Shown here: positions 1 through 64,000 of the stretch, in pieces
Layout of the letters: each line of letters opens with the position of its first letter
Position numbering within the stretch: position 1 is the stretch's first letter
Source: Candidatus Saganbacteria bacterium
GTDB taxonomy: Bacteria > Margulisbacteria > WOR-1 > XYC2-FULL-46-14 > WPAF01
NCBI GenBank assembly: GCA_009772965.1
Contig: WPAF01000001.1
Coordinates: 78,639-142,638, forward strand
Length of the DNA stretch: 64,000 nt
Direction of reading: 5' to 3'
Position numbers and translations under genes: made by a program
The notes under the pieces: model-generated
What the model saw: the letters and a program-made list of their open reading frames with translations, nothing else
Told to the model about the DNA's origin: nothing
Database searches by the model: none

Positions 1-697
1 CGATACGATTGATCGCCAACAAGCACGCAGCAGCAACATCGCCAGCATAAATAAAATCTCTTAGAGTATCTCCTGACCCCCAAATTTCTAAAGGATTTTG
101 ACGCTTCGCCACCTTACAAACCAAGGCAGGCAAAACATGACAGGTCGCTGGATTAAAATCTCCATATTCCCCATAAACAGCGGTAGGCCGAAAGACAATT
201 GTAGACATTTTTCGTTCAAGTTTAGTAGCATACATTTTGCACATTATTTCAAGATATCTATTCATCCATCCTACTGCAAAATTAGAATTACAAGGATCAC
301 CCAAAAACATCTCTTCTTCTTTTGCCGGTCGATCTAAAGGAGGATACCCTGTAGCACTACTCAACCAAACTATTTTTTTAACTCCCGCTTCATAAGCGGC
401 TTCCATCATCTGAAAATTCATCGTAAGATTAGCTATTGCAAAAGAGAGATTTTTGGGCCGGCGATCAATTTTAGCTGCAAACATTATTGCAAAATCAATC
501 TCTTTGACCACTTCTTTGCACTGCTCCATCCGGCTTAAATCTGCAGAAACAAAAGAAATATTTTTTCCTCTGATCCGAAGCTCTTTTCCAAAATCTACAG
601 CTCTAACCAAATAATCATCTTGATTGGTTAATCTCAAAAGAATATGCGAACCAATCAATCCGGCAGCACCAGTTATTAATATGCGTTTAGCGCACAT
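1..697 (-). CDS. NAD-dependent epimerase/dehydratase-like extended SDR (GDP-fucose-synthase-like); C-terminus cut by window edge
   Basis: Absent from the ORF track because there is no stop in the window. Hand translation from ATG at 697-695 gives MCAKRILITGAAGLIGSHILLRL... with a Rossmann GxxGxxG. The start overlaps the upstream stop by 1 nt (TAATG). Paralog of 5576-6571. Confidence 0.7.
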   Translation of the reverse strand, partial: MCAKRILITGAAGLIGSHILLRLTNQDDYLVRAVDFGKELRIRGKNISFVSADLSRMEQCKEVVKEIDFAIMFAAKIDRRPKNLSFAIANLTMNFQMMEAAYEAGVKKIVWLSSATGYPPLDRPAKEEEMFLGDPCNSNFAVGWMNRYLEIMCKMYATKLERKMSTIVFRPTAVYGEYGDFNPATCHVLPALVCKVAKRQNPLEIWGSGDTLRDFIYAGDVAAACLLAINRI

Positions 698-1479
698 TAA
701 AACGCTTTCCCTTCGCCGCCATCCACCGTAATGGTAGCGCCGTTAACCAAACTCGCCTTTTCAGAACAAATAAAAGCCACTACATGGGCAACTTCTTCTG
801 GTGTACCCGGCCGACCCAAAGGGAACTGTTTGTCAGCTAACCTTTTAAACCCTTCAGGATCTTTTTTTCGCGCCTCATCCCACCCCGTATCTGGGATCAT
901 TATGGTTCCGGGCACGATAGTATTAAAAGTTATCCCATCTCTTGCCAATTCGGGCTTTGACGACAAAGTTTTCATGATAGCAATCTCTGAGGATTTGGCC
1001 GCAGAATACCAAGGGCGGCCACCTGTCTCTCGTCCGCATAAAGAACTTATAGTTACAACTCGTCCCCATTTTTGCTTTCGCATATAGGGAAGCGCTTTAA
1101 CCGTAAAACGGGCAGCAGCTAAAGCATTTTTGCTAAACACCTCTTGCCAAACTTTATCATCAGTTTCTTCAATGCTCTCTTTCCCCCATCGCCCACCACC
1201 ACCGACATTGTTAATTAAAATGTGAATAGTCCCCAATTGCCGTATAAAATGTTCCATAATATTTTCTATATCCGCAAGCACCATGGCATCACCAATAAGA
1301 CCCAAAGCTTTTACCCCTTTGGCTTCAATTTCTTTCTTAACCGCATTTACTAATTCCGGTCTGCGTGCACATATTCCGACATTGCATCCTTCTTCTGCCA
1401 GTGCCAGGGCAATAGCTCTCCCAATGCCATGACTTCCGCCAGTCACTAATGCATTTTTCCCCTTCAGCGCAAGCTCCAT
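697..1479 (-). CDS. Classical short-chain dehydrogenase/reductase (FabG-like ketoreductase)
   Basis: TGGSHGIGRAIA cofactor motif, NNVGGGG, and YSAAK (YxxxK). SD taaggag lies upstream of the ATG. Confidence 0.85.
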   Translation of the reverse strand: MELALKGKNALVTGGSHGIGRAIALALAEEGCNVGICARRPELVNAVKKEIEAKGVKALGLIGDAMVLADIENIMEHFIRQLGTIHILINNVGGGGRWGKESIEETDDKVWQEVFSKNALAAARFTVKALPYMRKQKWGRVVTISSLCGRETGGRPWYSAAKSSEIAIMKTLSSKPELARDGITFNTIVPGTIMIPDTGWDEARKKDPEGFKRLADKQFPLGRPGTPEEVAHVVAFICSEKASLVNGATITVDGGEGKAF

Positions 1480-1543
1480 ATAATCTCCTTAGTTTTTCAT
1501 TCCAACAAACACTTTACCGCAAAAAAGTGGTTTATTAAACTTT

Positions 1544-2584
1544 TTAAAATGGTCCTTTAAATCTATTTTCATGGCTATAGAAAGACTCTCCAGTCAAATC
1601 CATTGGTTCAAGACCAAGTTTTTTTTCAACCGACCTTATTATAGTTACAGCATTAGGATAGAAACAATTTTCTAAATGTCTTGCTGTCGGACAAGGTGTA
1701 TGCGCAAATCCAATCCGCTCAATAGGAGATTTTAGAACGCCAAAACACTTTTCGTAAATTTTGGTTGCAATTTCCGCGCTCACACCGAAATCCACCCAAT
1801 CATTATCTGCTATTATACAATGACCTGTTTTTTTGACGGATTTAATAATAATCTCATCATTTAAAGGAGCGATAGTCCTAGGATCAACAACTTCTACGCT
1901 TATACCAATTTTTTCCAAAACATCAGCAGCCTTAACAGCTTCAACATTCATCCATGAAGTGGCAACAATGGTTATATCTTTTCCTTTCTTCAAAATATTC
2001 GCTTCGCCAATTGGTATGCTGTAAGGTTCCTCAGGAACATCTCCAACTTGCCAATATAACCATCTATGCTCAATAAGAATAACTGGATTATCATCACGAA
2101 TTGCTGCAATAAGCAGTCCTTTTGCATCTTTAGGAGTAGTGGGAAGAACCACCTTCAAACCTGGGATATGGGCAAAGGTTGAAAACATGCTTTTGCTGTG
2201 TTGAAATGATTGTCCCCACCCCCTGCCAACCACAGCTCTAATAACCAAGGGCACTTTTAATGTTCCTCCAGTCCCGTATCTATAGCAAGAAATCATGTTT
2301 GCAAGTTGATTTATTGCCAAAAGCAAAAAGTCAACGCGAATATGAACATGTATTGGCCTCATTTTATTAATTGCAGCACCCAATCCAAAGCCAGTCATAG
2401 CATCTTCAGAAATAGGCGTGTCAAAGCATCTTTCTTTCCCAAACTTCTTTAATAGCCCAACCGTACTTCCAAACACACCCACATGGTCAGGAACACCTAT
2501 CCCATAAACAAAAATATTCGAATCTCGCTCCATTTCCTGCAACATTGCTTCATTCAGTGCTTCACAATAAGTAATATTCCTCAT
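1544..2584 (-). CDS. ThDP-dependent 2-oxoacid dehydrogenase E1 beta-like subunit (transketolase Pyr + C-terminal domains), orphan pair 1
   Basis: FGKERCFDTPISEDAMTGFGLGAA and PIHVHIRVDFLLLAINQL are typical E1-beta motifs. 4-nt overlap with the alpha gene. Confidence 0.85.
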   Translation of the reverse strand: MRNITYCEALNEAMLQEMERDSNIFVYGIGVPDHVGVFGSTVGLLKKFGKERCFDTPISEDAMTGFGLGAAINKMRPIHVHIRVDFLLLAINQLANMISCYRYGTGGTLKVPLVIRAVVGRGWGQSFQHSKSMFSTFAHIPGLKVVLPTTPKDAKGLLIAAIRDDNPVILIEHRWLYWQVGDVPEEPYSIPIGEANILKKGKDITIVATSWMNVEAVKAADVLEKIGISVEVVDPRTIAPLNDEIIIKSVKKTGHCIIADNDWVDFGVSAEIATKIYEKCFGVLKSPIERIGFAHTPCPTARHLENCFYPNAVTIIRSVEKKLGLEPMDLTGESFYSHENRFKGPF

Positions 2585-3552
2585 ATAACAGCCTCATTGT
2601 CACTAAATATATCTTTATACAATTCAGATTCGTCTGCAAAAGGGGCTTTCTTGGCTAAAAATATGCTCTTCTCGATTTTTTTATCAATTTGAAGCTCAAT
2701 TATTTCCAATTCTTTTCCATATCCTAATGCTAGCAATTTACTTTTTTGTAATTTTATAGGATCTCTTTTAGCCCAATCTATATATTCATTTTTTGAACGG
2801 TAACCAATATTAAAATCCTCATTAATCCCCACATGCTCAAGATACCTATAATATTTCAAATGAAGAAAACAAGGCATTTGATTTTCTTCATTCAATTTAA
2901 TTGCTTTTAAAACTAACTTATAAATTGTTTCAGCATCAGTTGATTCCTCTTTTAAAACATTGCACTTAAACTTACCAACAATGTCTGTTATTGAATCATA
3001 TCCATGCCTTTCAGATTCTGAAGTGTGAACAGCAAGCCCATTATCTTCACAAACAAACAAAACTGGTATTTTCATAAGGCAAGCAAGGTTTAAGCTTTCC
3101 CAAAAAGTACCTTCTTCAATAGCGCCATCGCCAAAAAACACGGCAACCATTTTTTTGTTTTTCAGTCTTAAATTTGCAAAAGCAGCTCCAACAGCAACTG
3201 AAATATGACTAGCCACAATTGCAGATGCTCCCATAAAACCTCTATTAGGATCACATAAATGCATTGATCCGCTTTTTCCTTTTTGCATCGAAGACACTTT
3301 CCCACACATTTCAGCAAAGAAATTATCAGTGTTTTCAGTTTTTGCCAAATATAAGGCATGAGATCGATAAGTACCAAAAACCTGATCATCATGACTTAAG
3401 GCATGACAAACCCCAACTACAATAGCTTCTTCTCCCATAGACATATGCATAGGAGTTTTCATCTCATTTTCAGGATATAATCTACGAATTTCTTCTTCCG
3501 ATTTTCTTATAAGATATAGCTTTCTATAAATATCCATACTTAAATTTGACAT
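2581..3552 (-). CDS. ThDP-dependent E1 alpha-like subunit, orphan pair 1
   Basis: ThDP-binding motif GDGAIEEGTFWESLNLACLMKIPVLFVCEDNG; GSMHL motif. Confidence 0.85.
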   Translation of the reverse strand: MSNLSMDIYRKLYLIRKSEEEIRRLYPENEMKTPMHMSMGEEAIVVGVCHALSHDDQVFGTYRSHALYLAKTENTDNFFAEMCGKVSSMQKGKSGSMHLCDPNRGFMGASAIVASHISVAVGAAFANLRLKNKKMVAVFFGDGAIEEGTFWESLNLACLMKIPVLFVCEDNGLAVHTSESERHGYDSITDIVGKFKCNVLKEESTDAETIYKLVLKAIKLNEENQMPCFLHLKYYRYLEHVGINEDFNIGYRSKNEYIDWAKRDPIKLQKSKLLALGYGKELEIIELQIDKKIEKSIFLAKKAPFADESELYKDIFSDNEAVI

Positions 3553-3572
3553 TATCTACTCTTCCTTAGGAA

Positions 3573-5579
3573 TTATCCATTTTGCTCTGTTTCGTTTTCA
3601 ATTTTAGGCTCACTGTTTGATTCCAAACATTCATTCAAATAAGCTCCCTTTTTTGTCCCATACCAGACAACTTCCCGGCACCATTCTTCCCATGTTTTCC
3701 GCTTGTTTTTGTCCCTATCGATCTGGTATTGGCATTTTCTCTTTTCCAAATGAATTTTTTCTCCATTTAGAGTTTTACGGTAAATATCATAAATGTTGTA
3801 ATCAAGGGTTATTTCTTCTTTCTCATTCGTAAAAGGCAATTTAATAAGCGCATTATTCAGCCGAATAGAATCGCCCAATAATCCATCCGGCAATTCTATT
3901 CGCTTGTTTTTTATGTATTCTTCGATGGCATCACTAGCTTCGTCATAGAACTGTTGCAAACCATTCTCATAACAAAGTTTTATAAAAACGTATTCATCAA
4001 CCGGCCACCAAATATTAAGCCACTCTTCGGAAGCAATATATTCATTGCTGCCCTGCTGGATTTCTTTCGCTTTTTTGATAAATGTTTCGTTTATTTCTGC
4101 TATCCTTTTTCGCTCACTGGTGTTTTTCATAAATATTTCAATCAACTCGCGATAGCTCACTTCTGCAACTTGATTCATTATAACAAAAACAAGCTGCATC
4201 AATTTATTAAAATGCAACAAAGATGTCACCCAGCAAAACACTCTGGCTTTTACCCATTCTTTTGCAGGCATCGTTTTCGTCCCCACAACAAGATATTGTT
4301 TTTCAGATATTTCCGAATGAACACTAATGCTTGTATGGTGCGGCGTATTAATAGATTCCACAATTTGCATGCCGTATTTAGATTGGTAGTCGGGATGGGA
4401 CATCTCCGTGTTATTTAAAATCGATAAATTAATAAACTGAATTCGATTATGCTGTCCGCTGCCAATCACACTTGCCACGCCTTCCGTAAAACTTTCATAG
4501 CTCTCGTTAGGCAACGCCAAAATCATGTCGCTGAAAGTAGATATATTATTTTTTGCAAACATTTTTTGCAGGTCTGCGTACGTCTTATTGTTTATGTTGC
4601 TACGATTGATGCTCTCTAATGTTTCTTGGTTCACAGATTGAAGCGCTAGGTTCACTCCTTTCTGTAGTCCGGAATCATTCAATATTTTTTGTATTTCAAA
4701 AATGCTTGCAGTAGAATTCTTGGTGTTTTGCACCGAAAAAGCCTCGGGATAACCATACTTTTCCTTGTTTTCCGCAACTTTTTTCGCTATTGCCATATCC
4801 CTTTTTAAAATTCCAAAATTAGCATCACAGCAGAAAACAAATTGAATTTTATTTTTGCTTATCCAATCAATTTCACAAAAAACCCGGTCTTGCGGAAATT
4901 GGAGAACTTTATTCCTTGTTTTATCTCCCCAGTAACAGTAGGAACAAGAAAAAGGGCATCCACGATTTGTTTCAATCAAAGCCGACCATTTTACATTGGG
5001 ATTAGCAGCCAATAAAGGATCAAAAGTCCCTTCCAAGTAGGGAGACGGGATCTCATTCAAGTCCTCTATTCTCTCCGAGGCACCATTAAAACAAAAAAGA
5101 CCTTCTTTGCCAAGAAAACCTATGGAAGGCACATTGTCCCATGAACGCTGCCTCGCACTCTCCAGAATTTTTAAAAATATTATTTCGCCTTCACCGTAAC
5201 AACCAATATCAATATATCTATGCTTCTTTAGAAATGTTTCCATTTCTTCCTTATTTTCAGGCACCTCGGGTCCCCCAAAAACAATTCTGCACTTCGGCGC
5301 ATTTAACTTGACTCTCTTTGCAATCTCAAGACTATTTTGATAATTCCAATTATAAACGCTAAAAAATATTATATCTGCAGATAAAAGATCTTTTACTTCC
5401 CTATCTATATCATCCTTTTTATAAATTGGCAGGAGAAAACAATAGTTTTCAGGGTTTTTCAGTTTCTTTTGGGCGTAGGATTGCAAAAGACCTATCGAAT
5501 ACGGCAGATAATACTGATCTCCGAATTTGTCGCCAATCTGAACCAATCCTACTGTTGTTTTACTGCTATTTTTATTCAT
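3573..5579 (-). CDS. Cobalamin(B12)-binding-domain radical SAM enzyme (class B)
   Basis: CxxxCxxC in NRGCPFSCSYCYW, preceded by an N-terminal Rossmann-like B12-binding region. 668 aa with a long C-terminal extension. Confidence 0.85.
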   Translation of the reverse strand: MNKNSSKTTVGLVQIGDKFGDQYYLPYSIGLLQSYAQKKLKNPENYCFLLPIYKKDDIDREVKDLLSADIIFFSVYNWNYQNSLEIAKRVKLNAPKCRIVFGGPEVPENKEEMETFLKKHRYIDIGCYGEGEIIFLKILESARQRSWDNVPSIGFLGKEGLFCFNGASERIEDLNEIPSPYLEGTFDPLLAANPNVKWSALIETNRGCPFSCSYCYWGDKTRNKVLQFPQDRVFCEIDWISKNKIQFVFCCDANFGILKRDMAIAKKVAENKEKYGYPEAFSVQNTKNSTASIFEIQKILNDSGLQKGVNLALQSVNQETLESINRSNINNKTYADLQKMFAKNNISTFSDMILALPNESYESFTEGVASVIGSGQHNRIQFINLSILNNTEMSHPDYQSKYGMQIVESINTPHHTSISVHSEISEKQYLVVGTKTMPAKEWVKARVFCWVTSLLHFNKLMQLVFVIMNQVAEVSYRELIEIFMKNTSERKRIAEINETFIKKAKEIQQGSNEYIASEEWLNIWWPVDEYVFIKLCYENGLQQFYDEASDAIEEYIKNKRIELPDGLLGDSIRLNNALIKLPFTNEKEEITLDYNIYDIYRKTLNGEKIHLEKRKCQYQIDRDKNKRKTWEEWCREVVWYGTKKGAYLNECLESNSEPKIENETEQNG

Positions 5580-6571
5580 ATTTTTGCAACAAAATAACTC
5601 TTTTTATTCTTATATTCCTTGGGATTTTGAATAAACCATTCCCAAGTTTTTTTTAACCCTTCCTTAAGAGTTGTTTTTGGGCGATAATTTATGCTTTTCT
5701 CAGCTAAAGATATATCCATTATTCTTTTATTTGCTCCTGTTGGCATACTTGCATCAAAAATATACTTAAAATCAATAATTGAAGCCAACGTTTCCATTAG
5801 CTCTTTAATTGAAATAGGTTTACCGCTTCCGAGGTTTACAAAGCCGGAAGGAGTTCCATAGTATAATGCTTGTATAATACCTTCAGCCACATCACGGCTA
5901 TAAACAAAATCTCTAATTGCACTCCCATTACCCCAGACAACCAGCGGCTGTTCCTTGTGCAGTATGCGATAAAGCAAAGAAGGGATAACCAAGGAATTCG
6001 CGGGATCAAAATTGTCTCCCGGCCCATAGACGTTGGATGGCCTGACGATCGCAAAATTATCCAGACCGTGCTCCTCTCCATATGCAAAGATCTGCGCCTC
6101 CGCCATTCTTTTTGCCCAGCCCGCAAAATCCATTGGATTGCTGTCGATCCGATATTCAGATTCCTTAAATATTTCCGCAGGAGCATAAGCGCCAACCGAA
6201 CTCGTGTATACTATTTTTTTGACTTTATTGAGCCGACAGGCCTCCAGGACATTGCTGTTCATCATCAGCATCGGCACAAAATGGCTGGCGGCTTTTTCCT
6301 TAGCAGCTTTAACCGACGCCCCGATCCCGGCAATATGGAAAACAAAGTCCATGTCTTCGGTCAGCTTTTTACAAAGGTCGAAGGAAGTCAGATCTCCGAT
6401 TATATATTCAGCTTTTTTATTCAGCCTGAGGCTATCCAAGGAAACAATCTTCAGGTGGGCCCCGGTGTCTGCCAAAATATCCGCGACTTGCCTACCGATC
6501 AATCCGGTTCCACCAGTGACTAAAATATCTTTTTTATTAAAACTCTCTAAAATATCTTTACTTATCACCAT
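5576..6571 (-). CDS. NAD-dependent epimerase/dehydratase-like extended SDR (GDP-fucose-synthase-like)
   Basis: [14 protein letters not shown] Rossmann motif. The track ORF extends to 6622, but the ATG at 6571 (MVISKD...) sits 1 nt after the upstream stop and removes a 50-nt overlap. Expected YxxxK region reads DFAGWAKRMAE. Confidence 0.75.
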   Translation of the reverse strand: MVISKDILESFNKKDILVTGGTGLIGRQVADILADTGAHLKIVSLDSLRLNKKAEYIIGDLTSFDLCKKLTEDMDFVFHIAGIGASVKAAKEKAASHFVPMLMMNSNVLEACRLNKVKKIVYTSSVGAYAPAEIFKESEYRIDSNPMDFAGWAKRMAEAQIFAYGEEHGLDNFAIVRPSNVYGPGDNFDPANSLVIPSLLYRILHKEQPLVVWGNGSAIRDFVYSRDVAEGIIQALYYGTPSGFVNLGSGKPISIKELMETLASIIDFKYIFDASMPTGANKRIMDISLAEKSINYRPKTTLKEGLKKTWEWFIQNPKEYKNKKSYFVAKI

Positions 6572-6572
6572 G

Positions 6573-7631
6573 TCAAAACGGCCCCTTGAACTCTTTATAT
6601 AGCGTCTTCTTATATTCTTCATCCGGCAATGATTGATTATGTTTTTCCTTGCCAGAACAAAGCTGATAAATATTATCTACAATATCTCCCATATCAGCAT
6701 AAAAATGTTTTTCTAACGCCTTTGTCGTCGGACAGGGAGATTTGGCCATCGAAATTTCCTTTAATGGGACTTTTAAACTGTCAGGTGCATTAACAGCAAT
6801 TATTCTCGCCACTTCCGCGCAAACCCCAAAAGAAGCCCAGCTTGTATCAGCCACAATCACTTTTCCAGTTTTTTTAACACTTTCCAATATCATGTCGACA
6901 TCGGGATGCGTCAGGCAATTAATATCTATGATCTCGACTTCTATCCCGGCTTTTTCTTTTACGTATTTTGCCGCCCGCTGTGCTTCTTGCACCATAACGG
7001 AAACAGCAACGATCGTTACGTCGCTTCCTTTTCTGATAAGATATGAGGTAAAAGGATTTTGGTCATCTCTCCGCTCTTTTACTTCAAAACTATAATCGTA
7101 TTGCAATCGATGTTCGAAGGATATCACCGGAGATTTATATTCATTTACAGCATATCGGTAACAATCCATAATGCTCTGCGCCGCCGACGGCATAATGACT
7201 GTCAATCCGGGAACATGAGAAAAAAGAGATTGCAGGCTTTGTGAATGCTGCGCCCCTTGCCCCCAACTTCGCCCGATCACTCCGCGAACCAGCATCGGCA
7301 CGGTAAAACAGCCACCGTACATATATTTGTACTTGGCGGCAGAATTAACCAGCTGGTTCATCGCTAACAGCATGAAATCATTCCTGATATGCGTGTGGAT
7401 GGGATAATAACCGCTCAGAGCCAGCCCAATGCCTAAACCAGTCATGGCATCCTCGGAGATCGGCGTATCGAAGACTCGCTCTTTGCCAAATTCTTTTTCC
7501 AGCCCAAGCGTCGTACCGAATATCCCCGTATGGTCAGTTACGCCAAGTCCGTAAAGCACGGTTTTAGGATTATCTCTTAGTGCCTCACGCATTGCTTTTG
7601 CCAGCGCTTGCCTGTAAGTCATTGTTGCCAT
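6573..7631 (-). CDS. ThDP-dependent E1 beta-like subunit, orphan pair 2
   Basis: FGKERVFDTPISEDAMTGLGIG and PIHTHIRNDFMLLAMNQL. 1-nt overlap with the alpha gene. Confidence 0.85.
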   Translation of the reverse strand: MATMTYRQALAKAMREALRDNPKTVLYGLGVTDHTGIFGTTLGLEKEFGKERVFDTPISEDAMTGLGIGLALSGYYPIHTHIRNDFMLLAMNQLVNSAAKYKYMYGGCFTVPMLVRGVIGRSWGQGAQHSQSLQSLFSHVPGLTVIMPSAAQSIMDCYRYAVNEYKSPVISFEHRLQYDYSFEVKERRDDQNPFTSYLIRKGSDVTIVAVSVMVQEAQRAAKYVKEKAGIEVEIIDINCLTHPDVDMILESVKKTGKVIVADTSWASFGVCAEVARIIAVNAPDSLKVPLKEISMAKSPCPTTKALEKHFYADMGDIVDNIYQLCSGKEKHNQSLPDEEYKKTLYKEFKGPF

Positions 7632-8551
7632 TAATAAACGTCCTTCAGAAGCTCTTCCCGCGGCGGAAAACCACTTTTTTCCGCAAAATTTACCGCTTCT
7701 GCTATTTCATTTTCGATCCTTCCCCTGTATTTTTCAATCAGCGCCCTGTTCCCGACCAGTGGATCCCGGCGCATCCATTCTTCCAGTTCTTTTCTCCCTC
7801 TGTAACCTTTATCATAATCCTCAGCAACACCAACATGTCCTTTATACCTATAAGTCATAATCTCAAGAAGGAAGGGTCGTTTAGTGTTTACAATTCCTTC
7901 CCTTATCTTTATTGTTTTTTCAAAAATATTTTCCATATCAAAGCCATCTTCTGCTAAAAAATAATCAATGCCATACGATCCAGCTAATGCTCCAAGTGTG
8001 TATGACTGCCTGATGCAGAGCGGCGCATGGATCGCCAAGCCATTATTCTCAATTACATAAAGTATTGGCAGATTCTTCAAAGAAGAAAAATTCAGGCATT
8101 CGTGAAAAGCCCCCTCTTCAGTCGCGCCATCGCCCGCCAAGGCAACTGCAATCTTAGATTCTTTCTTTAATTTTGCCGCGTAGGCAACGCCCATTGCGTG
8201 AGAAAAAATCGAACCAACTATCGCGGATGATCCCATCGAACCGTTAGCAGGAGAACAAAGATGCATTGATCCGGCTTTGCCCTTTGCCATGCCGGAATGT
8301 TTACCATACAATTCGGCAAACATTGCTTTCAAGTCTCCTCCCTTGGCAAGATAAGGCGCATGGCTTCGGTAGGTTGCAAAGACCATGTCATCCTTTTTCA
8401 GCGCTGCACAGATGGCAACAACATGATGCTCCTGGCCAATGGAGAGATGAACAGGGCTCTGGATCTTATCAGAAGGGTAGATTTCCACGATCTTTTCTTC
8501 AATCATTCTTATCCTGAGAGCCTGATAAAATAATTTTTCGAATGTATCCAT
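7631..8551 (-). CDS. ThDP-dependent E1 alpha-like subunit, orphan pair 2
   Basis: GDGATEEGAFHECLNFSSLKNLPILYVIENNG ThDP motif; GSMHL. Confidence 0.85.
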   Translation of the reverse strand: MDTFEKLFYQALRIRMIEEKIVEIYPSDKIQSPVHLSIGQEHHVVAICAALKKDDMVFATYRSHAPYLAKGGDLKAMFAELYGKHSGMAKGKAGSMHLCSPANGSMGSSAIVGSIFSHAMGVAYAAKLKKESKIAVALAGDGATEEGAFHECLNFSSLKNLPILYVIENNGLAIHAPLCIRQSYTLGALAGSYGIDYFLAEDGFDMENIFEKTIKIREGIVNTKRPFLLEIMTYRYKGHVGVAEDYDKGYRGRKELEEWMRRDPLVGNRALIEKYRGRIENEIAEAVNFAEKSGFPPREELLKDVY

Positions 8552-9541
8552 TTAAACTGTTTCCCTGGCGACAGCTTCACGGCAATGGTCTAAGAGATAT
8601 TGAACGCTTTCTTCAAAAGAATATTTCGGCTGCCAGCCAGTCTCTTTTTTGAATTTACTCACGTCCGGAACCTGCAGCGTCACATCCGCAGGGCGCAAAA
8701 GTTTCGGATCGACTTCACTTTTGATCGGCACCCGCGCAAGTTTTTTTAATAACTCCATGAATTCACCTACTTTTATCGTAGTCGGACCGCCGATATTGTA
8801 AACTTCTCCATAACGGCATTTGAGCAACGCTACCCAGTATGATTCCATAGCATCGCGAACATCAATAATGGTCCGTATCGAATCCAGGTTTCCGTGAAGC
8901 AGTATTTTTTGCTGCCCAGCTTCGATCCTGGCGACTTGCATCGTAAAAGAGGTCGCAAAAAGATCTTGCCTCCTTGGATTCAGGTATGCAAACATCCTGG
9001 TTCGTATGATCTTCATCTTATAACTGAGGTAATAGGTATAACCCAGCAGATCCTGCGCTACTTTTGAGACGGCGTAAGGGCTGGAGGGATTGATCGGGCA
9101 ATCTTCTTTGATCGGAACATTCTTCGGGTCAACCTGGCCGTAAACCTCCGAAGTGCTGCAAAGCTGGACAACAGGGTCGAGCTCTGCGATCCTGATCCCT
9201 TCCAGCAGATTTGCTGTCCCCATAATATTGTTGTTCAAGACCGAAAGCGGAGTGATAAAAGAGGCGCGCACATTGGCATGGGAGGCAAGATGGAATATCC
9301 CGTCAGGTTTTACCTGTTTCAAGGTGGAAAGAACAGAACTCAGATCGTTCAGGTCGCATTCATGCACCGTCACATTGTCCCTGATATTACGCAGATTTTC
9401 GTTGGCTGCGGTGCTGTGCCATCTCGATATCCCGTGCACCTCAATTTCGGGGTGATGATTAACTACGTATTCAGCCAGATAGCTTCCGCCTGAACCGGAC
9501 ATCCCCGTAATGATCACTTTTCTTATTTTTCTTTCGCTCAT
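8552..9541 (-). CDS. Extended SDR of the GDP-mannose 4,6-dehydratase / GDP-4-keto-6-deoxymannose reductase type
   Basis: ITGMSGSGGSYLAEYV, STSEVYG, SPYAVSK (intact S/Y/K triad), and C-terminal LRPADV...GWQPKYSFEE. Confidence 0.7.
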   Translation of the reverse strand: MSERKIRKVIITGMSGSGGSYLAEYVVNHHPEIEVHGISRWHSTAANENLRNIRDNVTVHECDLNDLSSVLSTLKQVKPDGIFHLASHANVRASFITPLSVLNNNIMGTANLLEGIRIAELDPVVQLCSTSEVYGQVDPKNVPIKEDCPINPSSPYAVSKVAQDLLGYTYYLSYKMKIIRTRMFAYLNPRRQDLFATSFTMQVARIEAGQQKILLHGNLDSIRTIIDVRDAMESYWVALLKCRYGEVYNIGGPTTIKVGEFMELLKKLARVPIKSEVDPKLLRPADVTLQVPDVSKFKKETGWQPKYSFEESVQYLLDHCREAVARETV

Positions 9542-9544
9542 AGG

Positions 9545-10477
9545 TTAAATATTGGCGTACTGGTTCCGTTTTATGATCCGGAACGCCTTAATCAGTTCCG
9601 CGATCCCTTCCTGCAGGGAAACCTGCGGCTTAAATCCCGTTCTTTCTATCTTTTCATTGCTTACGATATAATCCCTCTTATCCGGATCTTCACCTACTTC
9701 GGCTTCCACAAAATAAAAATCTGGGATCAATTTTTTTATCTCCTGGCATAATTCCAGCTTACTAAGATTTGCGTCGCTAAGCCCAACATTATACGGCTCA
9801 TTTTTCATTTTCTCAAAATTATCCAGCGAATGGATGAAAGCTCGAGCAATATCGCGCACGTGGATATAATTACGGTTAAAATGCGCTTCGAACAGCACAA
9901 TGAATCGGTCATAGAAGGCGCGGTAGGTAAAATCATTCACCAAGAGGTCAAGGCGCATCCTCGGGCTGACACCAAATGCGGTGGCAAGCCTTAATGTGAT
10001 CGCGTTGCCGGCCGCCAACAGCAAATTCTCAGCTTCTACTTTGATCTTTCCGTAAATTGAGATCGGATTCAAGGGAGTGGCTTCAGTGCAATGCTTACCT
10101 TTTTGCCCGATCCCATATCCACTGTTAGTGGTCGGATATATAATGACCTGATCTTTGCAACGCAATGACAGAATCATTTTGATGGCATCGACGATTACCG
10201 TGTGAGCCGCGATCGGATCCTTATTGCAGAGCGGGGCACCGGTAAGGCAGGCCAGCGGAAAAATGGCATCCATGTCCTTCATATGCTTCCTGACTAGCTC
10301 TTTATCCCGAGTATCACCTCTGATGATCTCAAGTTTTTTATCGTAGCAACATTCCAGCAGCGAGGTTTGGCCATACATAAAATTGTCAAGGACTGCTACT
10401 GCGTGCCCCTGTTTCAACAATTCAGGCACCATGACTGAGCCGAGATAACCGGCGCCGCCTGTAACCAATATTTTCAT
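9545..10477 (-). CDS. NAD-dependent epimerase/dehydratase family protein
   Basis: MKILVTGGAGYLGS; intact SIYGKIKVEAE (YxxxK). Confidence 0.75.
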   Translation of the reverse strand: MKILVTGGAGYLGSVMVPELLKQGHAVAVLDNFMYGQTSLLECCYDKKLEIIRGDTRDKELVRKHMKDMDAIFPLACLTGAPLCNKDPIAAHTVIVDAIKMILSLRCKDQVIIYPTTNSGYGIGQKGKHCTEATPLNPISIYGKIKVEAENLLLAAGNAITLRLATAFGVSPRMRLDLLVNDFTYRAFYDRFIVLFEAHFNRNYIHVRDIARAFIHSLDNFEKMKNEPYNVGLSDANLSKLELCQEIKKLIPDFYFVEAEVGEDPDKRDYIVSNEKIERTGFKPQVSLQEGIAELIKAFRIIKRNQYANI

Positions 10478-10707
10478 TTTTTTTCTTCCAACTCCCGTAT
10501 AACTTTCTTATAAACTTTTTTGACTTTTCCCGGAAGATTTGGATTCAATAAAATTAGAATGTTCTTGCCTAAAACCCTGTATTGTCCGCCGATCTTAGCG
10601 GCATTTAGGAAACCGCTTCTGATCAAACGCCGAAAGGTGGAATCAGAGATCTTTAAAATGGTCGTTACCTCTTGAGGGGTATAGACCTCATTTTCGTCAA
10701 CTATCAT
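10474..10707 (-). CDS. Small helix-turn-helix DNA-binding protein (excisionase/MerR-like HTH family)
   Basis: YTPQEVTTILKISDSTFRRLIRSGFLNAAKIGGQYRV resembles the excisionase-family HTH. First gene after a consensus promoter. 4-nt overlap with the next gene. Confidence 0.6.
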   Translation of the reverse strand: MIVDENEVYTPQEVTTILKISDSTFRRLIRSGFLNAAKIGGQYRVLGKNILILLNPNLPGKVKKVYKKVIRELEEKK

Positions 10708-10716
10708 AGTTGAAAA

Positions 10717-10744
10717 ATTATAGCACCTAGGCTAATTTTGTCAA
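10717..10744 (-). promoter_or_regulatory. Consensus sigma70-type promoter with extended -10 (TTGACA-N16-TGcTATAAT)
   Basis: Minus strand: -35 TTGACA at 10744-10739 and -10 TATAAT at 10722-10717, preceded by TGc. Only 9 nt separate the -10 from the ATG at 10707, and no SD is present. Confidence 0.65.
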
Positions 10745-10758
10745 GATGCAATATATCT

Positions 10759-10778
10759 TGTCAATTCTTGTCAATTCT
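10759..10778. repeat. Tandem 10-bp direct repeat TGTCAATTCT x2 (minus strand AGAATTGACA x2)
   Basis: Exact copies at 10759-10768 and 10769-10778. A third TGTCAA at 10739-10744 is the -35 element. Candidate operator for the adjacent HTH protein. Confidence 0.5.
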
Positions 10779-10854
10779 TACGGTTAAGCGTGCATGGTAG
10801 TGGGCGGATACCGACATGGAATTATGTTTGAAAATATGATAATATAGATTTTAT

Positions 10855-11820
10855 ATGAAAACATTTTTTGTATCATTAAGTCGTTTTCCCCTTAGAATTG
10901 TCTATACCATAATCGGAGTTATATTTCGTGCAGATAAACGCATAGCGGAGAGGCTACCAAGATACTTTCCAACATACCGCGCATTTGCCGGAGAGACCAT
11001 AAACCAACTTTTCAAGTGTGTTAAGTCATCAAGATCGTTCTTGCCACAGGGGATCATCCTAGAGCCAACTAATATCTGTAATCTTAGATGCGCACATTGT
11101 GTTCCTCAATCCTTGAACGAAAAAAGAGGCATGATGGAATATGATTTTTATGTATCCATTCTCGATTCCAATCCTCAACTGACCAGTATGATCTTAAGCA
11201 GAAATGGAGAACCCTTTTTGCATCCAAATATATTTGATATGATATCTTATGCGAAGAGAAAAGGAATCTACATGGCTGTGTATACAAATGGGATGTTGCT
11301 TAAGTCGGACAGGTGTAGTGACATTATCTCGTCGGGATTAGATGAGATAAATTTTTCTTTAGAGGCCGTTGGCGATGCGTACGAGAAAAACAGAGGAGTT
11401 CCTTATAGCTTTTTTTCCGAGGCTTTATCCAGTCTTTTATCTAAACGTGCTATATCCGGATCGCGCCTTAGGGTGGGATTGAATATAGCAAAAATAGGTG
11501 CATGTGAAACCGCGCTCCGAAATATCTATGAAGAATGGGCTGGCAAAGTTGACGTTATTGATGTTGAGCCGATAATGGGTGGCAAGTCATCCAGAAGGCG
11601 TCTACCTTGCAGGACATTATGGCGCAATGTGGTTGTGCGCTGGGATGGAATTGTCCTGCCGTGTTGTATCGATATGAAGAGCAGTCTGGTTATGGGAGAT
11701 GCTAAAACGGCATCCCTTAAAGAAATATTTAATAGCCCGCAGGCAAGGGCGCTGAGATTGAAGCATATAAAAGGTGAATATCCTCCTGTGTGCGAATATT
11801 GTGATAGTCTTTTTGGTTAA
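10855..11820 (+). CDS. Radical SAM enzyme with SPASM/twitch-type auxiliary-cluster domain
   Basis: CNLRCAHC (CxxxCxxC). C-terminal CRTLWRNVVVRWDGIVLPC fits Cx9-15Gx4C, followed by CC and CEYC. One of only two plus-strand genes. Confidence 0.8.
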   Translation: MKTFFVSLSRFPLRIVYTIIGVIFRADKRIAERLPRYFPTYRAFAGETINQLFKCVKSSRSFLPQGIILEPTNICNLRCAHCVPQSLNEKRGMMEYDFYVSILDSNPQLTSMILSRNGEPFLHPNIFDMISYAKRKGIYMAVYTNGMLLKSDRCSDIISSGLDEINFSLEAVGDAYEKNRGVPYSFFSEALSSLLSKRAISGSRLRVGLNIAKIGACETALRNIYEEWAGKVDVIDVEPIMGGKSSRRRLPCRTLWRNVVVRWDGIVLPCCIDMKSSLVMGDAKTASLKEIFNSPQARALRLKHIKGEYPPVCEYCDSLFG

Positions 11821-11851
11821 CAAGACAATGGTTGAATGAGAAAAAATAATT

Positions 11852-13597
11852 TCAGCCGTTTGAGAGTGCTGCTTCCATTTGTTGCAAGAAATCCTTTTTT
11901 GCTACCGGATAAGCTAATGCTTCTTTGAACCTTTTAATCGGTTCTTTCCTATCCTCAATAAAACCAGGCAAATCATTAACCACCCTATTAAAAGAATTAA
12001 TTCCGGATTTAACGTCATAAAAAACCATTCCGCATTTCACCAACTCCCGATTAATTTTTTTCCCTTCATCTGAAGAAATACAATTAAACTCATATTTCGA
12101 CTGAAACACTAGAGTTGGGACGCCAGTTTGTATTGATTCCGCAAAGCCAGTACTAATCGAATCCCACAAAACAAAATCCACTTTATCATAAAGTGACATT
12201 GGCAAAACATTAATATCGAGCACTTTAATTGAACCATCATTACAACTCTTTACAAGATCATTTTGAATTGGATCATAGCAGGAATCTGTTCCCGGGAACG
12301 GCTTATAAAGAATTTTAAGGTTATGATATAGTGTTTTAATTTCTTTGAGCAAACAAAGCATATTCAACCTGTGCTGATAAAACTTTTCGGGAGATAAAGA
12401 GTCAAGATCGCGCATAAATTCCGTAAGCGGCTGTGCAGGGTATAAAACAACAATATCTTCAGAATTATTATCTCGCCCTCTCCACTTCTTAAGCTTTAGA
12501 GAAGATAAGAGATAATACAAGAAAGGTGTGCCATAATTTATTATTTTTACATTTACGTGCGGCCTTTTGCTTTTAATCCAATCGCTATTGGCTTTGCCCC
12601 ATGTAAAGAAATAATCAATAAAACGCAATTCATTATCGGCATGCGCGAAGAAGGGCTGATAATTTACTACACCATGATCATGGCAAACAAGCAGCGCCCC
12701 TTTACGTTTGGCCAAAAAAGCGAATATCTTAAAGTTTTCATTCAAAGAATACCCCGTAAAGGAATGAACCTGTTTTATGTCCCATTGATTAAGACGGCTT
12801 TTATAATAAGCGTATTTTTCTTCGAACCCCTCAACAATTGATAAGGGCAATGCGCAATCCATAAACTCAGCATAAGCTTTTGAAACTTTCTTCGCCTGAA
12901 TTTCATCCATTGCACCGACAAACTTGTTGGCATATTTAAAAAATATATTTTCGTAACATCCCTTTATTTGGCTTCGAATGTCATAGTTTATTTCACGAGC
13001 ACTTCCCAAGAAATCGAAATGAAATAAATCACGAGAAGAGAGGGTGCTTTTCATCCAACCCGAATATTCCCCAATCACTTTAGGTTTTATCAATTTGACA
13101 TAAAAACTGTTTATGCTCGCCAATATTTTCCTAGCTTGCTTTTTCAAATTAAAACCATCTTCTCTCTTAAGCAATGATTCCTGCGGTTTCGGAAGATTTT
13201 TTATCGTTTGCATATGGAGAAATTCATTATGATTAAAAATGCATTGTATTTTATGTAAAATGGCATGGTTAATTGCATAATCATGGTAATAGCTTAAAAC
13301 AACTTCGCGGGTATTATTAAAATAATGCAGCTCATAATCGATTTTTGGATAAGCAACTCCCGACTTAGTTTCTATTTGGAAGGAAACCCTTAGCAATCTC
13401 TCAATGAACATATATGTAACAGAATTTATCGGGAAACGGAGCAGCAATAAAAGCTCCTTGGAACTAAGAGTTTTATATATTGATAATTTTTTATTATAAA
13501 TTTCAAGAATAACATCATCTGCAAGTTTGTTGGCATATTCGACCATTGTTTTCTGGTCATAAAGATCTGTCCAATCCATTCCGTTTTTTATCTCCAT
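11852..13597 (-). CDS. Hypothetical glycan-cluster protein; C-terminal half resembles capsule/GT-B-type transferases (candidate nonulosonic-acid transferase)
   Basis: 581-aa ORF. The segment DFVLWDSISTGFAESIQTGVPTLVF resembles the nucleotide-sugar-binding half of KpsS/CDP-glycerol-transferase-like folds. From memory it resembles the Leptospira LIC12162-type family. Not verifiable here. Confidence 0.35.
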   Translation of the reverse strand: MEIKNGMDWTDLYDQKTMVEYANKLADDVILEIYNKKLSIYKTLSSKELLLLLRFPINSVTYMFIERLLRVSFQIETKSGVAYPKIDYELHYFNNTREVVLSYYHDYAINHAILHKIQCIFNHNEFLHMQTIKNLPKPQESLLKREDGFNLKKQARKILASINSFYVKLIKPKVIGEYSGWMKSTLSSRDLFHFDFLGSAREINYDIRSQIKGCYENIFFKYANKFVGAMDEIQAKKVSKAYAEFMDCALPLSIVEGFEEKYAYYKSRLNQWDIKQVHSFTGYSLNENFKIFAFLAKRKGALLVCHDHGVVNYQPFFAHADNELRFIDYFFTWGKANSDWIKSKRPHVNVKIINYGTPFLYYLLSSLKLKKWRGRDNNSEDIVVLYPAQPLTEFMRDLDSLSPEKFYQHRLNMLCLLKEIKTLYHNLKILYKPFPGTDSCYDPIQNDLVKSCNDGSIKVLDINVLPMSLYDKVDFVLWDSISTGFAESIQTGVPTLVFQSKYEFNCISSDEGKKINRELVKCGMVFYDVKSGINSFNRVVNDLPGFIEDRKEPIKRFKEALAYPVAKKDFLQQMEAALSNG

Positions 13598-13598
13598 A

Positions 13599-14300
13599 TT
13601 AATTAACCCTTTTTAGACGTTCAAATGCTTCGGCATATTTATATTTCTGTGCCTTTCCCCTCTTTTGTGCCAGTTCTTCTACTGCTTGAGGGGAAAAGGG
13701 ATGTGGATAATCCTGCAATTCACTTTCGTATGCTTTTAAAGCCTTTAATTTAACTTCAATAAAATCTGACACATTCTCCACATATTCAGCTTTAAATGTA
13801 TTTGCTGACTTAGGCGGCAAAATATCCATATTGCCAGGGATCTCAAAACAAAAAATAGTAGCGTTTTTAACAATTTGCCTGCCAGGTCGAAACGCAGTTA
13901 GAGTCGCCTCACAAACCACCCTATGATCTTTGTTTAAATCCCCCCAATGGTGCGTATAAACAATATCGGGAGCATTTTTTTCGGTAAGTTTCTCTACTCT
14001 TTTTACTATGTCCAATAAAGGCAGCGCATCCAAACGTTGATCCGGAAGAACAAAATAGCTGCAATTTTCTTTTTTTACTCCCAACAGATTTATAGCCTTA
14101 AAGAATTCATTTTTGCGCATACCTACGGATTTTTTATCTTGTTTTTTGAGCCTATTCGGAAAATAGTGACGAGAAGTTACTCCATCGCCAAAAACAATAA
14201 TACGTACCTCATCCCCTACCTGGATATGTTTGGCGATGGTTCCACCACAACCCAAGATTTCGTCATCAGGATGAGCTACTACAACCAATACTCTTTTCAT
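13599..14300 (-). CDS. PIG-L/LmbE family N-acetyl-sugar deacetylase
   Basis: VVVAHPDDEILGCGG signature and HWGDLNKDH. Confidence 0.85.
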   Translation of the reverse strand: MKRVLVVVAHPDDEILGCGGTIAKHIQVGDEVRIIVFGDGVTSRHYFPNRLKKQDKKSVGMRKNEFFKAINLLGVKKENCSYFVLPDQRLDALPLLDIVKRVEKLTEKNAPDIVYTHHWGDLNKDHRVVCEATLTAFRPGRQIVKNATIFCFEIPGNMDILPPKSANTFKAEYVENVSDFIEVKLKALKAYESELQDYPHPFSPQAVEELAQKRGKAQKYKYAEAFERLKRVN

Positions 14301-14301
14301 A

Positions 14302-15537
14302 TTATTTTCTCACGCTTTTATTGCCTTTGATATAATTCACTTTTGGCCTCATATTAATTACATCTGCGTCAATTTTCATATCCTTTAACTGATCCACTAT
14401 TTCTTTGTCATACATAGAAGCGACAATTATCAGATCTACAGGATCAGAAATCAATTGCTCGGGAGGATAAACCTTTAAATTATTATTAACAAAACACATA
14501 TCCCATTTTCTTTGATCAATATCTACAATATAGGAAATACGAGTAGCATCCAACCCATAAATCGGGAATAAATACCCGCCGAACCCACCCGCTCCCCAAA
14601 TGGCGATCTTTTTATCCTTTTTTATAAAAGGGTCAGTATGCTTTTTGAATTTTTTATGATTTCTCCCATATTCAAGAACAAAATTCTTTCCCAATCTATT
14701 TCCCGTATCTATTTTCACATCATGCGCTTTGCCCGTTTCAGCCGCAATAATAATCAGATTTTCGGGGGTCTTTTTATATTCAATCAATTTCAAACCGGAT
14801 CTTCTCAAAACCTCACAAACAGAAGAGATCGAAAACCCGTGAATATGTTGAAAATTAAATGATTCAAAAGAACCATTTTCTAAAAAATATTCAATATTCG
14901 GTGTCTCAAAAACGACCAGCCCTTTCTTTGTTAATACTTTTTTGACGTCCTTCAACAATTCAACAGGATATTCAACATGCTCAATAAAATGCCTAAAAAT
15001 TACAACGTCGAAATATGAATTATGGGCAATAAAATCCTGGCTTTTAAAATATCGCTTATACACTTTTATGCCGATTTCTTTTGCGATATCCGCCCCTTTG
15101 CTTGGATCACAGCCGCATACAAGAAAGTCTCTTTTAGATAGTTCCCTTAAAACATATCCGTCATAACAAGCAATTTCCAAAATATTTTTTAATTTGCCCT
15201 CAGCACAGATGGGGCTAACACTTTTATTAAACATGTCCAAGAACATATTTTCCCTTTTTTGGATAAACCCAGAAATAACGGCCGATGGATAATTATAAAA
15301 CTCGCTATAAATTGAATCCATTAACTTATCATTCGGCTTCATTGATTGAAACACATGGCCGCAATTAGTGCATTTTTTTACTTTTAAAGGCGCGTTAAGT
15401 TCCTTGATAGAATACCGTCTTAATATTTCTATTTTTTCTTCTTTTGAAACAGCAAAACCGATATAAGGGAATCGATCGGTTTGAAACAGCAAAGCTGATT
15501 TTTCGTTTTCACACACAGGGCATTTCATAAATTCCAT
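14302..15537 (-). CDS. SAM-dependent sugar C-methyltransferase type (Zn-ribbon + class I MTase + C-terminal domain)
   Basis: N-terminal CPVCEN...CTNCGH zinc ribbon, ILEIACYDGYVL MTase motif I, and C-terminal Rossmann-like IAIWGAGGFG, as in TylCIII-like C-methyltransferases. Confidence 0.75.
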   Translation of the reverse strand: MEFMKCPVCENEKSALLFQTDRFPYIGFAVSKEEKIEILRRYSIKELNAPLKVKKCTNCGHVFQSMKPNDKLMDSIYSEFYNYPSAVISGFIQKRENMFLDMFNKSVSPICAEGKLKNILEIACYDGYVLRELSKRDFLVCGCDPSKGADIAKEIGIKVYKRYFKSQDFIAHNSYFDVVIFRHFIEHVEYPVELLKDVKKVLTKKGLVVFETPNIEYFLENGSFESFNFQHIHGFSISSVCEVLRRSGLKLIEYKKTPENLIIIAAETGKAHDVKIDTGNRLGKNFVLEYGRNHKKFKKHTDPFIKKDKKIAIWGAGGFGGYLFPIYGLDATRISYIVDIDQRKWDMCFVNNNLKVYPPEQLISDPVDLIIVASMYDKEIVDQLKDMKIDADVINMRPKVNYIKGNKSVRK

Positions 15538-15548
15538 TTCGACTCTCC

Positions 15549-15776
15549 TTAAATTAATTTTTTCCCCAAAACATGAGCAATATCACCCAAATTATTAATT
15601 TGAAACATTTCATCAATTTCAAATTTAATAGAAAATTCTTTTTCTAAAGCCATAATTAAGCTTAAATGCCCCATTGAATCCCAAGCGGGAATATCAGCTG
15701 ACGTCCATCGCATATCTATTTTTCCATTATCAAATTTAAATGTCTCTCTAATAACTTTTTCTATACGCCTATCCAC
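15549..15776 (-). CDS. Acyl/peptidyl carrier protein
   Basis: 75 aa. The phosphopantetheine-attachment context WDSMGHLSLIMALE matches the DSxxxL motif. Confidence 0.75.
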   Translation of the reverse strand: MDRRIEKVIRETFKFDNGKIDMRWTSADIPAWDSMGHLSLIMALEKEFSIKFEIDEMFQINNLGDIAHVLGKKLI

Positions 15777-15796
15777 ACGCCTTCTCCTTCCTGATA

Positions 15797-17212
15797 TTAA
15801 TCATGGTTATCCGCCCTTTCTTTTAACATGCCTAATTCCTCATAAACTTTTAATCGAAAATCAATAATATCTTGTTTCTCTAATTTATACGGTTTAATGA
15901 AAGGCGTGTCGTTGGCATAATAAAAAGAGCCCGTATTATGCAAATTTGCCTGGTCAATTATCAATAAATTATTGGCGACGCATTCATCGTAAAGCTTTGT
16001 CCCTGGGAAAGGGGTGGCAAAACTAATAACCGCACGTTTCAGCTCTAATTGTTTTATCAATTCATAGGTTTCCTGCAATGTTTCGTGTGTTTCATTGGGA
16101 AATCCAACTATAAAAAATACGTTATAAGCCAATTTCGGATATTTTTTTATATTATTAAAGGCAGCAATTATATTCTCCTGCGTTAACCTTTTATTTATTG
16201 ACATCCTAATTTCCGGCGAACCGCTTTCAACCGCCAAACACGTCCTAACAAGCCCGGCATTTATAAGCGCTTCAATTACTTCTTCATCAATAGTATTAAG
16301 ATCAAGCCCATTTGGAGTGTCAAATTGAATATTTAGACCTTTACTAATAATTAAATTACACATTTCAATGGTTCGATTTTTATTTAATGTTAGATTGTCA
16401 TCCATAAAAGAAAAATAATGATGGTTTAGATGAAAATACAAATATTCCAACTCGTCAACCACATTAGAAGCTGAACGCATCCGATGCTTTCGTCCGTGTG
16501 CCAGGAACATGCTACAATAAGTACATTGTCGAGGACAACTTCGGCTGGAAAGGACGTAAAGGCTAAGATTGATCGGCAGCTTTCTAGGGTTGATCCATTT
16601 TGAAGTATTAAAATAATAATCTTTAATATTAACCAAGCTATAATCAGGGAAAGGGATGCCATCTATATCTTCAATGTATTTTTCTTTCTTATTTACCGAT
16701 ACCTCCCCATTGATCCGATAGGCCAGCCCATCTATACGGTTAAAACCGTTTATCTTATTTTCGATTGCATTGACCAATTCGATCAGGCTTGATTCGCTTT
16801 CCCCCTGCAAGATAAAATCGACACAGTCATATTCAGCAAGGATTTGCCGCGAAAATATAGTGGGATGAATCCCCCCAAAAACTATCGGAATAAGCGGATA
16901 GTCCACTTTTATTGATTTACCAATTGCGATCGCCGGGGAAAAACGGACAGAACAATGGATCGAGATACCGATTAAATCCGGCTTAAAATCCGAAATAATT
17001 TTTTGCATCTTTGATTTATAGTATTCCTCAAAATTAAATTTCGTTTTTTCAGATACAGCCGTGATTTGATCATTGCTGACATCAATAAATAAGACCTCAT
17101 GGCCATTTTTTTTCAAAGAAGATGAAAGATATAATATTCCCAAGGGAATATGCCTTTCTTCTGAGAAGATAAAATCGGGATTGTGAGGATTTATTAAAAG
17201 GATCTTAGCCAA
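15797..17212 (-). CDS. Cobalamin(B12)-binding-domain radical SAM enzyme (class B)
   Basis: N-terminal KILLINPHNP...PLGILYLSSSLKKNGHEVLFID B12-binding region and CPRQCTYC cluster motif. Confidence 0.85.
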   Translation of the reverse strand: MAKILLINPHNPDFIFSEERHIPLGILYLSSSLKKNGHEVLFIDVSNDQITAVSEKTKFNFEEYYKSKMQKIISDFKPDLIGISIHCSVRFSPAIAIGKSIKVDYPLIPIVFGGIHPTIFSRQILAEYDCVDFILQGESESSLIELVNAIENKINGFNRIDGLAYRINGEVSVNKKEKYIEDIDGIPFPDYSLVNIKDYYFNTSKWINPRKLPINLSLYVLSSRSCPRQCTYCSMFLAHGRKHRMRSASNVVDELEYLYFHLNHHYFSFMDDNLTLNKNRTIEMCNLIISKGLNIQFDTPNGLDLNTIDEEVIEALINAGLVRTCLAVESGSPEIRMSINKRLTQENIIAAFNNIKKYPKLAYNVFFIVGFPNETHETLQETYELIKQLELKRAVISFATPFPGTKLYDECVANNLLIIDQANLHNTGSFYYANDTPFIKPYKLEKQDIIDFRLKVYEELGMLKERADNHD

Positions 17213-18464
17213 CTTTTTTCTCCATTCTACCCTCCAATTTTGCTCTCATTTTGGGCAATACTGTGCCATATATCATAAGGGTTTCTTCGATAACTCTATC
17301 TGTATGCGCATAAGAAATCATATGCCATCCCGCGCTTAATATGCCATGTGCAGCAACTAGCTCAATCCAATACAAAAGGTCATCAGTGGGATCATAATTC
17401 AAATTATTTTTGTCAATAAAATTAATACCGAACCTGCAATCAAATCCTAATATTTCCATTCTGTCAGACAGATTGTATTTAACAATTAAACTTTTGATCC
17501 CTTCTCTAAGTTTCGCTCCTGATCTGGCTAACTGAGCAGGAACATCTGCTTGATCATAAAATGCAAGCACTGCTTTGGCGGCTGCCAGAGACAAAGTCTC
17601 TCCAGCATTAGTTAACGAAAAATAAACATCATTAAATTTAGACATAATTCCAGCCTTTCCTACTATAGCTGACAAAGGCATGCCATTGGCGATTGCCTTA
17701 CTAAAACACGATAAATCCGGGACAATATTAAACAATGCTTGCGCTCCACCCTTATGGAAGCGGAATCCTGTTACTACTTCATCAAAAATTAATACAACAT
17801 TATTATTTGTGGCTATTTCCCTTACTTTTTCAAGAAAATTATCCCTGGGCCATTCTTTAGCAGGAATTGGCTCCAAGATAATACAAGCAATATTATCTTT
17901 ATAATCTTTCAATAATTTCATCAGAAAATTAATATCATTAAAAACAAAACGATGCGATAATTCTCCTATGCATTTCGGTATGCCTCCATTTTTTGAAGTT
18001 TGACAAACATACCAATCCTGCCAGCCATGATAGCCGCAAAACAATATATGGTCTCTCCCAGTATAATAACGGGCCAGCCTCACCGCAGCAGAGGTAGCAT
18101 CATTGCCATTTTTACCAAATTTCACTTTTTCCGCGCTGGGAATTCTTTCAATTAACATCTCGGCAACCTGAATTTCTAATGGTGTTGGCAGAGAAAAAGA
18201 GATGCCTTTTTTTAATTGCTCGCTAATTGCCTTATTAACCACAGGATGATTATGCCCGAGAGTCATAGTCCCCAATCCAATAATATAATCAATATACTTA
18301 TTACCATCTACGTCCCAAGTATAGGCGCCATCACCTCTTACCAAACAAAAAGGCGTTCTGCCATTCCCAAACAATTGAACCTTGTTAAATGTTGAAGCGC
18401 TGGCTAAGGATTCCTGACTTCTTGCTAAATATTCATTACTGCTGGCCAAATTAGTATTCCCCAT
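17205..18464 (-). CDS. Class-III PLP aminotransferase (glutamate-1-semialdehyde 2,1-aminomutase-like)
   Basis: FDEVVTGFRF, the FSKAIANG Lys region, and GYHGWQDW. Confidence 0.85.
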   Translation of the reverse strand: MGNTNLASSNEYLARSQESLASASTFNKVQLFGNGRTPFCLVRGDGAYTWDVDGNKYIDYIIGLGTMTLGHNHPVVNKAISEQLKKGISFSLPTPLEIQVAEMLIERIPSAEKVKFGKNGNDATSAAVRLARYYTGRDHILFCGYHGWQDWYVCQTSKNGGIPKCIGELSHRFVFNDINFLMKLLKDYKDNIACIILEPIPAKEWPRDNFLEKVREIATNNNVVLIFDEVVTGFRFHKGGAQALFNIVPDLSCFSKAIANGMPLSAIVGKAGIMSKFNDVYFSLTNAGETLSLAAAKAVLAFYDQADVPAQLARSGAKLREGIKSLIVKYNLSDRMEILGFDCRFGINFIDKNNLNYDPTDDLLYWIELVAAHGILSAGWHMISYAHTDRVIEETLMIYGTVLPKMRAKLEGRMEKKVG

Positions 18465-18489
18465 TTATTATCATACCCCTTGATTTATC

Positions 18490-19317
18490 TCATAATAAGT
18501 CTTGTCGGTTATCTTTTCTAATAAAAATATATCCTTTGGTGAAATTATCTCCGTTAGAATCCAATTGATAATCAAGGCTTTTAAAATTGGATAAATCAAT
18601 TCTGGCATTCTCATTAAATTTTTCCAGCATAATAAAACCTATGCTTTTCACAAATTCGATCAATTCCTCTTCATTAAAAATAATAACGGGCAACCCTTTA
18701 TTGCCCTCCATGCAAAGAAGTGTTTTATATTCTTTATTCTGACCGGCAGTGACCCCGCAAAAATAAAGAACTTTGGGCTGAAAGGAATTGATTGTTTCTT
18801 TTAATGCCTCTTGATAATTTTCGAAAAATTGGAGAGCTTGACGAAAAAATAGAATATCTATTTTATTAATTTTTTTAACATCAGTATAAAAAGACAGGGT
18901 TGAATTGCTTTTATATTTTTCCTTTGCAATACTAACGAGTTCTGCAACATCCAAAACGTTCCATTTTACATTGTTGGGCGAGGATAAATATTTTTCAACC
19001 CCCCAAAAAACCTGGCCAACAGAACCGCCATAATCTAACACTTCAATTTTGCTCATGGATGAGAGCAAATTTATCAAAACAATCAATTTTGCAATGCTTA
19101 TATCTTGGAAAGTTTCTTTGGAATATAATTCGGCCCTTCTGAAAAAATATTCCGCATATTTATCAGATGCATAACCATTTATAATTAATTCACTGGGAAC
19201 ATCAGAAAATTCCGCATATACCATGCCGTTAAATTGATTATGACGCTTCAGTCCTTTTTTATTCAGCTTTTTGTACACTATTTTAACTTTTTCTCTTAAT
19301 CTATCAAAAATTGGCAT
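18490..19317 (-). CDS. Putative SAM-dependent methyltransferase (poorly characterised family)
   Basis: VLDYGGSVGQVF resembles MTase motif I. From memory the overall layout resembles the LIC12133-type family found in surface-glycan clusters. Confidence 0.4.
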   Translation of the reverse strand: MPIFDRLREKVKIVYKKLNKKGLKRHNQFNGMVYAEFSDVPSELIINGYASDKYAEYFFRRAELYSKETFQDISIAKLIVLINLLSSMSKIEVLDYGGSVGQVFWGVEKYLSSPNNVKWNVLDVAELVSIAKEKYKSNSTLSFYTDVKKINKIDILFFRQALQFFENYQEALKETINSFQPKVLYFCGVTAGQNKEYKTLLCMEGNKGLPVIIFNEEELIEFVKSIGFIMLEKFNENARIDLSNFKSLDYQLDSNGDNFTKGYIFIRKDNRQDLL

Positions 19318-20347
19318 TTTTCAACTTCCTATTTTTAGCAATTAAAATCGCATAGTCTATCGCATCCAACAAGCTTTTCTCGTCGGCAAGACCTTTCCCC
19401 GCTTTTCCAAAGGCAGTTCCGTGATCCACAGATGTTCTTATGATAGGCAATCCCATCGTAATGTTTACCCCCCCCACCGATTTCCACTTTTCCCCATCCC
19501 AGTCAAACCCATAAAACTTCAACGGGATATGCCCCTGATCATGATACATTGCAACGATAATATCGTATGTGCCGCTTTTACCTTTAGGGAAAATAGTATC
19601 CGGCGGTATTGGTCCCTCAACTAACAAACCTTCAGATTTTGCCCTTTGGATAGCGGGAATAATTTCTTTGATTTCCTCATCCCCCATAATACCTCCATCC
19701 CCCGAATGCGGATTCAAACCGGCAACTGCTATTTTAGGCGAAGAGATCCCCAATTGTTGGCAAGCATCAAAAGCTATTTTTATGGTTTCATAGACTCTAT
19801 CCGCTTTAATAAGATATACCGCTTTTCTAAGAGGAACATGAGTAGTAACATGTATCACTCGAAGATTATCATGTGCTAGAAGCATGGCATAATGTTTGGT
19901 TCCGGTTAATGCGGCCAGCATTTCGGTATGGCCTCGATATTTTTTTCCGTATCCAGCAAGATCAAATGATTCTTTATGGATCGGAGCAGTAACAATTGCA
20001 TCCACTTCTTTCTTTAAAGCTAATTCAATGGCCTTTTCTATATATTGACCAGCAGCTCTGCCGCACGCCTCGTTCACTTTCCCATATTTAAGGCTACTGA
20101 CATCAACATTATTTAGGTCACAAACATCAATGACCCCGGGTTTAAATCCGGCATCCGCAACAGCTTCAACACTATTTACTTTCAGGTCAAGATTGCTAAA
20201 TTTTATAGCCTCAAGCATAGCACTTCTATCTCCTATCACCAGAGGACTGCATTTTGAATATGTCTCCCTATTATGCAAAGCCTTAGAAATAATTTCAGAA
20301 CCGATCCCCGCCGGATCCCCCATAGTTATACAAATAATTGGTTTCAT
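19304..20347 (-). CDS. PdxA-family NAD-dependent 4-phospho-hydroxyacid dehydrogenase
   Basis: ITMGDPAGIGSEI N-terminal signature, GHTEMLA, and HDQGH metal ligands. Confidence 0.85.
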   Translation of the reverse strand: MKPIICITMGDPAGIGSEIISKALHNRETYSKCSPLVIGDRSAMLEAIKFSNLDLKVNSVEAVADAGFKPGVIDVCDLNNVDVSSLKYGKVNEACGRAAGQYIEKAIELALKKEVDAIVTAPIHKESFDLAGYGKKYRGHTEMLAALTGTKHYAMLLAHDNLRVIHVTTHVPLRKAVYLIKADRVYETIKIAFDACQQLGISSPKIAVAGLNPHSGDGGIMGDEEIKEIIPAIQRAKSEGLLVEGPIPPDTIFPKGKSGTYDIIVAMYHDQGHIPLKFYGFDWDGEKWKSVGGVNITMGLPIIRTSVDHGTAFGKAGKGLADEKSLLDAIDYAILIAKNRKLKNANF

Positions 20348-21123
20348 AGTTTTTCTCCTTTAAAAATTGCCAATAATTCGCCATGTATTTTACTGTTTGA
20401 TGCAACAACCTGTTTGGAATTCATACCACAGGGATGTCCGGAGAAGTCAGTTAATTCGCCGCCTGCCTCTGTTAAAATTACTATACCGGCTGCTATATCG
20501 CAAATCTTGGTTGCATTCCATACTCTTCCATCAATTTTGCCTGAAGCAATAAAGCATAGATCTCTGGTAGCTACCCCAAGGATCCTAGTGGTAAAAGCTC
20601 TCTCCGTCAATGTTTTATAATACTTAAAGGAATTTTCAGATAAATGAAACTGGTTATCATAGTTGACGATAGCCTTGGAAAGAACTCCATTGTCTGATAC
20701 GGAAATCGGTTCTCCATTACAAAAAGCTCCTTGCCCCCGCACTGCATAATATAATTCATTCTCCATAGGGAAATAGATAACTCCTAAATCAAATCTATCC
20801 CCTTCCATTAGAGCTATAGAGATGCCACTAAAAGGAAGACCTGCAATATAATTATGTGTGCCATCAATAGGATCGATGATCCAATTTTTGTCTCCCTTTA
20901 CATTCGAAAATCTTTTTTCTTCTGTAATAATTCCGCAAGAGGGGAAACCCCTACCCAATATTGCACATATCACTTCTTGAGATTTCATATCTACTTCTGA
21001 AACCATTTCCTTTGGAGATTTACGAATAATCCGATAATCTTTTTTAAAATTTGCTTTTAATATCTCACCCGCTGTCTTGGCCGCGTTAATAGCAATATCT
21101 AGGGCTTGATTGTCATCTTTCAT
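20344..21123 (-). CDS. Inositol monophosphatase-family phosphatase
   Basis: WIIDPIDGTHNY and ITEE motifs. 4-nt overlap with the PdxA-like gene. Confidence 0.85.
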   Translation of the reverse strand: MKDDNQALDIAINAAKTAGEILKANFKKDYRIIRKSPKEMVSEVDMKSQEVICAILGRGFPSCGIITEEKRFSNVKGDKNWIIDPIDGTHNYIAGLPFSGISIALMEGDRFDLGVIYFPMENELYYAVRGQGAFCNGEPISVSDNGVLSKAIVNYDNQFHLSENSFKYYKTLTERAFTTRILGVATRDLCFIASGKIDGRVWNATKICDIAAGIVILTEAGGELTDFSGHPCGMNSKQVVASNSKIHGELLAIFKGEKL

Positions 21124-22654
21124 TTATTATCACCTTGGACTTTTCTCTTAGATCTTTTTTCAGCAGCTTTCCCGAATGGGTTTGAGGAATGCTTGCAACT
21201 ATTTCAATCACTTTGGGGAGTTTAAGCGCGGATAAATACTTTTTGCAGTGTTCCAATATTTCTTCCGATTCTATTAAACAATTATCTCTTAAGACAATAA
21301 AGCTCTTTATTTCCTCGCCAAAGAGGTCGTCGGGCATTCCTATTGTGGCCGCTTCTTTCACAGCTGGATTCAACAATAAAACCTCATCAATTTCGCCTGG
21401 CATTACATTGGATCCGCCTTTGATTATTAAATCTTTTTTCCTGTCAACAAAATAGTAAATCCCCTGCTCGTTTTTATAGCCCAAGTCGCCCGTATGGAAA
21501 AAGCCGTTCCTCATAACTTCTTTATATAATTTTTCATTCTTGTAATATCCCACAAAGACATTTGCTCCCTTAACTACAATTTCCCCAATTTCATTTGGAG
21601 ACAACTCCCGATCATTCTCATCAACAATTTTTACTTCGTTCACATCCAATGGGACGCCAATTCTGCCAGGCTCCCAATCGGGTTTTCGTGGATCATCGAT
21701 ATGAGTGGGCCCTGTTTCAGATAAACCATAAAGGTTTGCCGTTTTTAACCCGAATTTCTTCTCAAATTCAATTTGGATGCTTTTCTGTAGAGGTGCTGAC
21801 CCGCAGCCAACAAACTTCATAGAGGAGACATCACAACCTTTTGTATCTTGGTAGATATTCAAAATTGAATATAAAACCGTGGGTACCACCTCCATATAGT
21901 TAACGCGTTCTTTTTGAATCAGCTCCCAGATCCTGTTCCTTATCTGCCAAAATGATTCTGCTAAAATCATTTTTCCGCCAGCATACATGCAGGGTAAAAA
22001 AGAGTAGTTTGTGGAAGCGGTATGTCCTAAAGGAAGAAATACAAGATGTACTTCATTATCATTCATAAAATCAAAGCCGCGGCAAACGGAACTAATATCA
22101 GCGATCATATTCTTATGAGAGAACAATACCCCTTTAGGGTCGCCGGTGGTCCCGGAAGAATAATACAAACATGCGGGACAATTTTCGTCGATTTCCACCC
22201 TTGCCCGCAAACTATCCGCATGGACTTCTAAACTTTTTTCAAACAACCTTTCTTCCCCAACCGGGACTTCCACAAAACTCGCCCGTTCCCCCGCAAACTC
22301 ATTAAATCTTCTAGCATCCACCAACACAATGCTTGGGCCAACATAGCTGATATTTTTTTTCACTTCTTCCTTATGAGAAGTAAACGGCATAGGATTAAAT
22401 ATCGCGCCAATTCTTAGCGCGGCAAAATATAAAAAACAATACTCGGGCGAGTTTTCAATGAGCGCGGTAATTCTATCCCCTCTTTCTATCCCTTTTGAAA
22501 GCAAATAATTCGAGGCTTTTTCAACAATTAGATTGAATTCTTTAAAGTAGTAACATCTTCCAGAACGCACATCAGATATAAAAACCTTATCAGGATTTAT
22601 TCTACTTTGATAATAAAGAACTTCGGAAAAATTCTTACAATCTTTAAGTTCCAT
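21113..22654 (-). CDS. AMP-forming adenylating enzyme (acyl-CoA/acyl-ACP ligase family)
   Basis: YYSSGTTGDPKGV AMP-binding motif, GYYKNE, TGDLGY, and a C-terminal SGKLLKKDL Lys. Confidence 0.9.
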   Translation of the reverse strand: MELKDCKNFSEVLYYQSRINPDKVFISDVRSGRCYYFKEFNLIVEKASNYLLSKGIERGDRITALIENSPEYCFLYFAALRIGAIFNPMPFTSHKEEVKKNISYVGPSIVLVDARRFNEFAGERASFVEVPVGEERLFEKSLEVHADSLRARVEIDENCPACLYYSSGTTGDPKGVLFSHKNMIADISSVCRGFDFMNDNEVHLVFLPLGHTASTNYSFLPCMYAGGKMILAESFWQIRNRIWELIQKERVNYMEVVPTVLYSILNIYQDTKGCDVSSMKFVGCGSAPLQKSIQIEFEKKFGLKTANLYGLSETGPTHIDDPRKPDWEPGRIGVPLDVNEVKIVDENDRELSPNEIGEIVVKGANVFVGYYKNEKLYKEVMRNGFFHTGDLGYKNEQGIYYFVDRKKDLIIKGGSNVMPGEIDEVLLLNPAVKEAATIGMPDDLFGEEIKSFIVLRDNCLIESEEILEHCKKYLSALKLPKVIEIVASIPQTHSGKLLKKDLREKSKVIINER

Positions 22655-22659
22655 TATTT

Positions 22660-23067
22660 TTATTTCTTCTCCTTTTCAACAAGTTCAACTAGTTCTTTTT
22701 CAGATGTATAAAGCCAAACTGTTAATTGATCCTTGTGTCCTTTACCAGGAACAGGCTCCCCAAATATAAGAGAGCCCTTTGCCCTTAAGGTTTTAATTGC
22801 TTCATGTATATCATCAACCTCAAAACAAAGATGATGCAACCCTCCACCCTGTGACAGAAACTTACTCACAGGAGAATCTTCACTAACCGGTTTTATTAGC
22901 TCTATGGTTAAATCCCGCCCAAGGCCCATTTCCACAAAACAAACCTCCACCTTTTGGATTGGATCTATGACCGGCTCATCCAATTTTGAAAAGCCAAAAG
23001 TGCTTTTGTAGTATTCAACCGCTTCTTCTAAATTACTTACGACCTTACCAATATGATGCAATCTCAT
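22660..23067 (-). CDS. VOC/glyoxalase-fold protein (methylmalonyl-CoA epimerase-like)
   Basis: MRLHHIGKVVSNLEEAVEYY and GGLHHLCFEVDDI. Confidence 0.7.
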   Translation of the reverse strand: MRLHHIGKVVSNLEEAVEYYKSTFGFSKLDEPVIDPIQKVEVCFVEMGLGRDLTIELIKPVSEDSPVSKFLSQGGGLHHLCFEVDDIHEAIKTLRAKGSLIFGEPVPGKGHKDQLTVWLYTSEKELVELVEKEKK

Positions 23068-24054
23068 TTAAAATATCTCCGTCGAATCACCCATGGTAAA
23101 ATACCAACTTTTTTTATCTTTAACTTCACCCGCATATTTAAATTCTTTGTTTAAACGAATAACAAGAGGAATTCTCGTAGCTTCCTTAATAAATCCTTTG
23201 CCTTCTAAGACCTGCTCGATGAGCCGACTGCCCCATAGCCAACAGGTAACCTCATCAACCTTTTGTTCGCTAAAAAAGCTTAAAGAACCATTAATAATCT
23301 TGGTTATGGTATCTTCATCATGAAGATCAGCAAAAATATCTATTATATGTCCCCTTAAAAGCTTATCCTCTCTATACAGCTTCAAAACCGAATAACCCTT
23401 AAGCTCACCATTAGCATAAACTCCAAATGGATAATACTTCCAATCTGGCCTTTCCAAATATCGCCAATTTAAATAAGCTTTATTTCTAACAACTACAATC
23501 TTATACTTTTCGGAACATAAATCCCAAAGCCGATCAAAATCATCATCAAATTCCTTGACCGGACGGAAAGAAGCTGAATCAGTAATATTTAACGTGCTTT
23601 TATCTATGGCCGGTCTTGTTATTTTCCAGGTATCAAACTCAATCAGATCCTCATATCCCATATGAGTTCTATGCACACGATAAGCTTTTTCATTTGGGAA
23701 ACCATATGTAAAAGGAATATTATTTTGTGCTGCCTCTTCGAATAATTTATCACCAACAAATTTCAACAGTCCCCTATTCTGATATTTTGGTTCGACCATA
23801 GCACCTATTGAATGTGAAGCGACCAATTCCTCATCAAAAACTTGCAGTCGATAAGGAACAACAGCAAAATGGGCAACAATATTATTTCCTTCTTCCATAA
23901 CCCAAATAAATGATTTTCCTGCCGGATTCTGATCGGAATACTTCCAGTACCAATTACTTAATTCCCTTCTATTCCAGGGATGTACTTCTAATCTTCGATC
24001 TAATTCCCAAAGTTTTATTTCGTCGCCTTCTTTATAGAGCCGTATTTTCATCAT
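23068..24054 (-). CDS. GNAT-family N-acyltransferase with an extra C-terminal domain
   Basis: IVAHFAVVPY...EPKYQNRGLLKFV matches the GNAT Q/RxxGxG/A-like motif. 328 aa. Abuts the pseI-like gene with no gap. Confidence 0.6.
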   Translation of the reverse strand: MMKIRLYKEGDEIKLWELDRRLEVHPWNRRELSNWYWKYSDQNPAGKSFIWVMEEGNNIVAHFAVVPYRLQVFDEELVASHSIGAMVEPKYQNRGLLKFVGDKLFEEAAQNNIPFTYGFPNEKAYRVHRTHMGYEDLIEFDTWKITRPAIDKSTLNITDSASFRPVKEFDDDFDRLWDLCSEKYKIVVVRNKAYLNWRYLERPDWKYYPFGVYANGELKGYSVLKLYREDKLLRGHIIDIFADLHDEDTITKIINGSLSFFSEQKVDEVTCWLWGSRLIEQVLEGKGFIKEATRIPLVIRLNKEFKYAGEVKDKKSWYFTMGDSTEIF

Positions 24055-25107
24055 TTATTCCAACATGCCTTCTTGAATTACATCTTCTTTATCAATATCT
24101 ACTTTTACTTTTCTGCCAACAATCAAGCCCAGATTCTTTGGTTCAATTCCGGTTCCAGGCCTGGTCATTTTTAGTTTCTCCCGACTCAACTGCTCACCTT
24201 TATTGATCCTGCATCTGGCTACAATACTTCTTCTTATTATCTTTCTGGCATCCAATTCCGCTTGAGACAAATTTCTTTGATAAGAGCCTAACGATTTTTC
24301 AACTTCTCTCACTGCTCTCACAAGTTCCTGCATGCCACTTGGTTCAAGTGCAAAAGGATGATCTGGACCTTCCATCTTTCGATCAAGAGTTATATGTTTT
24401 TCAATAATGCAGGCTCCCAAAGCTATGGAAGCCATTGCCATATAGTTATCAGGGCTGTGGTCAGAAAACCCTACCGGTAATCCAAAAGTCTTAATCAAGG
24501 TTACGATGTTCTTAAGATTTACCACTTCGGGATTGGGAGGATAACAAGATACGCAATGAAGCAGAGCAATTTGATCGTTTCCGTTCCTTAATATGGTTTC
24601 TACCGCTTCTTCTATTTCCCGTAAATAAGACATGCCGGTAGACAAAATAATAGGCTTTTTAAATTTAGCCAGCTCGCCTAAAAAATCCAAATAAGCAACA
24701 TCTATAGAAGCAATCTTAAAAACCGGAGGATCGAACTGCATGATAAACTCAGCATCCTTAATTGAGTGGACAGTAGAGAAAACATCCAATTCTTTATCCC
24801 TTGCATATTCAAACATTTCCTTAAACCATTCCCGCGGCATCAAAATCCGGTCTCTGGCAACCTCCCACCATGGCTGGTAGCCATAGTCCTTTTCATAGGC
24901 AACGTCACGGGTTGTAATTTTGCCGCTGAATACTTCTAATGGTTCATAAGTTTGGAACTTTATAGCATCAAAACCTGCATCCGATGCAGTATCAATCATC
25001 TTTCTGACAATTGTCTTGTCTAAATTATGATTAGAGCCTATCTCTGCAATAATATAGGTTGGATATTCTGGCTCGATTATTTTTTTATTGATCATTATTT
25101 TTTTCAT
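24055..25107 (-). CDS. pseI: Nonulosonic acid synthase (NeuB/PseI/LegI family) with C-terminal SAF domain
   Basis: IIAEIGSNHNLDKTIVRKMIDTASDAGFDAIKFQTY. C-terminal IVARCRINKGEQLSREKL forms the SAF domain. The Pse assignment rests on linkage with pseB/pseC/pseG-like genes. Confidence 0.75.
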   Translation of the reverse strand: MKKIMINKKIIEPEYPTYIIAEIGSNHNLDKTIVRKMIDTASDAGFDAIKFQTYEPLEVFSGKITTRDVAYEKDYGYQPWWEVARDRILMPREWFKEMFEYARDKELDVFSTVHSIKDAEFIMQFDPPVFKIASIDVAYLDFLGELAKFKKPIILSTGMSYLREIEEAVETILRNGNDQIALLHCVSCYPPNPEVVNLKNIVTLIKTFGLPVGFSDHSPDNYMAMASIALGACIIEKHITLDRKMEGPDHPFALEPSGMQELVRAVREVEKSLGSYQRNLSQAELDARKIIRRSIVARCRINKGEQLSREKLKMTRPGTGIEPKNLGLIVGRKVKVDIDKEDVIQEGMLE

Positions 25108-25120
25108 TTATTACTCCTAC

Positions 25121-26128
25121 TCATTTCAATACTTCTTCTACTGCTTTTTTAATGTCTACGACTTGCGGCAAAACTGCATCTTCTAAAATTTTAGTATTTG
25201 CTATCGGCACATTTTTGGCGGCTACTCTTTTAACTGGTGATTCCAATAATTCAAAACCATCATTTATTACTTGGGCTGCCATCTCAGCGCCCCATCCATT
25301 AAACAATGTCCCTTCTTCAACAATAACAAGTCTTCCTGTCTTTTCGACTGATTCCAATATTTCTGGCATAGATGCTTTATTAATATAACTGGGAACAATT
25401 ATTTCCGAAGTGACCTCATCTTCCAATAGCAATTCATTCAACGCAACCGTCACCCAAGGTAACATACCACCATAGGTCAAAACTGTCACTTGATGTTCTT
25501 TAAAATCATTATTCGACAAAATAATGGTCTCATATTCATCTTTACTTTTTCTGGCAGAATAATCAAAAATATGTCCGTTCTCTAATTCATCAATTTCCCG
25601 GGTGTACAAAACCTTGTTTTCAATAAAAAGAACCGGATCATTATCTTCAATCGCCTTGATTAGCTGCTCACCAGGATCATGAAAGTGACTGGGCGCAATA
25701 ATCTTTAATCCTGGAATGCCTAAAAACAACTTTTCCAGAGTTTGACTGTGGGTGGGGCCATAGCCTCTACGCCCCCCCATGGGAGTCCTGATAACCATGG
25801 GAACTGTTACTTTCCCTTTATACATCCAACCAAATTTTGTTGCATGATTAATAAGTTGATCGGCACATAATGTCAAAAAATCCCCAAACATTATCTCAAG
25901 TATCGGTCTTATTCCCCTCATTGCTAAGCCAGCAGCTAAGCCAGTCAATGCCCATTCGCTCATGGGAGTATTTATAACTTGATCGGGATATTTCGTTGAC
26001 AAACCTTTTGTTATTTTAAAAGCTCCTCCATAAGGGTCACAGACATCTTCCCCAAGGAGGATAACATTCTTGTCTTTCTTTAATTTATAATCTAATGCCT
26101 GACTAATTGATTGTGCATAGGTAATCAT
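25121..26128 (-). CDS. 2-oxoacid (pyruvate/acetoin-type) dehydrogenase E1 beta subunit, lipoyl-linked set
   Basis: Canonical LLGEDVCDPYGGAFKITKGL, NTPMSEWALTG, and FGDFLTLCADQLINHA. Confidence 0.9.
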   Translation of the reverse strand: MITYAQSISQALDYKLKKDKNVILLGEDVCDPYGGAFKITKGLSTKYPDQVINTPMSEWALTGLAAGLAMRGIRPILEIMFGDFLTLCADQLINHATKFGWMYKGKVTVPMVIRTPMGGRRGYGPTHSQTLEKLFLGIPGLKIIAPSHFHDPGEQLIKAIEDNDPVLFIENKVLYTREIDELENGHIFDYSARKSKDEYETIILSNNDFKEHQVTVLTYGGMLPWVTVALNELLLEDEVTSEIIVPSYINKASMPEILESVEKTGRLVIVEEGTLFNGWGAEMAAQVINDGFELLESPVKRVAAKNVPIANTKILEDAVLPQVVDIKKAVEEVLK

Positions 26129-26723
26129 TTAATTTCCTCTCCAGACAAATCTCAACTTCATTCGCTGAGTATTTATATCCCTCTTTCCCCAACGAAGTTA
26201 AAAAATCCTCGTGTTTTCTTTTAAGACGATAAGCAGGTTCCTTTGAGGGATGTTTCAAATATTTATTAATAATTTCCATTCTCGGGTTAATAAGCAAGGA
26301 GCCCTGATAAAAAAGAAGTTTTTGTTCTCTATACATCGAAGAACCTAAAATTTTATTTTCATTTATGCAGATATCTGATATACCCTTTTTACTCAAACCA
26401 TCAATATTTAAATCCCTAAGCCCTTGAACTATTAATTCATTTATCTGATTGAAATATAATTGATTGCCAAAATCACTCTCTACGAATTTAGCAATAGAAA
26501 TTATCAATACCCCTTCAGTTAGAACCACCGCACCACCACCACCCAACCTCCTTAATATCTTAATGTTGTCTTTTTTGGCTCTGCTAACAAAAACCTCAAT
26601 TTCCGGTTTGTTTGCCCTACCTAGAACGATAACAGTATCGAGTGCTGCCCAAATCCTAATCCTGTATTTCCCATCTTTCTTAACCAGTCCTATCATATCT
26701 TTCATATCTTTGTTAAAATTCAT
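26103..26723 (-). CDS. Lipoate-protein ligase / octanoyltransferase family protein (catalytic domain only, 206 aa)
   Basis: LRRLGGGGAVV (RRxxGGGAV motif) and NENKILGSS (catalytic Lys context). 4-nt overlap with E1 alpha. Confidence 0.7.
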   Translation of the reverse strand: MNFNKDMKDMIGLVKKDGKYRIRIWAALDTVIVLGRANKPEIEVFVSRAKKDNIKILRRLGGGGAVVLTEGVLIISIAKFVESDFGNQLYFNQINELIVQGLRDLNIDGLSKKGISDICINENKILGSSMYREQKLLFYQGSLLINPRMEIINKYLKHPSKEPAYRLKRKHEDFLTSLGKEGYKYSANEVEICLERKLNDYLCTIN

Positions 26724-27631
26724 TGAAATAACCCCTCATAGATGCTATCAATTTTTGGAAAATCAGCTTTACTAGCTTTTTCTACAGCTGATTCTATTCT
26801 ACTTGCACACTTTTCACGTATTGAATTTTTTACATCTTTATCCAAACGAGCCCCTAAAATGGTCAGAGGGTCTTTATCTTTCCATCCTATTTCTTCTTCC
26901 CTGGTTCTATAATTACAATCATCGCTTTTACTGTGTCCACACTGTCGATAAGTATTTATAACTAAAAAATGCGGCCTTGACTGCTTTCTAACACCATCGG
27001 CAATCTTTTCAAAAGAGGAATAAATTACTTCAACATCGTTTGTATTCAATTCTTGTGCTTCTATGCCAAAAGCTTTTGCCCGATCAATCATGCTCCCTGC
27101 CACTCCACAGGAAATATGCGTGCTCATTGCATAATAATTATTTTCTAAAACATACACTATAGGCAGTTTCCAAAGTGAAGCCATATTTAAAGATTCATAA
27201 AGCACTCCTTCGCCTAAAGCTCCGTCACCAAAAAAAGATATTACAATTCTCTCGCTTTTCTTCAATTTTTCAGCCAATGCCATTCCGGTCGCAACTGCGG
27301 TCATACCGCCGGTAATTCCGTTGGCATAAAAATCCCCTTTGCATAAATGCTGACTCCCGCTGCGTCCCGCACATATCCCCGTAGCTTTTCCCATAAGTTC
27401 AGCCATTAATCCATCAACATCATCTGTAGAAGCAATAAAATGACCATGCCCCCTATGATTACTGGTAATAATATCGCCTTCGTTCATTGCCTGAGTTATG
27501 CCAACAGCAACAGCTTCTTGGCCGATACAAGCATGGGTGGTTCCAAAAAGTATCCCTTGAGTAAAAAGTTCTTCTATCTTTTCTTCAAAAAGTCTGATTA
27601 AAAGCATTTGCTCAAAGAATTTTTTTCTCAT
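26720..27631 (-). CDS. 2-oxoacid dehydrogenase E1 alpha subunit, lipoyl-linked set
   Basis: NHRGHGHFIA and GDGALGEGVLYESLNMASLWKLPIVYVLENN ThDP motif. Confidence 0.9.
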   Translation of the reverse strand: MRKKFFEQMLLIRLFEEKIEELFTQGILFGTTHACIGQEAVAVGITQAMNEGDIITSNHRGHGHFIASTDDVDGLMAELMGKATGICAGRSGSQHLCKGDFYANGITGGMTAVATGMALAEKLKKSERIVISFFGDGALGEGVLYESLNMASLWKLPIVYVLENNYYAMSTHISCGVAGSMIDRAKAFGIEAQELNTNDVEVIYSSFEKIADGVRKQSRPHFLVINTYRQCGHSKSDDCNYRTREEEIGWKDKDPLTILGARLDKDVKNSIREKCASRIESAVEKASKADFPKIDSIYEGLFQ

Positions 27632-28725
27632 TTACGTTTCCCTATAATTTTCCCAGGGACTCCTTCCACAACAGAATTATCCGGAATATCTCTTGTCACA
27701 CTACTTCCGACACCGATAATTACCTTGCTGCCAATTTTAACTTTCGTTGAAATACAGGCACCAATACCAACAATAGTTTGATTCCTAATTTCAATATTAC
27801 TGCCCAGAGAAACTCCCGGAGCCAAGTGACAGCCTTCTTCGATTATGTTGTCGTGCGCTATCATTACTCCGTTATCAATAATACAGCAGTCTCCGATAAT
27901 AGTGTTTGTCTCAATAATTGCCCCCGCTTTAATAAAAACCCCCTCGCCCAAAGTTACCGAAGGCGCAATAAAAGCTTTAGGATGTACAACATTAATATAC
28001 TTTAATCCAAAATTTTTCAGTTTTCCCCTTAGATTTAATCTGAATTCTGAATTTGCGATCTCTGAAGCTACTCCGACAACTCCATTCTTCTTTATTTCTT
28101 CTAACCGATCGCCACTTAAACATTGAATCCCTTCCACCTCAGAACCAATGTTGGGGTTGTCATCAATAAAATAGCCCACTTCGTATCCCCCCATTAGTTC
28201 TACGCATTCCTTAATCGTTAATCCCCCACGACCTGCGCCATAAATTGCAATGCGTTGCTTGTGATTAGTTTTCTTCTTCTCAATAAAAGCTTTTATGTCT
28301 TTCTCTCTTATAATTCCGATTTTTTCTACGCTAGAAATATTTATTCCCAATGAATCAGCCAAAGCCCTTGCTTTATTTGTTATCTTTTTTTTCGCAACAA
28401 AAACATTTTTTGTTGTGTCTGCAACCTTTTCATTGTTCTCTTGAACAGAAACAGGGATTTCATAATCGCAAGAATCGGAGATATAACCAATGGTATCTCT
28501 GATTCTAATTTGCTCTCCAGCCATGGCCTTCATAAAAATAAACCCAGATTCTTCTGCTGTTAATTCTGTTGCGACTTTAGTTGTTTCAATAATACATATT
28601 GGGTCACCTTTACTCACTTTTGCTCTGTCGCTAACAAGCCATTCAACAAGCATAGCAAAATCATCATTAACCCCCAGTTGAGGAATTTTAATTTCGTAAA
28701 CAGCATGCATTATATTACCTTCCAA
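27628..28725 (-). CDS. Fusion protein: lipoyl domain + peripheral-subunit-binding-like segment + NeuD/PglD-type sugar N-acyltransferase (left-handed beta-helix)
   Basis: N-terminus: IKIPQLGVNDDFAMLVEWLV...IIETTKVATEL, with candidate lipoyl-Lys50 at codon 28576-28578. Middle: KARALADSLGINISSVEKIGIIREKDIKAFI. C-terminus: RIAIYGAGRGG...YFIDDNP plus hexapeptide repeats ending VVEGVPGKIIG. No E2 catalytic-domain signature was recognised. Confidence 0.8.
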   Translation of the reverse strand: MEGNIMHAVYEIKIPQLGVNDDFAMLVEWLVSDRAKVSKGDPICIIETTKVATELTAEESGFIFMKAMAGEQIRIRDTIGYISDSCDYEIPVSVQENNEKVADTTKNVFVAKKKITNKARALADSLGINISSVEKIGIIREKDIKAFIEKKKTNHKQRIAIYGAGRGGLTIKECVELMGGYEVGYFIDDNPNIGSEVEGIQCLSGDRLEEIKKNGVVGVASEIANSEFRLNLRGKLKNFGLKYINVVHPKAFIAPSVTLGEGVFIKAGAIIETNTIIGDCCIIDNGVMIAHDNIIEEGCHLAPGVSLGSNIEIRNQTIVGIGACISTKVKIGSKVIIGVGSSVTRDIPDNSVVEGVPGKIIGKRK

Positions 28726-28746
28726 TTTATCTGCTCCTCATAATTA

Positions 28747-29757
28747 TTAGTTGCATGTTGTTTTGTCGAATTTTTCTAAGATTTGAGTAGCAACTCTGCT
28801 GCTTCCTATTCCATCTACATATTTTTTCCCAATCTCACTTGCTTCTTTTCTTATTTGCTGACTCCTCAATTCATCAAAACAATTTTTTACATTTTCAAGA
28901 AAGCGGGAGTCGTTATACCACCCTGCATATTTCATAAAACCAACTTCAGACCATCCCTTAAGATTCATCTCTTGATTATCAGCCACACAAATGCCAATTG
29001 CTGGCGTGCCAGTAACTGCCAGCTCAAAAGTGGTTTGTCCGCCCGCAGAAATTGCAATGTCACAGCTAAGCATTAAATCCCGCATTGCTTCGGCGCCAGG
29101 CTTAAAAATAAATCTTACCTTTTTGTTATTTTTATATTCATCCATATAATCAGTATTTATAAAACCCCAACCAATAACTACATTTAAGGTACAATCAAAA
29201 TTATTTAAAAGTAGTTCCATTATACGTGGGGTCGAGTTATTTGCATCATCCCCCCCAAAAGTTATAAGGACATTATTTATGTCTTTTTTTATAATTCGAT
29301 CATATGGCTTACAAAATTCTCTTCTTAAAAACGCATATTCAGAACCCAAAAGATAGATTATGTCCTCTTTTTCGGGATAACTAAACTTTCTAGCACAAAC
29401 CGATCCGTTGAGCACAATGCCAGACGGATAGTTAATTCGGTTAAAATCATCCAAACATACTAAAAGCTTAACCATTTTAGAAAGCCCTATATATTCCTCT
29501 GCTTTCATCTTATATGAATCTATTACTAACACATCTATCCCTTTTACCAGTTCGCTGGTACGCTCATAAGCATTTTGCCAATCAAAAGTAAAATGTTTAA
29601 TTACATTCTTAAACTGCCCCAAGACACTTTCATCAGAATTAACAATAAAAAATGGTTTTGCCCCTCTTTTTTCAAGCTCATAATACAAAGAAAGACAACG
29701 CATAATATGCCCAAAACCAATACCCTTTCCACCCTCAGTGCGGATTGCAATCTTCAT
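28747..29757 (-). CDS. pseG: PseG-like UDP-sugar hydrolase (GT-B fold)
   Basis: MKIAIRTEGGKGIGFGHIMRCLSL matches the PseG N-terminal signature (xIGxGHxxR). 4-nt overlap with the cytidylyltransferase gene. Confidence 0.65.
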   Translation of the reverse strand: MKIAIRTEGGKGIGFGHIMRCLSLYYELEKRGAKPFFIVNSDESVLGQFKNVIKHFTFDWQNAYERTSELVKGIDVLVIDSYKMKAEEYIGLSKMVKLLVCLDDFNRINYPSGIVLNGSVCARKFSYPEKEDIIYLLGSEYAFLRREFCKPYDRIIKKDINNVLITFGGDDANNSTPRIMELLLNNFDCTLNVVIGWGFINTDYMDEYKNNKKVRFIFKPGAEAMRDLMLSCDIAISAGGQTTFELAVTGTPAIGICVADNQEMNLKGWSEVGFMKYAGWYNDSRFLENVKNCFDELRSQQIRKEASEIGKKYVDGIGSSRVATQILEKFDKTTCN

Positions 29758-30482
29758 TTTTGTGCCTCCGGAATCAGTTTTCTATTTAAAACATATTCTA
29801 ATAAATAGAAATCTTCTTCATGATCAACTTCTAATATATAAGGGAAATCATGGATAAACGGCATTATTCTTCCCATGTAAAAATGCCCGTCTATTTGAGG
29901 TATGGATTCATCCATCAAGACTTTTGTTTTAATCGCCTGCACTGATCCATCATGCATATACGTCTTTGGCATTTCCTGCGTTCTAAAACGCAATACCATG
30001 GGTTTTTCTCTGAATTCTAAGAGATCTCCTCGAATAATTTTCATTGATTCCGGATGTTGATCTGCTTCGAAAACAGTAGACACGGTATCTGTTTTTTCAA
30101 AATTATCGATCAATTTTTTAATGACCCGATCAACCAATCCCTTTTCCCTAAAAGGAACATTGGGCTGCAACCAAACCACGATATCGGGAAGCCAACCTTC
30201 TGATCTTTCAATTTCTTTAACCGCATGCCTTAGAGCAAAATAAATGGGGGCTTCATCAGTGGCATACTCAATCGGGCGCATAATACACTTAACCCCTTCT
30301 TTTAGAGCTATCACAGCAATTTTTTCATCATCGGTAGAGACTACGCTTATAGCAACACTTTGTGCTTCTTGCGCATCCCTTATTGTATAAGCAATCAATG
30401 GGATGCCATTCAAAAGTCGAATATTCTTATTTTTTACGCGTTTACTTCCGCCCCGTGCAGGAATAACACATAAAGTTTTCAT
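29754..30482 (-). CDS. pseF: CMP-nonulosonic acid synthetase (acylneuraminate cytidylyltransferase family)
   Basis: CVIPARGGSKRVKNKNIRLLNGIPLIAYTI. Confidence 0.8.
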   Translation of the reverse strand: MKTLCVIPARGGSKRVKNKNIRLLNGIPLIAYTIRDAQEAQSVAISVVSTDDEKIAVIALKEGVKCIMRPIEYATDEAPIYFALRHAVKEIERSEGWLPDIVVWLQPNVPFREKGLVDRVIKKLIDNFEKTDTVSTVFEADQHPESMKIIRGDLLEFREKPMVLRFRTQEMPKTYMHDGSVQAIKTKVLMDESIPQIDGHFYMGRIMPFIHDFPYILEVDHEEDFYLLEYVLNRKLIPEAQK

Positions 30483-31852
30483 GCAATTTTCTCCATTTTT
30501 GTATGTCTTTTTGTATTCCAGGCCTTTAATTCTTTTATCATATCTTCTCTAATTTCAAACAACTCCTCATTTGACCAATGGGTAAAATTGACCAATATTT
30601 GCTCTCCCTGCTCCCACAATTTACAAATATACTCAAATTCATTTTGGATCAGCCCTTTTTTTAACGCATAATCATATAATTCCGTCCCTGGGTAGGCTGT
30701 TGCAAAGAATATGGCTTCAGGGATAAAATCAATATCTTTACAAAACCCAACTGTCTCTCGGATTGTTTCTTTGGTTTCCCCTGGTAATCCAAGGACAAAT
30801 GTCCCCCCCACCTCGCCAAACACTTCCCGCGTAAGTTTAATGGCATTCTTGGTTTGCTCAACCGTAACATTTTTTTTCATCAGATCAAGCATCTTCTGGC
30901 TGCCGGACTCAATCCCATAACCAACCATATTACAACCCACTTCTTTCAAGTTTTGCAAAACTTCTTTATCTACCAAATTAACCCTGCCCGCAAAACAAAA
31001 TTGAAACCCCGGCTTTTCCTTTCTCATTAAGCCGCAAAAATCATCAATAAACCTTCGGTTGATCATTGATTCATCATCTGCCCAAATAAAATAAGTAACG
31101 CCATAATGCTCATTTAAAAAGCGCATCTCTTTTAAAACATATTCCGGCGAATGATGCCGATACCCTGCTCCCATAAAATCGTGATAGCAAAAAATACACT
31201 TATACGGGCATCCCCGAGTAACATTAATATTTGTTGACTTAGGCACGCCCGATTCAACCTGCTTCCCGTCTGCCCACTTATTCTTATTAATATGTCCAAC
31301 CGGATTGTTAACATAGATATCCATGGGGAATAGGTCATAAGCGGGCAAGGGGATAGCATCTAAATCGGCAATTGGTTTTCTCGCTGGTTTTTTTATAATT
31401 TTGCCGTCTTCACCTTTATAGTAGATCCCGGCCACGTTACCTAAATTGTCATTTTTGCTTATTGCATTTACAATTTCAACAATTGTAATTTCTCCCTCAC
31501 CGATACAAGCAATATCAGCTTGAGTGTTAGCTAAAATAAGTTCCGGAATAGAAGTGGAAACTCCTCCTCCTAAAATAATCTTCGCAGCGGGGCGATATTT
31601 TTTTATGGCTGCCACTAGCCATGTAATATATTTGGCGGTGGTCACAATTCCACCCGTACCTACAATATCATATTGCAGGCTCTGCAATTTATCCTCAACC
31701 TGTTCTTTTGTGTAACGAAAAGCATTGATATCTAATACTCCAACTTCATGTCCCGCTTCCCGCAAAACACTTGCCAGATAAGCCAACCCCAGGGGAACGC
31801 AATTTGGCGCAGCCCATTCCCTAATGGGTGGATTGATCAACAAAACCTTCAT
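30479..31852 (-). CDS. Cobalamin(B12)-binding-domain radical SAM enzyme (class B)
   Basis: KVLLINPP...LGLAYLASVLREAGHEVGVLD B12-binding region and CPYKCIFC cluster motif. Confidence 0.85.
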   Translation of the reverse strand: MKVLLINPPIREWAAPNCVPLGLAYLASVLREAGHEVGVLDINAFRYTKEQVEDKLQSLQYDIVGTGGIVTTAKYITWLVAAIKKYRPAAKIILGGGVSTSIPELILANTQADIACIGEGEITIVEIVNAISKNDNLGNVAGIYYKGEDGKIIKKPARKPIADLDAIPLPAYDLFPMDIYVNNPVGHINKNKWADGKQVESGVPKSTNINVTRGCPYKCIFCYHDFMGAGYRHHSPEYVLKEMRFLNEHYGVTYFIWADDESMINRRFIDDFCGLMRKEKPGFQFCFAGRVNLVDKEVLQNLKEVGCNMVGYGIESGSQKMLDLMKKNVTVEQTKNAIKLTREVFGEVGGTFVLGLPGETKETIRETVGFCKDIDFIPEAIFFATAYPGTELYDYALKKGLIQNEFEYICKLWEQGEQILVNFTHWSNEELFEIREDMIKELKAWNTKRHTKMEKIA

Positions 31853-34131
31853 TTTGACCTCTTTAAAACATTAATATTCCGACATTTAAACTTGCGAATC
31901 TCACCATTATTTGAATCAACAACAATAAGCTGGGAGAAACCCATTTGTTTGACTTTCACGCAAAGAACGGCAGGATTTTTATCAGCAGAAGATTGCGGCC
32001 TTTCTCTTGGTTGATAAAATGGATAATACCCCTTTAAGAAATATATTTCATGTGCTTTATCTCCAAATGGAGGCAACCCGTCAATCAGCGCAATTTCCGT
32101 TAGAGCCGGCATTATAAACGGAACATGTCCTCTTTTTTTCGAAGAATACCAACACGACTCAACATTTGAAGCAAATAACAATGTTTTATTCTTTTCATAA
32201 TGCGGTAATTCGCCTAAAACTGAAACAGATTTCATCAATTTATATCTTGCGTTCTTTTTTAATCCGTTGCTAATAGAATCTTTGTTGTATAACGGACGGA
32301 TCAATGCCAATGTTTTTCCTATGTTTTTTTCTCTTCTGAACTGTTTTTCAATATCAGAAAAAGAAATTGGCTGATCACGCTTGTTTATAATCGCGATTCG
32401 ATAATCTATATTCTGCTCCAAAGTGTGATGGAACTTTGCTTTGGCATAAAACACCATGGCAACGACAAAAAATGAAAATATTAAAAACAAAAAAACATCA
32501 ATCATTTTCCTGGAAATACAAATATTCCCTTTAAAGAATTTGATGCTATTTTTATCCGGTAAAAACCTCGGCAAATATGCCAGCAAAAACAACATTGCAA
32601 TTATTCCTTGATAGTCCGCAAAATAGCCTTCTCCTCCAGAATTGATAAACAAAAATACTCCGGGCAAAAAGCCAAACAAAGCTAGAATAACTACCGTTTC
32701 AATGTCAACAAACTCATTTCTTCGCACCGCTTCATAAAACATACCTAGTGTTCTGACTTTTGTTTTATATATTCGCAAACCAATAAAGGTAATGGCAAGA
32801 AAATAATATAATAAAAAATAAACAGGAAGCAGGATGTGCGGAATGATACGAACAATATTACGCATCAAACTAGAATTGATTATTGTTAAAGGCGTATCTC
32901 CAGCCCCGCTATGAACTGAATGAGAGCCAAGGTTAAGAACTAAATATGGGTGAAATGCCACAATATATGAGGCGATTGATAAAATACACATCAAAATAAA
33001 ACTTATTGCAAATATTGGCCTCCTATATAATCTCATACGTAAAAAGAAATACCATCCCAACACCATTATTAAATAACCGATAGAAGCCTTAGCTAAAACG
33101 ATAAAACCCACAATAATTGGGACAATAACCAATAAAAAAAGACTATTGCCCGGAGTAAATCCTTCTTCTTTATTTGTGGACCAAAATCGGGCAAAAAGAG
33201 ATAATAGCAAAAGTGAAATAATGATCGAGAAAGCGTACGATTCACTAATATACCGATCATATCTAATGGCATAGTCAAATAGATTATAAAAACCAAAATT
33301 CAAAACACCGATCTGCATTATTATCAAAAGGATCCAAAATTTTATATCTGTTCCAATATTGAATTTCATATCCGGCAGCACAAGGCGCCTTATTTCAAAA
33401 ACAAACGACAGCATTACATTTATAAAAAGCGGGATAATAATAACCGGAAATCCCAGCTGATAAAATGTTATTGTTTTAATCTTTAACAAGCTGGAAAGAT
33501 GCGCAAAAATCAAATGACTTCCAAAATGATATCCAGTAAAGGGCACACCATTTAATCCGGTAGAAACTATCCCATATGTTTTAAGCATGCCCGCAATAGA
33601 ACTATGATACAGCGTATCTACATGTCCAAATCCGTAAAACACTCCTTCATAAAAGAGCGGATTAAGATACCCAGAACCCCAAACCAATCCCATTAACCAC
33701 AAAGAATATAAAATTATAAGCAATCCTGCTGGAATAAGAACAAGCGGTTTTACTTGCCTTAAACAATCAAATGCGCACCAAGCAAATAATGTCACCCCTA
33801 TTACGACAAATAATAAACTGATATTCATTCCAGTAAACGCTACCAAAATCCCTGCGCTAATGACAAAGAATAAAGCTAAAAGCAAAATCATTGCATCGCA
33901 AACCAACCAGGATTCTTTTTCTTTAATATTAAATCGCTGTTGAATATGCCTAATTCCAGATGGGAGCAAAATGATAAACCAACTGGTAGCCAACACAGTG
34001 AACACAGAAAATAACGATGTATCCCCTGAATTATCAAAACCTATTCTAAAGAAACAAAAAAAGGCCGCTAATACTAAAGCCACAACAGCAGAAAAAAAGG
34101 CGCCTATATTTTTTACCTGTGAATATGCCAT
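31849..34131 (-). CDS. Polytopic membrane protein with a C-terminal soluble domain (candidate GT-C-type glycosyltransferase or polymerase)
   Basis: 760 aa. The first ~560 aa are dominated by hydrophobic helices and the last ~200 aa are hydrophilic. No family motif was recognised with certainty. Confidence 0.45.
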   Translation of the reverse strand: MAYSQVKNIGAFFSAVVALVLAAFFCFFRIGFDNSGDTSLFSVFTVLATSWFIILLPSGIRHIQQRFNIKEKESWLVCDAMILLLALFFVISAGILVAFTGMNISLLFVVIGVTLFAWCAFDCLRQVKPLVLIPAGLLIILYSLWLMGLVWGSGYLNPLFYEGVFYGFGHVDTLYHSSIAGMLKTYGIVSTGLNGVPFTGYHFGSHLIFAHLSSLLKIKTITFYQLGFPVIIIPLFINVMLSFVFEIRRLVLPDMKFNIGTDIKFWILLIIMQIGVLNFGFYNLFDYAIRYDRYISESYAFSIIISLLLLSLFARFWSTNKEEGFTPGNSLFLLVIVPIIVGFIVLAKASIGYLIMVLGWYFFLRMRLYRRPIFAISFILMCILSIASYIVAFHPYLVLNLGSHSVHSGAGDTPLTIINSSLMRNIVRIIPHILLPVYFLLYYFLAITFIGLRIYKTKVRTLGMFYEAVRRNEFVDIETVVILALFGFLPGVFLFINSGGEGYFADYQGIIAMLFLLAYLPRFLPDKNSIKFFKGNICISRKMIDVFLFLIFSFFVVAMVFYAKAKFHHTLEQNIDYRIAIINKRDQPISFSDIEKQFRREKNIGKTLALIRPLYNKDSISNGLKKNARYKLMKSVSVLGELPHYEKNKTLLFASNVESCWYSSKKRGHVPFIMPALTEIALIDGLPPFGDKAHEIYFLKGYYPFYQPRERPQSSADKNPAVLCVKVKQMGFSQLIVVDSNNGEIRKFKCRNINVLKRSK

Positions 34132-34147
34132 TTACATTTCCTTTCCT

Positions 34148-35725
34148 TTATCCGTTATTAACCAAAGTGTTTTTTGCCATGGCTTCCATGCATTTTTCCA
34201 ACTCTATTATACGATCATATCTATTTTTATTTTGAATCCTTATCGTCTGGCCAGCAATTCCTTTCTTGCCAACCACATCTTGCGAACTCTTTGACAAGAA
34301 ATCATAAAAATAATGTTTGAGCGTCCTCACGATCAATTCAACGTACTCCCTCAAAGTATGCTTAAAATAAAATATTTTTCTCCCGTATGTTGTGATCGCA
34401 AAAAAGTAATGAGTAAAAAAGAATAGTTTATTCGATTTCCAATAGATCAAGTGGTTAATGATAAGATTTCTCAAGGCCGGAAATTTCACCGCCACGATCG
34501 CCAGTTGGCAAAGATTGTACTGCGCATTCTTCTCCTTTTCCGGGAAGCAATCGAGCGGGCTGGCATTCCTCATGCCGTAATTGATATCCTCTTTATCCGC
34601 ATAATAAATACCGGCCTGTTTACAATAATCGCCGAGATCCGTTCCCGGATAAGGCATGAAAATAGAAAAATTCGGCATGTCAGGCTGCACCTTGATGGCA
34701 AAATCCACGGAAGCGATGTCCTGATCAAGAGTTGAGAACGGCAGCGCAAGCATTGTGTTCGCATAAACATTTATCTTGTGCTTTTTAAATATTTTGAAAG
34801 CTTCTTCCAGTTTTTCTTTGCTGATCCTGCGGCGCAACATGCGGTTTCGCAACATATCATCCCCTGCTTCGATAGACATACAAATAGAAAAACAGCCAGC
34901 TTTTTTCAAGTAATATGCCATTTCATCGCTTATTGTTTCCGAACGCAATAAACAATAAAAGGGTATTTTAATTTCTTCTGCCCATCGCTTAGCAAATTCC
35001 TTTAACCAATCATCAACTTTATGAACAAAAACATCATCCTGCATTCTTACAAAAGCAACCCTATAATTTTTAACGAGTTCTTTGGTTTCCCTTATTATGG
35101 AATCAACACTTCGCCGGCGGACAATCTTGCCCTTTCCTTTATACAAAGCGTTGAATCTGTTATTGAAACAATAAGGGCAAGGATACGGGCATCCCCTGCT
35201 TGCCCAGATACCTTTGATGCCGAATTTCGCCATTTCAGGGTACTGATAAACGAGATCCCTGTCCATAAATGGAAGAGCATCAAGGTCTTCGATAAAATCC
35301 ATCAACTCCAGCTTTGAATCGCTGGAAACCATGATGTTCGGTATGCCTTCCAAGCTCTTGCCCTTTTCCAGATTATTTACCACTTCAAGGATCGCTTTAT
35401 CTCCCTCCCCGACACAAATCGCATCAATATTGGGATCATCGATACAACTTCTATCAAGGGTAGCGTGCGGCCCGCCAAGCAGAGTAAAAACCTTTTTCCT
35501 CATCCTCAAATTGTCATTAAACTTCTTCATATCAGCCATATCAACCGACATCATGCTGTACGCGATCATATCAGGCTTCCATGAATCTATTTTCGCCTCG
35601 ACGTTTTCCTGCTGGAGGACGCCCAACGTCGTCTGATGCCCTTTTTGTTTGACGATTGCGGAAAGCATCATCGGCCCGAACGGCTCATTCACGCCCAGAT
35701 CATTGATAATAAACATTATTTTCAT
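34148..35725 (-). CDS. Cobalamin(B12)-binding-domain radical SAM enzyme (class B)
   Basis: MKIMFIINDLG...LSAIVKQKGH B12-binding region and CPYPCPYC cluster motif. Confidence 0.85.
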   Translation of the reverse strand: MKIMFIINDLGVNEPFGPMMLSAIVKQKGHQTTLGVLQQENVEAKIDSWKPDMIAYSMMSVDMADMKKFNDNLRMRKKVFTLLGGPHATLDRSCIDDPNIDAICVGEGDKAILEVVNNLEKGKSLEGIPNIMVSSDSKLELMDFIEDLDALPFMDRDLVYQYPEMAKFGIKGIWASRGCPYPCPYCFNNRFNALYKGKGKIVRRRSVDSIIRETKELVKNYRVAFVRMQDDVFVHKVDDWLKEFAKRWAEEIKIPFYCLLRSETISDEMAYYLKKAGCFSICMSIEAGDDMLRNRMLRRRISKEKLEEAFKIFKKHKINVYANTMLALPFSTLDQDIASVDFAIKVQPDMPNFSIFMPYPGTDLGDYCKQAGIYYADKEDINYGMRNASPLDCFPEKEKNAQYNLCQLAIVAVKFPALRNLIINHLIYWKSNKLFFFTHYFFAITTYGRKIFYFKHTLREYVELIVRTLKHYFYDFLSKSSQDVVGKKGIAGQTIRIQNKNRYDRIIELEKCMEAMAKNTLVNNG

Positions 35726-35731
35726 CAGTTG

Positions 35732-36379
35732 TTATTCCACTCGCTTCTTTCCTGCTTTAATGACCAGGCAGGTGTACGGCACATAATACATGTTATTTAA
35801 TACATACTCTTCGGTGATGGAATAATCTCGGCCGACTAATCCCTCATATTCACTCTTTGTCCTGACGTTTTGCCCGCGGTCTTTAGACATGATGTATCTG
35901 GCCAGCCACGACTGATTTTCTATTTTAATTATGTCAATCGTCGACAGATAGCCGTCGTCTTTTAAGCATGCAAAAGCAATTTTAAAAACTCTTTTTGCGT
36001 CATCATTATTGAGATGATGGACGATATCATTGATCATCACAATATCAAAGGCACTCCCTCCTTTTACTTTCAACGAAGCAGCATCCTGGCAATAAAATTG
36101 CCCTCTTCCTCGAAATTTTTTCGAAGCGTAATCAATATATTCAGGTTGAAGATCGTAACCGTGATAATCAATACCTTCCGGCAAGTGTTCAAGAATATCC
36201 GCTGTGCCGCAACCGATATCCAGGATTCTCATTCCGCTGCGAGGATTCATGATAGAAACATAGCGCGCTTTGCAACGACTTAAACCTAGAAGTTTTTGAA
36301 ATTTATCAAAAATAAATGGATTAGAAAGGATTGATCGAAATCCCCTTCGTACATGCGCATCTTCTTTTTTTAATCCCAA
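35732..36379 (-). CDS. Class I SAM-dependent methyltransferase
   Basis: ILDIGCGTADIL motif I. Confidence 0.8.
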   Translation of the reverse strand: MGLKKEDAHVRRGFRSILSNPFIFDKFQKLLGLSRCKARYVSIMNPRSGMRILDIGCGTADILEHLPEGIDYHGYDLQPEYIDYASKKFRGRGQFYCQDAASLKVKGGSAFDIVMINDIVHHLNNDDAKRVFKIAFACLKDDGYLSTIDIIKIENQSWLARYIMSKDRGQNVRTKSEYEGLVGRDYSITEEYVLNNMYYVPYTCLVIKAGKKRVE

Positions 36380-36400
36380 CTTAACACCCCCAATAAAACA

Positions 36401-37513
36401 TTATGCTTTTAAAGTCACGAATTCTTTTATCTTTTCGGCAATATATCGTATTCCATCATCTTCAATTTCCGGGTAGAGGGGCAAAGAAAGTATCGTTTCG
36501 GCGCTTCCCTCGGTTATCGAAAATTCATCGCATTTATAACCAAGATCCTGATAGCTTTCTTGCAGATGCACAGGAACAGGATAATGTATCAGAGTTTCAA
36601 TGCCATTATTCATCAGAAAATTTTGCAATTCATTCCTCTTTTTATGTCTAATGACAAACAAGTGATATACATGCTTTGCATAAGACATCTCGATCGGCAT
36701 GATAACATCCGGGAATTCATTTAGAAGCTTAAAATATAATCCTGCCTTTTCAGTTCTGATCCGATTCCAGGCATTAAGATGTTTGAGCTTTATTCTCAAT
36801 ATTGCCGCCTGCATCTCATCTAAGCGGCTGTTAAATCCTTTTATTTTATGGTGATAGCGTTTCTCCTGACCATAGTTTCTTAACATCCGAAGTCTGTTCG
36901 CTAGTTCCTTGTTGTTAGTAACCACCATCCCTCCGTCACCAAAAGCTCCCAGGTTTTTACTCGGATAAAAGCTGAAGCAAGCTAGGTCGCCAAGAGAACC
37001 CGCCCTTTGACCTTTGTATAAAGCACCATGGGCTTGGCAAGCATCTTCAATCACGGTCAACTTGTATTTTCGAGCAACATTAATAATCGGGTTCATATCG
37101 GCACACTGGCCGTACAAATGGACTGGTATTATCGCTTTTGTTTTGTTGGTAATCACCGCCTCAACCTTACCCGGATCCATGGTGTAAGTGTCAGGATCAA
37201 TATCAACCAGCACTGGAACCGCTCCGGCAAAAGAGATGGCGGAAATTGTCGGAATTGCGGTGTTGGGAACGGTAATTACTTCATCTCCTGTTTTTACCCC
37301 TGCCGCTACCAAAGCAAGATGTAATGCCTCGGTCCCGGAACCGACTCCAACTCCATAACTAACACCGCAATAACGGGAAAATTCATCTTCAAACGCTTCC
37401 CCTTCCTCACCCAAAATGTACCAACCGGCGCTGAGAACACGCCAAATAGCATCATCAATCTCATTTTTAACCTGCTGATAATGCATTTTTAAATTGCCAA
37501 AGGGTATCTTCAT
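36401..37513 (-). CDS. DegT/DnrJ/EryC1/StrS-family sugar aminotransferase (ArnB/PglE-like)
   Basis: FSFYPSKNLGAFGDGG PLP-Lys motif. The ATG at 37513 (MKIPFGNL...) is preferred over the track start at 37543, which overlaps the upstream gene. Confidence 0.9.
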   Translation of the reverse strand: MKIPFGNLKMHYQQVKNEIDDAIWRVLSAGWYILGEEGEAFEDEFSRYCGVSYGVGVGSGTEALHLALVAAGVKTGDEVITVPNTAIPTISAISFAGAVPVLVDIDPDTYTMDPGKVEAVITNKTKAIIPVHLYGQCADMNPIINVARKYKLTVIEDACQAHGALYKGQRAGSLGDLACFSFYPSKNLGAFGDGGMVVTNNKELANRLRMLRNYGQEKRYHHKIKGFNSRLDEMQAAILRIKLKHLNAWNRIRTEKAGLYFKLLNEFPDVIMPIEMSYAKHVYHLFVIRHKKRNELQNFLMNNGIETLIHYPVPVHLQESYQDLGYKCDEFSITEGSAETILSLPLYPEIEDDGIRYIAEKIKEFVTLKA

Positions 37514-37517
37514 TAGC

Positions 37518-38525
37518 TTATTTCCAATAATATTGCGTCCCATACTTTTTATAATATTCTATCGTTCTCGCTAGGCCTTCTTTGGGCAGAACCTTTGGTG
37601 CCCACCCTAATATTTTTTTGGCTTTTTTAAAGTCGGAATAATAATGCCCGATATCGATTTTTTTTAGTTCTCTCGGGAAAGGGATTAGTCGATACTTGCC
37701 TGATCCATTTACCCTAATCATCGTTTTAACTATTTCTTCCAAGGAAAGATAGACAGAATCGCCCAAATTCATTATTTGGCCTTCCGCTTTCTTTTCCGCC
37801 CCACAGAGAAGCAACGCTTCGACTACATCATCAATATAATTCAGATCCCTTAATTGCTTCCCATCACCAAAGATATTAATCTCTTTCCCCTCCAGCAAAA
37901 GCCTGATGAACCAGCCAAGGAAACCCTGGCGATTATGTTTGACCAGCAAACGCGGGCCATAAGTGTTGGTCAAGCGCAATACGACGCTTTTTATCCCATA
38001 GACATTATGGTAGAGAATATGGTATTGCTCGCCGGCTATTTTATTGATCCCATTCACATCGGTCGGCTGCAACGGATGTTTCTCGTCAACCGGCAAATAT
38101 TGCGGTTTGCCATATATTTGCCTCGTGCTGGCAAAAACGATTTTTATTCCGGGATTATTGTGGCGACAAGCCTCCAGTATTGAAAGCTGACTCTGGGTAT
38201 TGATTGCCAAGTCGGTATAGGGATCCTCCATGCTGTCAATATGGCTGACTTGTCCGGCCATGTTAAACATTATATCCTGGCTCCTGACAAGATAATTCAT
38301 GCCATGGCTATCCCGAACATCGGCTACATTAATTGCAACCAAATCTTTGACGGGCTCAATATTAAACATATTCCCGCCATAAGCTGGTATCAGCGAATCA
38401 ACAAGTGTAACTTTGGCACCCAGCTCAACCAATTTGATAGCGAGATTGCTTCCGATAAAACCTAAACCGCCGGTAATCAGGACACTCTTATTCCTAAAAT
38501 ATTTTTCAAGATTTGATATTGTCAT
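37518..38525 (-). CDS. Extended SDR (NAD-dependent epimerase/dehydratase family) with an atypical active-site motif
   Basis: VLITGGLGFIGSNLA. The expected YxxxK reads NGINK (PTDVNGINKIAGE). The ATG at 38525 (MTISNLEK...) is preferred over the track start at 38609. Confidence 0.7.
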   Translation of the reverse strand: MTISNLEKYFRNKSVLITGGLGFIGSNLAIKLVELGAKVTLVDSLIPAYGGNMFNIEPVKDLVAINVADVRDSHGMNYLVRSQDIMFNMAGQVSHIDSMEDPYTDLAINTQSQLSILEACRHNNPGIKIVFASTRQIYGKPQYLPVDEKHPLQPTDVNGINKIAGEQYHILYHNVYGIKSVVLRLTNTYGPRLLVKHNRQGFLGWFIRLLLEGKEINIFGDGKQLRDLNYIDDVVEALLLCGAEKKAEGQIMNLGDSVYLSLEEIVKTMIRVNGSGKYRLIPFPRELKKIDIGHYYSDFKKAKKILGWAPKVLPKEGLARTIEYYKKYGTQYYWK

Positions 38526-39495
38526 TAAAGCCTCTCTGTTCCTGAATGATAAATTGGGGGGTTTGGTTGCTGGACAAAAACAAACGTCCCAAGTATTCGC
38601 CGATGACACCCAGAATAATAAGTTGAATCCCGGAAAACATAAAAATCGAAATTACTATTGTAGCCCAACCTGTGGGAGCTGTTGGATGAAAAATTTTATC
38701 TATTAGAAATATAATTGCCAAAATAAAACCTACTAAGGCGAAAAACAAACCTATGAGCATTGAAATTCTCAAGGGCAGAACAGAAAAATTGGTAAACATG
38801 TTCAACCAGAGGGAAACCAGTTTCCTGAATGTGTAACCGGATTCTCCCCTGAGACGCCTCCTATGCTCAACTTGAACCGTCCCAATATTCATGGTGCTCC
38901 TAAAAATCAGACCGTCAATATAAGGATATGGACCGCGATATTTTATAATCTCATTGATTAAAACCCGGCTAAAGATTTTAAAACTGCATAAATAGAGTCC
39001 CCTGGGTTTTTTCAATAGTATGGTCGCAACTCGATCGTTAAAAGCGCTGCCGAGATTCCGAAAAAAGCTGTGCTTCTTGACTTTATAATTTGCAAAGACT
39101 ACATCATAGCCCTTGTTGATCTCATCGATCAGTTTGGGTATTTCCTCCGGTGGATTTTGGCCATCGTCATCCATCACAATGGCAAAATCGCCCCGGACAT
39201 ATTTTAATCCTGCAATAACCGCATTATGTTCGCTAAAATTACGCGTGAGTTTTAAGATTTTAATTTTAGGATCAGCCGCATTGAGTTTTTTCATCACTTG
39301 CCATGAGTTATCCCGACTCCCGTCATTCACCAGGATAATTTCATAAGCCAGCCGCAATTTATTAAAAACCGCATTTACACTCAAGCAAACATCTTCCAGC
39401 ATCTGTTCACTATTATAAACCGGCATGACTATTGAATATTTCGGTGCTTCAATCACATTTCTCACATCCACTTTCGATCCGTTCGCAAACATCAC
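38506..39495 (-). CDS. GT2 polyprenyl-phosphate glycosyltransferase (ArnC/GtrB/DPM1-like)
   Basis: YSIVMPVYNSEQ, VMDDDGQNPPEEI, and two C-terminal TM helices ending in GVIGEYLGRLF. Confidence 0.85.
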   Translation of the reverse strand: MMFANGSKVDVRNVIEAPKYSIVMPVYNSEQMLEDVCLSVNAVFNKLRLAYEIILVNDGSRDNSWQVMKKLNAADPKIKILKLTRNFSEHNAVIAGLKYVRGDFAIVMDDDGQNPPEEIPKLIDEINKGYDVVFANYKVKKHSFFRNLGSAFNDRVATILLKKPRGLYLCSFKIFSRVLINEIIKYRGPYPYIDGLIFRSTMNIGTVQVEHRRRLRGESGYTFRKLVSLWLNMFTNFSVLPLRISMLIGLFFALVGFILAIIFLIDKIFHPTAPTGWATIVISIFMFSGIQLIILGVIGEYLGRLFLSSNQTPQFIIQEQRGFNDNIKS

Positions 39496-40609
39496 GAAGC
39501 TTAGCTATAACGTAATCCTGCTGCTCATCGGTCATTTTCGGATACATCGGTATTGACAAGCATTTTCTATAATATTTTTCCGCATTTGGACATAGCCCGC
39601 GCTCGTAACCGAGGCTCTGATAATACGGCTGTAAATAAACCGGTAAATAATGCACATTCACCAAAACACCAAAACTTCGCATAAAATCAAATACTTTCCT
39701 TCTGTTTTCAACCGAAACAACATAAAGATGATAAGAGGACAATACTTCTTGAGTTTCTTCAAATATATTAATTTCAGAAGAATCTTTAAAAGCATTAGTA
39801 TATTTCTTGGCTATTTTCCTTCTCCTTTCAACAAATTTATCGAGTTTTTTTAGCTGACTCATACCCAGCGCGCACTGAAAATCTGTCATCCGATAGTTCA
39901 ACCCTAATTCGTGCATCTCATAATACCAATCGCCTCCATTTTGATTTTTCATTATTTTTGGATCTCTCGTAATTCCATGCGTTCTAAACATCAAAAGCTT
40001 CTCATAATAGACTTCGTTATTTGTCAGGAGCATTCCACCCTCGCCCGTTGTTATATTTTTTACTGCATGAAAGCTTAAAACCGTCATATCCGAATACTTG
40101 CAGACCCCGATTTTTGATCCTTTGTATTCGGCGCCAAGAGCATGGCTGGCATCTTCAATTATCAACAGATCATTTTTTTCGGCAATTGCTTTTATCTCTT
40201 CAAGATCACAAGGTTGGCCAGCAAAATGGACTGGGATAATTGCTTTGGTTTTATTGGTTATTTTCTTCTTAATATTTTTTGGATCAATATTAATAGTGTC
40301 TTCTTGGATATCAGCAAATACCGGTCTGCCCCCGCAATACAAAATACAATTAGCCGAAGCGACAAAAGTAATAGGGGAAGTAATTACTTCATCTCCGGTT
40401 TTTATTCCGGCGGCAAAACAAGCCGCATGCAATGCAGCGGTTCCGGAACTAACTGCTACCGCATATTTAACTCCGCAATATTTTGCAACCTTTTTCTCAA
40501 ACTCGGCTATTCTGGAGCCTTGTGTTAGGTAATCCGAACGTAGCGCCCCAATCACCGCCTTGACATCTGTGCCATCAATCCATTGCATCGCGTAGGGAAT
40601 TTGCTTCAA
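39449..40609 (-). CDS. pseC: UDP-4-amino-4,6-dideoxy-N-acetyl-beta-L-altrosamine transaminase type (PseC)
   Basis: IPYAMQWIDGTDVKAVIGALRSDYLTQGSRIAEFE and the FHAVKNITTGEGG PLP-Lys motif. Confidence 0.8.
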   Translation of the reverse strand: MKQIPYAMQWIDGTDVKAVIGALRSDYLTQGSRIAEFEKKVAKYCGVKYAVAVSSGTAALHAACFAAGIKTGDEVITSPITFVASANCILYCGGRPVFADIQEDTINIDPKNIKKKITNKTKAIIPVHFAGQPCDLEEIKAIAEKNDLLIIEDASHALGAEYKGSKIGVCKYSDMTVLSFHAVKNITTGEGGMLLTNNEVYYEKLLMFRTHGITRDPKIMKNQNGGDWYYEMHELGLNYRMTDFQCALGMSQLKKLDKFVERRRKIAKKYTNAFKDSSEINIFEETQEVLSSYHLYVVSVENRRKVFDFMRSFGVLVNVHYLPVYLQPYYQSLGYERGLCPNAEKYYRKCLSIPMYPKMTDEQQDYVIAKLRDVCERIESGCEKCD

Positions 40610-40613
40610 AGAT

Positions 40614-41803
<1,190 letters not shown>

Positions 41804-41863
41804 TTTTTTATAAAATCTTGCGTAGCATAAACTTCGCCTTCATCAACAACCATAATTCCATAG

Positions 41864-41892
41864 ATTATACCGATTACAGCAGAACCTGTCAA
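41864..41892 (-). promoter_or_regulatory. Perfect-consensus sigma70-type promoter (TTGACA-N17-TATAAT) heading the pseB-side operon
   Basis: Minus strand: -35 at 41892-41887, a 17-nt spacer, and -10 at 41869-41864. A second TTGACA lies at 41912-41907. An ATG follows 10 nt after the -10. Confidence 0.65.
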
Positions 41893-41948
41893 GGAGTGTG
41901 TATTTTTGTCAAAGATATTCATTTGTATTCAGATGTTATCGAAATTTA

Positions 41949-42620
41949 TTAGTACGATTTTATTCTTATATTTTCAAAATACTCCAGAAAAAAAGCCAAT
42001 AATACTCCAATAAATAAACCCATTAAAGCTCCAACAAAAATATTTGTTTTGATGTCTTTATTAGCAGGGGTTTGTGGCGGAACAGCTTCATCTAATACTT
42101 GCAAATTTATACCAATAGCTTTCTGATTTAAAAATGCAATCAACCCTTTAGCATAAGCATTCGCAACTATTGCCGCAATTTCTGGATCTGTTGAAACCGC
42201 TACAATTTTTTTATCATCACCTGATTCAAGCCCAGACTTCAGCGCTGACGAAACATCATCAAGTGTTGGTTCCTCTCCAATCCAAAGATTATTCTTACTA
42301 TCCCACTTGTTTTTAAATATGATTTTTTTTAAATCGTTGTTTTGCGCAATTAATTTTGCCATAGCGCGGCTTTTTAAAATTTCTTCTATCGATGTCCCAC
42401 CCACTGCTCCACCTCCACCAAAAGACGAAGCCGCAAAAGCTGCTAGGCCTCCCGCACTAGAGCCCATGGAAAGAAAAGAAACTTCGGCTTTATACATTTT
42501 GGGCACACGTATAACTTGAATATAAGAAAAAACAACAGAAAAAATAATAAAGCAAGATATCAACAGTTTTCTTTTGCTAATAATTTTTATATAATCTACT
42601 AAGTTTATCTCATCATCCAT
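41949..42620 (-). CDS. Wzz-type polysaccharide chain-length determinant (short form, no kinase domain)
   Basis: N-terminal DDEINLVDYIKIISKRKLLISCFIIFSVVF (Wzz motif plus TM) and a C-terminal TM, IFVGALMGLFIGVLLAFFLEYF. Confidence 0.7.
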   Translation of the reverse strand: MDDEINLVDYIKIISKRKLLISCFIIFSVVFSYIQVIRVPKMYKAEVSFLSMGSSAGGLAAFAASSFGGGGAVGGTSIEEILKSRAMAKLIAQNNDLKKIIFKNKWDSKNNLWIGEEPTLDDVSSALKSGLESGDDKKIVAVSTDPEIAAIVANAYAKGLIAFLNQKAIGINLQVLDEAVPPQTPANKDIKTNIFVGALMGLFIGVLLAFFLEYFENIRIKSY

Positions 42621-42632
42621 ATGTTTTCCTCA

Positions 42633-44822
42633 TTATCTTAATACTTTTGCCAATACAGTAACTGATACGATCGCCTCAAAAAGCCAACGCGAAAAATCTT
42701 GGACATTACTCCAAAAGTTTCTCGTATCAATTTTTTCAGGAACTATTATTGTGTCGCCCGGATAAAGTTTAGATGAATAAAGATTTATTTCCTGCCTCCT
42801 GCTTATCACTGACCCATTTGCCCTAATTACATAAGTTTCTAAATCGTTTGCAGTGGGAGTAGTTCCTCCAGCTATGTTCATGTAATCCTTTGTTTTCCTA
42901 CTAGGATCATAAGCTATTGCAGTTGGATTATAAACTTGTCCGAGGACTATTACACTTTTGGGAGTTTTGGGAATATTTAAAACATCGCCATCTTCAACCT
43001 CAATATCATTTTTACTATTCTTCAACTTTGCAATTTCATCCAAACTAATAACAACTCGGCCTTTTAAGGTTGAAGAAAATACCTTCATATAATCAACTAC
43101 ACCCTTTGTCTGTCCTATTGACGCCTGACGAAATCCAATGTCCTCTTTTGCAACAAAATCCGAGGATACATCCCTTTCTTTGCGCAAAAGATCTAATTCC
43201 ATGTTATTTATCATCCTGCTATAGTTTTCCTGCTGCACTTCCAGCACATTCTTTCTTGTTAGTATAGAACCATATAAATATGCCAAATTTGTATATCCCC
43301 CTGCCCTCTCAATTACTGAACTTATCCTTTCCCCATCCCTGATAACATATTCTCCTGGCCATTTCACTTCTCCTTTAATTGCAACTCTTTCTATTTTATC
43401 GCTTGAGGCAGATACATTGATTTCATCTTTAGAATATAAATTGATATTTATGGAATTATCTTTTTCTACAAATAATTTTTCATAGTCAATTGGGTAAACA
43501 TTAATCGTTGAATTTGAATCTTCACTAACCCGGGATACTTCAATGTGGGGAAATTGGTTATTATAAAATGGCAGGAAATCGTCTTCTTTTAAAACATCAA
43601 GTAGCCTAATCCCTTTTTTATATTCATATGTTCCCGGATATTTAACCTCGCCTTTAACAGTAATTCCATTGCTGATTTTTGAGTATATAGGGAAGATTTT
43701 GATTAAATCCATATCTTGGATAGGTATGTCTAAATTACTTTTTGTTTTAGCTAATAAAATTTCTTTATCAATCACAACATTTTTTTCGTGCGCGATAGTC
43801 CTTTCAATTTGAATACGATTTAAATAAGTTGAAGGATTTATTCCGCCAGCCAAAGAGAGCACATCCGCAAGATCTGCAGATCCTCTAATTTCATAAATTG
43901 CTGGGCGATTAACATTCCCCGCCACAGCAACAACGCTACTAATTAATGGGACAAAAACTGTATCCCCTGCCATTAAAGCCCGGTCTTGGCTATTATCCCC
44001 TTTTAATAAAAAACTATAAAGATCCAAATGCGCGACAACTTTCCCGTTGCGTAAAATTCTTACATCCCGCAAAGAACCTTTTTTGGTTGGACCGCCGGCA
44101 TAAAACAAAGCATTATATGCTGTTGAAAGCGAGCTCAACGGATAGTTGCCAGGGTTCTGCACTTCTCCAACAATATATATTTGAATCGTTTTAATATTAT
44201 CAAATGTTATCCCGATATTAATTCCTTCATAAAACCTATTAAGCTGGGTTTCAACAAAAGGCTTTAACTGAGAATAAGTTAGCCCCGCAACAGAAATCAA
44301 ACCAACCTTGGGCAAAGTTATTTCCCCATTTTGGTTGACGGCTACCTTAAAATTGCCTTCGCTTACTCCCCACATGGTTACGCTAAAGCTGTCTCCGGGG
44401 CCGATAACATAATTTTCACCAACAGGAGTATTTTTTTGAGGGGAAATAAAGCTAGAATTAGACTGTTTGAAGATATCATAGCCAAATTGCTTTATTTTTT
44501 TAAAACCCTCTAAGGAAACAGAATTAGAAAATATTCTTTCAATTTCTGAAGGTTTTTCTTTTTTCACCTCAATTATTCCATCTACACTTCCCCCATCGCT
44601 ATTCTGAATATTTTGTTCTTGCCCATTTTTAATTTTTGAGTTTTTATTAAGAACATTAGCAGTATTGTTGTTTAATTTTTCGTTAAATGAATCCTGTTGA
44701 TTCAACAGCGCTGAAGGATCCAATGCAGCATCAAGCATTTGCGTTTGAGCAAAAAGCGGGTTAAATGAAACAAACAAAAGAAAAACCACAAGACACTTCA
44801 TGGTAATTTTATTTTTCAACAC
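42633..44822 (-). CDS. Polysaccharide export protein (Wza/Poly_export family with multiple SLBB-like repeats)
   Basis: Signal peptide MKCLVVFLLFVSFNPLFAQ, GPGDSFSVTMWG Poly_export motif, and repeated G.V..PG.Y modules. The track start is GTG at 44822. The ATG at 44801 is an alternative. Confidence 0.75.
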   Translation of the reverse strand: MLKNKITMKCLVVFLLFVSFNPLFAQTQMLDAALDPSALLNQQDSFNEKLNNNTANVLNKNSKIKNGQEQNIQNSDGGSVDGIIEVKKEKPSEIERIFSNSVSLEGFKKIKQFGYDIFKQSNSSFISPQKNTPVGENYVIGPGDSFSVTMWGVSEGNFKVAVNQNGEITLPKVGLISVAGLTYSQLKPFVETQLNRFYEGINIGITFDNIKTIQIYIVGEVQNPGNYPLSSLSTAYNALFYAGGPTKKGSLRDVRILRNGKVVAHLDLYSFLLKGDNSQDRALMAGDTVFVPLISSVVAVAGNVNRPAIYEIRGSADLADVLSLAGGINPSTYLNRIQIERTIAHEKNVVIDKEILLAKTKSNLDIPIQDMDLIKIFPIYSKISNGITVKGEVKYPGTYEYKKGIRLLDVLKEDDFLPFYNNQFPHIEVSRVSEDSNSTINVYPIDYEKLFVEKDNSININLYSKDEINVSASSDKIERVAIKGEVKWPGEYVIRDGERISSVIERAGGYTNLAYLYGSILTRKNVLEVQQENYSRMINNMELDLLRKERDVSSDFVAKEDIGFRQASIGQTKGVVDYMKVFSSTLKGRVVISLDEIAKLKNSKNDIEVEDGDVLNIPKTPKSVIVLGQVYNPTAIAYDPSRKTKDYMNIAGGTTPTANDLETYVIRANGSVISRRQEINLYSSKLYPGDTIIVPEKIDTRNFWSNVQDFSRWLFEAIVSVTVLAKVLR

Positions 44823-44853
44823 TTATATTACGCCCCTTTACAATTAACATTCG

Positions 44854-45975
44854 TCATTTTATCATATAATTTACTAAGCCACAAACATAATCCCCCACCG
44901 CCAAACACGAAGTTAACCCCGGGGATTCTATCCCAATTAAATTGATAAAATTAGAAAGCCCATTGTTGCTTTCTTCCTTAATAATAAAATCCCTGAACCC
45001 ATCATTTGGTTCCTGCAGTTTTGGCCGCATGCCGGAGGTGTCTGGAGCAAGCATATCTTCTTTTAGCCAAGGCAGGTATTTTTTTGCCGAGTTAAAAAAT
45101 TCATTTCCTTTATTTTCGTCAACCTCATAATCAATCGTATCAACGTAATTCGCATCTGGGCCTAAGCGAATATTTCCATCCAAAGCCAGTGTAGTATGCA
45201 CTCCAAGCCCATATCCTTTTTCATGCGGCGGCGGATAAATCAAATGCTTCAGTTTATTTTGTGATTGCGTGATGGAAAAATAATCTCCCTTGCAATAGTA
45301 GAGTTTATATTTTAACGCTTCAATATCAAATCCTGCCATCCCTGCAACTTTATCAGAATCCAGTCCTGCACAGTTTATTACAATCCCAGAATGAATTTCT
45401 TCTCCACTTTTACTTCTTAAAATATATCTTTCTGCTTCTTTTTCAATGCCTACAACTTCGTTATTAAAAGAAAACAGAACACTTTGCTGTTTTGCGGTTT
45501 GATATAAATAATTCATCAACCCATGAGAATCAATTATTCCTGTGGAGCCGGAAAACACGGCATTTAAAGCAAAAACATCTGGTTCGAGTTTTGATATTGC
45601 ATCCTTGCCCAAAAGTTCAAGTATTGGGACACCATTATTTCTTGCGTTTTGATATATCGCTTCGATCTGAGATATTTCACCTTTATTGGTAGAAACTATT
45701 AATTTGCCGCATTTTTTGTATTTTATACCCTTTGCTTCGCATAGTTCATACAGCATTTTATTGCCGGAAAGACAAAGCTTACTCTTTAATGAATCTTTTG
45801 GATAATATATTCCAGCATGAATTACTTCACTGTTGCGGCTGCTTGTTTCCTGGCCATATTTCTCGTTTTTCTCTAAAACAATGATATCTCTATTTGCATA
45901 TTTCCGAGAAAGACTTTCAGCTATTGCCAAGCCAATTACTCCCGCCCCAATTATGGTTATGTCAACTTTTTCCAT
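44854..45975 (-). CDS. FAD-dependent oxidoreductase (DAO / L-2-hydroxyglutarate oxidase-like)
   Basis: DITIIGAGVIGLAIA dinucleotide-binding motif and SSRNSEVIHAGIYY. Confidence 0.7.
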   Translation of the reverse strand: MEKVDITIIGAGVIGLAIAESLSRKYANRDIIVLEKNEKYGQETSSRNSEVIHAGIYYPKDSLKSKLCLSGNKMLYELCEAKGIKYKKCGKLIVSTNKGEISQIEAIYQNARNNGVPILELLGKDAISKLEPDVFALNAVFSGSTGIIDSHGLMNYLYQTAKQQSVLFSFNNEVVGIEKEAERYILRSKSGEEIHSGIVINCAGLDSDKVAGMAGFDIEALKYKLYYCKGDYFSITQSQNKLKHLIYPPPHEKGYGLGVHTTLALDGNIRLGPDANYVDTIDYEVDENKGNEFFNSAKKYLPWLKEDMLAPDTSGMRPKLQEPNDGFRDFIIKEESNNGLSNFINLIGIESPGLTSCLAVGDYVCGLVNYMIK

Positions 45976-47419
45976 TTAACTTTATTGCTTCCTTTGCAAT
46001 TTTTACATCATCAAACTCAACTTTTTTCCCATTAAAATCCTGACGCTTTTCATGCCCCCGGCCAGCCAAAACCACAACATCACCTTTTTGAGCAATGCTA
46101 ATAGCTCTTTTGATGGCTTCTTTTCGATCCACGTAATTCGAAACTCGTAAAGCGTAACGCGGGTCGATTCCAGTTAATATTTCATCGATTATTTGTTGTG
46201 GATTTTCGGAATGCGGATCGTCTGTTGTAACAATCATCTGATCAGCCAAGTCCGCAGCAATCTTTCCCATAATTGGCCTTTTTTCTTTATCCCTATCTCC
46301 GGGACAGCCAAAAACAAGAATTATTTTCCCTTTAATTAAAGGTTTAATTGTTCCAAGAAGCTTTTGCAAACCATCAGGAGTATGGGCAAAATCTATAATA
46401 ACAAAAAGATCCTGCCCGACATCAATCCTTTCAAACCTGCCGGGGATTACTGCTTTTTCGATTCCCGCTTTAATCTTTTTCTTCTCTATATTTAAAACCA
46501 AACCGCATTGAAAAGCGGCAAGAAGATTGTAGATATTATAAATTCCAATATAAGCAGTCCTGATTTCTGTCGTATCAATCCTAACTCTCATCAATTCAAA
46601 CTTAATATCATATTCTTTTAGGCGAACATCAAAGTTGCTCGTCTTTGTGCTCCTTAGCTCATGTTTGATATCTTTCATGCCGTAAAACACCACTTCTCCA
46701 TCAATTGATTCAATAATCTTTTTACTGCTCGGGTCATCGACATTTATCACTGCTGTTCCATTGTGCTTTAACATTTTAAATATTTTTAACTTGGCTGATA
46801 AGTATTCATCCATTGTTTTATGAAAATCAAGATGTTCATGCGTTAAGTTTGTAAAAATTACTTCATCGAATTGAAGCCCATACACCCTATCCTGGGCAAG
46901 CGCATGGGAAGAGACTTCCATAACCACATGGGTTATGCCTTCCTTAACCATTTGGCTCAATATTTCTTGAAGCTCGAGCGATTCCGGAGTGGTAAACGAA
47001 GAAGGCATTGATTTATTATTTATTTTTGTTTCAACTGTGCTGATTAACCCGACTTTATAACCCGCTTCTTTTAAAATTGATTCAATAAAATACGCAATTG
47101 TTGTCTTTCCATTGGTTCCAGTAATTCCAATAATTTTTAACTTGGAGGCAGGATAACCATAATACTTTGCAGAAAGTTCCGCTAGCGCCTGACGGGCATT
47201 AGCAACTTTAATTAATTTAACATTATCCGGGACAGCAGTTTCCGTTTCACATATTATAACCGATGCCCCATTTTCTATCGCTTGCGGAATGAAGCTCGCT
47301 CCGTCAAATTTTAATCCGGGTATAGCAACAAAGACATCGCCTTTTTTTATTTTACGGGAATCGTAAGCAATGCCCTTGATTTCAAAATTGTATAAATTTA
47401 TTGTTTGAGCTTCGGACAT
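45962..47419 (-). CDS. murE: UDP-N-acetylmuramoyl-L-alanyl-D-glutamate--diamino-acid ligase
   Basis: GITGTNGKTT P-loop and Mur-ligase architecture. The substrate-selectivity motif reads DDPH (46211-46222). Confidence 0.9.
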   Translation of the reverse strand: MSEAQTINLYNFEIKGIAYDSRKIKKGDVFVAIPGLKFDGASFIPQAIENGASVIICETETAVPDNVKLIKVANARQALAELSAKYYGYPASKLKIIGITGTNGKTTIAYFIESILKEAGYKVGLISTVETKINNKSMPSSFTTPESLELQEILSQMVKEGITHVVMEVSSHALAQDRVYGLQFDEVIFTNLTHEHLDFHKTMDEYLSAKLKIFKMLKHNGTAVINVDDPSSKKIIESIDGEVVFYGMKDIKHELRSTKTSNFDVRLKEYDIKFELMRVRIDTTEIRTAYIGIYNIYNLLAAFQCGLVLNIEKKKIKAGIEKAVIPGRFERIDVGQDLFVIIDFAHTPDGLQKLLGTIKPLIKGKIILVFGCPGDRDKEKRPIMGKIAADLADQMIVTTDDPHSENPQQIIDEILTGIDPRYALRVSNYVDRKEAIKRAISIAQKGDVVVLAGRGHEKRQDFNGKKVEFDDVKIAKEAIKLNGKS

Positions 47420-47431
47420 TTATTTTTTATC

Positions 47432-48439
47432 TCAACGCTTTAAATACCAAGTGCTGTAGAATTCCTTGAATTCCTTCTGTTTATCTTTAATTTTTTTCCA
47501 CCATTTTGAATTGTTTATATACCATTCAACAGTTTTTTCAAGGGCTTCTTTAAAATCATGTTTTGGCGCCCAGCCGAGCTCTTTTTTTATTTTACTACAG
47601 TCAAGCGAATACCTGCGGTCATGGCCGGGACGATCTTTTACATATTCAAGTACATCTTCAGAAATATCCAATTTTTTTAGGATCAATTTAACTATTTCAA
47701 TATTTTGCTTTTCATTTTCCCCGCCAATATTGTAAACCTCGCCATCCTTGCCCTTTCTCAATACAATATCAATTGCCTCGCAATTATCTTCAACAAATAT
47801 CCAATCCCGGATATTTTTACCATCACCGTAAAGGGGCAGCTTTTCTTTGGATAAGGCATTGGTTATAAAAAGCGGAATAAACTTTTCCGGATATTGGAAC
47901 GAGCCAAAATTGTTTGACGACCGGGTAATAATTACCGGCAAATTATAAGTTTTCCTGTAAGCTTTAACAATCAAATCCCCTCCCGCCTTACTCGCGGCAT
48001 AAGGGCTATTGGGATTTGTCGGGCTTTGCTCTTTAAAGGATCCCGCTTCAATACTGCCGTATATTTCATCGGTTGAAATTTGGATAAATCTTTTAATATT
48101 GTGTGTTTTTACTGCCTCTAAAAGAATATATGTGCCATATACATCTGTGTTGATAAATGATCCGGCTGAAACAATCGAGCGGTCTACATGAGTTTCTGCA
48201 GCAAAGTTAATAATTGCATCCACGCCGCAAACCGCCTTTTCAACCGCTTTCGCATCGCAAATATCTCCCTTGATGAAACTATATCTTTTATCATTTTCAA
48301 CATCTTTAAGATTCTCAGGGTTTCCGGCATAAGTCAACTTATCAAAGTTGACAATTTCGCAGTCATCATATTTAGATAAAATATACTTAATAAAATTACT
48401 GCCAATAAATCCACAGCCGCCGGTAATCAGCAATTTCAT
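47432..48439 (-). CDS. rfbB: dTDP-glucose 4,6-dehydratase
   Basis: [23 protein letters not shown], and SPYAASKAGGD. Confidence 0.9.
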   Translation of the reverse strand: MKLLITGGCGFIGSNFIKYILSKYDDCEIVNFDKLTYAGNPENLKDVENDKRYSFIKGDICDAKAVEKAVCGVDAIINFAAETHVDRSIVSAGSFINTDVYGTYILLEAVKTHNIKRFIQISTDEIYGSIEAGSFKEQSPTNPNSPYAASKAGGDLIVKAYRKTYNLPVIITRSSNNFGSFQYPEKFIPLFITNALSKEKLPLYGDGKNIRDWIFVEDNCEAIDIVLRKGKDGEVYNIGGENEKQNIEIVKLILKKLDISEDVLEYVKDRPGHDRRYSLDCSKIKKELGWAPKHDFKEALEKTVEWYINNSKWWKKIKDKQKEFKEFYSTWYLKR

Positions 48440-49164
48440 AATGTAATTTTTCCTTCTTTAAGCAAAGTCGCCCTTTCAAGCGATTCAAAAGTACCCGCGT
48501 CAGACCACCAGCCGCTTAAATTGTCGTATTCAAGCTCGCCTTTTTTAAGGAAAGCATTATTAACATCGGATATTTCAAGCTCTCCGCGGCTTGATGGCTT
48601 AAGGTTTTTAATGACCTCAAAAACACTATCATCATAAAAATATATCCCGGTTACGGCAAATTTACTTTTTGGTTTTTTAGGTTTTTCCTCAATTTTGGTT
48701 ATTTTTCCGTCAATTATTTCAACAACTCCAAAACGATGGGGATCGGAAACCTCTTTAAGCAATACCATGGCGCCATTCTTTTGGTTTTTAAACTTCTTTA
48801 AAAATGGCGAAAGGTTATCCTCAAAAATATTATCGCCAAGAATCACTATCATATTATCCGTTCCAACAAACTCCTGGGCAAGAAACAAGGCCTGTGCGAT
48901 GCCGCCTGCTTCATCCTGCACCTTATAAGTAAATTTGCAGTTAAAAGATTTTCCCGATCCCAAAAGAGTAACAATATCTCCCATATGCTCAACGCCGGTA
49001 ACAATGAGAATTTCTTCAATGCCAATTTCTATCAGCTTGTTTATTGGATGATAAATCATGGGGAGCCTGCCCACCGGCAGAAGATGCTTGTTTGTCACTT
49101 TTGTTAACGGAAATAAACGCGACCCCGTTCCGCCGGCTAAAATTACCCCTTTCATTTTCTTCAT
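48436..49164 (-). CDS. rfbA: Glucose-1-phosphate thymidylyl/nucleotidyltransferase (short form)
   Basis: [26 protein letters not shown]. 4-nt overlap with rfbB. Confidence 0.8.
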
Positions 49165-49874
49165 TTTTTTAACACCTTCTTTTGCTCTTTTACGAGTTTA
49201 TCAATCCCTTGCTGGGCATATTCCACCAATTCAATTAAATCGTTTTTTGAAAATGGTGCGCCCTCCGCCGTGCCCTGGATCTCAACCAATTTCCCTGATT
49301 CCGTCATAACCACATTCATATCAACCTCGGCATTTGAATCTTCAATGTAGCACAAATCAACAACTTTACTGTTTTCTATAATGCCTACGGAAACCGCCGC
49401 CAAAAATTCCTTAATCGGGTTGTTTTCAATCTTTTTGGATTTTAACAATCCAAAGACCGCATCCTGCATGGCTAAAAAACAACCAGTGATCGCGGCAGTT
49501 CTTGTCCCTCCGTCAGCTTGAATTACATCAGCATCTAAAATGATGGTTCTTTCGCCCAGGATTTTAAAATCAATTACTGCCCTTAATGACCTTCCAATTA
49601 ATCTTTGTATTTCATGGGTTCGTCCGCGAGTTTTAAATGTTTCGCGGGTGGTTCTTTGATGGGTGGCTCGAGGAAGCATCGCGTATTCGGCAGTAACCCA
49701 GCCTAATCCCGTGTTTTTCCTGTGGTAAGGGACATTTTCTTCAACTGTGGCGGAACAAATAACCTTTGTCTCTCCCAGCTCAATTAAAACAGAACCTTCC
49801 GCGTGTTTTAAATAATTTCTGGTCATCTTAACCGGACGGATTTGGTCGTCCCTGCGGCCGTCAGGCCTCGACAT
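49161..49874 (-). CDS. rph: Ribonuclease PH
   Basis: [40 protein letters not shown] and [14 protein letters not shown]. Confidence 0.9.
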
Positions 49875-50295
49875 TTTCAGTTTTCCCTTGAACGTTTTTA
49901 TTCAATCTTTCCCGCCCAGCCTTAATCGTTCGAAGTATTCTGGTAGTTGAAAGTTCAATATTAGATAAAACCTCATCGGCATATTTATCCGCGCCCTCTC
50001 TTATTTCTTTTGCCAGCAAATAAGCCTGTTTAACCATGTCCTCAGCTTTAACATCGCCGGATGGATTGGCGTTTGTCACAATTACTGTTTCAGTAATTTG
50101 CATTTCTGCTGTTTTATTTTCCTTATCAATGATTGATTTTTTCGCGAAATTATCGCCGCTTTGCAAAACCAGCCGCATTTTATCAATAATTTTCAATATC
50201 TGTTCTTCGTTTAGTAGCACCTTTTTAGTCAGGGGGATTTTAAAACCTTCAAGTATCATAGACTCGAGCGTATCAAGCAACCCTAGTATCTCCAT
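49861..50295 (-). CDS. Conserved hypothetical coiled-coil protein (family often annotated as ATPase subunit-H-like)
   Basis: N-terminal [36 protein letters not shown] resembles a widespread uncharacterised family. No catalytic motif. Confidence 0.3.
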
Positions 50296-50296
50296 A

Positions 50297-50767
50297 TTAT
50301 CCTCCCTTTAACTCTTTTTCAACATTGTGCGGAACCATTCCAGAAACCGAACCGCCAAGCTTTGAAATTTGCCGAACCATGCTTGAACTCAGATAAGCAT
50401 ACTTATAATCAGTCATGAAGAAAATTGTTTCAATATCGGGACACATTTTCCTATTCGTTAAAGCCATCTGGAATTCATATTCAAAATCAGAAACCGCCCT
50501 CAATCCTCTTATTATAGCAGATGCGTTTTTCTTTTTCGCATAATCAACCAATAAGCCGTCAAAAATCTCAACCACTACATTTTTTAAGTACTTTACGGCG
50601 CCTTTTATCATTTTTTGCCTGGTTTTAAAATCAAAATTTTCTTTTTTATCAGGATTTTTTATAACCGCGACATACACTTTCCCAAAAATACTTGCCGCCC
50701 TCTCAACTATATCCACATGCCCATAAGTTACAGGGTCAAAACTTCCCGGATAGACAGCAATTTTCAT
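50297..50767 (-). CDS. coaD: Phosphopantetheine adenylyltransferase
   Basis: AVYPGSFDPVTYGHVDIVERA. Confidence 0.9.
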   Translation of the reverse strand: MKIAVYPGSFDPVTYGHVDIVERAASIFGKVYVAVIKNPDKKENFDFKTRQKMIKGAVKYLKNVVVEIFDGLLVDYAKKKNASAIIRGLRAVSDFEYEFQMALTNRKMCPDIETIFFMTDYKYAYLSSSMVRQISKLGGSVSGMVPHNVEKELKGG

Positions 50768-51316
50768 TTACTGCTCCTTGTAAAAGCTAAAAACCGTATC
50801 GCCATATCTCTCTGACCTTATTTTTTTCAGTTTGCCAAATTCTTCGGCCAAATCCTGTTTATGCCTGTGTTCAGCGATAATAACGCCCGAATCCTTTAAT
50901 AAAGAATATTCCCCCAGATAAATAAGCGTTTCTTCCAACCCTTTAAAGCCGTAAGGCGCTCCTGCAAATATTATATCAAACTTCACCCCTTTTTTATTAA
51001 ATATTATTAATGCCCTGTTTACCGGAAGGGAATATACTTCCGCGTTATCGGCAAATCCGCATAATTTGAGATTTTCCCAAATAACAGGAATGCTTTTCCT
51101 GTCAATTTCAACAAAAAAAGCAATTCTTGCCCCGCGCGACAGGGCTTCTATTCCAACAGCGCCGCTTCCCGCGAAAAGATCCAAAAAATCACATTCAGGC
51201 GTTTTGGCCGCGAAAATATTAAACAAAGCTTCCTTGGCCTGTGAAGTAAGCGGACGGATATTCCCTTTAGGAACTTTTAATTGCCTTCCTTTGGCTTTCC
51301 CAGAGATCACTCGCAT
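50768..51316 (-). CDS. rsmD: 16S rRNA (guanine966-N2)-methyltransferase
   Basis: [16 protein letters not shown]...RPLTSQAKEALFNI and DLFAGSGAVGIEALSRGA. Start taken at ATG 51316 (track start is 51361). It still overlaps the recG end by 50 nt. Confidence 0.85.
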   Translation of the reverse strand: MRVISGKAKGRQLKVPKGNIRPLTSQAKEALFNIFAAKTPECDFLDLFAGSGAVGIEALSRGARIAFFVEIDRKSIPVIWENLKLCGFADNAEVYSLPVNRALIIFNKKGVKFDIIFAGAPYGFKGLEETLIYLGEYSLLKDSGVIIAEHRHKQDLAEEFGKLKKIRSERYGDTVFSFYKEQ

Positions 51317-53267
51317 TTTTAAAATCCTCCAAAATAAATTGTTCCGCTGCTGAGCGGGCATATCTCAGTATTTTCTCATCTTTTATAATATCTGCTAACT
51401 TAAATTCAGGCAATCCCGATTGCTTAGTGCCAAAAAAATCACCCGGCCCCCTTAATTTTAAATCAATTTCCGCGATTTTAAAACCGTCAATATGATCAAT
51501 CATCGCTTTTATCCTGGCTTTTGCTTCTTTTGTTTTTGGCTCAGACATTAAAAAGCAATATGATTCGCTGTCCCCCCTCCCAACCCTACCCCTTAATTGG
51601 TGCAGCTGTGACAAGCCAAACCTCTCCGCATGTTCAATAACCATAATTGAAGCATTCGGGATATCAATTCCAACTTCTATGACAGTGGTTGATACTAATA
51701 ATTGGATGATATTGTTTTTAAATTCTTCCATAACCTTTTCTTTTTCCTGGGATTTCATTCTCCCGTGGATCAGGCCGACTTTATATTCAGAAAAAATATT
51801 TTGAAGCAGTTTGGCCTCATCAATAGCCGCCTTTAAATCAAGAACCTCTGATTCTTCAACCAACGGGCATACCACAAATATTTGCCTGCCTTCTTTTATT
51901 TTTTTCTTCATAAACTCATAGGAGCTTTTTCTTTTCGCTTCAGAAACAAAGCAGGTTTTAATTGGTATCCTGCCTACAGGCATTTCATCAATTTCTGAAC
52001 GCTCTAAATCTCCGTAAAGTATTAGGGCGAGAGATCTGGGTATTGGAGTCGCAGACATGTATAAAATATTAGGACGATATCCTTTTTCTGAAAGTTTTGC
52101 CCTTTGGTCAACCCCAAACCGGTGCTGTTCATCAATTATTACAAGCCCCAACTTTTTGATTTTGATCTTCTCCTCTATCAGCGCGTGGGTGCCAATTAAT
52201 AAATCAGCGCCAGCGACTGGCAGGCAGGACTGTTTTAATGATGCCGACGTGATCAACCTGATTTTATAGCCAGGCAGTAATTTAGACATTTTTTCAAAAT
52301 GCTGGTTAGCCAGTATTTCTGTTGGAGCCATTACCGCCGCTTGATACCCATTGTTAATTGCAATTAAAGCCGAAAGCACCGCGATAATTGTTTTGCCTGA
52401 ACCAACGTCTCCCTGCAGCAGGCGGTTCATGGAATAATCATTTGCCAAATCAATTTTTATTTCGTCAAAAACCTTTTTTTGAGAAGTTGTTAGGGAAAAT
52501 GGCAGGTTTGCCATAAAACTTGAAACCAATTTTTCAGGTATCTTTAAGGCAATCCCTTTTTCTGCCGCGGTTATTTTTTTGTTTAAATTAAGCCCCATTT
52601 GAAAGATAAAAAATTCCTCAAAGACAATTCGATAGCGGGCTTTTTCAATTTGCGTAAAATTCTCCGGAAAATGAAGGCTTTTCACCGCAGGCGCTTTACT
52701 AATCAAATCATGTTTAGATTTTAAAGAATCGGGAAAATTATCAATTATCAAATCAGAATAATTTTCAAGCGCGAAAAACATTAAATTTCTAATTTTTTTT
52801 GGATAAAGGCCGTCGGTCAGCGAGTAAACCGGAATAATTGAAAGCGTTGTTTCAAAATCCCAATCTTTCGCGATGATTTGCATTCCTCCCTCGTAAAGAT
52901 CAACTTCTGGCCTGCCGGACAGCAGAATCTTCATGCCCGGCCTAAAAACATTCATTAAAAACGGCTGGTTAAAAAATACGGCTTTTATTTGCCCTGAATT
53001 GTCTGACATAATAATTTTAATGATTGACAGCCGATTCCTGGTTTGTTTAAGCTCAATATGATCAATTTGCCCTATAATTAAAACCTTATCAAGCCCGATA
53101 GAAATTTGTCTTATTGGCATTATTTTACTGCGGTCTTCATATTCGCGGGGAAAATAATACAGCAGGTCTTCAACAGTAAAAACATCTATTTTTGCAAATA
53201 TTTTGGCAAGCTTGGGGCCAACTCCTTTTAAGTACTGGATGGGCATTTTCTTTGACATTTTCACCAT
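51267..53267 (-). CDS. recG: ATP-dependent DNA helicase RecG
   Basis: [15 protein letters not shown], and an N-terminal wedge/OB region. Alternative starts at 53258 and 53246. Confidence 0.9.
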
Positions 53268-53280
53268 TTTATCATATAAT
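53252..53280 (+). promoter_or_regulatory. Perfect-consensus sigma70-type promoter (TTGACA-N17-TATAAT) for rpmB
   Basis: -35 at 53252-53257, a 17-nt spacer, and -10 at 53275-53280. 9 nt separate the -10 from the rpmB ATG at 53290, and no SD is present. The -35 lies inside the annotated 5' end of recG on the other strand. Confidence 0.7.
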
Positions 53281-53289
53281 ATTTACATT

Positions 53290-53481
53290 ATGAGTAGAAA
53301 GTGTTACGTTTGCGGCAAGGTGCCGGTTGTTGGCAATTGCGTAAGCCACAGCAACAAAAAAACAAAAAGGCGCTGGCTTCCAAATCTTCAAAAAATCCAC
53401 ATTTTAGTTGGCGGCAAAAAGCTTCGCGAGTATGTTTGCACAAAGTGCATAAAAGCCGGCAAAATAAAAAAGACTATTTAA
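53290..53481 (+). CDS. rpmB: 50S ribosomal protein L28
   Basis: [35 protein letters not shown].... Internal start (M30) of track ORF 53203-53481. Confidence 0.9.
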
Positions 53482-54481
53482 CCCTTGCTTTCTGGTGTTC
53501 CTTCAAGGTTTTTGAAAATATATGGCTACCATCTTTTTGCGCGGCAAAGTAAAGGAAGCTTGTTTTGGCAGGGAAAATCGCGGCTTTAATTGAGTCTAAC
53601 CCAGGATTGCAAATCGGCCCCGGCGGCAAACCCCTTAAAAGATACGTATTATAGGGGGATTTTACTTTTAACTGGTTAAAATAAACTATTTTGCTTGGTC
53701 TCTCAAGGGCATATTTTACGGTTGAACAGGATTCAAGCGCCATATTTATTGTTAAACGGTTATGAAAAACTGATGAAATCACGGCTCTTTCTTGGCTTGA
53801 CGCCGCTTCTTTCTCAATTACTGATGCCAATGTTATAACTTCATGCAGGCTAAGCTTTGTAAAATTTTTATTGCTTTCCCAGTAAGGAAGCACAACTTCG
53901 GCAAATCTATTTAGCATAAGCCTGGCCAAGGCCTCAGCTGTAATATTTTTATTGATTCTATAGGTATCCGGAAAAAGATATCCTTCAAGAGATCTGGTGG
54001 AAATGGTTTTAAGGAAAATATATTCTGAGCTGTTTCTTCTTTTAAAATCCGAATCGGTTAACTTCCTAAATTCGTAAAATGATGGAATGCCGTTTGCTTC
54101 AAGGATTGTCCCGATTTTATATATTGAAGAGCCCTCTGGGATAATTAATTTGACCGGTTTTTCTTGTGATATTTCGCCCGTTTTCAGCTTTAATACAACT
54201 TGATAAAGCTTGGAATTGGGGTAAAAAAGATATTTGCCGGCTTGAATTTTTTCCGTCAGCCCAAGCGTTTTTGCTACAATCGAAAAATCCCGCTTTCTTC
54301 TTATGACCTTGCTTTCTAAAAGCAGTCCTGCAATTTTATTCGCAGAAAAGCCTTTTTTTATTTCAATCTCTATGGGCTGGCTGTTTTTTCCTGTTTGAAA
54401 AAACATTGAGATGAAAGCAAATGACAACAAAACCGTTAAAACAATAGTAATGATAAAAGCTATTTTAGGTATTATTTTCAT
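53474..54481 (-). CDS. mltG: Endolytic murein transglycosylase MltG (YceG-like)
   Basis: N-terminal TM, then LASVIEKEA and [17 protein letters not shown] motifs. Confidence 0.85.
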
Positions 54482-54896
54482 GTTTTTTATAATCTAAGTA
54501 ACTTTGTAGAATATTGGCAGCGGCCGATTTATCAACCACTTTCCTGATTTTTCTGCTATTTAGGCCTGCGTCTTTTAGCGCCCTTTCAGCTTCTTTTGTG
54601 GACAATCTTTCATCCCAGGTATATATTGGAACCCGAAGCTTTTCCTTTATATAATCAACAAACCTTAAAACCTTTTCCGCCTGAATCCCAAGTTCTCCCG
54701 ACATTTTTTTAGGCAAGCCCACAACTATCCCATTAACCCCATCGAATTTTTTAATGACCTGGTTTATTTCTGCTAAATCCTTATCAAATGTATTTCCCTT
54801 GCCTACTACCGCCACACCCAAAGCAAATGATCCCAGCGGATCGCTTATCGCTATGCCAATTCTTTTATCTCCATAATCAATCCCCAATAATCTCAT
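54465..54896 (-). CDS. ruvX: Holliday-junction-resolvase-like pre-16S rRNA nuclease RuvX/YqgF
   Basis: MRLLGIDYGDKRIGIAISDP. Confidence 0.85.
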   Translation of the reverse strand: MRLLGIDYGDKRIGIAISDPLGSFALGVAVVGKGNTFDKDLAEINQVIKKFDGVNGIVVGLPKKMSGELGIQAEKVLRFVDYIKEKLRVPIYTWDERLSTKEAERALKDAGLNSRKIRKVVDKSAAANILQSYLDYKKHENNT

Positions 54897-57517
54897 AATG
54901 TTTCAAGCGCTTTTGATAATGCTTGTTCAAGCATTGCCGGATTTCCCCCGCCAGCTTCCGCCCTTTGTTTTTTACCCCCGCCCTTTGAACCAATTATTTC
55001 AGAAATTACTTTAATAAAATCCGTCGCGCTGTATTTCCCTGTTAAATCATTGCTGACAGAGGCAAAGATGGAAATTTTTCCATTGATGTTCGCGGCTAAT
55101 ATTATTACCCCAATCCCTTGATTTTTCAGCAAATCGCCAATTATCCTTAAATTCGACATCGAAACATTTGTTAATTCTTCGGCTATTACTTTTATTCCTT
55201 TGATTTCCTTGGCTTTTTTTGCTATTTCTTCTATATCCTTTATCGCATTTTTCTCAATTATCTTTTCAATTTCTTTCTCAAGTTTTTTATTTCTTTCAAT
55301 AAGCCAATCAACTCGGCCTTTTAAATGGCTCATGAACTTATTTACGCTTATTATATCTTTGGCATCCACTGAGCGGCCAATCCTGATTAATTCTTCCTGG
55401 TCAATTTCAAAGATTCTCGTTTCAAGTTTTGCTAGGCCGCCAAGCTTTTCATATCCTGCGCTCAATTCGCTGTTAGTTTTCATCAGCTTAATAATTTCAT
55501 CCTTTATTTTTTTACCCTGGTATACAACATATATTTTGGCAAAAGACCCGGCAATTGCTTCGATCCTTCTTACTCCTGACTGAAGAGCTTCCTCTTTTGT
55601 AATTTTGAAGAATTGGATATCTTTTGTGTTTTTAACGTGGCAGCCGCCGCAAAGCTCGCTGCTTACCCCGTTAATTTTAACTACCCTGACTTTTTTACCA
55701 TATTTATCGCCAAAGAGCGCAATTACTCCCATTTTCATGGCCGATTCAATTGAAGTTTCAGCCGTTTCAACTTTTATTTCTTTGATAATATTGTCATTTA
55801 CAAATTTTTCTATCTTTTCAATTTCCTCAGTTGTTAATGGCTTATGCCAGCTGAAATCAAATCTTAAATGGTTTGGCCCGACAAATGAACCGGACTGCTT
55901 TGCGTCAACGCTTAAGATATTCCTCAAGCCGGCGTGCAGCAAATGGGTTGCGGTATGGTGCATTGCCGTGTTTTCTCGTCTGCTGGAATTTATTTTAACA
56001 TTTACGCTTTGTTTTACCGAAAATCCTTCCGTGCTTATAACTTTATGAAGTAATACCCCATTTATCTCCCCTAAAGTGTCAATAACAAGCATCTCTTTAT
56101 CATTTACATAAATTATCCCGGTATCTCCAACTTGTCCGCCGCTTTCAGGATAAAATGGGGATTTTTCCAGAATAATCATATCCTCTTCAATCCCTATTAT
56201 CTTGGCAGAACATTCATTTTTATCATAACCGATAAATTTTGTCGGCTGGTAATTATCATATTTTTTACTGGTTTCAATAGTTTTAATGCTTCTGGAGCGG
56301 CTGCGCTGGGTCTCCATTGCGGCGTTAAAACCAGCTTCATCAATTCTTATTCCCTTCGCGATTTCCTTTGTCAATTCAATAGGAAAGCCATAAGTATCAT
56401 GCAGCTTAAAAGCTTCTTCTCCAGAAATGGCCTTTTTTTTAAGCAACTGATTCAGCATTTTCATCCCGGATTCGAGAGTCAGCAAAAAGTTTTCCTGCTC
56501 ATTTTTCAAAATATCATGTATTTTTTTTGAATTATTTGAAATTTCAGGATAGGTGTTTTTTCCAAGCTCTATCGCAGTTTCCGCAATTTTAGGCAGGAAT
56601 ATCCCTTTTATTTTTTGGCCATGCAAAACCATCCGCCGAATTATCCTCTTTAAAACATATCCCCGCCCCTCATTGCCCGGAATAACCCCATCAGCAATTA
56701 AATATACGGCAGCCCTAATATGGTCGGCAATAATTCTCCTTGATATTTCATTCCCTTCAGGCATCATGCCCAATATCGGCATAAAAAGATCTGTGCCAAA
56801 ATTGCTGTCCGCATTTTGTAAAACCCTTGCAATGCGTTCAAGCCCCATGCCGGTATCAATATTTTTTGCAGGAAGTGTATTTAATTTCCCGTTTGCGTCC
56901 CTGTTAAACTCAATAAAGACCAAGTTCCATATTTCAAGGAACCTCTCACACTCACAACCCGGTGAGCAGTTTGGCCTGCCGCAGCCTTTTTCTCTGCCAA
57001 AATCATAATAAATCTCAGAACACGGCCCGCATGGGCCAACAGGCCCCGCCGCCCAGAAATTATTTTCCTCGTCCAGGCGAAAAATATTTTCTTTTCCCAC
57101 ATTAAAGCTTTGGTTCCATATATTAAACGCCTCGTCATCTTTTTCGTATACAGCAATTTTTAATTTATCCTGCGGGATATCAAAGACTTTTGTCAGGAGT
57201 TTCCATGCGAAATCAATTGCTTCTTTTTTAAAATAGTCGCCAAAAGAAAAGTTTCCAAGCATTTCAAAAAAAGTATGGTGCCGGCTGGTTTGCCCCACAT
57301 TTTCAATATCATTCATGCGGATGCATTTCTGGATTGTCGCGGCACGCTTATATTTTGGCTTAACATCCCCTAAAAAGATCGGCTTAAACGGCAGCATGCC
57401 GGCCAAGGTTAAAAGAACGGTTGGATCTTCAGGCACCAAGGAAGCGGACGGCAAAATCTTATGGTTTTGTTTTTCAAAATAATCAAGGAACGTTTTTCTT
57501 ATTTGGCCGCTTTTCAT
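54893..57517 (-). CDS. alaS: Alanine--tRNA ligase
   Basis: FLDYFEKQNHKILPSASLVP, HHTFFEMLGNFSFGDYFK, and editing-domain HTATHLLH...CGGCHV. Confidence 0.95.
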   Translation of the reverse strand: MKSGQIRKTFLDYFEKQNHKILPSASLVPEDPTVLLTLAGMLPFKPIFLGDVKPKYKRAATIQKCIRMNDIENVGQTSRHHTFFEMLGNFSFGDYFKKEAIDFAWKLLTKVFDIPQDKLKIAVYEKDDEAFNIWNQSFNVGKENIFRLDEENNFWAAGPVGPCGPCSEIYYDFGREKGCGRPNCSPGCECERFLEIWNLVFIEFNRDANGKLNTLPAKNIDTGMGLERIARVLQNADSNFGTDLFMPILGMMPEGNEISRRIIADHIRAAVYLIADGVIPGNEGRGYVLKRIIRRMVLHGQKIKGIFLPKIAETAIELGKNTYPEISNNSKKIHDILKNEQENFLLTLESGMKMLNQLLKKKAISGEEAFKLHDTYGFPIELTKEIAKGIRIDEAGFNAAMETQRSRSRSIKTIETSKKYDNYQPTKFIGYDKNECSAKIIGIEEDMIILEKSPFYPESGGQVGDTGIIYVNDKEMLVIDTLGEINGVLLHKVISTEGFSVKQSVNVKINSSRRENTAMHHTATHLLHAGLRNILSVDAKQSGSFVGPNHLRFDFSWHKPLTTEEIEKIEKFVNDNIIKEIKVETAETSIESAMKMGVIALFGDKYGKKVRVVKINGVSSELCGGCHVKNTKDIQFFKITKEEALQSGVRRIEAIAGSFAKIYVVYQGKKIKDEIIKLMKTNSELSAGYEKLGGLAKLETRIFEIDQEELIRIGRSVDAKDIISVNKFMSHLKGRVDWLIERNKKLEKEIEKIIEKNAIKDIEEIAKKAKEIKGIKVIAEELTNVSMSNLRIIGDLLKNQGIGVIILAANINGKISIFASVSNDLTGKYSATDFIKVISEIIGSKGGGKKQRAEAGGGNPAMLEQALSKALETL

Positions 57518-58107
57518 ATTTTTAAAAATCCCCTGATTTCACGCTGCACTTCATCTATACTCCTGTATGTGTCAATTACTTTAATCCTTTGCGGATTTTT
57601 TGACGCGATATCCATATACTTTTCTTTTACCCTTTCATGGAATGCCATTATCTCTTTTTCAAACCTATTCATAACCCCCCTCTCAACCGTCCGCTGCAAA
57701 CCTTCTTCGATTTTTATATCCAATAGAAAGGTAATATCAGGCAATAGCCCCCTTGAAGAAATCCAATTAATGTATCTTACCATGTCTTCAGGAAGACCCC
57801 TGCCGCCCAGCTGATAGGCAATTGTTGAATCTATATAGCGGTCGGATATTACAATTTTCCCCGCCGACAAAGCCGGTTTGATTATTTTTTCAACATGCTC
57901 CACCCTATCCGCGGCAAAGAGGAAGATTTCAGACAGCGCTTCCAATGATTGGTCGTTATCAAGCAATATCTTCCTTAAATTGTTTTTAAAACCGCCGGGT
58001 TCTTTTGTTAAAACAACTTCCTTTTGAAAAAGCTCAAAATAATCCTTAAGCATTTTCGCGTGAGTTGACTTGCCGCAGCCCTCCCCGCCCTCAAATGTAA
58101 TAAACAT
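57514..58107 (-). CDS. tmk: Thymidylate kinase
   Basis: MFITFEGGEGCGKSTH P-loop and DRYIDST. Confidence 0.9.
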   Translation of the reverse strand: MFITFEGGEGCGKSTHAKMLKDYFELFQKEVVLTKEPGGFKNNLRKILLDNDQSLEALSEIFLFAADRVEHVEKIIKPALSAGKIVISDRYIDSTIAYQLGGRGLPEDMVRYINWISSRGLLPDITFLLDIKIEEGLQRTVERGVMNRFEKEIMAFHERVKEKYMDIASKNPQRIKVIDTYRSIDEVQREIRGFLKI

Positions 58108-58116
58108 TGCTCCTCC

Positions 58117-59562
58117 TTATTTTAAACTAAATCCCAAGACAAATTCCTGCCGCATAACTTTATATGTTAAATCCACATCAAAGCAATGAAAAGATAATCC
58201 CGCGGTATAATCAATTTCCTGCGGAATAAAATCCGAAACCGAATATTCGCAATTAAAAGCGAAATTGCTGAAAAAAGATTTTTTCTTCAGCATTAATCCG
58301 ACTTTGTCTTTTGAAACAAACCGGTATTTTTCATAATTAAACGGGCTTTGCCCTAAATTAGAAAAGAAGTGCGAAAATTTAAGCTCGCCATTAAGTGTTT
58401 CATCAAAAGATTTTCTATATGCCAGGATTCCAATAGTTTTCAACCAATGGGTGCTGTTTCCATAAAAAGAAAGGTCGGCATCAAGCGAGGGGTAAAAGTC
58501 ATCATAAAAGACATATGCAAGCTTGCCCAAAAAATTAAATCTATAATGCGTATTTTTTGTGGTTTCTTCATCAATATTTCCCAGCTCTAAACTTCCTTCC
58601 ATGGCGCCAATTTTTTTACCCGATATTTTAATGTTTGGAAGCATGCTGACTCTTTCGAAGTTTATTCTTTCCCTGCTTGAGATTTTCACATCAAGCTCAT
58701 ATTTTTTTTGTTTTGGGACATCAAAATATACCGTCTTTTGGTCGATTTCCTGGCCAAAATAGTTTCTGTATTCAAGCCATCCTCTTAGGGATTCATAATT
58801 ACTGATAAATATTTCTCCGCAATATTCCTTATTATTATCTAGTCTGTAAAGAATATTAAACATTCCTCCTGTGCCTTTTCTAACAGCATGGTTTATCCCA
58901 TATTTCCCATTAATATCGGGGCGAAGATACCAAGACATGCTTTCCGATATCCACAAACCATCCTCGTCGTTAACGCCGATTTCTGGATAAGGCATAACAT
59001 TTTTTTTGCCTAATAGGTCAGCCCTAAAGTCATAAACATATACCGGCACCGGCAGGGACGGCAGGGATCCAAGCCAAAAAACACCCCAATATGCGGCAAA
59101 CCAGCCCTGCTTTTGATAAAGATCCAAACCCAACGCGGCTAAATGATAATGCGGCGGGGCAAGCCCGCAAGCGTCAAAAACGGCTCCTTTGATTTTAATC
59201 TCATTGCTGTTGAATTTAATCTCATCGCCCGTAATATTCGCTTTTTCATATTTTATTTTTACTGACTTTCCGCTTCCGGTTTCCTCGTTTATGTTATAGT
59301 TCAATTCTTTCCCGATAAAGTTAACGCCGTTAAATTGGAAATCAAAGCCTGAATCAAGAAATACTTCACGGCTTATAGAATTATAAATTAAGTGCTCGCC
59401 CAAGATTGTGATGTTTTTATACTTTGCCTCAACCGAGCCAAAGGCTTCAATTATGCCCTTTTCCTGGTTGTAGTCCATTTTGGAGGCATTTATAACAAGA
59501 TCTTTTTCCTGCGCTAACGCGATGCTTGAAAAAATAAAAATTGCTAAAAAGTACTTTTTCAT
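58117..59562 (-). CDS. Secreted OstA/LptD-like protein (possible short LPS-assembly outer-membrane protein)
   Basis: Signal peptide MKKYFLAIFIFSSIALAQ. N-terminal OstA-like beta-jellyroll pattern (LVINASKMDYNQEKGIIEAFGSVEAKYKNITILGEHLIY). The C-terminal two-thirds are rich in alternating aromatic beta-strand-like segments. Confidence 0.4.
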   Translation of the reverse strand: MKKYFLAIFIFSSIALAQEKDLVINASKMDYNQEKGIIEAFGSVEAKYKNITILGEHLIYNSISREVFLDSGFDFQFNGVNFIGKELNYNINEETGSGKSVKIKYEKANITGDEIKFNSNEIKIKGAVFDACGLAPPHYHLAALGLDLYQKQGWFAAYWGVFWLGSLPSLPVPVYVYDFRADLLGKKNVMPYPEIGVNDEDGLWISESMSWYLRPDINGKYGINHAVRKGTGGMFNILYRLDNNKEYCGEIFISNYESLRGWLEYRNYFGQEIDQKTVYFDVPKQKKYELDVKISSRERINFERVSMLPNIKISGKKIGAMEGSLELGNIDEETTKNTHYRFNFLGKLAYVFYDDFYPSLDADLSFYGNSTHWLKTIGILAYRKSFDETLNGELKFSHFFSNLGQSPFNYEKYRFVSKDKVGLMLKKKSFFSNFAFNCEYSVSDFIPQEIDYTAGLSFHCFDVDLTYKVMRQEFVLGFSLK

Positions 59563-60899
59563 TATCCAACTTCTTCGTAGCGGGTTTCCTTGCTGCAGAA
59601 TTTTACTAGATCTTTTCTAAAAACAAGTTCAACCATGCCCACCGGGCCATTTCTCTGTTTCGCTATAATAATTTCCGCGACATTGCCTTTTTCTGACTGG
59701 GGATTATAATAATCTTCCCTGTGGATAAACATAACTACATCCGCCGTCTGCTCAATTTCTCCGGATTCCCTTAAGTCAGAAAGGCGGGGAATGCGATCAG
59801 TCCGCTGTTCAACGGCTCTTGAAAGCTGGGATAAAGCAATAACCGGAATTTCCAATTCTCTCGCCATTGTTTTTAAAGACCTGGCAATCTCTGAAATTTC
59901 CTGCACCCTATTTTCTATCCTGCCTTTGCTTGACATAAGCTGCAAATAATCAATAAAAACCGCGCCAATCCCCTTTTCCAATTTCATCCTGCGGCATTTA
60001 GCCCTTATTTCCATTGAAGTAATGGATGCGGAATCATCAATATATATTTTTGCTTCAGAAAGCTTAGCTAAAGCCCGTGTCAATTTTTTCCAGCCGGTAT
60101 CCGGTAATGATGCGGTCCTTAGCCTTAACGCGTCAATTTCGGCTTCAGAGCATAACATGCGCTGCGCCAGCTGTTCCTTGCTCATTTCCAAAGAAAATAC
60201 TGCGACCGGGATATTATGTTTAATTGCCATATTTTGGGCAATATTCATGGCTAATGCAGTTTTACCAACCGATGGGCGGGCCGCAATAATTATAAAATCA
60301 GAAGATTGAAAACCGGCTGTCATATTGTCTAAATCCGTAAAACCGGTTGGAATGCCAGTAATATGCTCCTTCTTGCCATATAACCTGTCTATTTTATCCA
60401 GGACATTTTTTAATACTTCATCAATCCTGTGAAATCCTTCATGAACTCTTTTTAAAGCGATTCCAAAAATTGATTTTTCCGCTTCATCTAAAATGTGATC
60501 GACATTATCAGGCTCTTCAAAGGCCTTCTGGACAATTCTTGTCCCGGCATCAATCAGCCTTCGAAGGGTTGCTTTTTCTTCAACGATTTTCGAATAGAAT
60601 TCCATATTTCCGGCAGTAGGCACAGAATTGATCAAATCCGCAACATAAACCGATCCTCCCGCCAATTCTAATTTATTACTTCTGCGCAGTGTTTCGGTAA
60701 TAGTAATTAAATCTATCGGCTCTCCCCTGTCAAACAGCTCGATTATCGCCTCAAAAACAAATCTATGCGCATCGCGATAAAAACTGTCCGGGGTGAGCAT
60801 TTCAAGCCCTTTAATAATCGCGGACTTATCAATCAGCATTGAGCCGATCACAGACTGTTCGGCCTGCAGGTTCTGGGGCGGAACGCGGTCTTCAGACAT
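59562..60899 (-). CDS. dnaB: Replicative DNA helicase DnaB
   Basis: PPQNLQAEQSVIGSML, ARPSVGKTA Walker A, and IDYLQLM. Confidence 0.95.
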   Translation of the reverse strand: MSEDRVPPQNLQAEQSVIGSMLIDKSAIIKGLEMLTPDSFYRDAHRFVFEAIIELFDRGEPIDLITITETLRRSNKLELAGGSVYVADLINSVPTAGNMEFYSKIVEEKATLRRLIDAGTRIVQKAFEEPDNVDHILDEAEKSIFGIALKRVHEGFHRIDEVLKNVLDKIDRLYGKKEHITGIPTGFTDLDNMTAGFQSSDFIIIAARPSVGKTALAMNIAQNMAIKHNIPVAVFSLEMSKEQLAQRMLCSEAEIDALRLRTASLPDTGWKKLTRALAKLSEAKIYIDDSASITSMEIRAKCRRMKLEKGIGAVFIDYLQLMSSKGRIENRVQEISEIARSLKTMARELEIPVIALSQLSRAVEQRTDRIPRLSDLRESGEIEQTADVVMFIHREDYYNPQSEKGNVAEIIIAKQRNGPVGMVELVFRKDLVKFCSKETRYEEVG

Positions 60900-60916
60900 G
60901 TATTGCCTCCAATAAA

Positions 60917-62842
60917 TTATTTTCTGATTTGAACTTTAAGCGAATTTTCCAGTTCTTTTTGGATATTTTCAAACGAAACGCTTACTTCTTCGTCTGTTAA
61001 AGTTTTATTTTTATCCCTAAATGATATCCGGTAGGCTTGGCTGTTTTTATAAATATCAAATATTTCAACCGATTCAACTAAATCTCCCCGTTTAATAGTT
61101 TCAAGAATGATTTGTGACGCAACACCTTGAGGGACAAACATGGCAAGATCCCTTTCTACTTTTGGATATTTTGGCAATGGCTTGTAAAATTTATTTGGTT
61201 TATTTAACGCCAAAAGCCGGTCAAGGTCAATTTCAAAGGCATAAACCTCAATATTCTTAAAAAGGTCGGGGTGAATTGCTCCAAATTTCCCAATTATCTT
61301 AAGCTGGGCAATAATTGAGGCGGATTTCCCTGGATGGAAGTGTTTTCCTATGTAGGATTCCAGCTTATAATCATGTGTAAATTCCTGCAGCAAACTTTCT
61401 ACCATTCCCTTTAATTTATAAAAATCCGCATCCCCTCCGGCAATCAAGCCGGATAAAACATTTTTTTCATCGGGTATTTTTTCTGTAGAATAAACCTTGC
61501 CAACCTCAAAAATATTTACTTTGCTTGCTTGATGCCTTAAATTATGCGATAAAACCCGCAAAAGGCTGTAAATCAAACTTGTCCGCATCACCGATTCTTC
61601 CTGCGCCATTGGATTTGAAATATTAATCGCGCCGGCTTCGGCCATTAAAGGCGCAACCATGCTAAAGGTTTGAACCTCAAAAAGCCCGCATCCTAGAAGT
61701 ATCTCCCTGACTTTTCTAATGCGATTATGGCTTGATTCAAACGTTTTTGCCTTTATTTCAGGCATCGTTTCGTTAATTTTATCAAACCCATAAATCCTCG
61801 CTATTTCTTCAATTAAATCTATTTCTCTTTCAACATCCCCCGCCCTCCATGACGGAACCTCTACAATAATTTTATCTTTCGTTTCTTTTTTAATCTTAAA
61901 GCCAAGAAGCTTTAATATTGCGGCCGATTCTTTTCTGTTGATATTAACGCCCAGAATGTTTTTTATCCTTTCATTTCTTAACGCGATAGTTTTATTTTTT
62001 TGGGGTTTGGCTTTAACATCAATTTTTCCCTTTAAAACTACTCCACCGGCAATTCCTGAAATCAATGCCGCCGCCCTATCAAGGGCTTCCTCAACCATGT
62101 CAAAATCAACTCTTTTCTCAAAACGCATGGAAGCCTCAGTCCTAAGCTTTATCTTTTTAGAGGATTTTACAATCGATGCTGGCTCAAAAAACGCGGATTC
62201 TAAAATTATTTTTTTAGTTCCGGGCATAACTGATGAATCTAGCCCTCCCATAATTCCCGCAATCGCGATTGGTTTTAGAGGGTCAGAAATCAATAAGGAT
62301 TCTTCATCAAGAATTCTTTCAAGCCCGTCGAGAGTTATTATCTTTTCCCCGTGCTTTGCCTGCCTGACAATTATTTTAGATATCTTCTCCGCGTCAAAAG
62401 CATGCATTGGCTGCCCAAGTTCAATTAATAAGTAATTGGTTATATCAACAATATTATTTACTGGCCTAATTCCTGCCAGAAGAAGCCTTTTTTTAAGCCA
62501 TTCAGGGGAATCCGCGACAACAACCCCCCCAATAACCCTAGCCATATACCTTGGGCAAAGTTTTTTTTCCTTTACTTCAACCGTTAATTTTATCTTCTCT
62601 TTTGATTCAACAACTCTAAATGGTTTTTTTATTAATCTGGTTTTCAATATTGCTGAAACTTCTCTTGCTGCCCCTAAAATGCTTTCGCAGTCGCCCCTAT
62701 TTGGCAGAATGTCCACAGCAATCACCTTAGCATCTTCCGCGACAATTGCCTCTAACCCGGCCAAAGTTAATTTTTTGGCCAAAGCCTCTGGAGGAACATT
62801 TATCTTAACAAACTCTTTTAACCAATCAATTGGAACTCTCAT
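60917..62842 (-). CDS. pheT: Phenylalanine--tRNA ligase beta subunit (short form lacking the OB-fold tRNA-binding domain)
   Basis: MRVPIDWLKEFV...LTLAGLEA runs directly into VDILPNRGDCESILGAAREV. B3/4, B5 and C-terminal FDX-ACB-like regions are present. 641 aa. Confidence 0.9.
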   Translation of the reverse strand: MRVPIDWLKEFVKINVPPEALAKKLTLAGLEAIVAEDAKVIAVDILPNRGDCESILGAAREVSAILKTRLIKKPFRVVESKEKIKLTVEVKEKKLCPRYMARVIGGVVVADSPEWLKKRLLLAGIRPVNNIVDITNYLLIELGQPMHAFDAEKISKIIVRQAKHGEKIITLDGLERILDEESLLISDPLKPIAIAGIMGGLDSSVMPGTKKIILESAFFEPASIVKSSKKIKLRTEASMRFEKRVDFDMVEEALDRAAALISGIAGGVVLKGKIDVKAKPQKNKTIALRNERIKNILGVNINRKESAAILKLLGFKIKKETKDKIIVEVPSWRAGDVEREIDLIEEIARIYGFDKINETMPEIKAKTFESSHNRIRKVREILLGCGLFEVQTFSMVAPLMAEAGAINISNPMAQEESVMRTSLIYSLLRVLSHNLRHQASKVNIFEVGKVYSTEKIPDEKNVLSGLIAGGDADFYKLKGMVESLLQEFTHDYKLESYIGKHFHPGKSASIIAQLKIIGKFGAIHPDLFKNIEVYAFEIDLDRLLALNKPNKFYKPLPKYPKVERDLAMFVPQGVASQIILETIKRGDLVESVEIFDIYKNSQAYRISFRDKNKTLTDEEVSVSFENIQKELENSLKVQIRK

Positions 62843-62857
62843 TAATAATTCTCCATG

Positions 62858-63874
62858 TTAAAATTGCTCCAAAAATCTTAAATCATTCTCAAAAAATAAC
62901 CTAATGTCGTCAATCCCGAATTTAAGCATGGCAATTCTTTCTATCCCCATGCCAAACGCGTAACCGGAAAATTTTTCCGAATTATACCCGACAAATTTAA
63001 AAACATTCGGGTCAACCATGCCGGAGCCCAATATTTCAAGCCAGCCGGTATTTTTACATAAACGACATCCAGCCCCATTGCAAAGGACGCATTCAACATC
63101 CACCTCCGCGGACGGTTCGGTAAATGGGAAATAGCTTGGGCGAAACCTGACTTTTTTTTCTTTGCCAAAAACCTGGCGTAAAAAATAAGAGAGTGTTCCT
63201 TTTAAGTCCCCAAAAGTTATTTTTTTATCCACCAATAATCCTTCCAGCTGATGAAAAACAGGAGAATGGGTTACATCTGAATCGCGCCGATAAACCCTGC
63301 CAGGCGCTATGATTGCCAGCGGCGGCTTTTGTTTTTCCATCACCCTAATCTGCACAGGAGATGTATGCGTCCGCAAAAGCAATTCATTATTTATCCAGAG
63401 GGTTGACCACATATCGCGGCTGGGATGATATTTGGGAATATTTAAAGCTTCAAAATTATAATATTCAGTTTCAATATCAGGGCCTTCCGCTATTGAAAAT
63501 CCCATGCGGATAAAAATCCCTATCATCTCATCCATAACTTGCGTGATTGGATGCAATTTTCCTCTTTTAATAAACTTGCCAGGCAAGGTAATATCTAAAA
63601 CTTCAGAATTTATCTTATTTTGGGTTAATTGGGCGCTGAATTGCGCTTTTCTTGATGCTATAAGCCCTTCAATTTTTATTTTTGTTTCATTTAATGCTTT
63701 GCCGAAATTGCGCCTTTCTTCTTCGGGTAGGATTTTCAGGTTTCTCATCAGTTCGGTAAGCAGGCCTTTTTTACCAAGATAGCGGATTTGGGCATCATCA
63801 ATATCTGATAAGCTTTTTGCATTTGTAATATTCTCTAACGCTTCATTTTCGATTGCTCTTATTCTTTCAACCAT
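62858..63874 (-). CDS. pheS: Phenylalanine--tRNA ligase alpha subunit
   Basis: HPITQVMDEM, LLRTHTSPVQIR, FRPSYFPFTEPSAE, and GMGIERIAML. Confidence 0.95.
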   Translation of the reverse strand: MVERIRAIENEALENITNAKSLSDIDDAQIRYLGKKGLLTELMRNLKILPEEERRNFGKALNETKIKIEGLIASRKAQFSAQLTQNKINSEVLDITLPGKFIKRGKLHPITQVMDEMIGIFIRMGFSIAEGPDIETEYYNFEALNIPKYHPSRDMWSTLWINNELLLRTHTSPVQIRVMEKQKPPLAIIAPGRVYRRDSDVTHSPVFHQLEGLLVDKKITFGDLKGTLSYFLRQVFGKEKKVRFRPSYFPFTEPSAEVDVECVLCNGAGCRLCKNTGWLEILGSGMVDPNVFKFVGYNSEKFSGYAFGMGIERIAMLKFGIDDIRLFFENDLRFLEQF

Positions 63875-64000
63875 CTCTGCCTCACTGCTTCATAAAGAAA
63901 AATCGATGCCGTCATTGCCGCATTTAACGATTCGGCTTTGCCTAGAATCGGCACGCTTGCTACATTGTCGCATAAATCCAAAATATTATCAGGTATTCCT
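63859..64000 (-). CDS. SpoU/TrmH-family RNA 2'-O-methyltransferase, C-terminal fragment (N-terminus outside window)
   Basis: Hand translation gives ...GIPDNILDLCDNVASVPILGKAESLNAAMTASIFLYEAVRQRWLKE followed by a stop (SLNxxxAxxIxLYE motif). The stop overlaps the pheS start region. Confidence 0.6.
   Translation of the reverse strand, partial: GIPDNILDLCDNVASVPILGKAESLNAAMTASIFLYEAVRQRWLKE

What the first reader, a model, noticed from the sequence alone, without database searches (positions are those of the whole stretch)
25121..28725. Lipoyl-carrier::sugar-N-acyltransferase fusion with its own E1 alpha/beta and lipoate ligase, sitting in the pseH slot of a pseudaminic-acid operon
Seen: four tightly coupled genes lie exactly between the pseG-like (28747-29757) and pseI-like (24055-25107) genes. 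They overlap by 4 nt at 27628-27631 and 26720-26723, and by 26 nt at 26103-26128. ORF 27628-28725 begins with a lipoyl domain (...PICIIETTKVATEL..., candidate lipoyl-Lys50 at codon 28576-28578). Next comes a peripheral-subunit-binding-like segment (KARALADSLGINISSVEKIGIIREKDIKAFI). Where an E2 catalytic domain would be expected there is instead a NeuD/PglD-type Rossmann plus left-handed-beta-helix acyltransferase (RIAIYGAGRGG...YFIDDNP, then hexapeptide repeats to the C-terminus). It is followed by a canonical E1 alpha (NHRGHGHFIA; GDGALGEG...ENN), a 206-aa LplA/LipM-family protein (LRRLGGGGAVV, NKILGSS) and a canonical E1 beta (GEDVCDPYGGAF). Established: E1 enzymes reductively acylate lipoyl-lysine from 2-oxo acids, and NeuD/PglD/PseH-type enzymes N-acylate 4-amino sugars using acyl-CoA. 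Inference: the acyl group made from a 2-oxo acid (pyruvate to acetyl, hydroxypyruvate to glycolyl, or another) is passed from the lipoyl arm directly to the amino-sugar intermediate, bypassing CoA, with a dedicated ligase to charge the carrier. No E3 (dihydrolipoamide dehydrogenase) is present in the window. I know of no biochemically characterised example of this architecture.
Basis: partly seen in the sequence, partly recalled or inferred. Interest (0 to 1): 0.9.

Follow-up and report, generated by a model that had tools for sequence, protein, structure and literature searches.

The report
Lipoyl-arm sugar N-acyltransferase with own E1
In a pseudaminic-acid sugar operon of an uncultured Saganbacteria genome, a sugar N-acyltransferase carries the swinging lipoyl arm of a pyruvate-dehydrogenase E2 and sits beside its own E1 enzyme; the same arrangement recurs in about ten bacterial lineages, which suggests an undescribed way of putting acyl groups on cell-surface sugars without coenzyme A.

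Summary
ORF 27628-28725 encodes a lipoyl domain (invariant E-T-x-K, K50), a disordered linker, a peripheral-subunit-binding domain (PSBD, seen at profile level), and a NeuD/PglD/PerB-type Rossmann plus left-handed beta-helix (LbH) N-acyltransferase that keeps the catalytic His. It is translationally coupled to E1 alpha, a short LplA-like protein and E1 beta, and lies between PseG and a NeuB/PseI-type synthase. PseB, PseC and PseG score above equivalog cutoffs. There is no canonical PseH, E2 core or E3.

- **Recurrence:** 227 cluster representatives at E<=1e-30, with E1 alpha/beta adjacent in 19 of 20 contexts.
- **Variants:** a split form exists, and a second LbH scaffold carries the same head.
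- **Best explanation (about 0.55):** E1 loads an acyl group onto the lipoyl arm, and the LbH trimer transfers it to the 4-amino group of the UDP-sugar.

Direct, CoA-free transfer and the identity of the acyl group are inferred, not shown. "Replaces PseH" is only partly right, because small PseH-like GNATs coexist with the fusion in some loci. The ligase-like gene was found only in the window's closest clade. No literature precedent was found. It is a new variant of known kinds, of high interest.

The parts
27628..28725 (-). Type-I fusion protein (365 aa from TTG 28725, or 360 aa from ATG 28710): lipoyl domain, linker, PSBD, then a NeuD/PerB-type N-acyltransferase
28477..28701 (-). Lipoyl domain (residues 9-83). 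The E47-T48-x-K50 motif is invariant in 24 homologues. The K50 codon is 28576-28578.
   Evidence: Pfam PF00364; alignment A1; model pLDDT about 90+; Foldseek lipoyl domains with TM 0.7-0.8 and rmsd 1.3-1.6; profile hits to E2p lipoyl domains at 1e-20
28390..28476 (-). Flexible linker (residues 84-112); residues 93-111 are predicted disordered
   Evidence: pLDDT <50; variable length and sequence in A1
28270..28389 (-). Peripheral-subunit-binding-domain-like two-helix unit (residues 113-152); T116, A119 and E141 are invariant
   Evidence: profile A4 finds isolated PSBDs 1W4I, 4QOY_E and 2EQ8_C; helices 117-126 and 141-152; PF02817 in sister-family members
28012..28257 (-). PglD_N-type Rossmann subdomain (residues 157-238), the nucleotide-sugar-binding part of this enzyme family
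   Evidence: PF17836; pLDDT 87-93
27631..27993 (-). Left-handed beta-helix acyltransferase domain (residues 245-365). The invariant H291 (codon 27853-27855) aligns with the catalytic His141 of PerB.
   Evidence: (4EA7 compared with the H141N and H141A mutants 4EAA and 4EAB)
26720..27631 (-). E1 alpha (pair A), 303 aa. ThDP motif GDGALGEG...ENN (27137-27229). H233 lies in 'CGHSKSDD' and is equivalent to H271 alpha of G. stearothermophilus E1p.
26103..26723 (-). Short LplA-like protein (206 aa) with a catalytic domain only. K124 lies in 'NKILGSS' (codon 26352-26354). There is no C-terminal accessory domain.
   Evidence: PF21948; weak NCBIfam ligase hits; alignment to E. faecalis LplA 5IBY; the same position and the same 26-nt overlap occur in L042
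25121..26128 (-). E1 beta (pair A), 335 aa. H127 lies in 'THSQ' and is equivalent to H128 beta of G. stearothermophilus E1p.
28747..29757 (-). PseG (UDP-2,4-diacetamido-2,4,6-trideoxy-beta-L-altropyranose hydrolase)
   Evidence: TIGR03590 scores 167 bits against a cutoff of 153.55
24055..25107 (-). NeuB-family nonulosonic acid synthase (PseI-like)
   Evidence: PF03102 plus SAF. TIGR03586 PseI scores 295.7 and TIGR03569 NeuB scores 316.2; both are below their cutoffs.
29754..30482 (-). CMP-sugar cytidylyltransferase (PseF-like)
   Evidence: PF02348. TIGR03584 scores 94 bits, below its cutoff.
40614..41588 (-). PseB (inverting UDP-GlcNAc 4,6-dehydratase)
   Evidence: TIGR03589 scores 544 bits against a cutoff of 407.75
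39449..40609 (-). PseC aminotransferase, which makes the UDP-4-amino sugar proposed as the acceptor
   Evidence: TIGR03588 scores 522.7 bits against a cutoff of 423.5

Best explanation
The module is a self-contained acyl-generating and acyl-delivering unit for an amino-sugar intermediate of a pseudaminic-acid-type nonulosonic acid.

Proposed steps:
1. The ThDP-dependent E1 alpha2-beta2 (pair A) docks on the PSBD of the fusion protein.
2. E1 decarboxylates a 2-oxo acid. By homology this is a pyruvate-like small substrate whose identity is not determined.
3. E1 reductively acylates the lipoyl-lysine (K50) on the N-terminal carrier domain.
4. The roughly 30-residue flexible linker lets the S-acyl-dihydrolipoyl arm swing into the active site of the C-terminal NeuD/PerB-type LbH trimer. 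That trimer takes the structural place of the trimer-based E2 core.
5. His291 deprotonates the 4-amino group of the nucleotide-bound sugar made by PseB and PseC (UDP-4-amino-4,6-dideoxy-beta-L-AltNAc), which attacks the thioester. The result would be an N-acyl group that ends up on N7 of the nonulosonic acid.
6. PseG, PseI and PseF then complete the pathway.
7. The reduced arm is presumably re-oxidised by a housekeeping E3 recruited to the same PSBD.
8. In this clade a short LplA-like enzyme encoded between E1 alpha and E1 beta modifies the carrier.

Shown here: the domain architecture, the catalytic residues, the conserved gene linkage, and the fusion and fission variants.

Inferred: direct lipoyl-to-sugar transfer, the acceptor, the acyl identity and the use of E3.
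For: - **Architecture and catalytic residues.** Lipoyl E-T-x-K, PSBD, Rossmann subdomain, LbH with the PerB-equivalent His, the E1 ThDP motif and both lipoyl-directed histidines are all present.
- **Gene linkage across about ten lineages.** E1 alpha and E1 beta lie directly beside the fusion in 19 of 20 contexts. The E1 orthologues beside fusions are 40-75% identical to pair A. The window's other E1 pairs are only 30-35% identical.
- **Rosetta-stone variants.** L013 has NeuD, E1 alpha, E1 beta and then a stand-alone lipoyl-PSBD protein. The P0039 context has a fused E1 alpha-beta next to the fusion. A second family of at least 80 members puts the same head on a different LbH scaffold. It shares a single E1 pair with the type-I fusion in L041 and L007.
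- **No alternative acyl route in the neighbourhood.** No 2-oxoacid_dh (E2 core) domain, ACP or E3 appears in the window or in any Pfam-labelled context. So there is no encoded route from acyl-lipoyl to CoA.
- **Pathway context.** PseB, PseC and PseG score above equivalog cutoffs and no PseH is detectable in the window. The order PseG, [E1, fusion], NeuB recurs in L039, L040, L041, L013 and L010.
- **Precedents.** QncN/L/M uses a ThDP E1 and a lipoyl arm to feed a biosynthetic acyl unit without CoA (PMC6335953). LbH enzymes that take carrier-tethered acyl thioesters, LpxA and LpxD, are among the profile's PDB hits.
- **Head similarity.** In L041 the two heads sharing one E1 are 61% identical. 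Their orthologues in L007 are 39-48% identical.
Against: - No experiment or structure shows a lipoyl arm entering an LbH active site. All characterised NeuD, PglD and PerB enzymes use acyl-CoA (PDB titles).
- The LbH domain keeps the family's usual sequence features, so nothing indicates that CoA binding has been lost.
- E1 alpha looks like a pyruvate-type E1. If the product were acetyl, the module would seem redundant with acetyl-CoA-dependent PseH, and small PseH-like GNATs do coexist with it in L039, L040 and L001.
- No E3 is encoded nearby, so turnover depends on an unverified host enzyme.
- L006 has the fusion but no E1 within 10 kb.
- Some loci (L011, L014, the P0039 context) have no NeuB within the flanks, so the acceptor may not always be a nonulosonic-acid precursor.
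- The head-similarity test failed in L007.
Confidence: 0.55

Rival explanations
1. CoA-mediated mini-complex. E1 acylates the lipoyl arm, and the acyl group is first passed to CoA. This could happen in the LbH donor site, with the LbH acting as a surrogate E2, or through a housekeeping E2. The NeuD domain then uses acyl-CoA like its characterised relatives. Fusion and PSBD docking would serve only to channel a locally made, unusual acyl-CoA.
For: All solved relatives (PerB, PglD, PglB-ATD, VioB, Pcryo_0637) were crystallised with CoA or acetyl-CoA. The LbH domain passes the NeuD family cutoff with no obvious loss of features.
Against: No E2 catalytic domain is encoded in the window or in any of the Pfam-labelled contexts. 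Covalent fusion of the carrier to the acyltransferase, on two different LbH scaffolds, is most simply explained if the arm itself visits that active site.
Confidence: 0.2
2. Pair A E1 is a lipoyl-independent carboligase, like AviB1/AviB2 and Pau11/Pau12. It would add a C2 branch to a keto-sugar. On this view the lipoyl-PSBD head is regulatory or vestigial, and the NeuD domain works with acyl-CoA.
For: E1 alpha/beta-like pairs have been proposed to install C-acetyl branches on sugars (PMC4753412). The window contains two such carrier-less pairs beside 4,6-dehydratase, epimerase and SDR genes.
Against: Pair A orthologues are a distinct group that is almost always adjacent to a lipoyl-PSBD carrier. 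The lipoyl lysine motif and the PSBD residues are invariant across 24 diverse sequences. The carrier persists as a separate gene in the split locus L013. All of this argues for purifying selection on a working swinging arm.
Confidence: 0.07
3. The four genes are simply the organism's housekeeping pyruvate or acetoin dehydrogenase and happen to lie in a sugar locus.
For: E1 alpha and E1 beta are PDH-like by sequence. The lipoyl head weakly matches the acetoin dehydrogenase E2 model.
Against: There is no E2 catalytic core and no E3. The genes are translationally coupled inside the PseG-PseI interval. The same linkage to NeuB and Pse genes appears in unrelated phyla.
Confidence: 0.02
4. The N-terminal domain is a biotinyl carrier rather than a lipoyl carrier.
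For: Pfam PF00364 covers both kinds, and the fold search also finds BCCP domains.
Against: The motif is E-T-x-K-A/V, not A-M-K-M. The profile's sequence hits are E2 lipoyl domains. A PSBD follows the domain. The partners are E1 alpha/beta and, in this clade, an LplA-family protein. No carboxylase genes are present.
Confidence: 0.02

Closest known systems
2-oxoacid dehydrogenase complexes with heterotetrameric E1 (for example G. stearothermophilus or human PDH; acetoin dehydrogenase)
   Same: E1 alpha/beta with the ThDP motif and the two histidines used for reductive acylation of lipoate. A lipoyl domain with the modified lysine at a beta-turn. A flexible linker and a PSBD that docks E1 and E3.
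   Different: The E2 catalytic core (2-oxoacid_dh) is replaced by a NeuD/PerB-type Rossmann plus LbH sugar N-acyltransferase. No E3 is encoded nearby. The genes lie inside a glycan operon. The PSBD loop is three residues shorter than the canonical one.
NeuD / PglD / PglB-ATD / PerB / VioB N-acetyltransferases of 4-amino sugars
   Same: An N-terminal nucleotide-binding Rossmann subdomain, an LbH and a catalytic His (PerB H141 corresponds to H291). The fusion scores above the TIGR03570 cutoff.
   Different: It carries a 155-residue lipoyl-PSBD head and is genetically tied to E1 alpha/beta. The characterised members are stand-alone proteins of about 200 aa that use acetyl-CoA.
QncN/QncL/QncM and SclQ1-4 (glycolicacyl-ACP formation for non-ribosomal peptides)
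   Same: A ThDP E1-like enzyme plus a lipoyl arm, recruited to biosynthesis so that an acyl unit is made and handed on without free CoA (PMC6335953).
   Different: In those systems an E2-type acyltransferase domain passes the acyl group to an ACP. Here there is no E2 domain and no ACP, and the acyltransferase is an LbH sugar N-acyltransferase. The E1 substrate there is a ketose phosphate; here it is unknown.
PseH (GNAT) of the canonical pseudaminic acid pathway
   Same: The proposed step is the same: N-acylation of UDP-4-amino-4,6-dideoxy-beta-L-AltNAc between PseC and PseG. No PseH model hit exists in the window.
   Different: The fold is unrelated (LbH against GNAT) and the proposed donor differs. 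In L039, L040 and L001 a small PseH-like GNAT coexists with the fusion, so the fusion is not a universal replacement.
LpxA / LpxD
   Same: LbH acyltransferases whose donor is a thioester on a protein-tethered arm, acyl-ACP. They are among the profile's PDB hits.
   Different: Their carrier is a separate ACP with phosphopantetheine, not a fused lipoyl-lysine domain. Their acyl groups come from fatty-acid synthesis, not from an E1.
AviB1/AviB2 and Pau11/Pau12 sugar-branching E1-like pairs
   Same: E1 alpha/beta-like pairs encoded in sugar biosynthesis clusters (PMC4753412).
   Different: They have no lipoyl carrier, and the proposed chemistry is C-C bond formation. This comparison probably fits the window's pairs B and C rather than pair A.

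Membership tests
2-oxoacid dehydrogenase multienzyme complex | ThDP-dependent E1 with the GDG...NN motif and catalytic histidines (alpha H271 and beta H128 in G. stearothermophilus numbering) | tested here: met
   E1_dh 4.7e-59, plus Transket_pyr and Transketolase_C. GDGALGEG...ENN, alpha H233 and beta H127 are conserved.
2-oxoacid dehydrogenase multienzyme complex | Lipoyl domain with a conserved lipoyl-lysine | tested here: met
   PF00364. E47, T48 and K50 are invariant in 24 sequences. Profile hits to E2p lipoyl domains at 1e-20. Actual lipoylation could not be tested.
2-oxoacid dehydrogenase multienzyme complex | Peripheral subunit-binding domain | tested here: met
   The single sequence falls below Pfam reporting. 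The profile of this segment alone hits isolated PSBDs at 2e-6 to 1e-4. PF02817 is recorded for three type-II relatives.
2-oxoacid dehydrogenase multienzyme complex | E2 catalytic (2-oxoacid_dh, CAT-like) core domain | tested here: not met
   No PF00198 hit in the fusion or in any other window ORF, nor in any Pfam-labelled related locus.
2-oxoacid dehydrogenase multienzyme complex | E3 dihydrolipoamide dehydrogenase | tested here: not met
   None in the window, in the 10 kb beyond its left edge, or in the related loci (same calls). An E3 elsewhere in the genome could not be checked.
NeuD/PglD/PerB sugar N-acetyltransferases | PglD_N Rossmann subdomain plus LbH, scoring above the family cutoff | tested here: met
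   TIGR03570 scores 169.3 against a cutoff of 160.8. PF17836 and PF00132. PerB 4EA7 scores 171 bits with the profile.
NeuD/PglD/PerB sugar N-acetyltransferases | Catalytic histidine (PerB H141) | tested here: met
   It aligns with the invariant H291 in 'IAHDN'. The mutants 4EAA and 4EAB differ from wild type at exactly this column.
NeuD/PglD/PerB sugar N-acetyltransferases | Acyl-CoA as the acyl donor | not testable with these tools
   This needs biochemistry or a complex structure.
Pseudaminic acid pathway (PseB, C, H, G, I, F) | PseB, PseC and PseG at equivalog level | tested here: met
   TIGR03589 scores 544 (cutoff 408). TIGR03588 scores 523 (cutoff 424). TIGR03590 scores 167 (cutoff 154).
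Pseudaminic acid pathway (PseB, C, H, G, I, F) | PseH GNAT N-acetyltransferase | tested here: not met
   No PseH model hit for any of the window ORFs scanned with NCBIfam. The 328-aa GNAT has no NCBIfam hit at all.
Pseudaminic acid pathway (PseB, C, H, G, I, F) | PseI and PseF at equivalog level | tested here: inconclusive
   The NeuB-family protein scores 296 with PseI and 316 with NeuB, both below their cutoffs. PseF scores 94 against a cutoff of 206.
Lipoate-protein ligase A (LplA) | Catalytic domain with the lipoyl-AMP-binding lysine | tested here: met
   PF21948, 3.7e-25. K124 aligns with the conserved K of E. faecalis LplA 5IBY.
Lipoate-protein ligase A (LplA) | C-terminal accessory domain (or a separate LplB) needed for adenylation; score above the equivalog cutoff | tested here: not met
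   The protein is 206 aa, all of it catalytic domain. TIGR00545 scores 76 against a cutoff of 280. No LplB-like ORF is adjacent. It may therefore be a transferase rather than a ligase.
QncN/L/M-type glycolicacyl-ACP system | Lipoyl domain fused to an E2-type acyltransferase, plus a dedicated ACP | tested here: not met
   No 2-oxoacid_dh domain was found. No ACP-sized ORF fits the tightly packed 19.3-31.9 kb interval.

The most novel reading that the evidence does not exclude
A previously unrecognised class of lipoyl-dependent enzyme system. The swinging lipoyl arm of a 2-oxoacid dehydrogenase would deliver an E1-generated, probably non-acetyl acyl group directly to LbH sugar acyltransferases. 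Examples of such acyl groups are glycolyl, propionyl or a hydroxyacyl. No CoA or ACP would be involved. Two different LbH scaffolds have independently acquired the same lipoyl-PSBD head and can share one E1. Together with a PIG-L deacetylase they may re-tailor both N7 and N5 of pseudaminic-acid-like sugars in many uncultured phyla.
Probability: 0.45. Interest if true: 0.9.

Novelty: new variant of a known kind. Interest (0 to 1): 0.8.

Why it matters
As far as I know, lipoyl-dependent chemistry is confined to a handful of central-metabolic complexes (PDH, OGDH, BCKDH, acetoin dehydrogenase, glycine cleavage) and one natural-product system, Qnc.

A lipoyl arm feeding a glycan-tailoring acyltransferase would add a new role for lipoate. 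It would also add a new logic for N-acyl diversity in nonulosonic acids, which shape surface antigenicity, phage and immune recognition, and flagellin function.

The finding gives a directly testable hypothesis with few components: four proteins plus PseB and PseC. It supplies a genomic marker (lipoyl-PSBD-LbH beside E1 alpha/beta) for predicting unusual surface sugars in uncultured bacteria. It also offers a natural example of an E2 core swapped for an unrelated trimeric acyltransferase, which is useful for engineering CoA-independent acylation.

Tried and rejected
- **Pfam E3_binding on the single sequence.** There was no hit at E<=0.01. This was resolved with a segment profile against the PDB.
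- **LplA-like gene as a universal partner.** Rejected. tblastn found it in none of L001-L038. It recurs in L042, from the closest clade. More distant members of the short LplA family sit in housekeeping contexts.
- **Housekeeping PDH and biotin carrier.** Both were rejected; see the rival explanations.
- **Carrier heads sharing one E1 are more alike than their orthologues.** True in L041 (61% against 39-48%) but not in L007 (42%). The result is inconclusive.
- **Inferring the E1 substrate.** PDB and NCBIfam comparisons say only that E1 alpha is PDH-type rather than BCKDH-type. No conserved neighbouring gene makes an obvious 2-oxo acid. An AP_endonuc_2 TIM-barrel gene lies directly upstream of the fusion in L001 and L042 but not in the window.
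- **E3, an E2 core or further carriers beyond the window's left edge.** None were found.
- **Literature.** Ten full-text searches combined pseudaminic, legionaminic, nonulosonic, NeuD or hexapeptide with lipoyl, E1 or acetoin. They found no description of this architecture. Subscription-only papers are not covered.
- **Rfam.** No RNA families were found in the window.

Full report
**1. What is in the sequence**

All are on the minus strand and all are translationally coupled:

| Gene | Coordinates | Length |
|---|---|---|
| Fusion | 27628-28725 | 365 aa |
| E1 alpha | 26720-27631 | 303 aa |
| LplA-like | 26103-26723 | 206 aa |
| E1 beta | 25121-26128 | 335 aa |

The overlaps are 4, 4 and 26 nt. 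Immediately upstream lies PseG, where TIGR03590 scores 167 bits against a cutoff of 153.55. Immediately downstream lies a NeuB-family synthase.

Further upstream, PseB and PseC score far above their equivalog cutoffs: TIGR03589 at 544 bits and TIGR03588 at 523 bits. A PseF-like cytidylyltransferase precedes PseG.

The fusion's start is ambiguous. TTG at 28725 has a GAGGAG Shine-Dalgarno sequence 8 nt upstream. ATG at 28710 is the start used in the public gene call P0001, which is 360 aa. Neither choice affects any domain.

The identical LplA-like protein is annotated in NCBI as coming from a Candidatus Saganbacteria MAG, on a contig of 183,860 bp. From about 46 kb the window holds housekeeping genes (AlaRS, PheST, DnaB, RecG), so the locus is chromosomal.

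**2. Architecture of the fusion**

Pfam gives Biotin_lipoyl (residues 11-63), PglD_N (158-231) and Hexapep. NCBIfam places residues 159-359 in the NeuD/PglB/VioB family above its cutoff. No 2-oxoacid_dh domain is present.

In an alignment of 24 homologues at 38-57% identity, these residues are invariant:
- E47, T48 and K50, the lipoyl-lysine turn.
- T116, A119 and E141, in the PSBD-like segment.
- H248-P249, D284, H291 and H300.

An AlphaFold model built from that alignment has a mean pLDDT of 77:

| Segment | Residues | pLDDT |
|---|---|---|
| Lipoyl barrel | 9-83 | about 90 or more |
| Disordered linker | 93-111 | below 50 |
| PSBD-like unit (helices 117-126 and 141-152) | 117-152 | 76-85 |
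| Rossmann subdomain | 157-238 | 87-93 |
| LbH | 245-365 | lower, as expected for a monomer model of a trimeric fold |

Foldseek finds E2 proteins, lipoyl domains (TM 0.7-0.8, rmsd 1.3-1.6 Å), PerB, PglB-ATD, PglD and VioB.

A profile of the PSBD-like segment alone retrieves isolated E2 peripheral-subunit-binding domains as its best PDB matches: 1W4I at 1.9e-6, 4QOY_E and 2EQ8_C. The loop is three residues shorter than in those domains.

The whole-protein profile aligns best with PerB, the GDP-perosamine 4-N-acetyltransferase (171 bits). The column that differs between wild-type PerB and its H141N and H141A mutants is the fusion's invariant H291.

**3. The partners**

E1 alpha carries the ThDP motif GDGALGEG...ENN. 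It is much closer to human-type PDH E1 alpha (152 bits) than to BCKDH E1 alpha (95 bits or less).

The two histidines implicated in reductive acetylation of lipoate in G. stearothermophilus E1p are H271 alpha and H128 beta (PMC2663715). They correspond, by motif, to H233 in 'CGHSKSDD' and H127 in 'THSQ', and both are conserved.

The 206-aa protein is an LplA/LipB-superfamily catalytic domain (PF21948). The conserved lysine, K124 in 'NKILGSS', aligns to E. faecalis LplA. The protein lacks the C-terminal accessory domain and scores far below the ligase equivalog cutoff. Whether it is a ligase or a transferase is therefore open.

**4. Is the combination real biology?**

Yes. A word-indexed search returned 467 relatives. 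Nearly all of the best 120 are 340-400 aa and carry PF00364 plus PF00132.

An exhaustive HMMER scan of 1.84 billion cluster representatives gave 227 hits at E<=1e-30. About 125 of the best 150 span both the head and the body.

I examined 20 independent genomic contexts that hold a full-length fusion:
- the window;
- L001, L003-L012, L014, L015, L018 and L039-L042;
- the P0039 contig.

Their record titles assign them to Saganbacteria, Omnitrophota, Hydrogenedentota, Planctomycetales, Synergistia, Nitrospiraceae, Chloroflexi, Magnetococcales, Pseudomonadales, Rhodospirillaceae and Bacteriovoracaceae. None comes from a cultured isolate.

What the contexts show:
- **E1 adjacency.** E1 alpha and E1 beta lie directly beside the fusion in 19 of the 20 contexts. 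In L004 and L008 only E1 beta is visible before the contig ends. The exception is L006, which has no E1 within 10 kb.
- **Orthology.** The adjacent E1s are 40-75% identical to pair A. The window's other E1 pairs are only 30-35% identical.
- **Ordinary relatives.** Unfused NeuD relatives at 26-34% identity (L019-L038) have no E1 beside them.
- **NeuB.** A NeuB gene lies within the fetched flanks in 12 of the 20 contexts.
- **Gene order.** The order PseG, E1 alpha, E1 beta, fusion, NeuB recurs in L039, L040 and L041.

**5. Fusion and fission variants**

- **Split form.** L013, a complete Omnitrophota chromosome, has PseG, a stand-alone NeuD (57% identical, starting exactly at the Rossmann subdomain), E1 alpha, E1 beta, a stand-alone 145-aa lipoyl-PSBD protein ('IIETTKAV', 'KATQKARALAESLGVDI...GIIREKDV') and then NeuB.
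- **Fused E1.** In the P0039 context, E1 alpha and E1 beta are fused into one 655-aa protein directly upstream of the fusion.
- **Second scaffold (type II).** A family of at least 80 members, about 480-540 aa, carries the same lipoyl-PSBD head on a different, non-NeuD LbH scaffold. Three members have a precomputed PF02817 E3_binding hit.
- **Shared E1.** In L041 and L007, type I and type II fusions lie in one locus with a single E1 pair.
- **Head similarity.** In L041 the two heads are 61% identical, while their catalytic bodies share only about 26%. Orthologous heads in L007 are 39-48% identical. L007 does not show the same pattern.

These variants are the strongest computational evidence that E1, carrier and LbH acyltransferase work as one unit.

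**6. What is absent**

No E2 catalytic domain, ACP or E3 was found in three places:
- the window;
- the 10 kb beyond its left edge;
- any Pfam-labelled related locus.

So no encoded route leads from acyl-lipoyl to CoA. Re-oxidation of the arm must rely on an enzyme encoded elsewhere.

**7. Most likely mechanism (confidence about 0.55)**

1. E1 docks on the PSBD.
2. E1 decarboxylates a small 2-oxo acid and reductively acylates lipoyl-K50.
3. The arm, on a linker of about 30 residues, delivers the thioester to the LbH trimer. That trimer stands where the trimer-based E2 core would be.
4. H291 activates the 4-amino group of the UDP-sugar produced by PseB and PseC, giving the N-acyl group that becomes N7 of the nonulosonic acid.
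5. PseG, PseI and PseF finish the pathway.

The Rossmann subdomain, which binds the nucleotide in this enzyme family, argues that the acceptor is still nucleotide-linked. That places the step before PseG.

Precedents for the logic:
- QncN/L/M and SclQ1-4 use a ThDP E1 and a lipoyl arm to hand a glycolicacyl unit to an ACP without CoA (PMC6335953).
- LpxA and LpxD are LbH enzymes that take carrier-tethered thioesters (the donor chemistry is from my own knowledge).

Shown: the architecture, the residues and the linkage. Inferred: direct transfer, the acceptor, the acyl identity and the use of E3.

**8.

- **'In the pseH slot'.** This is right for this window. No PseH model hit exists, and the only nearby GNAT is an atypical 328-aa protein with no NCBIfam match. 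L041 and L013 likewise show no GNAT in the operon. In L039, L040 and L001, however, a small PseH-like GNAT coexists with the module. The fusion is therefore not a general PseH replacement. It may install a second or alternative acyl group.
- **Possible re-acylation of N5.** PIG-L-family deacetylases recur in these loci: window 13599-14300, L039, L040, and next to the type-II fusion in L041. This hints at de-N-acetylation followed by re-acylation of the other nitrogen, N5. That is an inference.
- **'Its own lipoate ligase'.** The gene is a clade-specific addition. Only L042, whose fusion is 56% identical, repeats the order fusion, E1 alpha, LplA-like, E1 beta, NeuB, including the 26-nt overlap.
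- **Acyl group.** The E1 looks pyruvate-type, which would give acetyl. A three- or four-gene module to make acetyl seems redundant where a PseH-like GNAT and acetyl-CoA are available. I therefore regard a non-acetyl acyl group as likely, but it is unproven.

**9. Rivals**

| Rival | Confidence | Main objection |
|---|---|---|
| CoA-mediated channelling | about 0.2 | Cannot be excluded, because every characterised relative uses acyl-CoA |
| AviB1/AviB2-type C-branching role for pair A | about 0.07 | Invariant lipoyl and PSBD features; the carrier persists as a separate gene in the split locus |
| Housekeeping PDH | about 0.02 | Contradicted by the architecture and the synteny |
| Biotin carrier | about 0.02 | Contradicted by the lysine motif, the E2-type sequence hits and the partner genes |

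**10. Novelty**

Ten full-text searches found no paper that describes a lipoyl domain fused to a hexapeptide or NeuD acyltransferase, or that links E1 or lipoate genes to pseudaminic or legionaminic acid biosynthesis. Subscription-only literature is not covered.

Public annotations call these proteins 'NeuD family sugar O-acyltransferase', 'biotin/lipoyl attachment protein' or hypothetical.

All components are known kinds. The combination, and the implied use of a lipoyl arm as acyl donor for glycan tailoring, is a new variant and would surprise specialists in both fields. I score interest at 0.8.

Noticed in passing
window 6573-8551 (pair B) and 1544-3552 (pair C), minus strand: Two more E1 alpha/beta pairs lie in the same glycan locus. 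They are only 30-35% identical to pair A, and no lipoyl carrier, E2 or E3 lies within reach, including the 10 kb beyond the window edge. Pair B follows a GDP-mannose-4,6-dehydratase-family gene (8552-9541). Pair C is followed by an SDR (697-1479). Both E1 beta proteins have a C-terminal extension ending in 'FKGPF'. They resemble the AviB1/AviB2 and Pau11/Pau12 systems plus the ketoreductase Pau7, which are proposed to add and then reduce a C-acetyl branch on a keto-sugar (PMC4753412).
   Followed up: partly
L041 11390-12937; L007 7783-9318: A second fusion family (type II, about 480-540 aa, at least 80 members) has the same lipoyl-PSBD head on a different, non-NeuD LbH acyltransferase with a C-terminal extension. 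In L041 it sits next to a PIG-L deacetylase and a second NeuB. It shares one E1 pair with the type-I fusion in both L041 and L007.
   Followed up: partly
window 21113-24054: Directly downstream of pseI lie an atypical 328-aa GNAT (no NCBIfam hit), a VOC/methylmalonyl-CoA-epimerase-like protein and an acyl-CoA ligase. This looks like a separate, CoA-dependent acylation system in the same operon. The ligase has no tblastn hit in the other loci searched.
   Followed up: partly
window 13599-14300, 17205-18464, 19304-21123; also L039 and L040: A PIG-L-family deacetylase, a class-III (GSA-aminomutase-like) aminotransferase and an IMPase/HisN-like phosphatase recur with the module in L039. L040 has the first two. 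The window adds a PdxA that scores above its equivalog cutoff. Their role is unexplained. One possibility is de-N-acetylation and re-acylation of N5, or synthesis of an aminated side group.
   Followed up: no
window 3573-5579, 15797-17212, 30479-31852, 34148-35725; 10855-11820(+): The locus holds four B12-binding radical SAM enzymes, one SPASM radical SAM enzyme (the only plus-strand gene in the locus) and several methyltransferases. This suggests heavily C-methylated or otherwise tailored sugars.
   Followed up: no
P0039 context (JGI 3300047160, 61,965-bp contig; no DNA held): A sub-clade of fusions (P0036, P0039, P0049, P0108) has a fused 655-aa E1 alpha-beta directly upstream and a methyltransferase downstream, with no sugar-pathway genes within 9 kb. 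The acceptor may be something other than a nonulosonic-acid precursor.
   Followed up: no
L006 9950-11110: A Planctomycetales locus has PseB, PseC, PseG, NeuB, a methyltransferase and then the fusion, but no E1 alpha/beta within 10 kb.
   Followed up: partly
L001 8182-8961; L042 2114-2875: An AP_endonuc_2 (xylose-isomerase-like TIM barrel) gene lies immediately upstream of the fusion in the two loci closest to the window. From my own knowledge, this family includes hydroxypyruvate isomerase. It may be a clue to the E1 substrate. The gene is absent from the window.
   Followed up: no
L001 13626-17035: Downstream of the module lie a MaoC-dehydratase/SDR fusion, an FkbH_N protein (595 aa) and an 81-aa ORF with no Pfam hit. 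This may be a second acyl-donor system in the same locus.
   Followed up: no
P0172 (747 aa, JGI): A 747-aa protein is 72% identical to the type-II fusion over 70% of that query. JGI annotates it as NeuD family, and it carries lipoyl and hexapeptide Pfam hits. It may be a type-II plus type-I double fusion.
   Followed up: no
L043 and L044 (7001-7630): More distant members of the short (about 205 aa) LplA-like family, for example in Candidatus Vecturithrix granuli, sit in a conserved housekeeping context (T2SSE ATPases on one side, an HD-domain protein on the other). No E1 or lipoyl proteins are nearby.
   Followed up: partly
window 11852-13597 and 18490-19317: These ORFs match the families TIGR04331 (LIC12162 family transferase) and TIGR04325 (MTase_LIC12133).
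   Followed up: no
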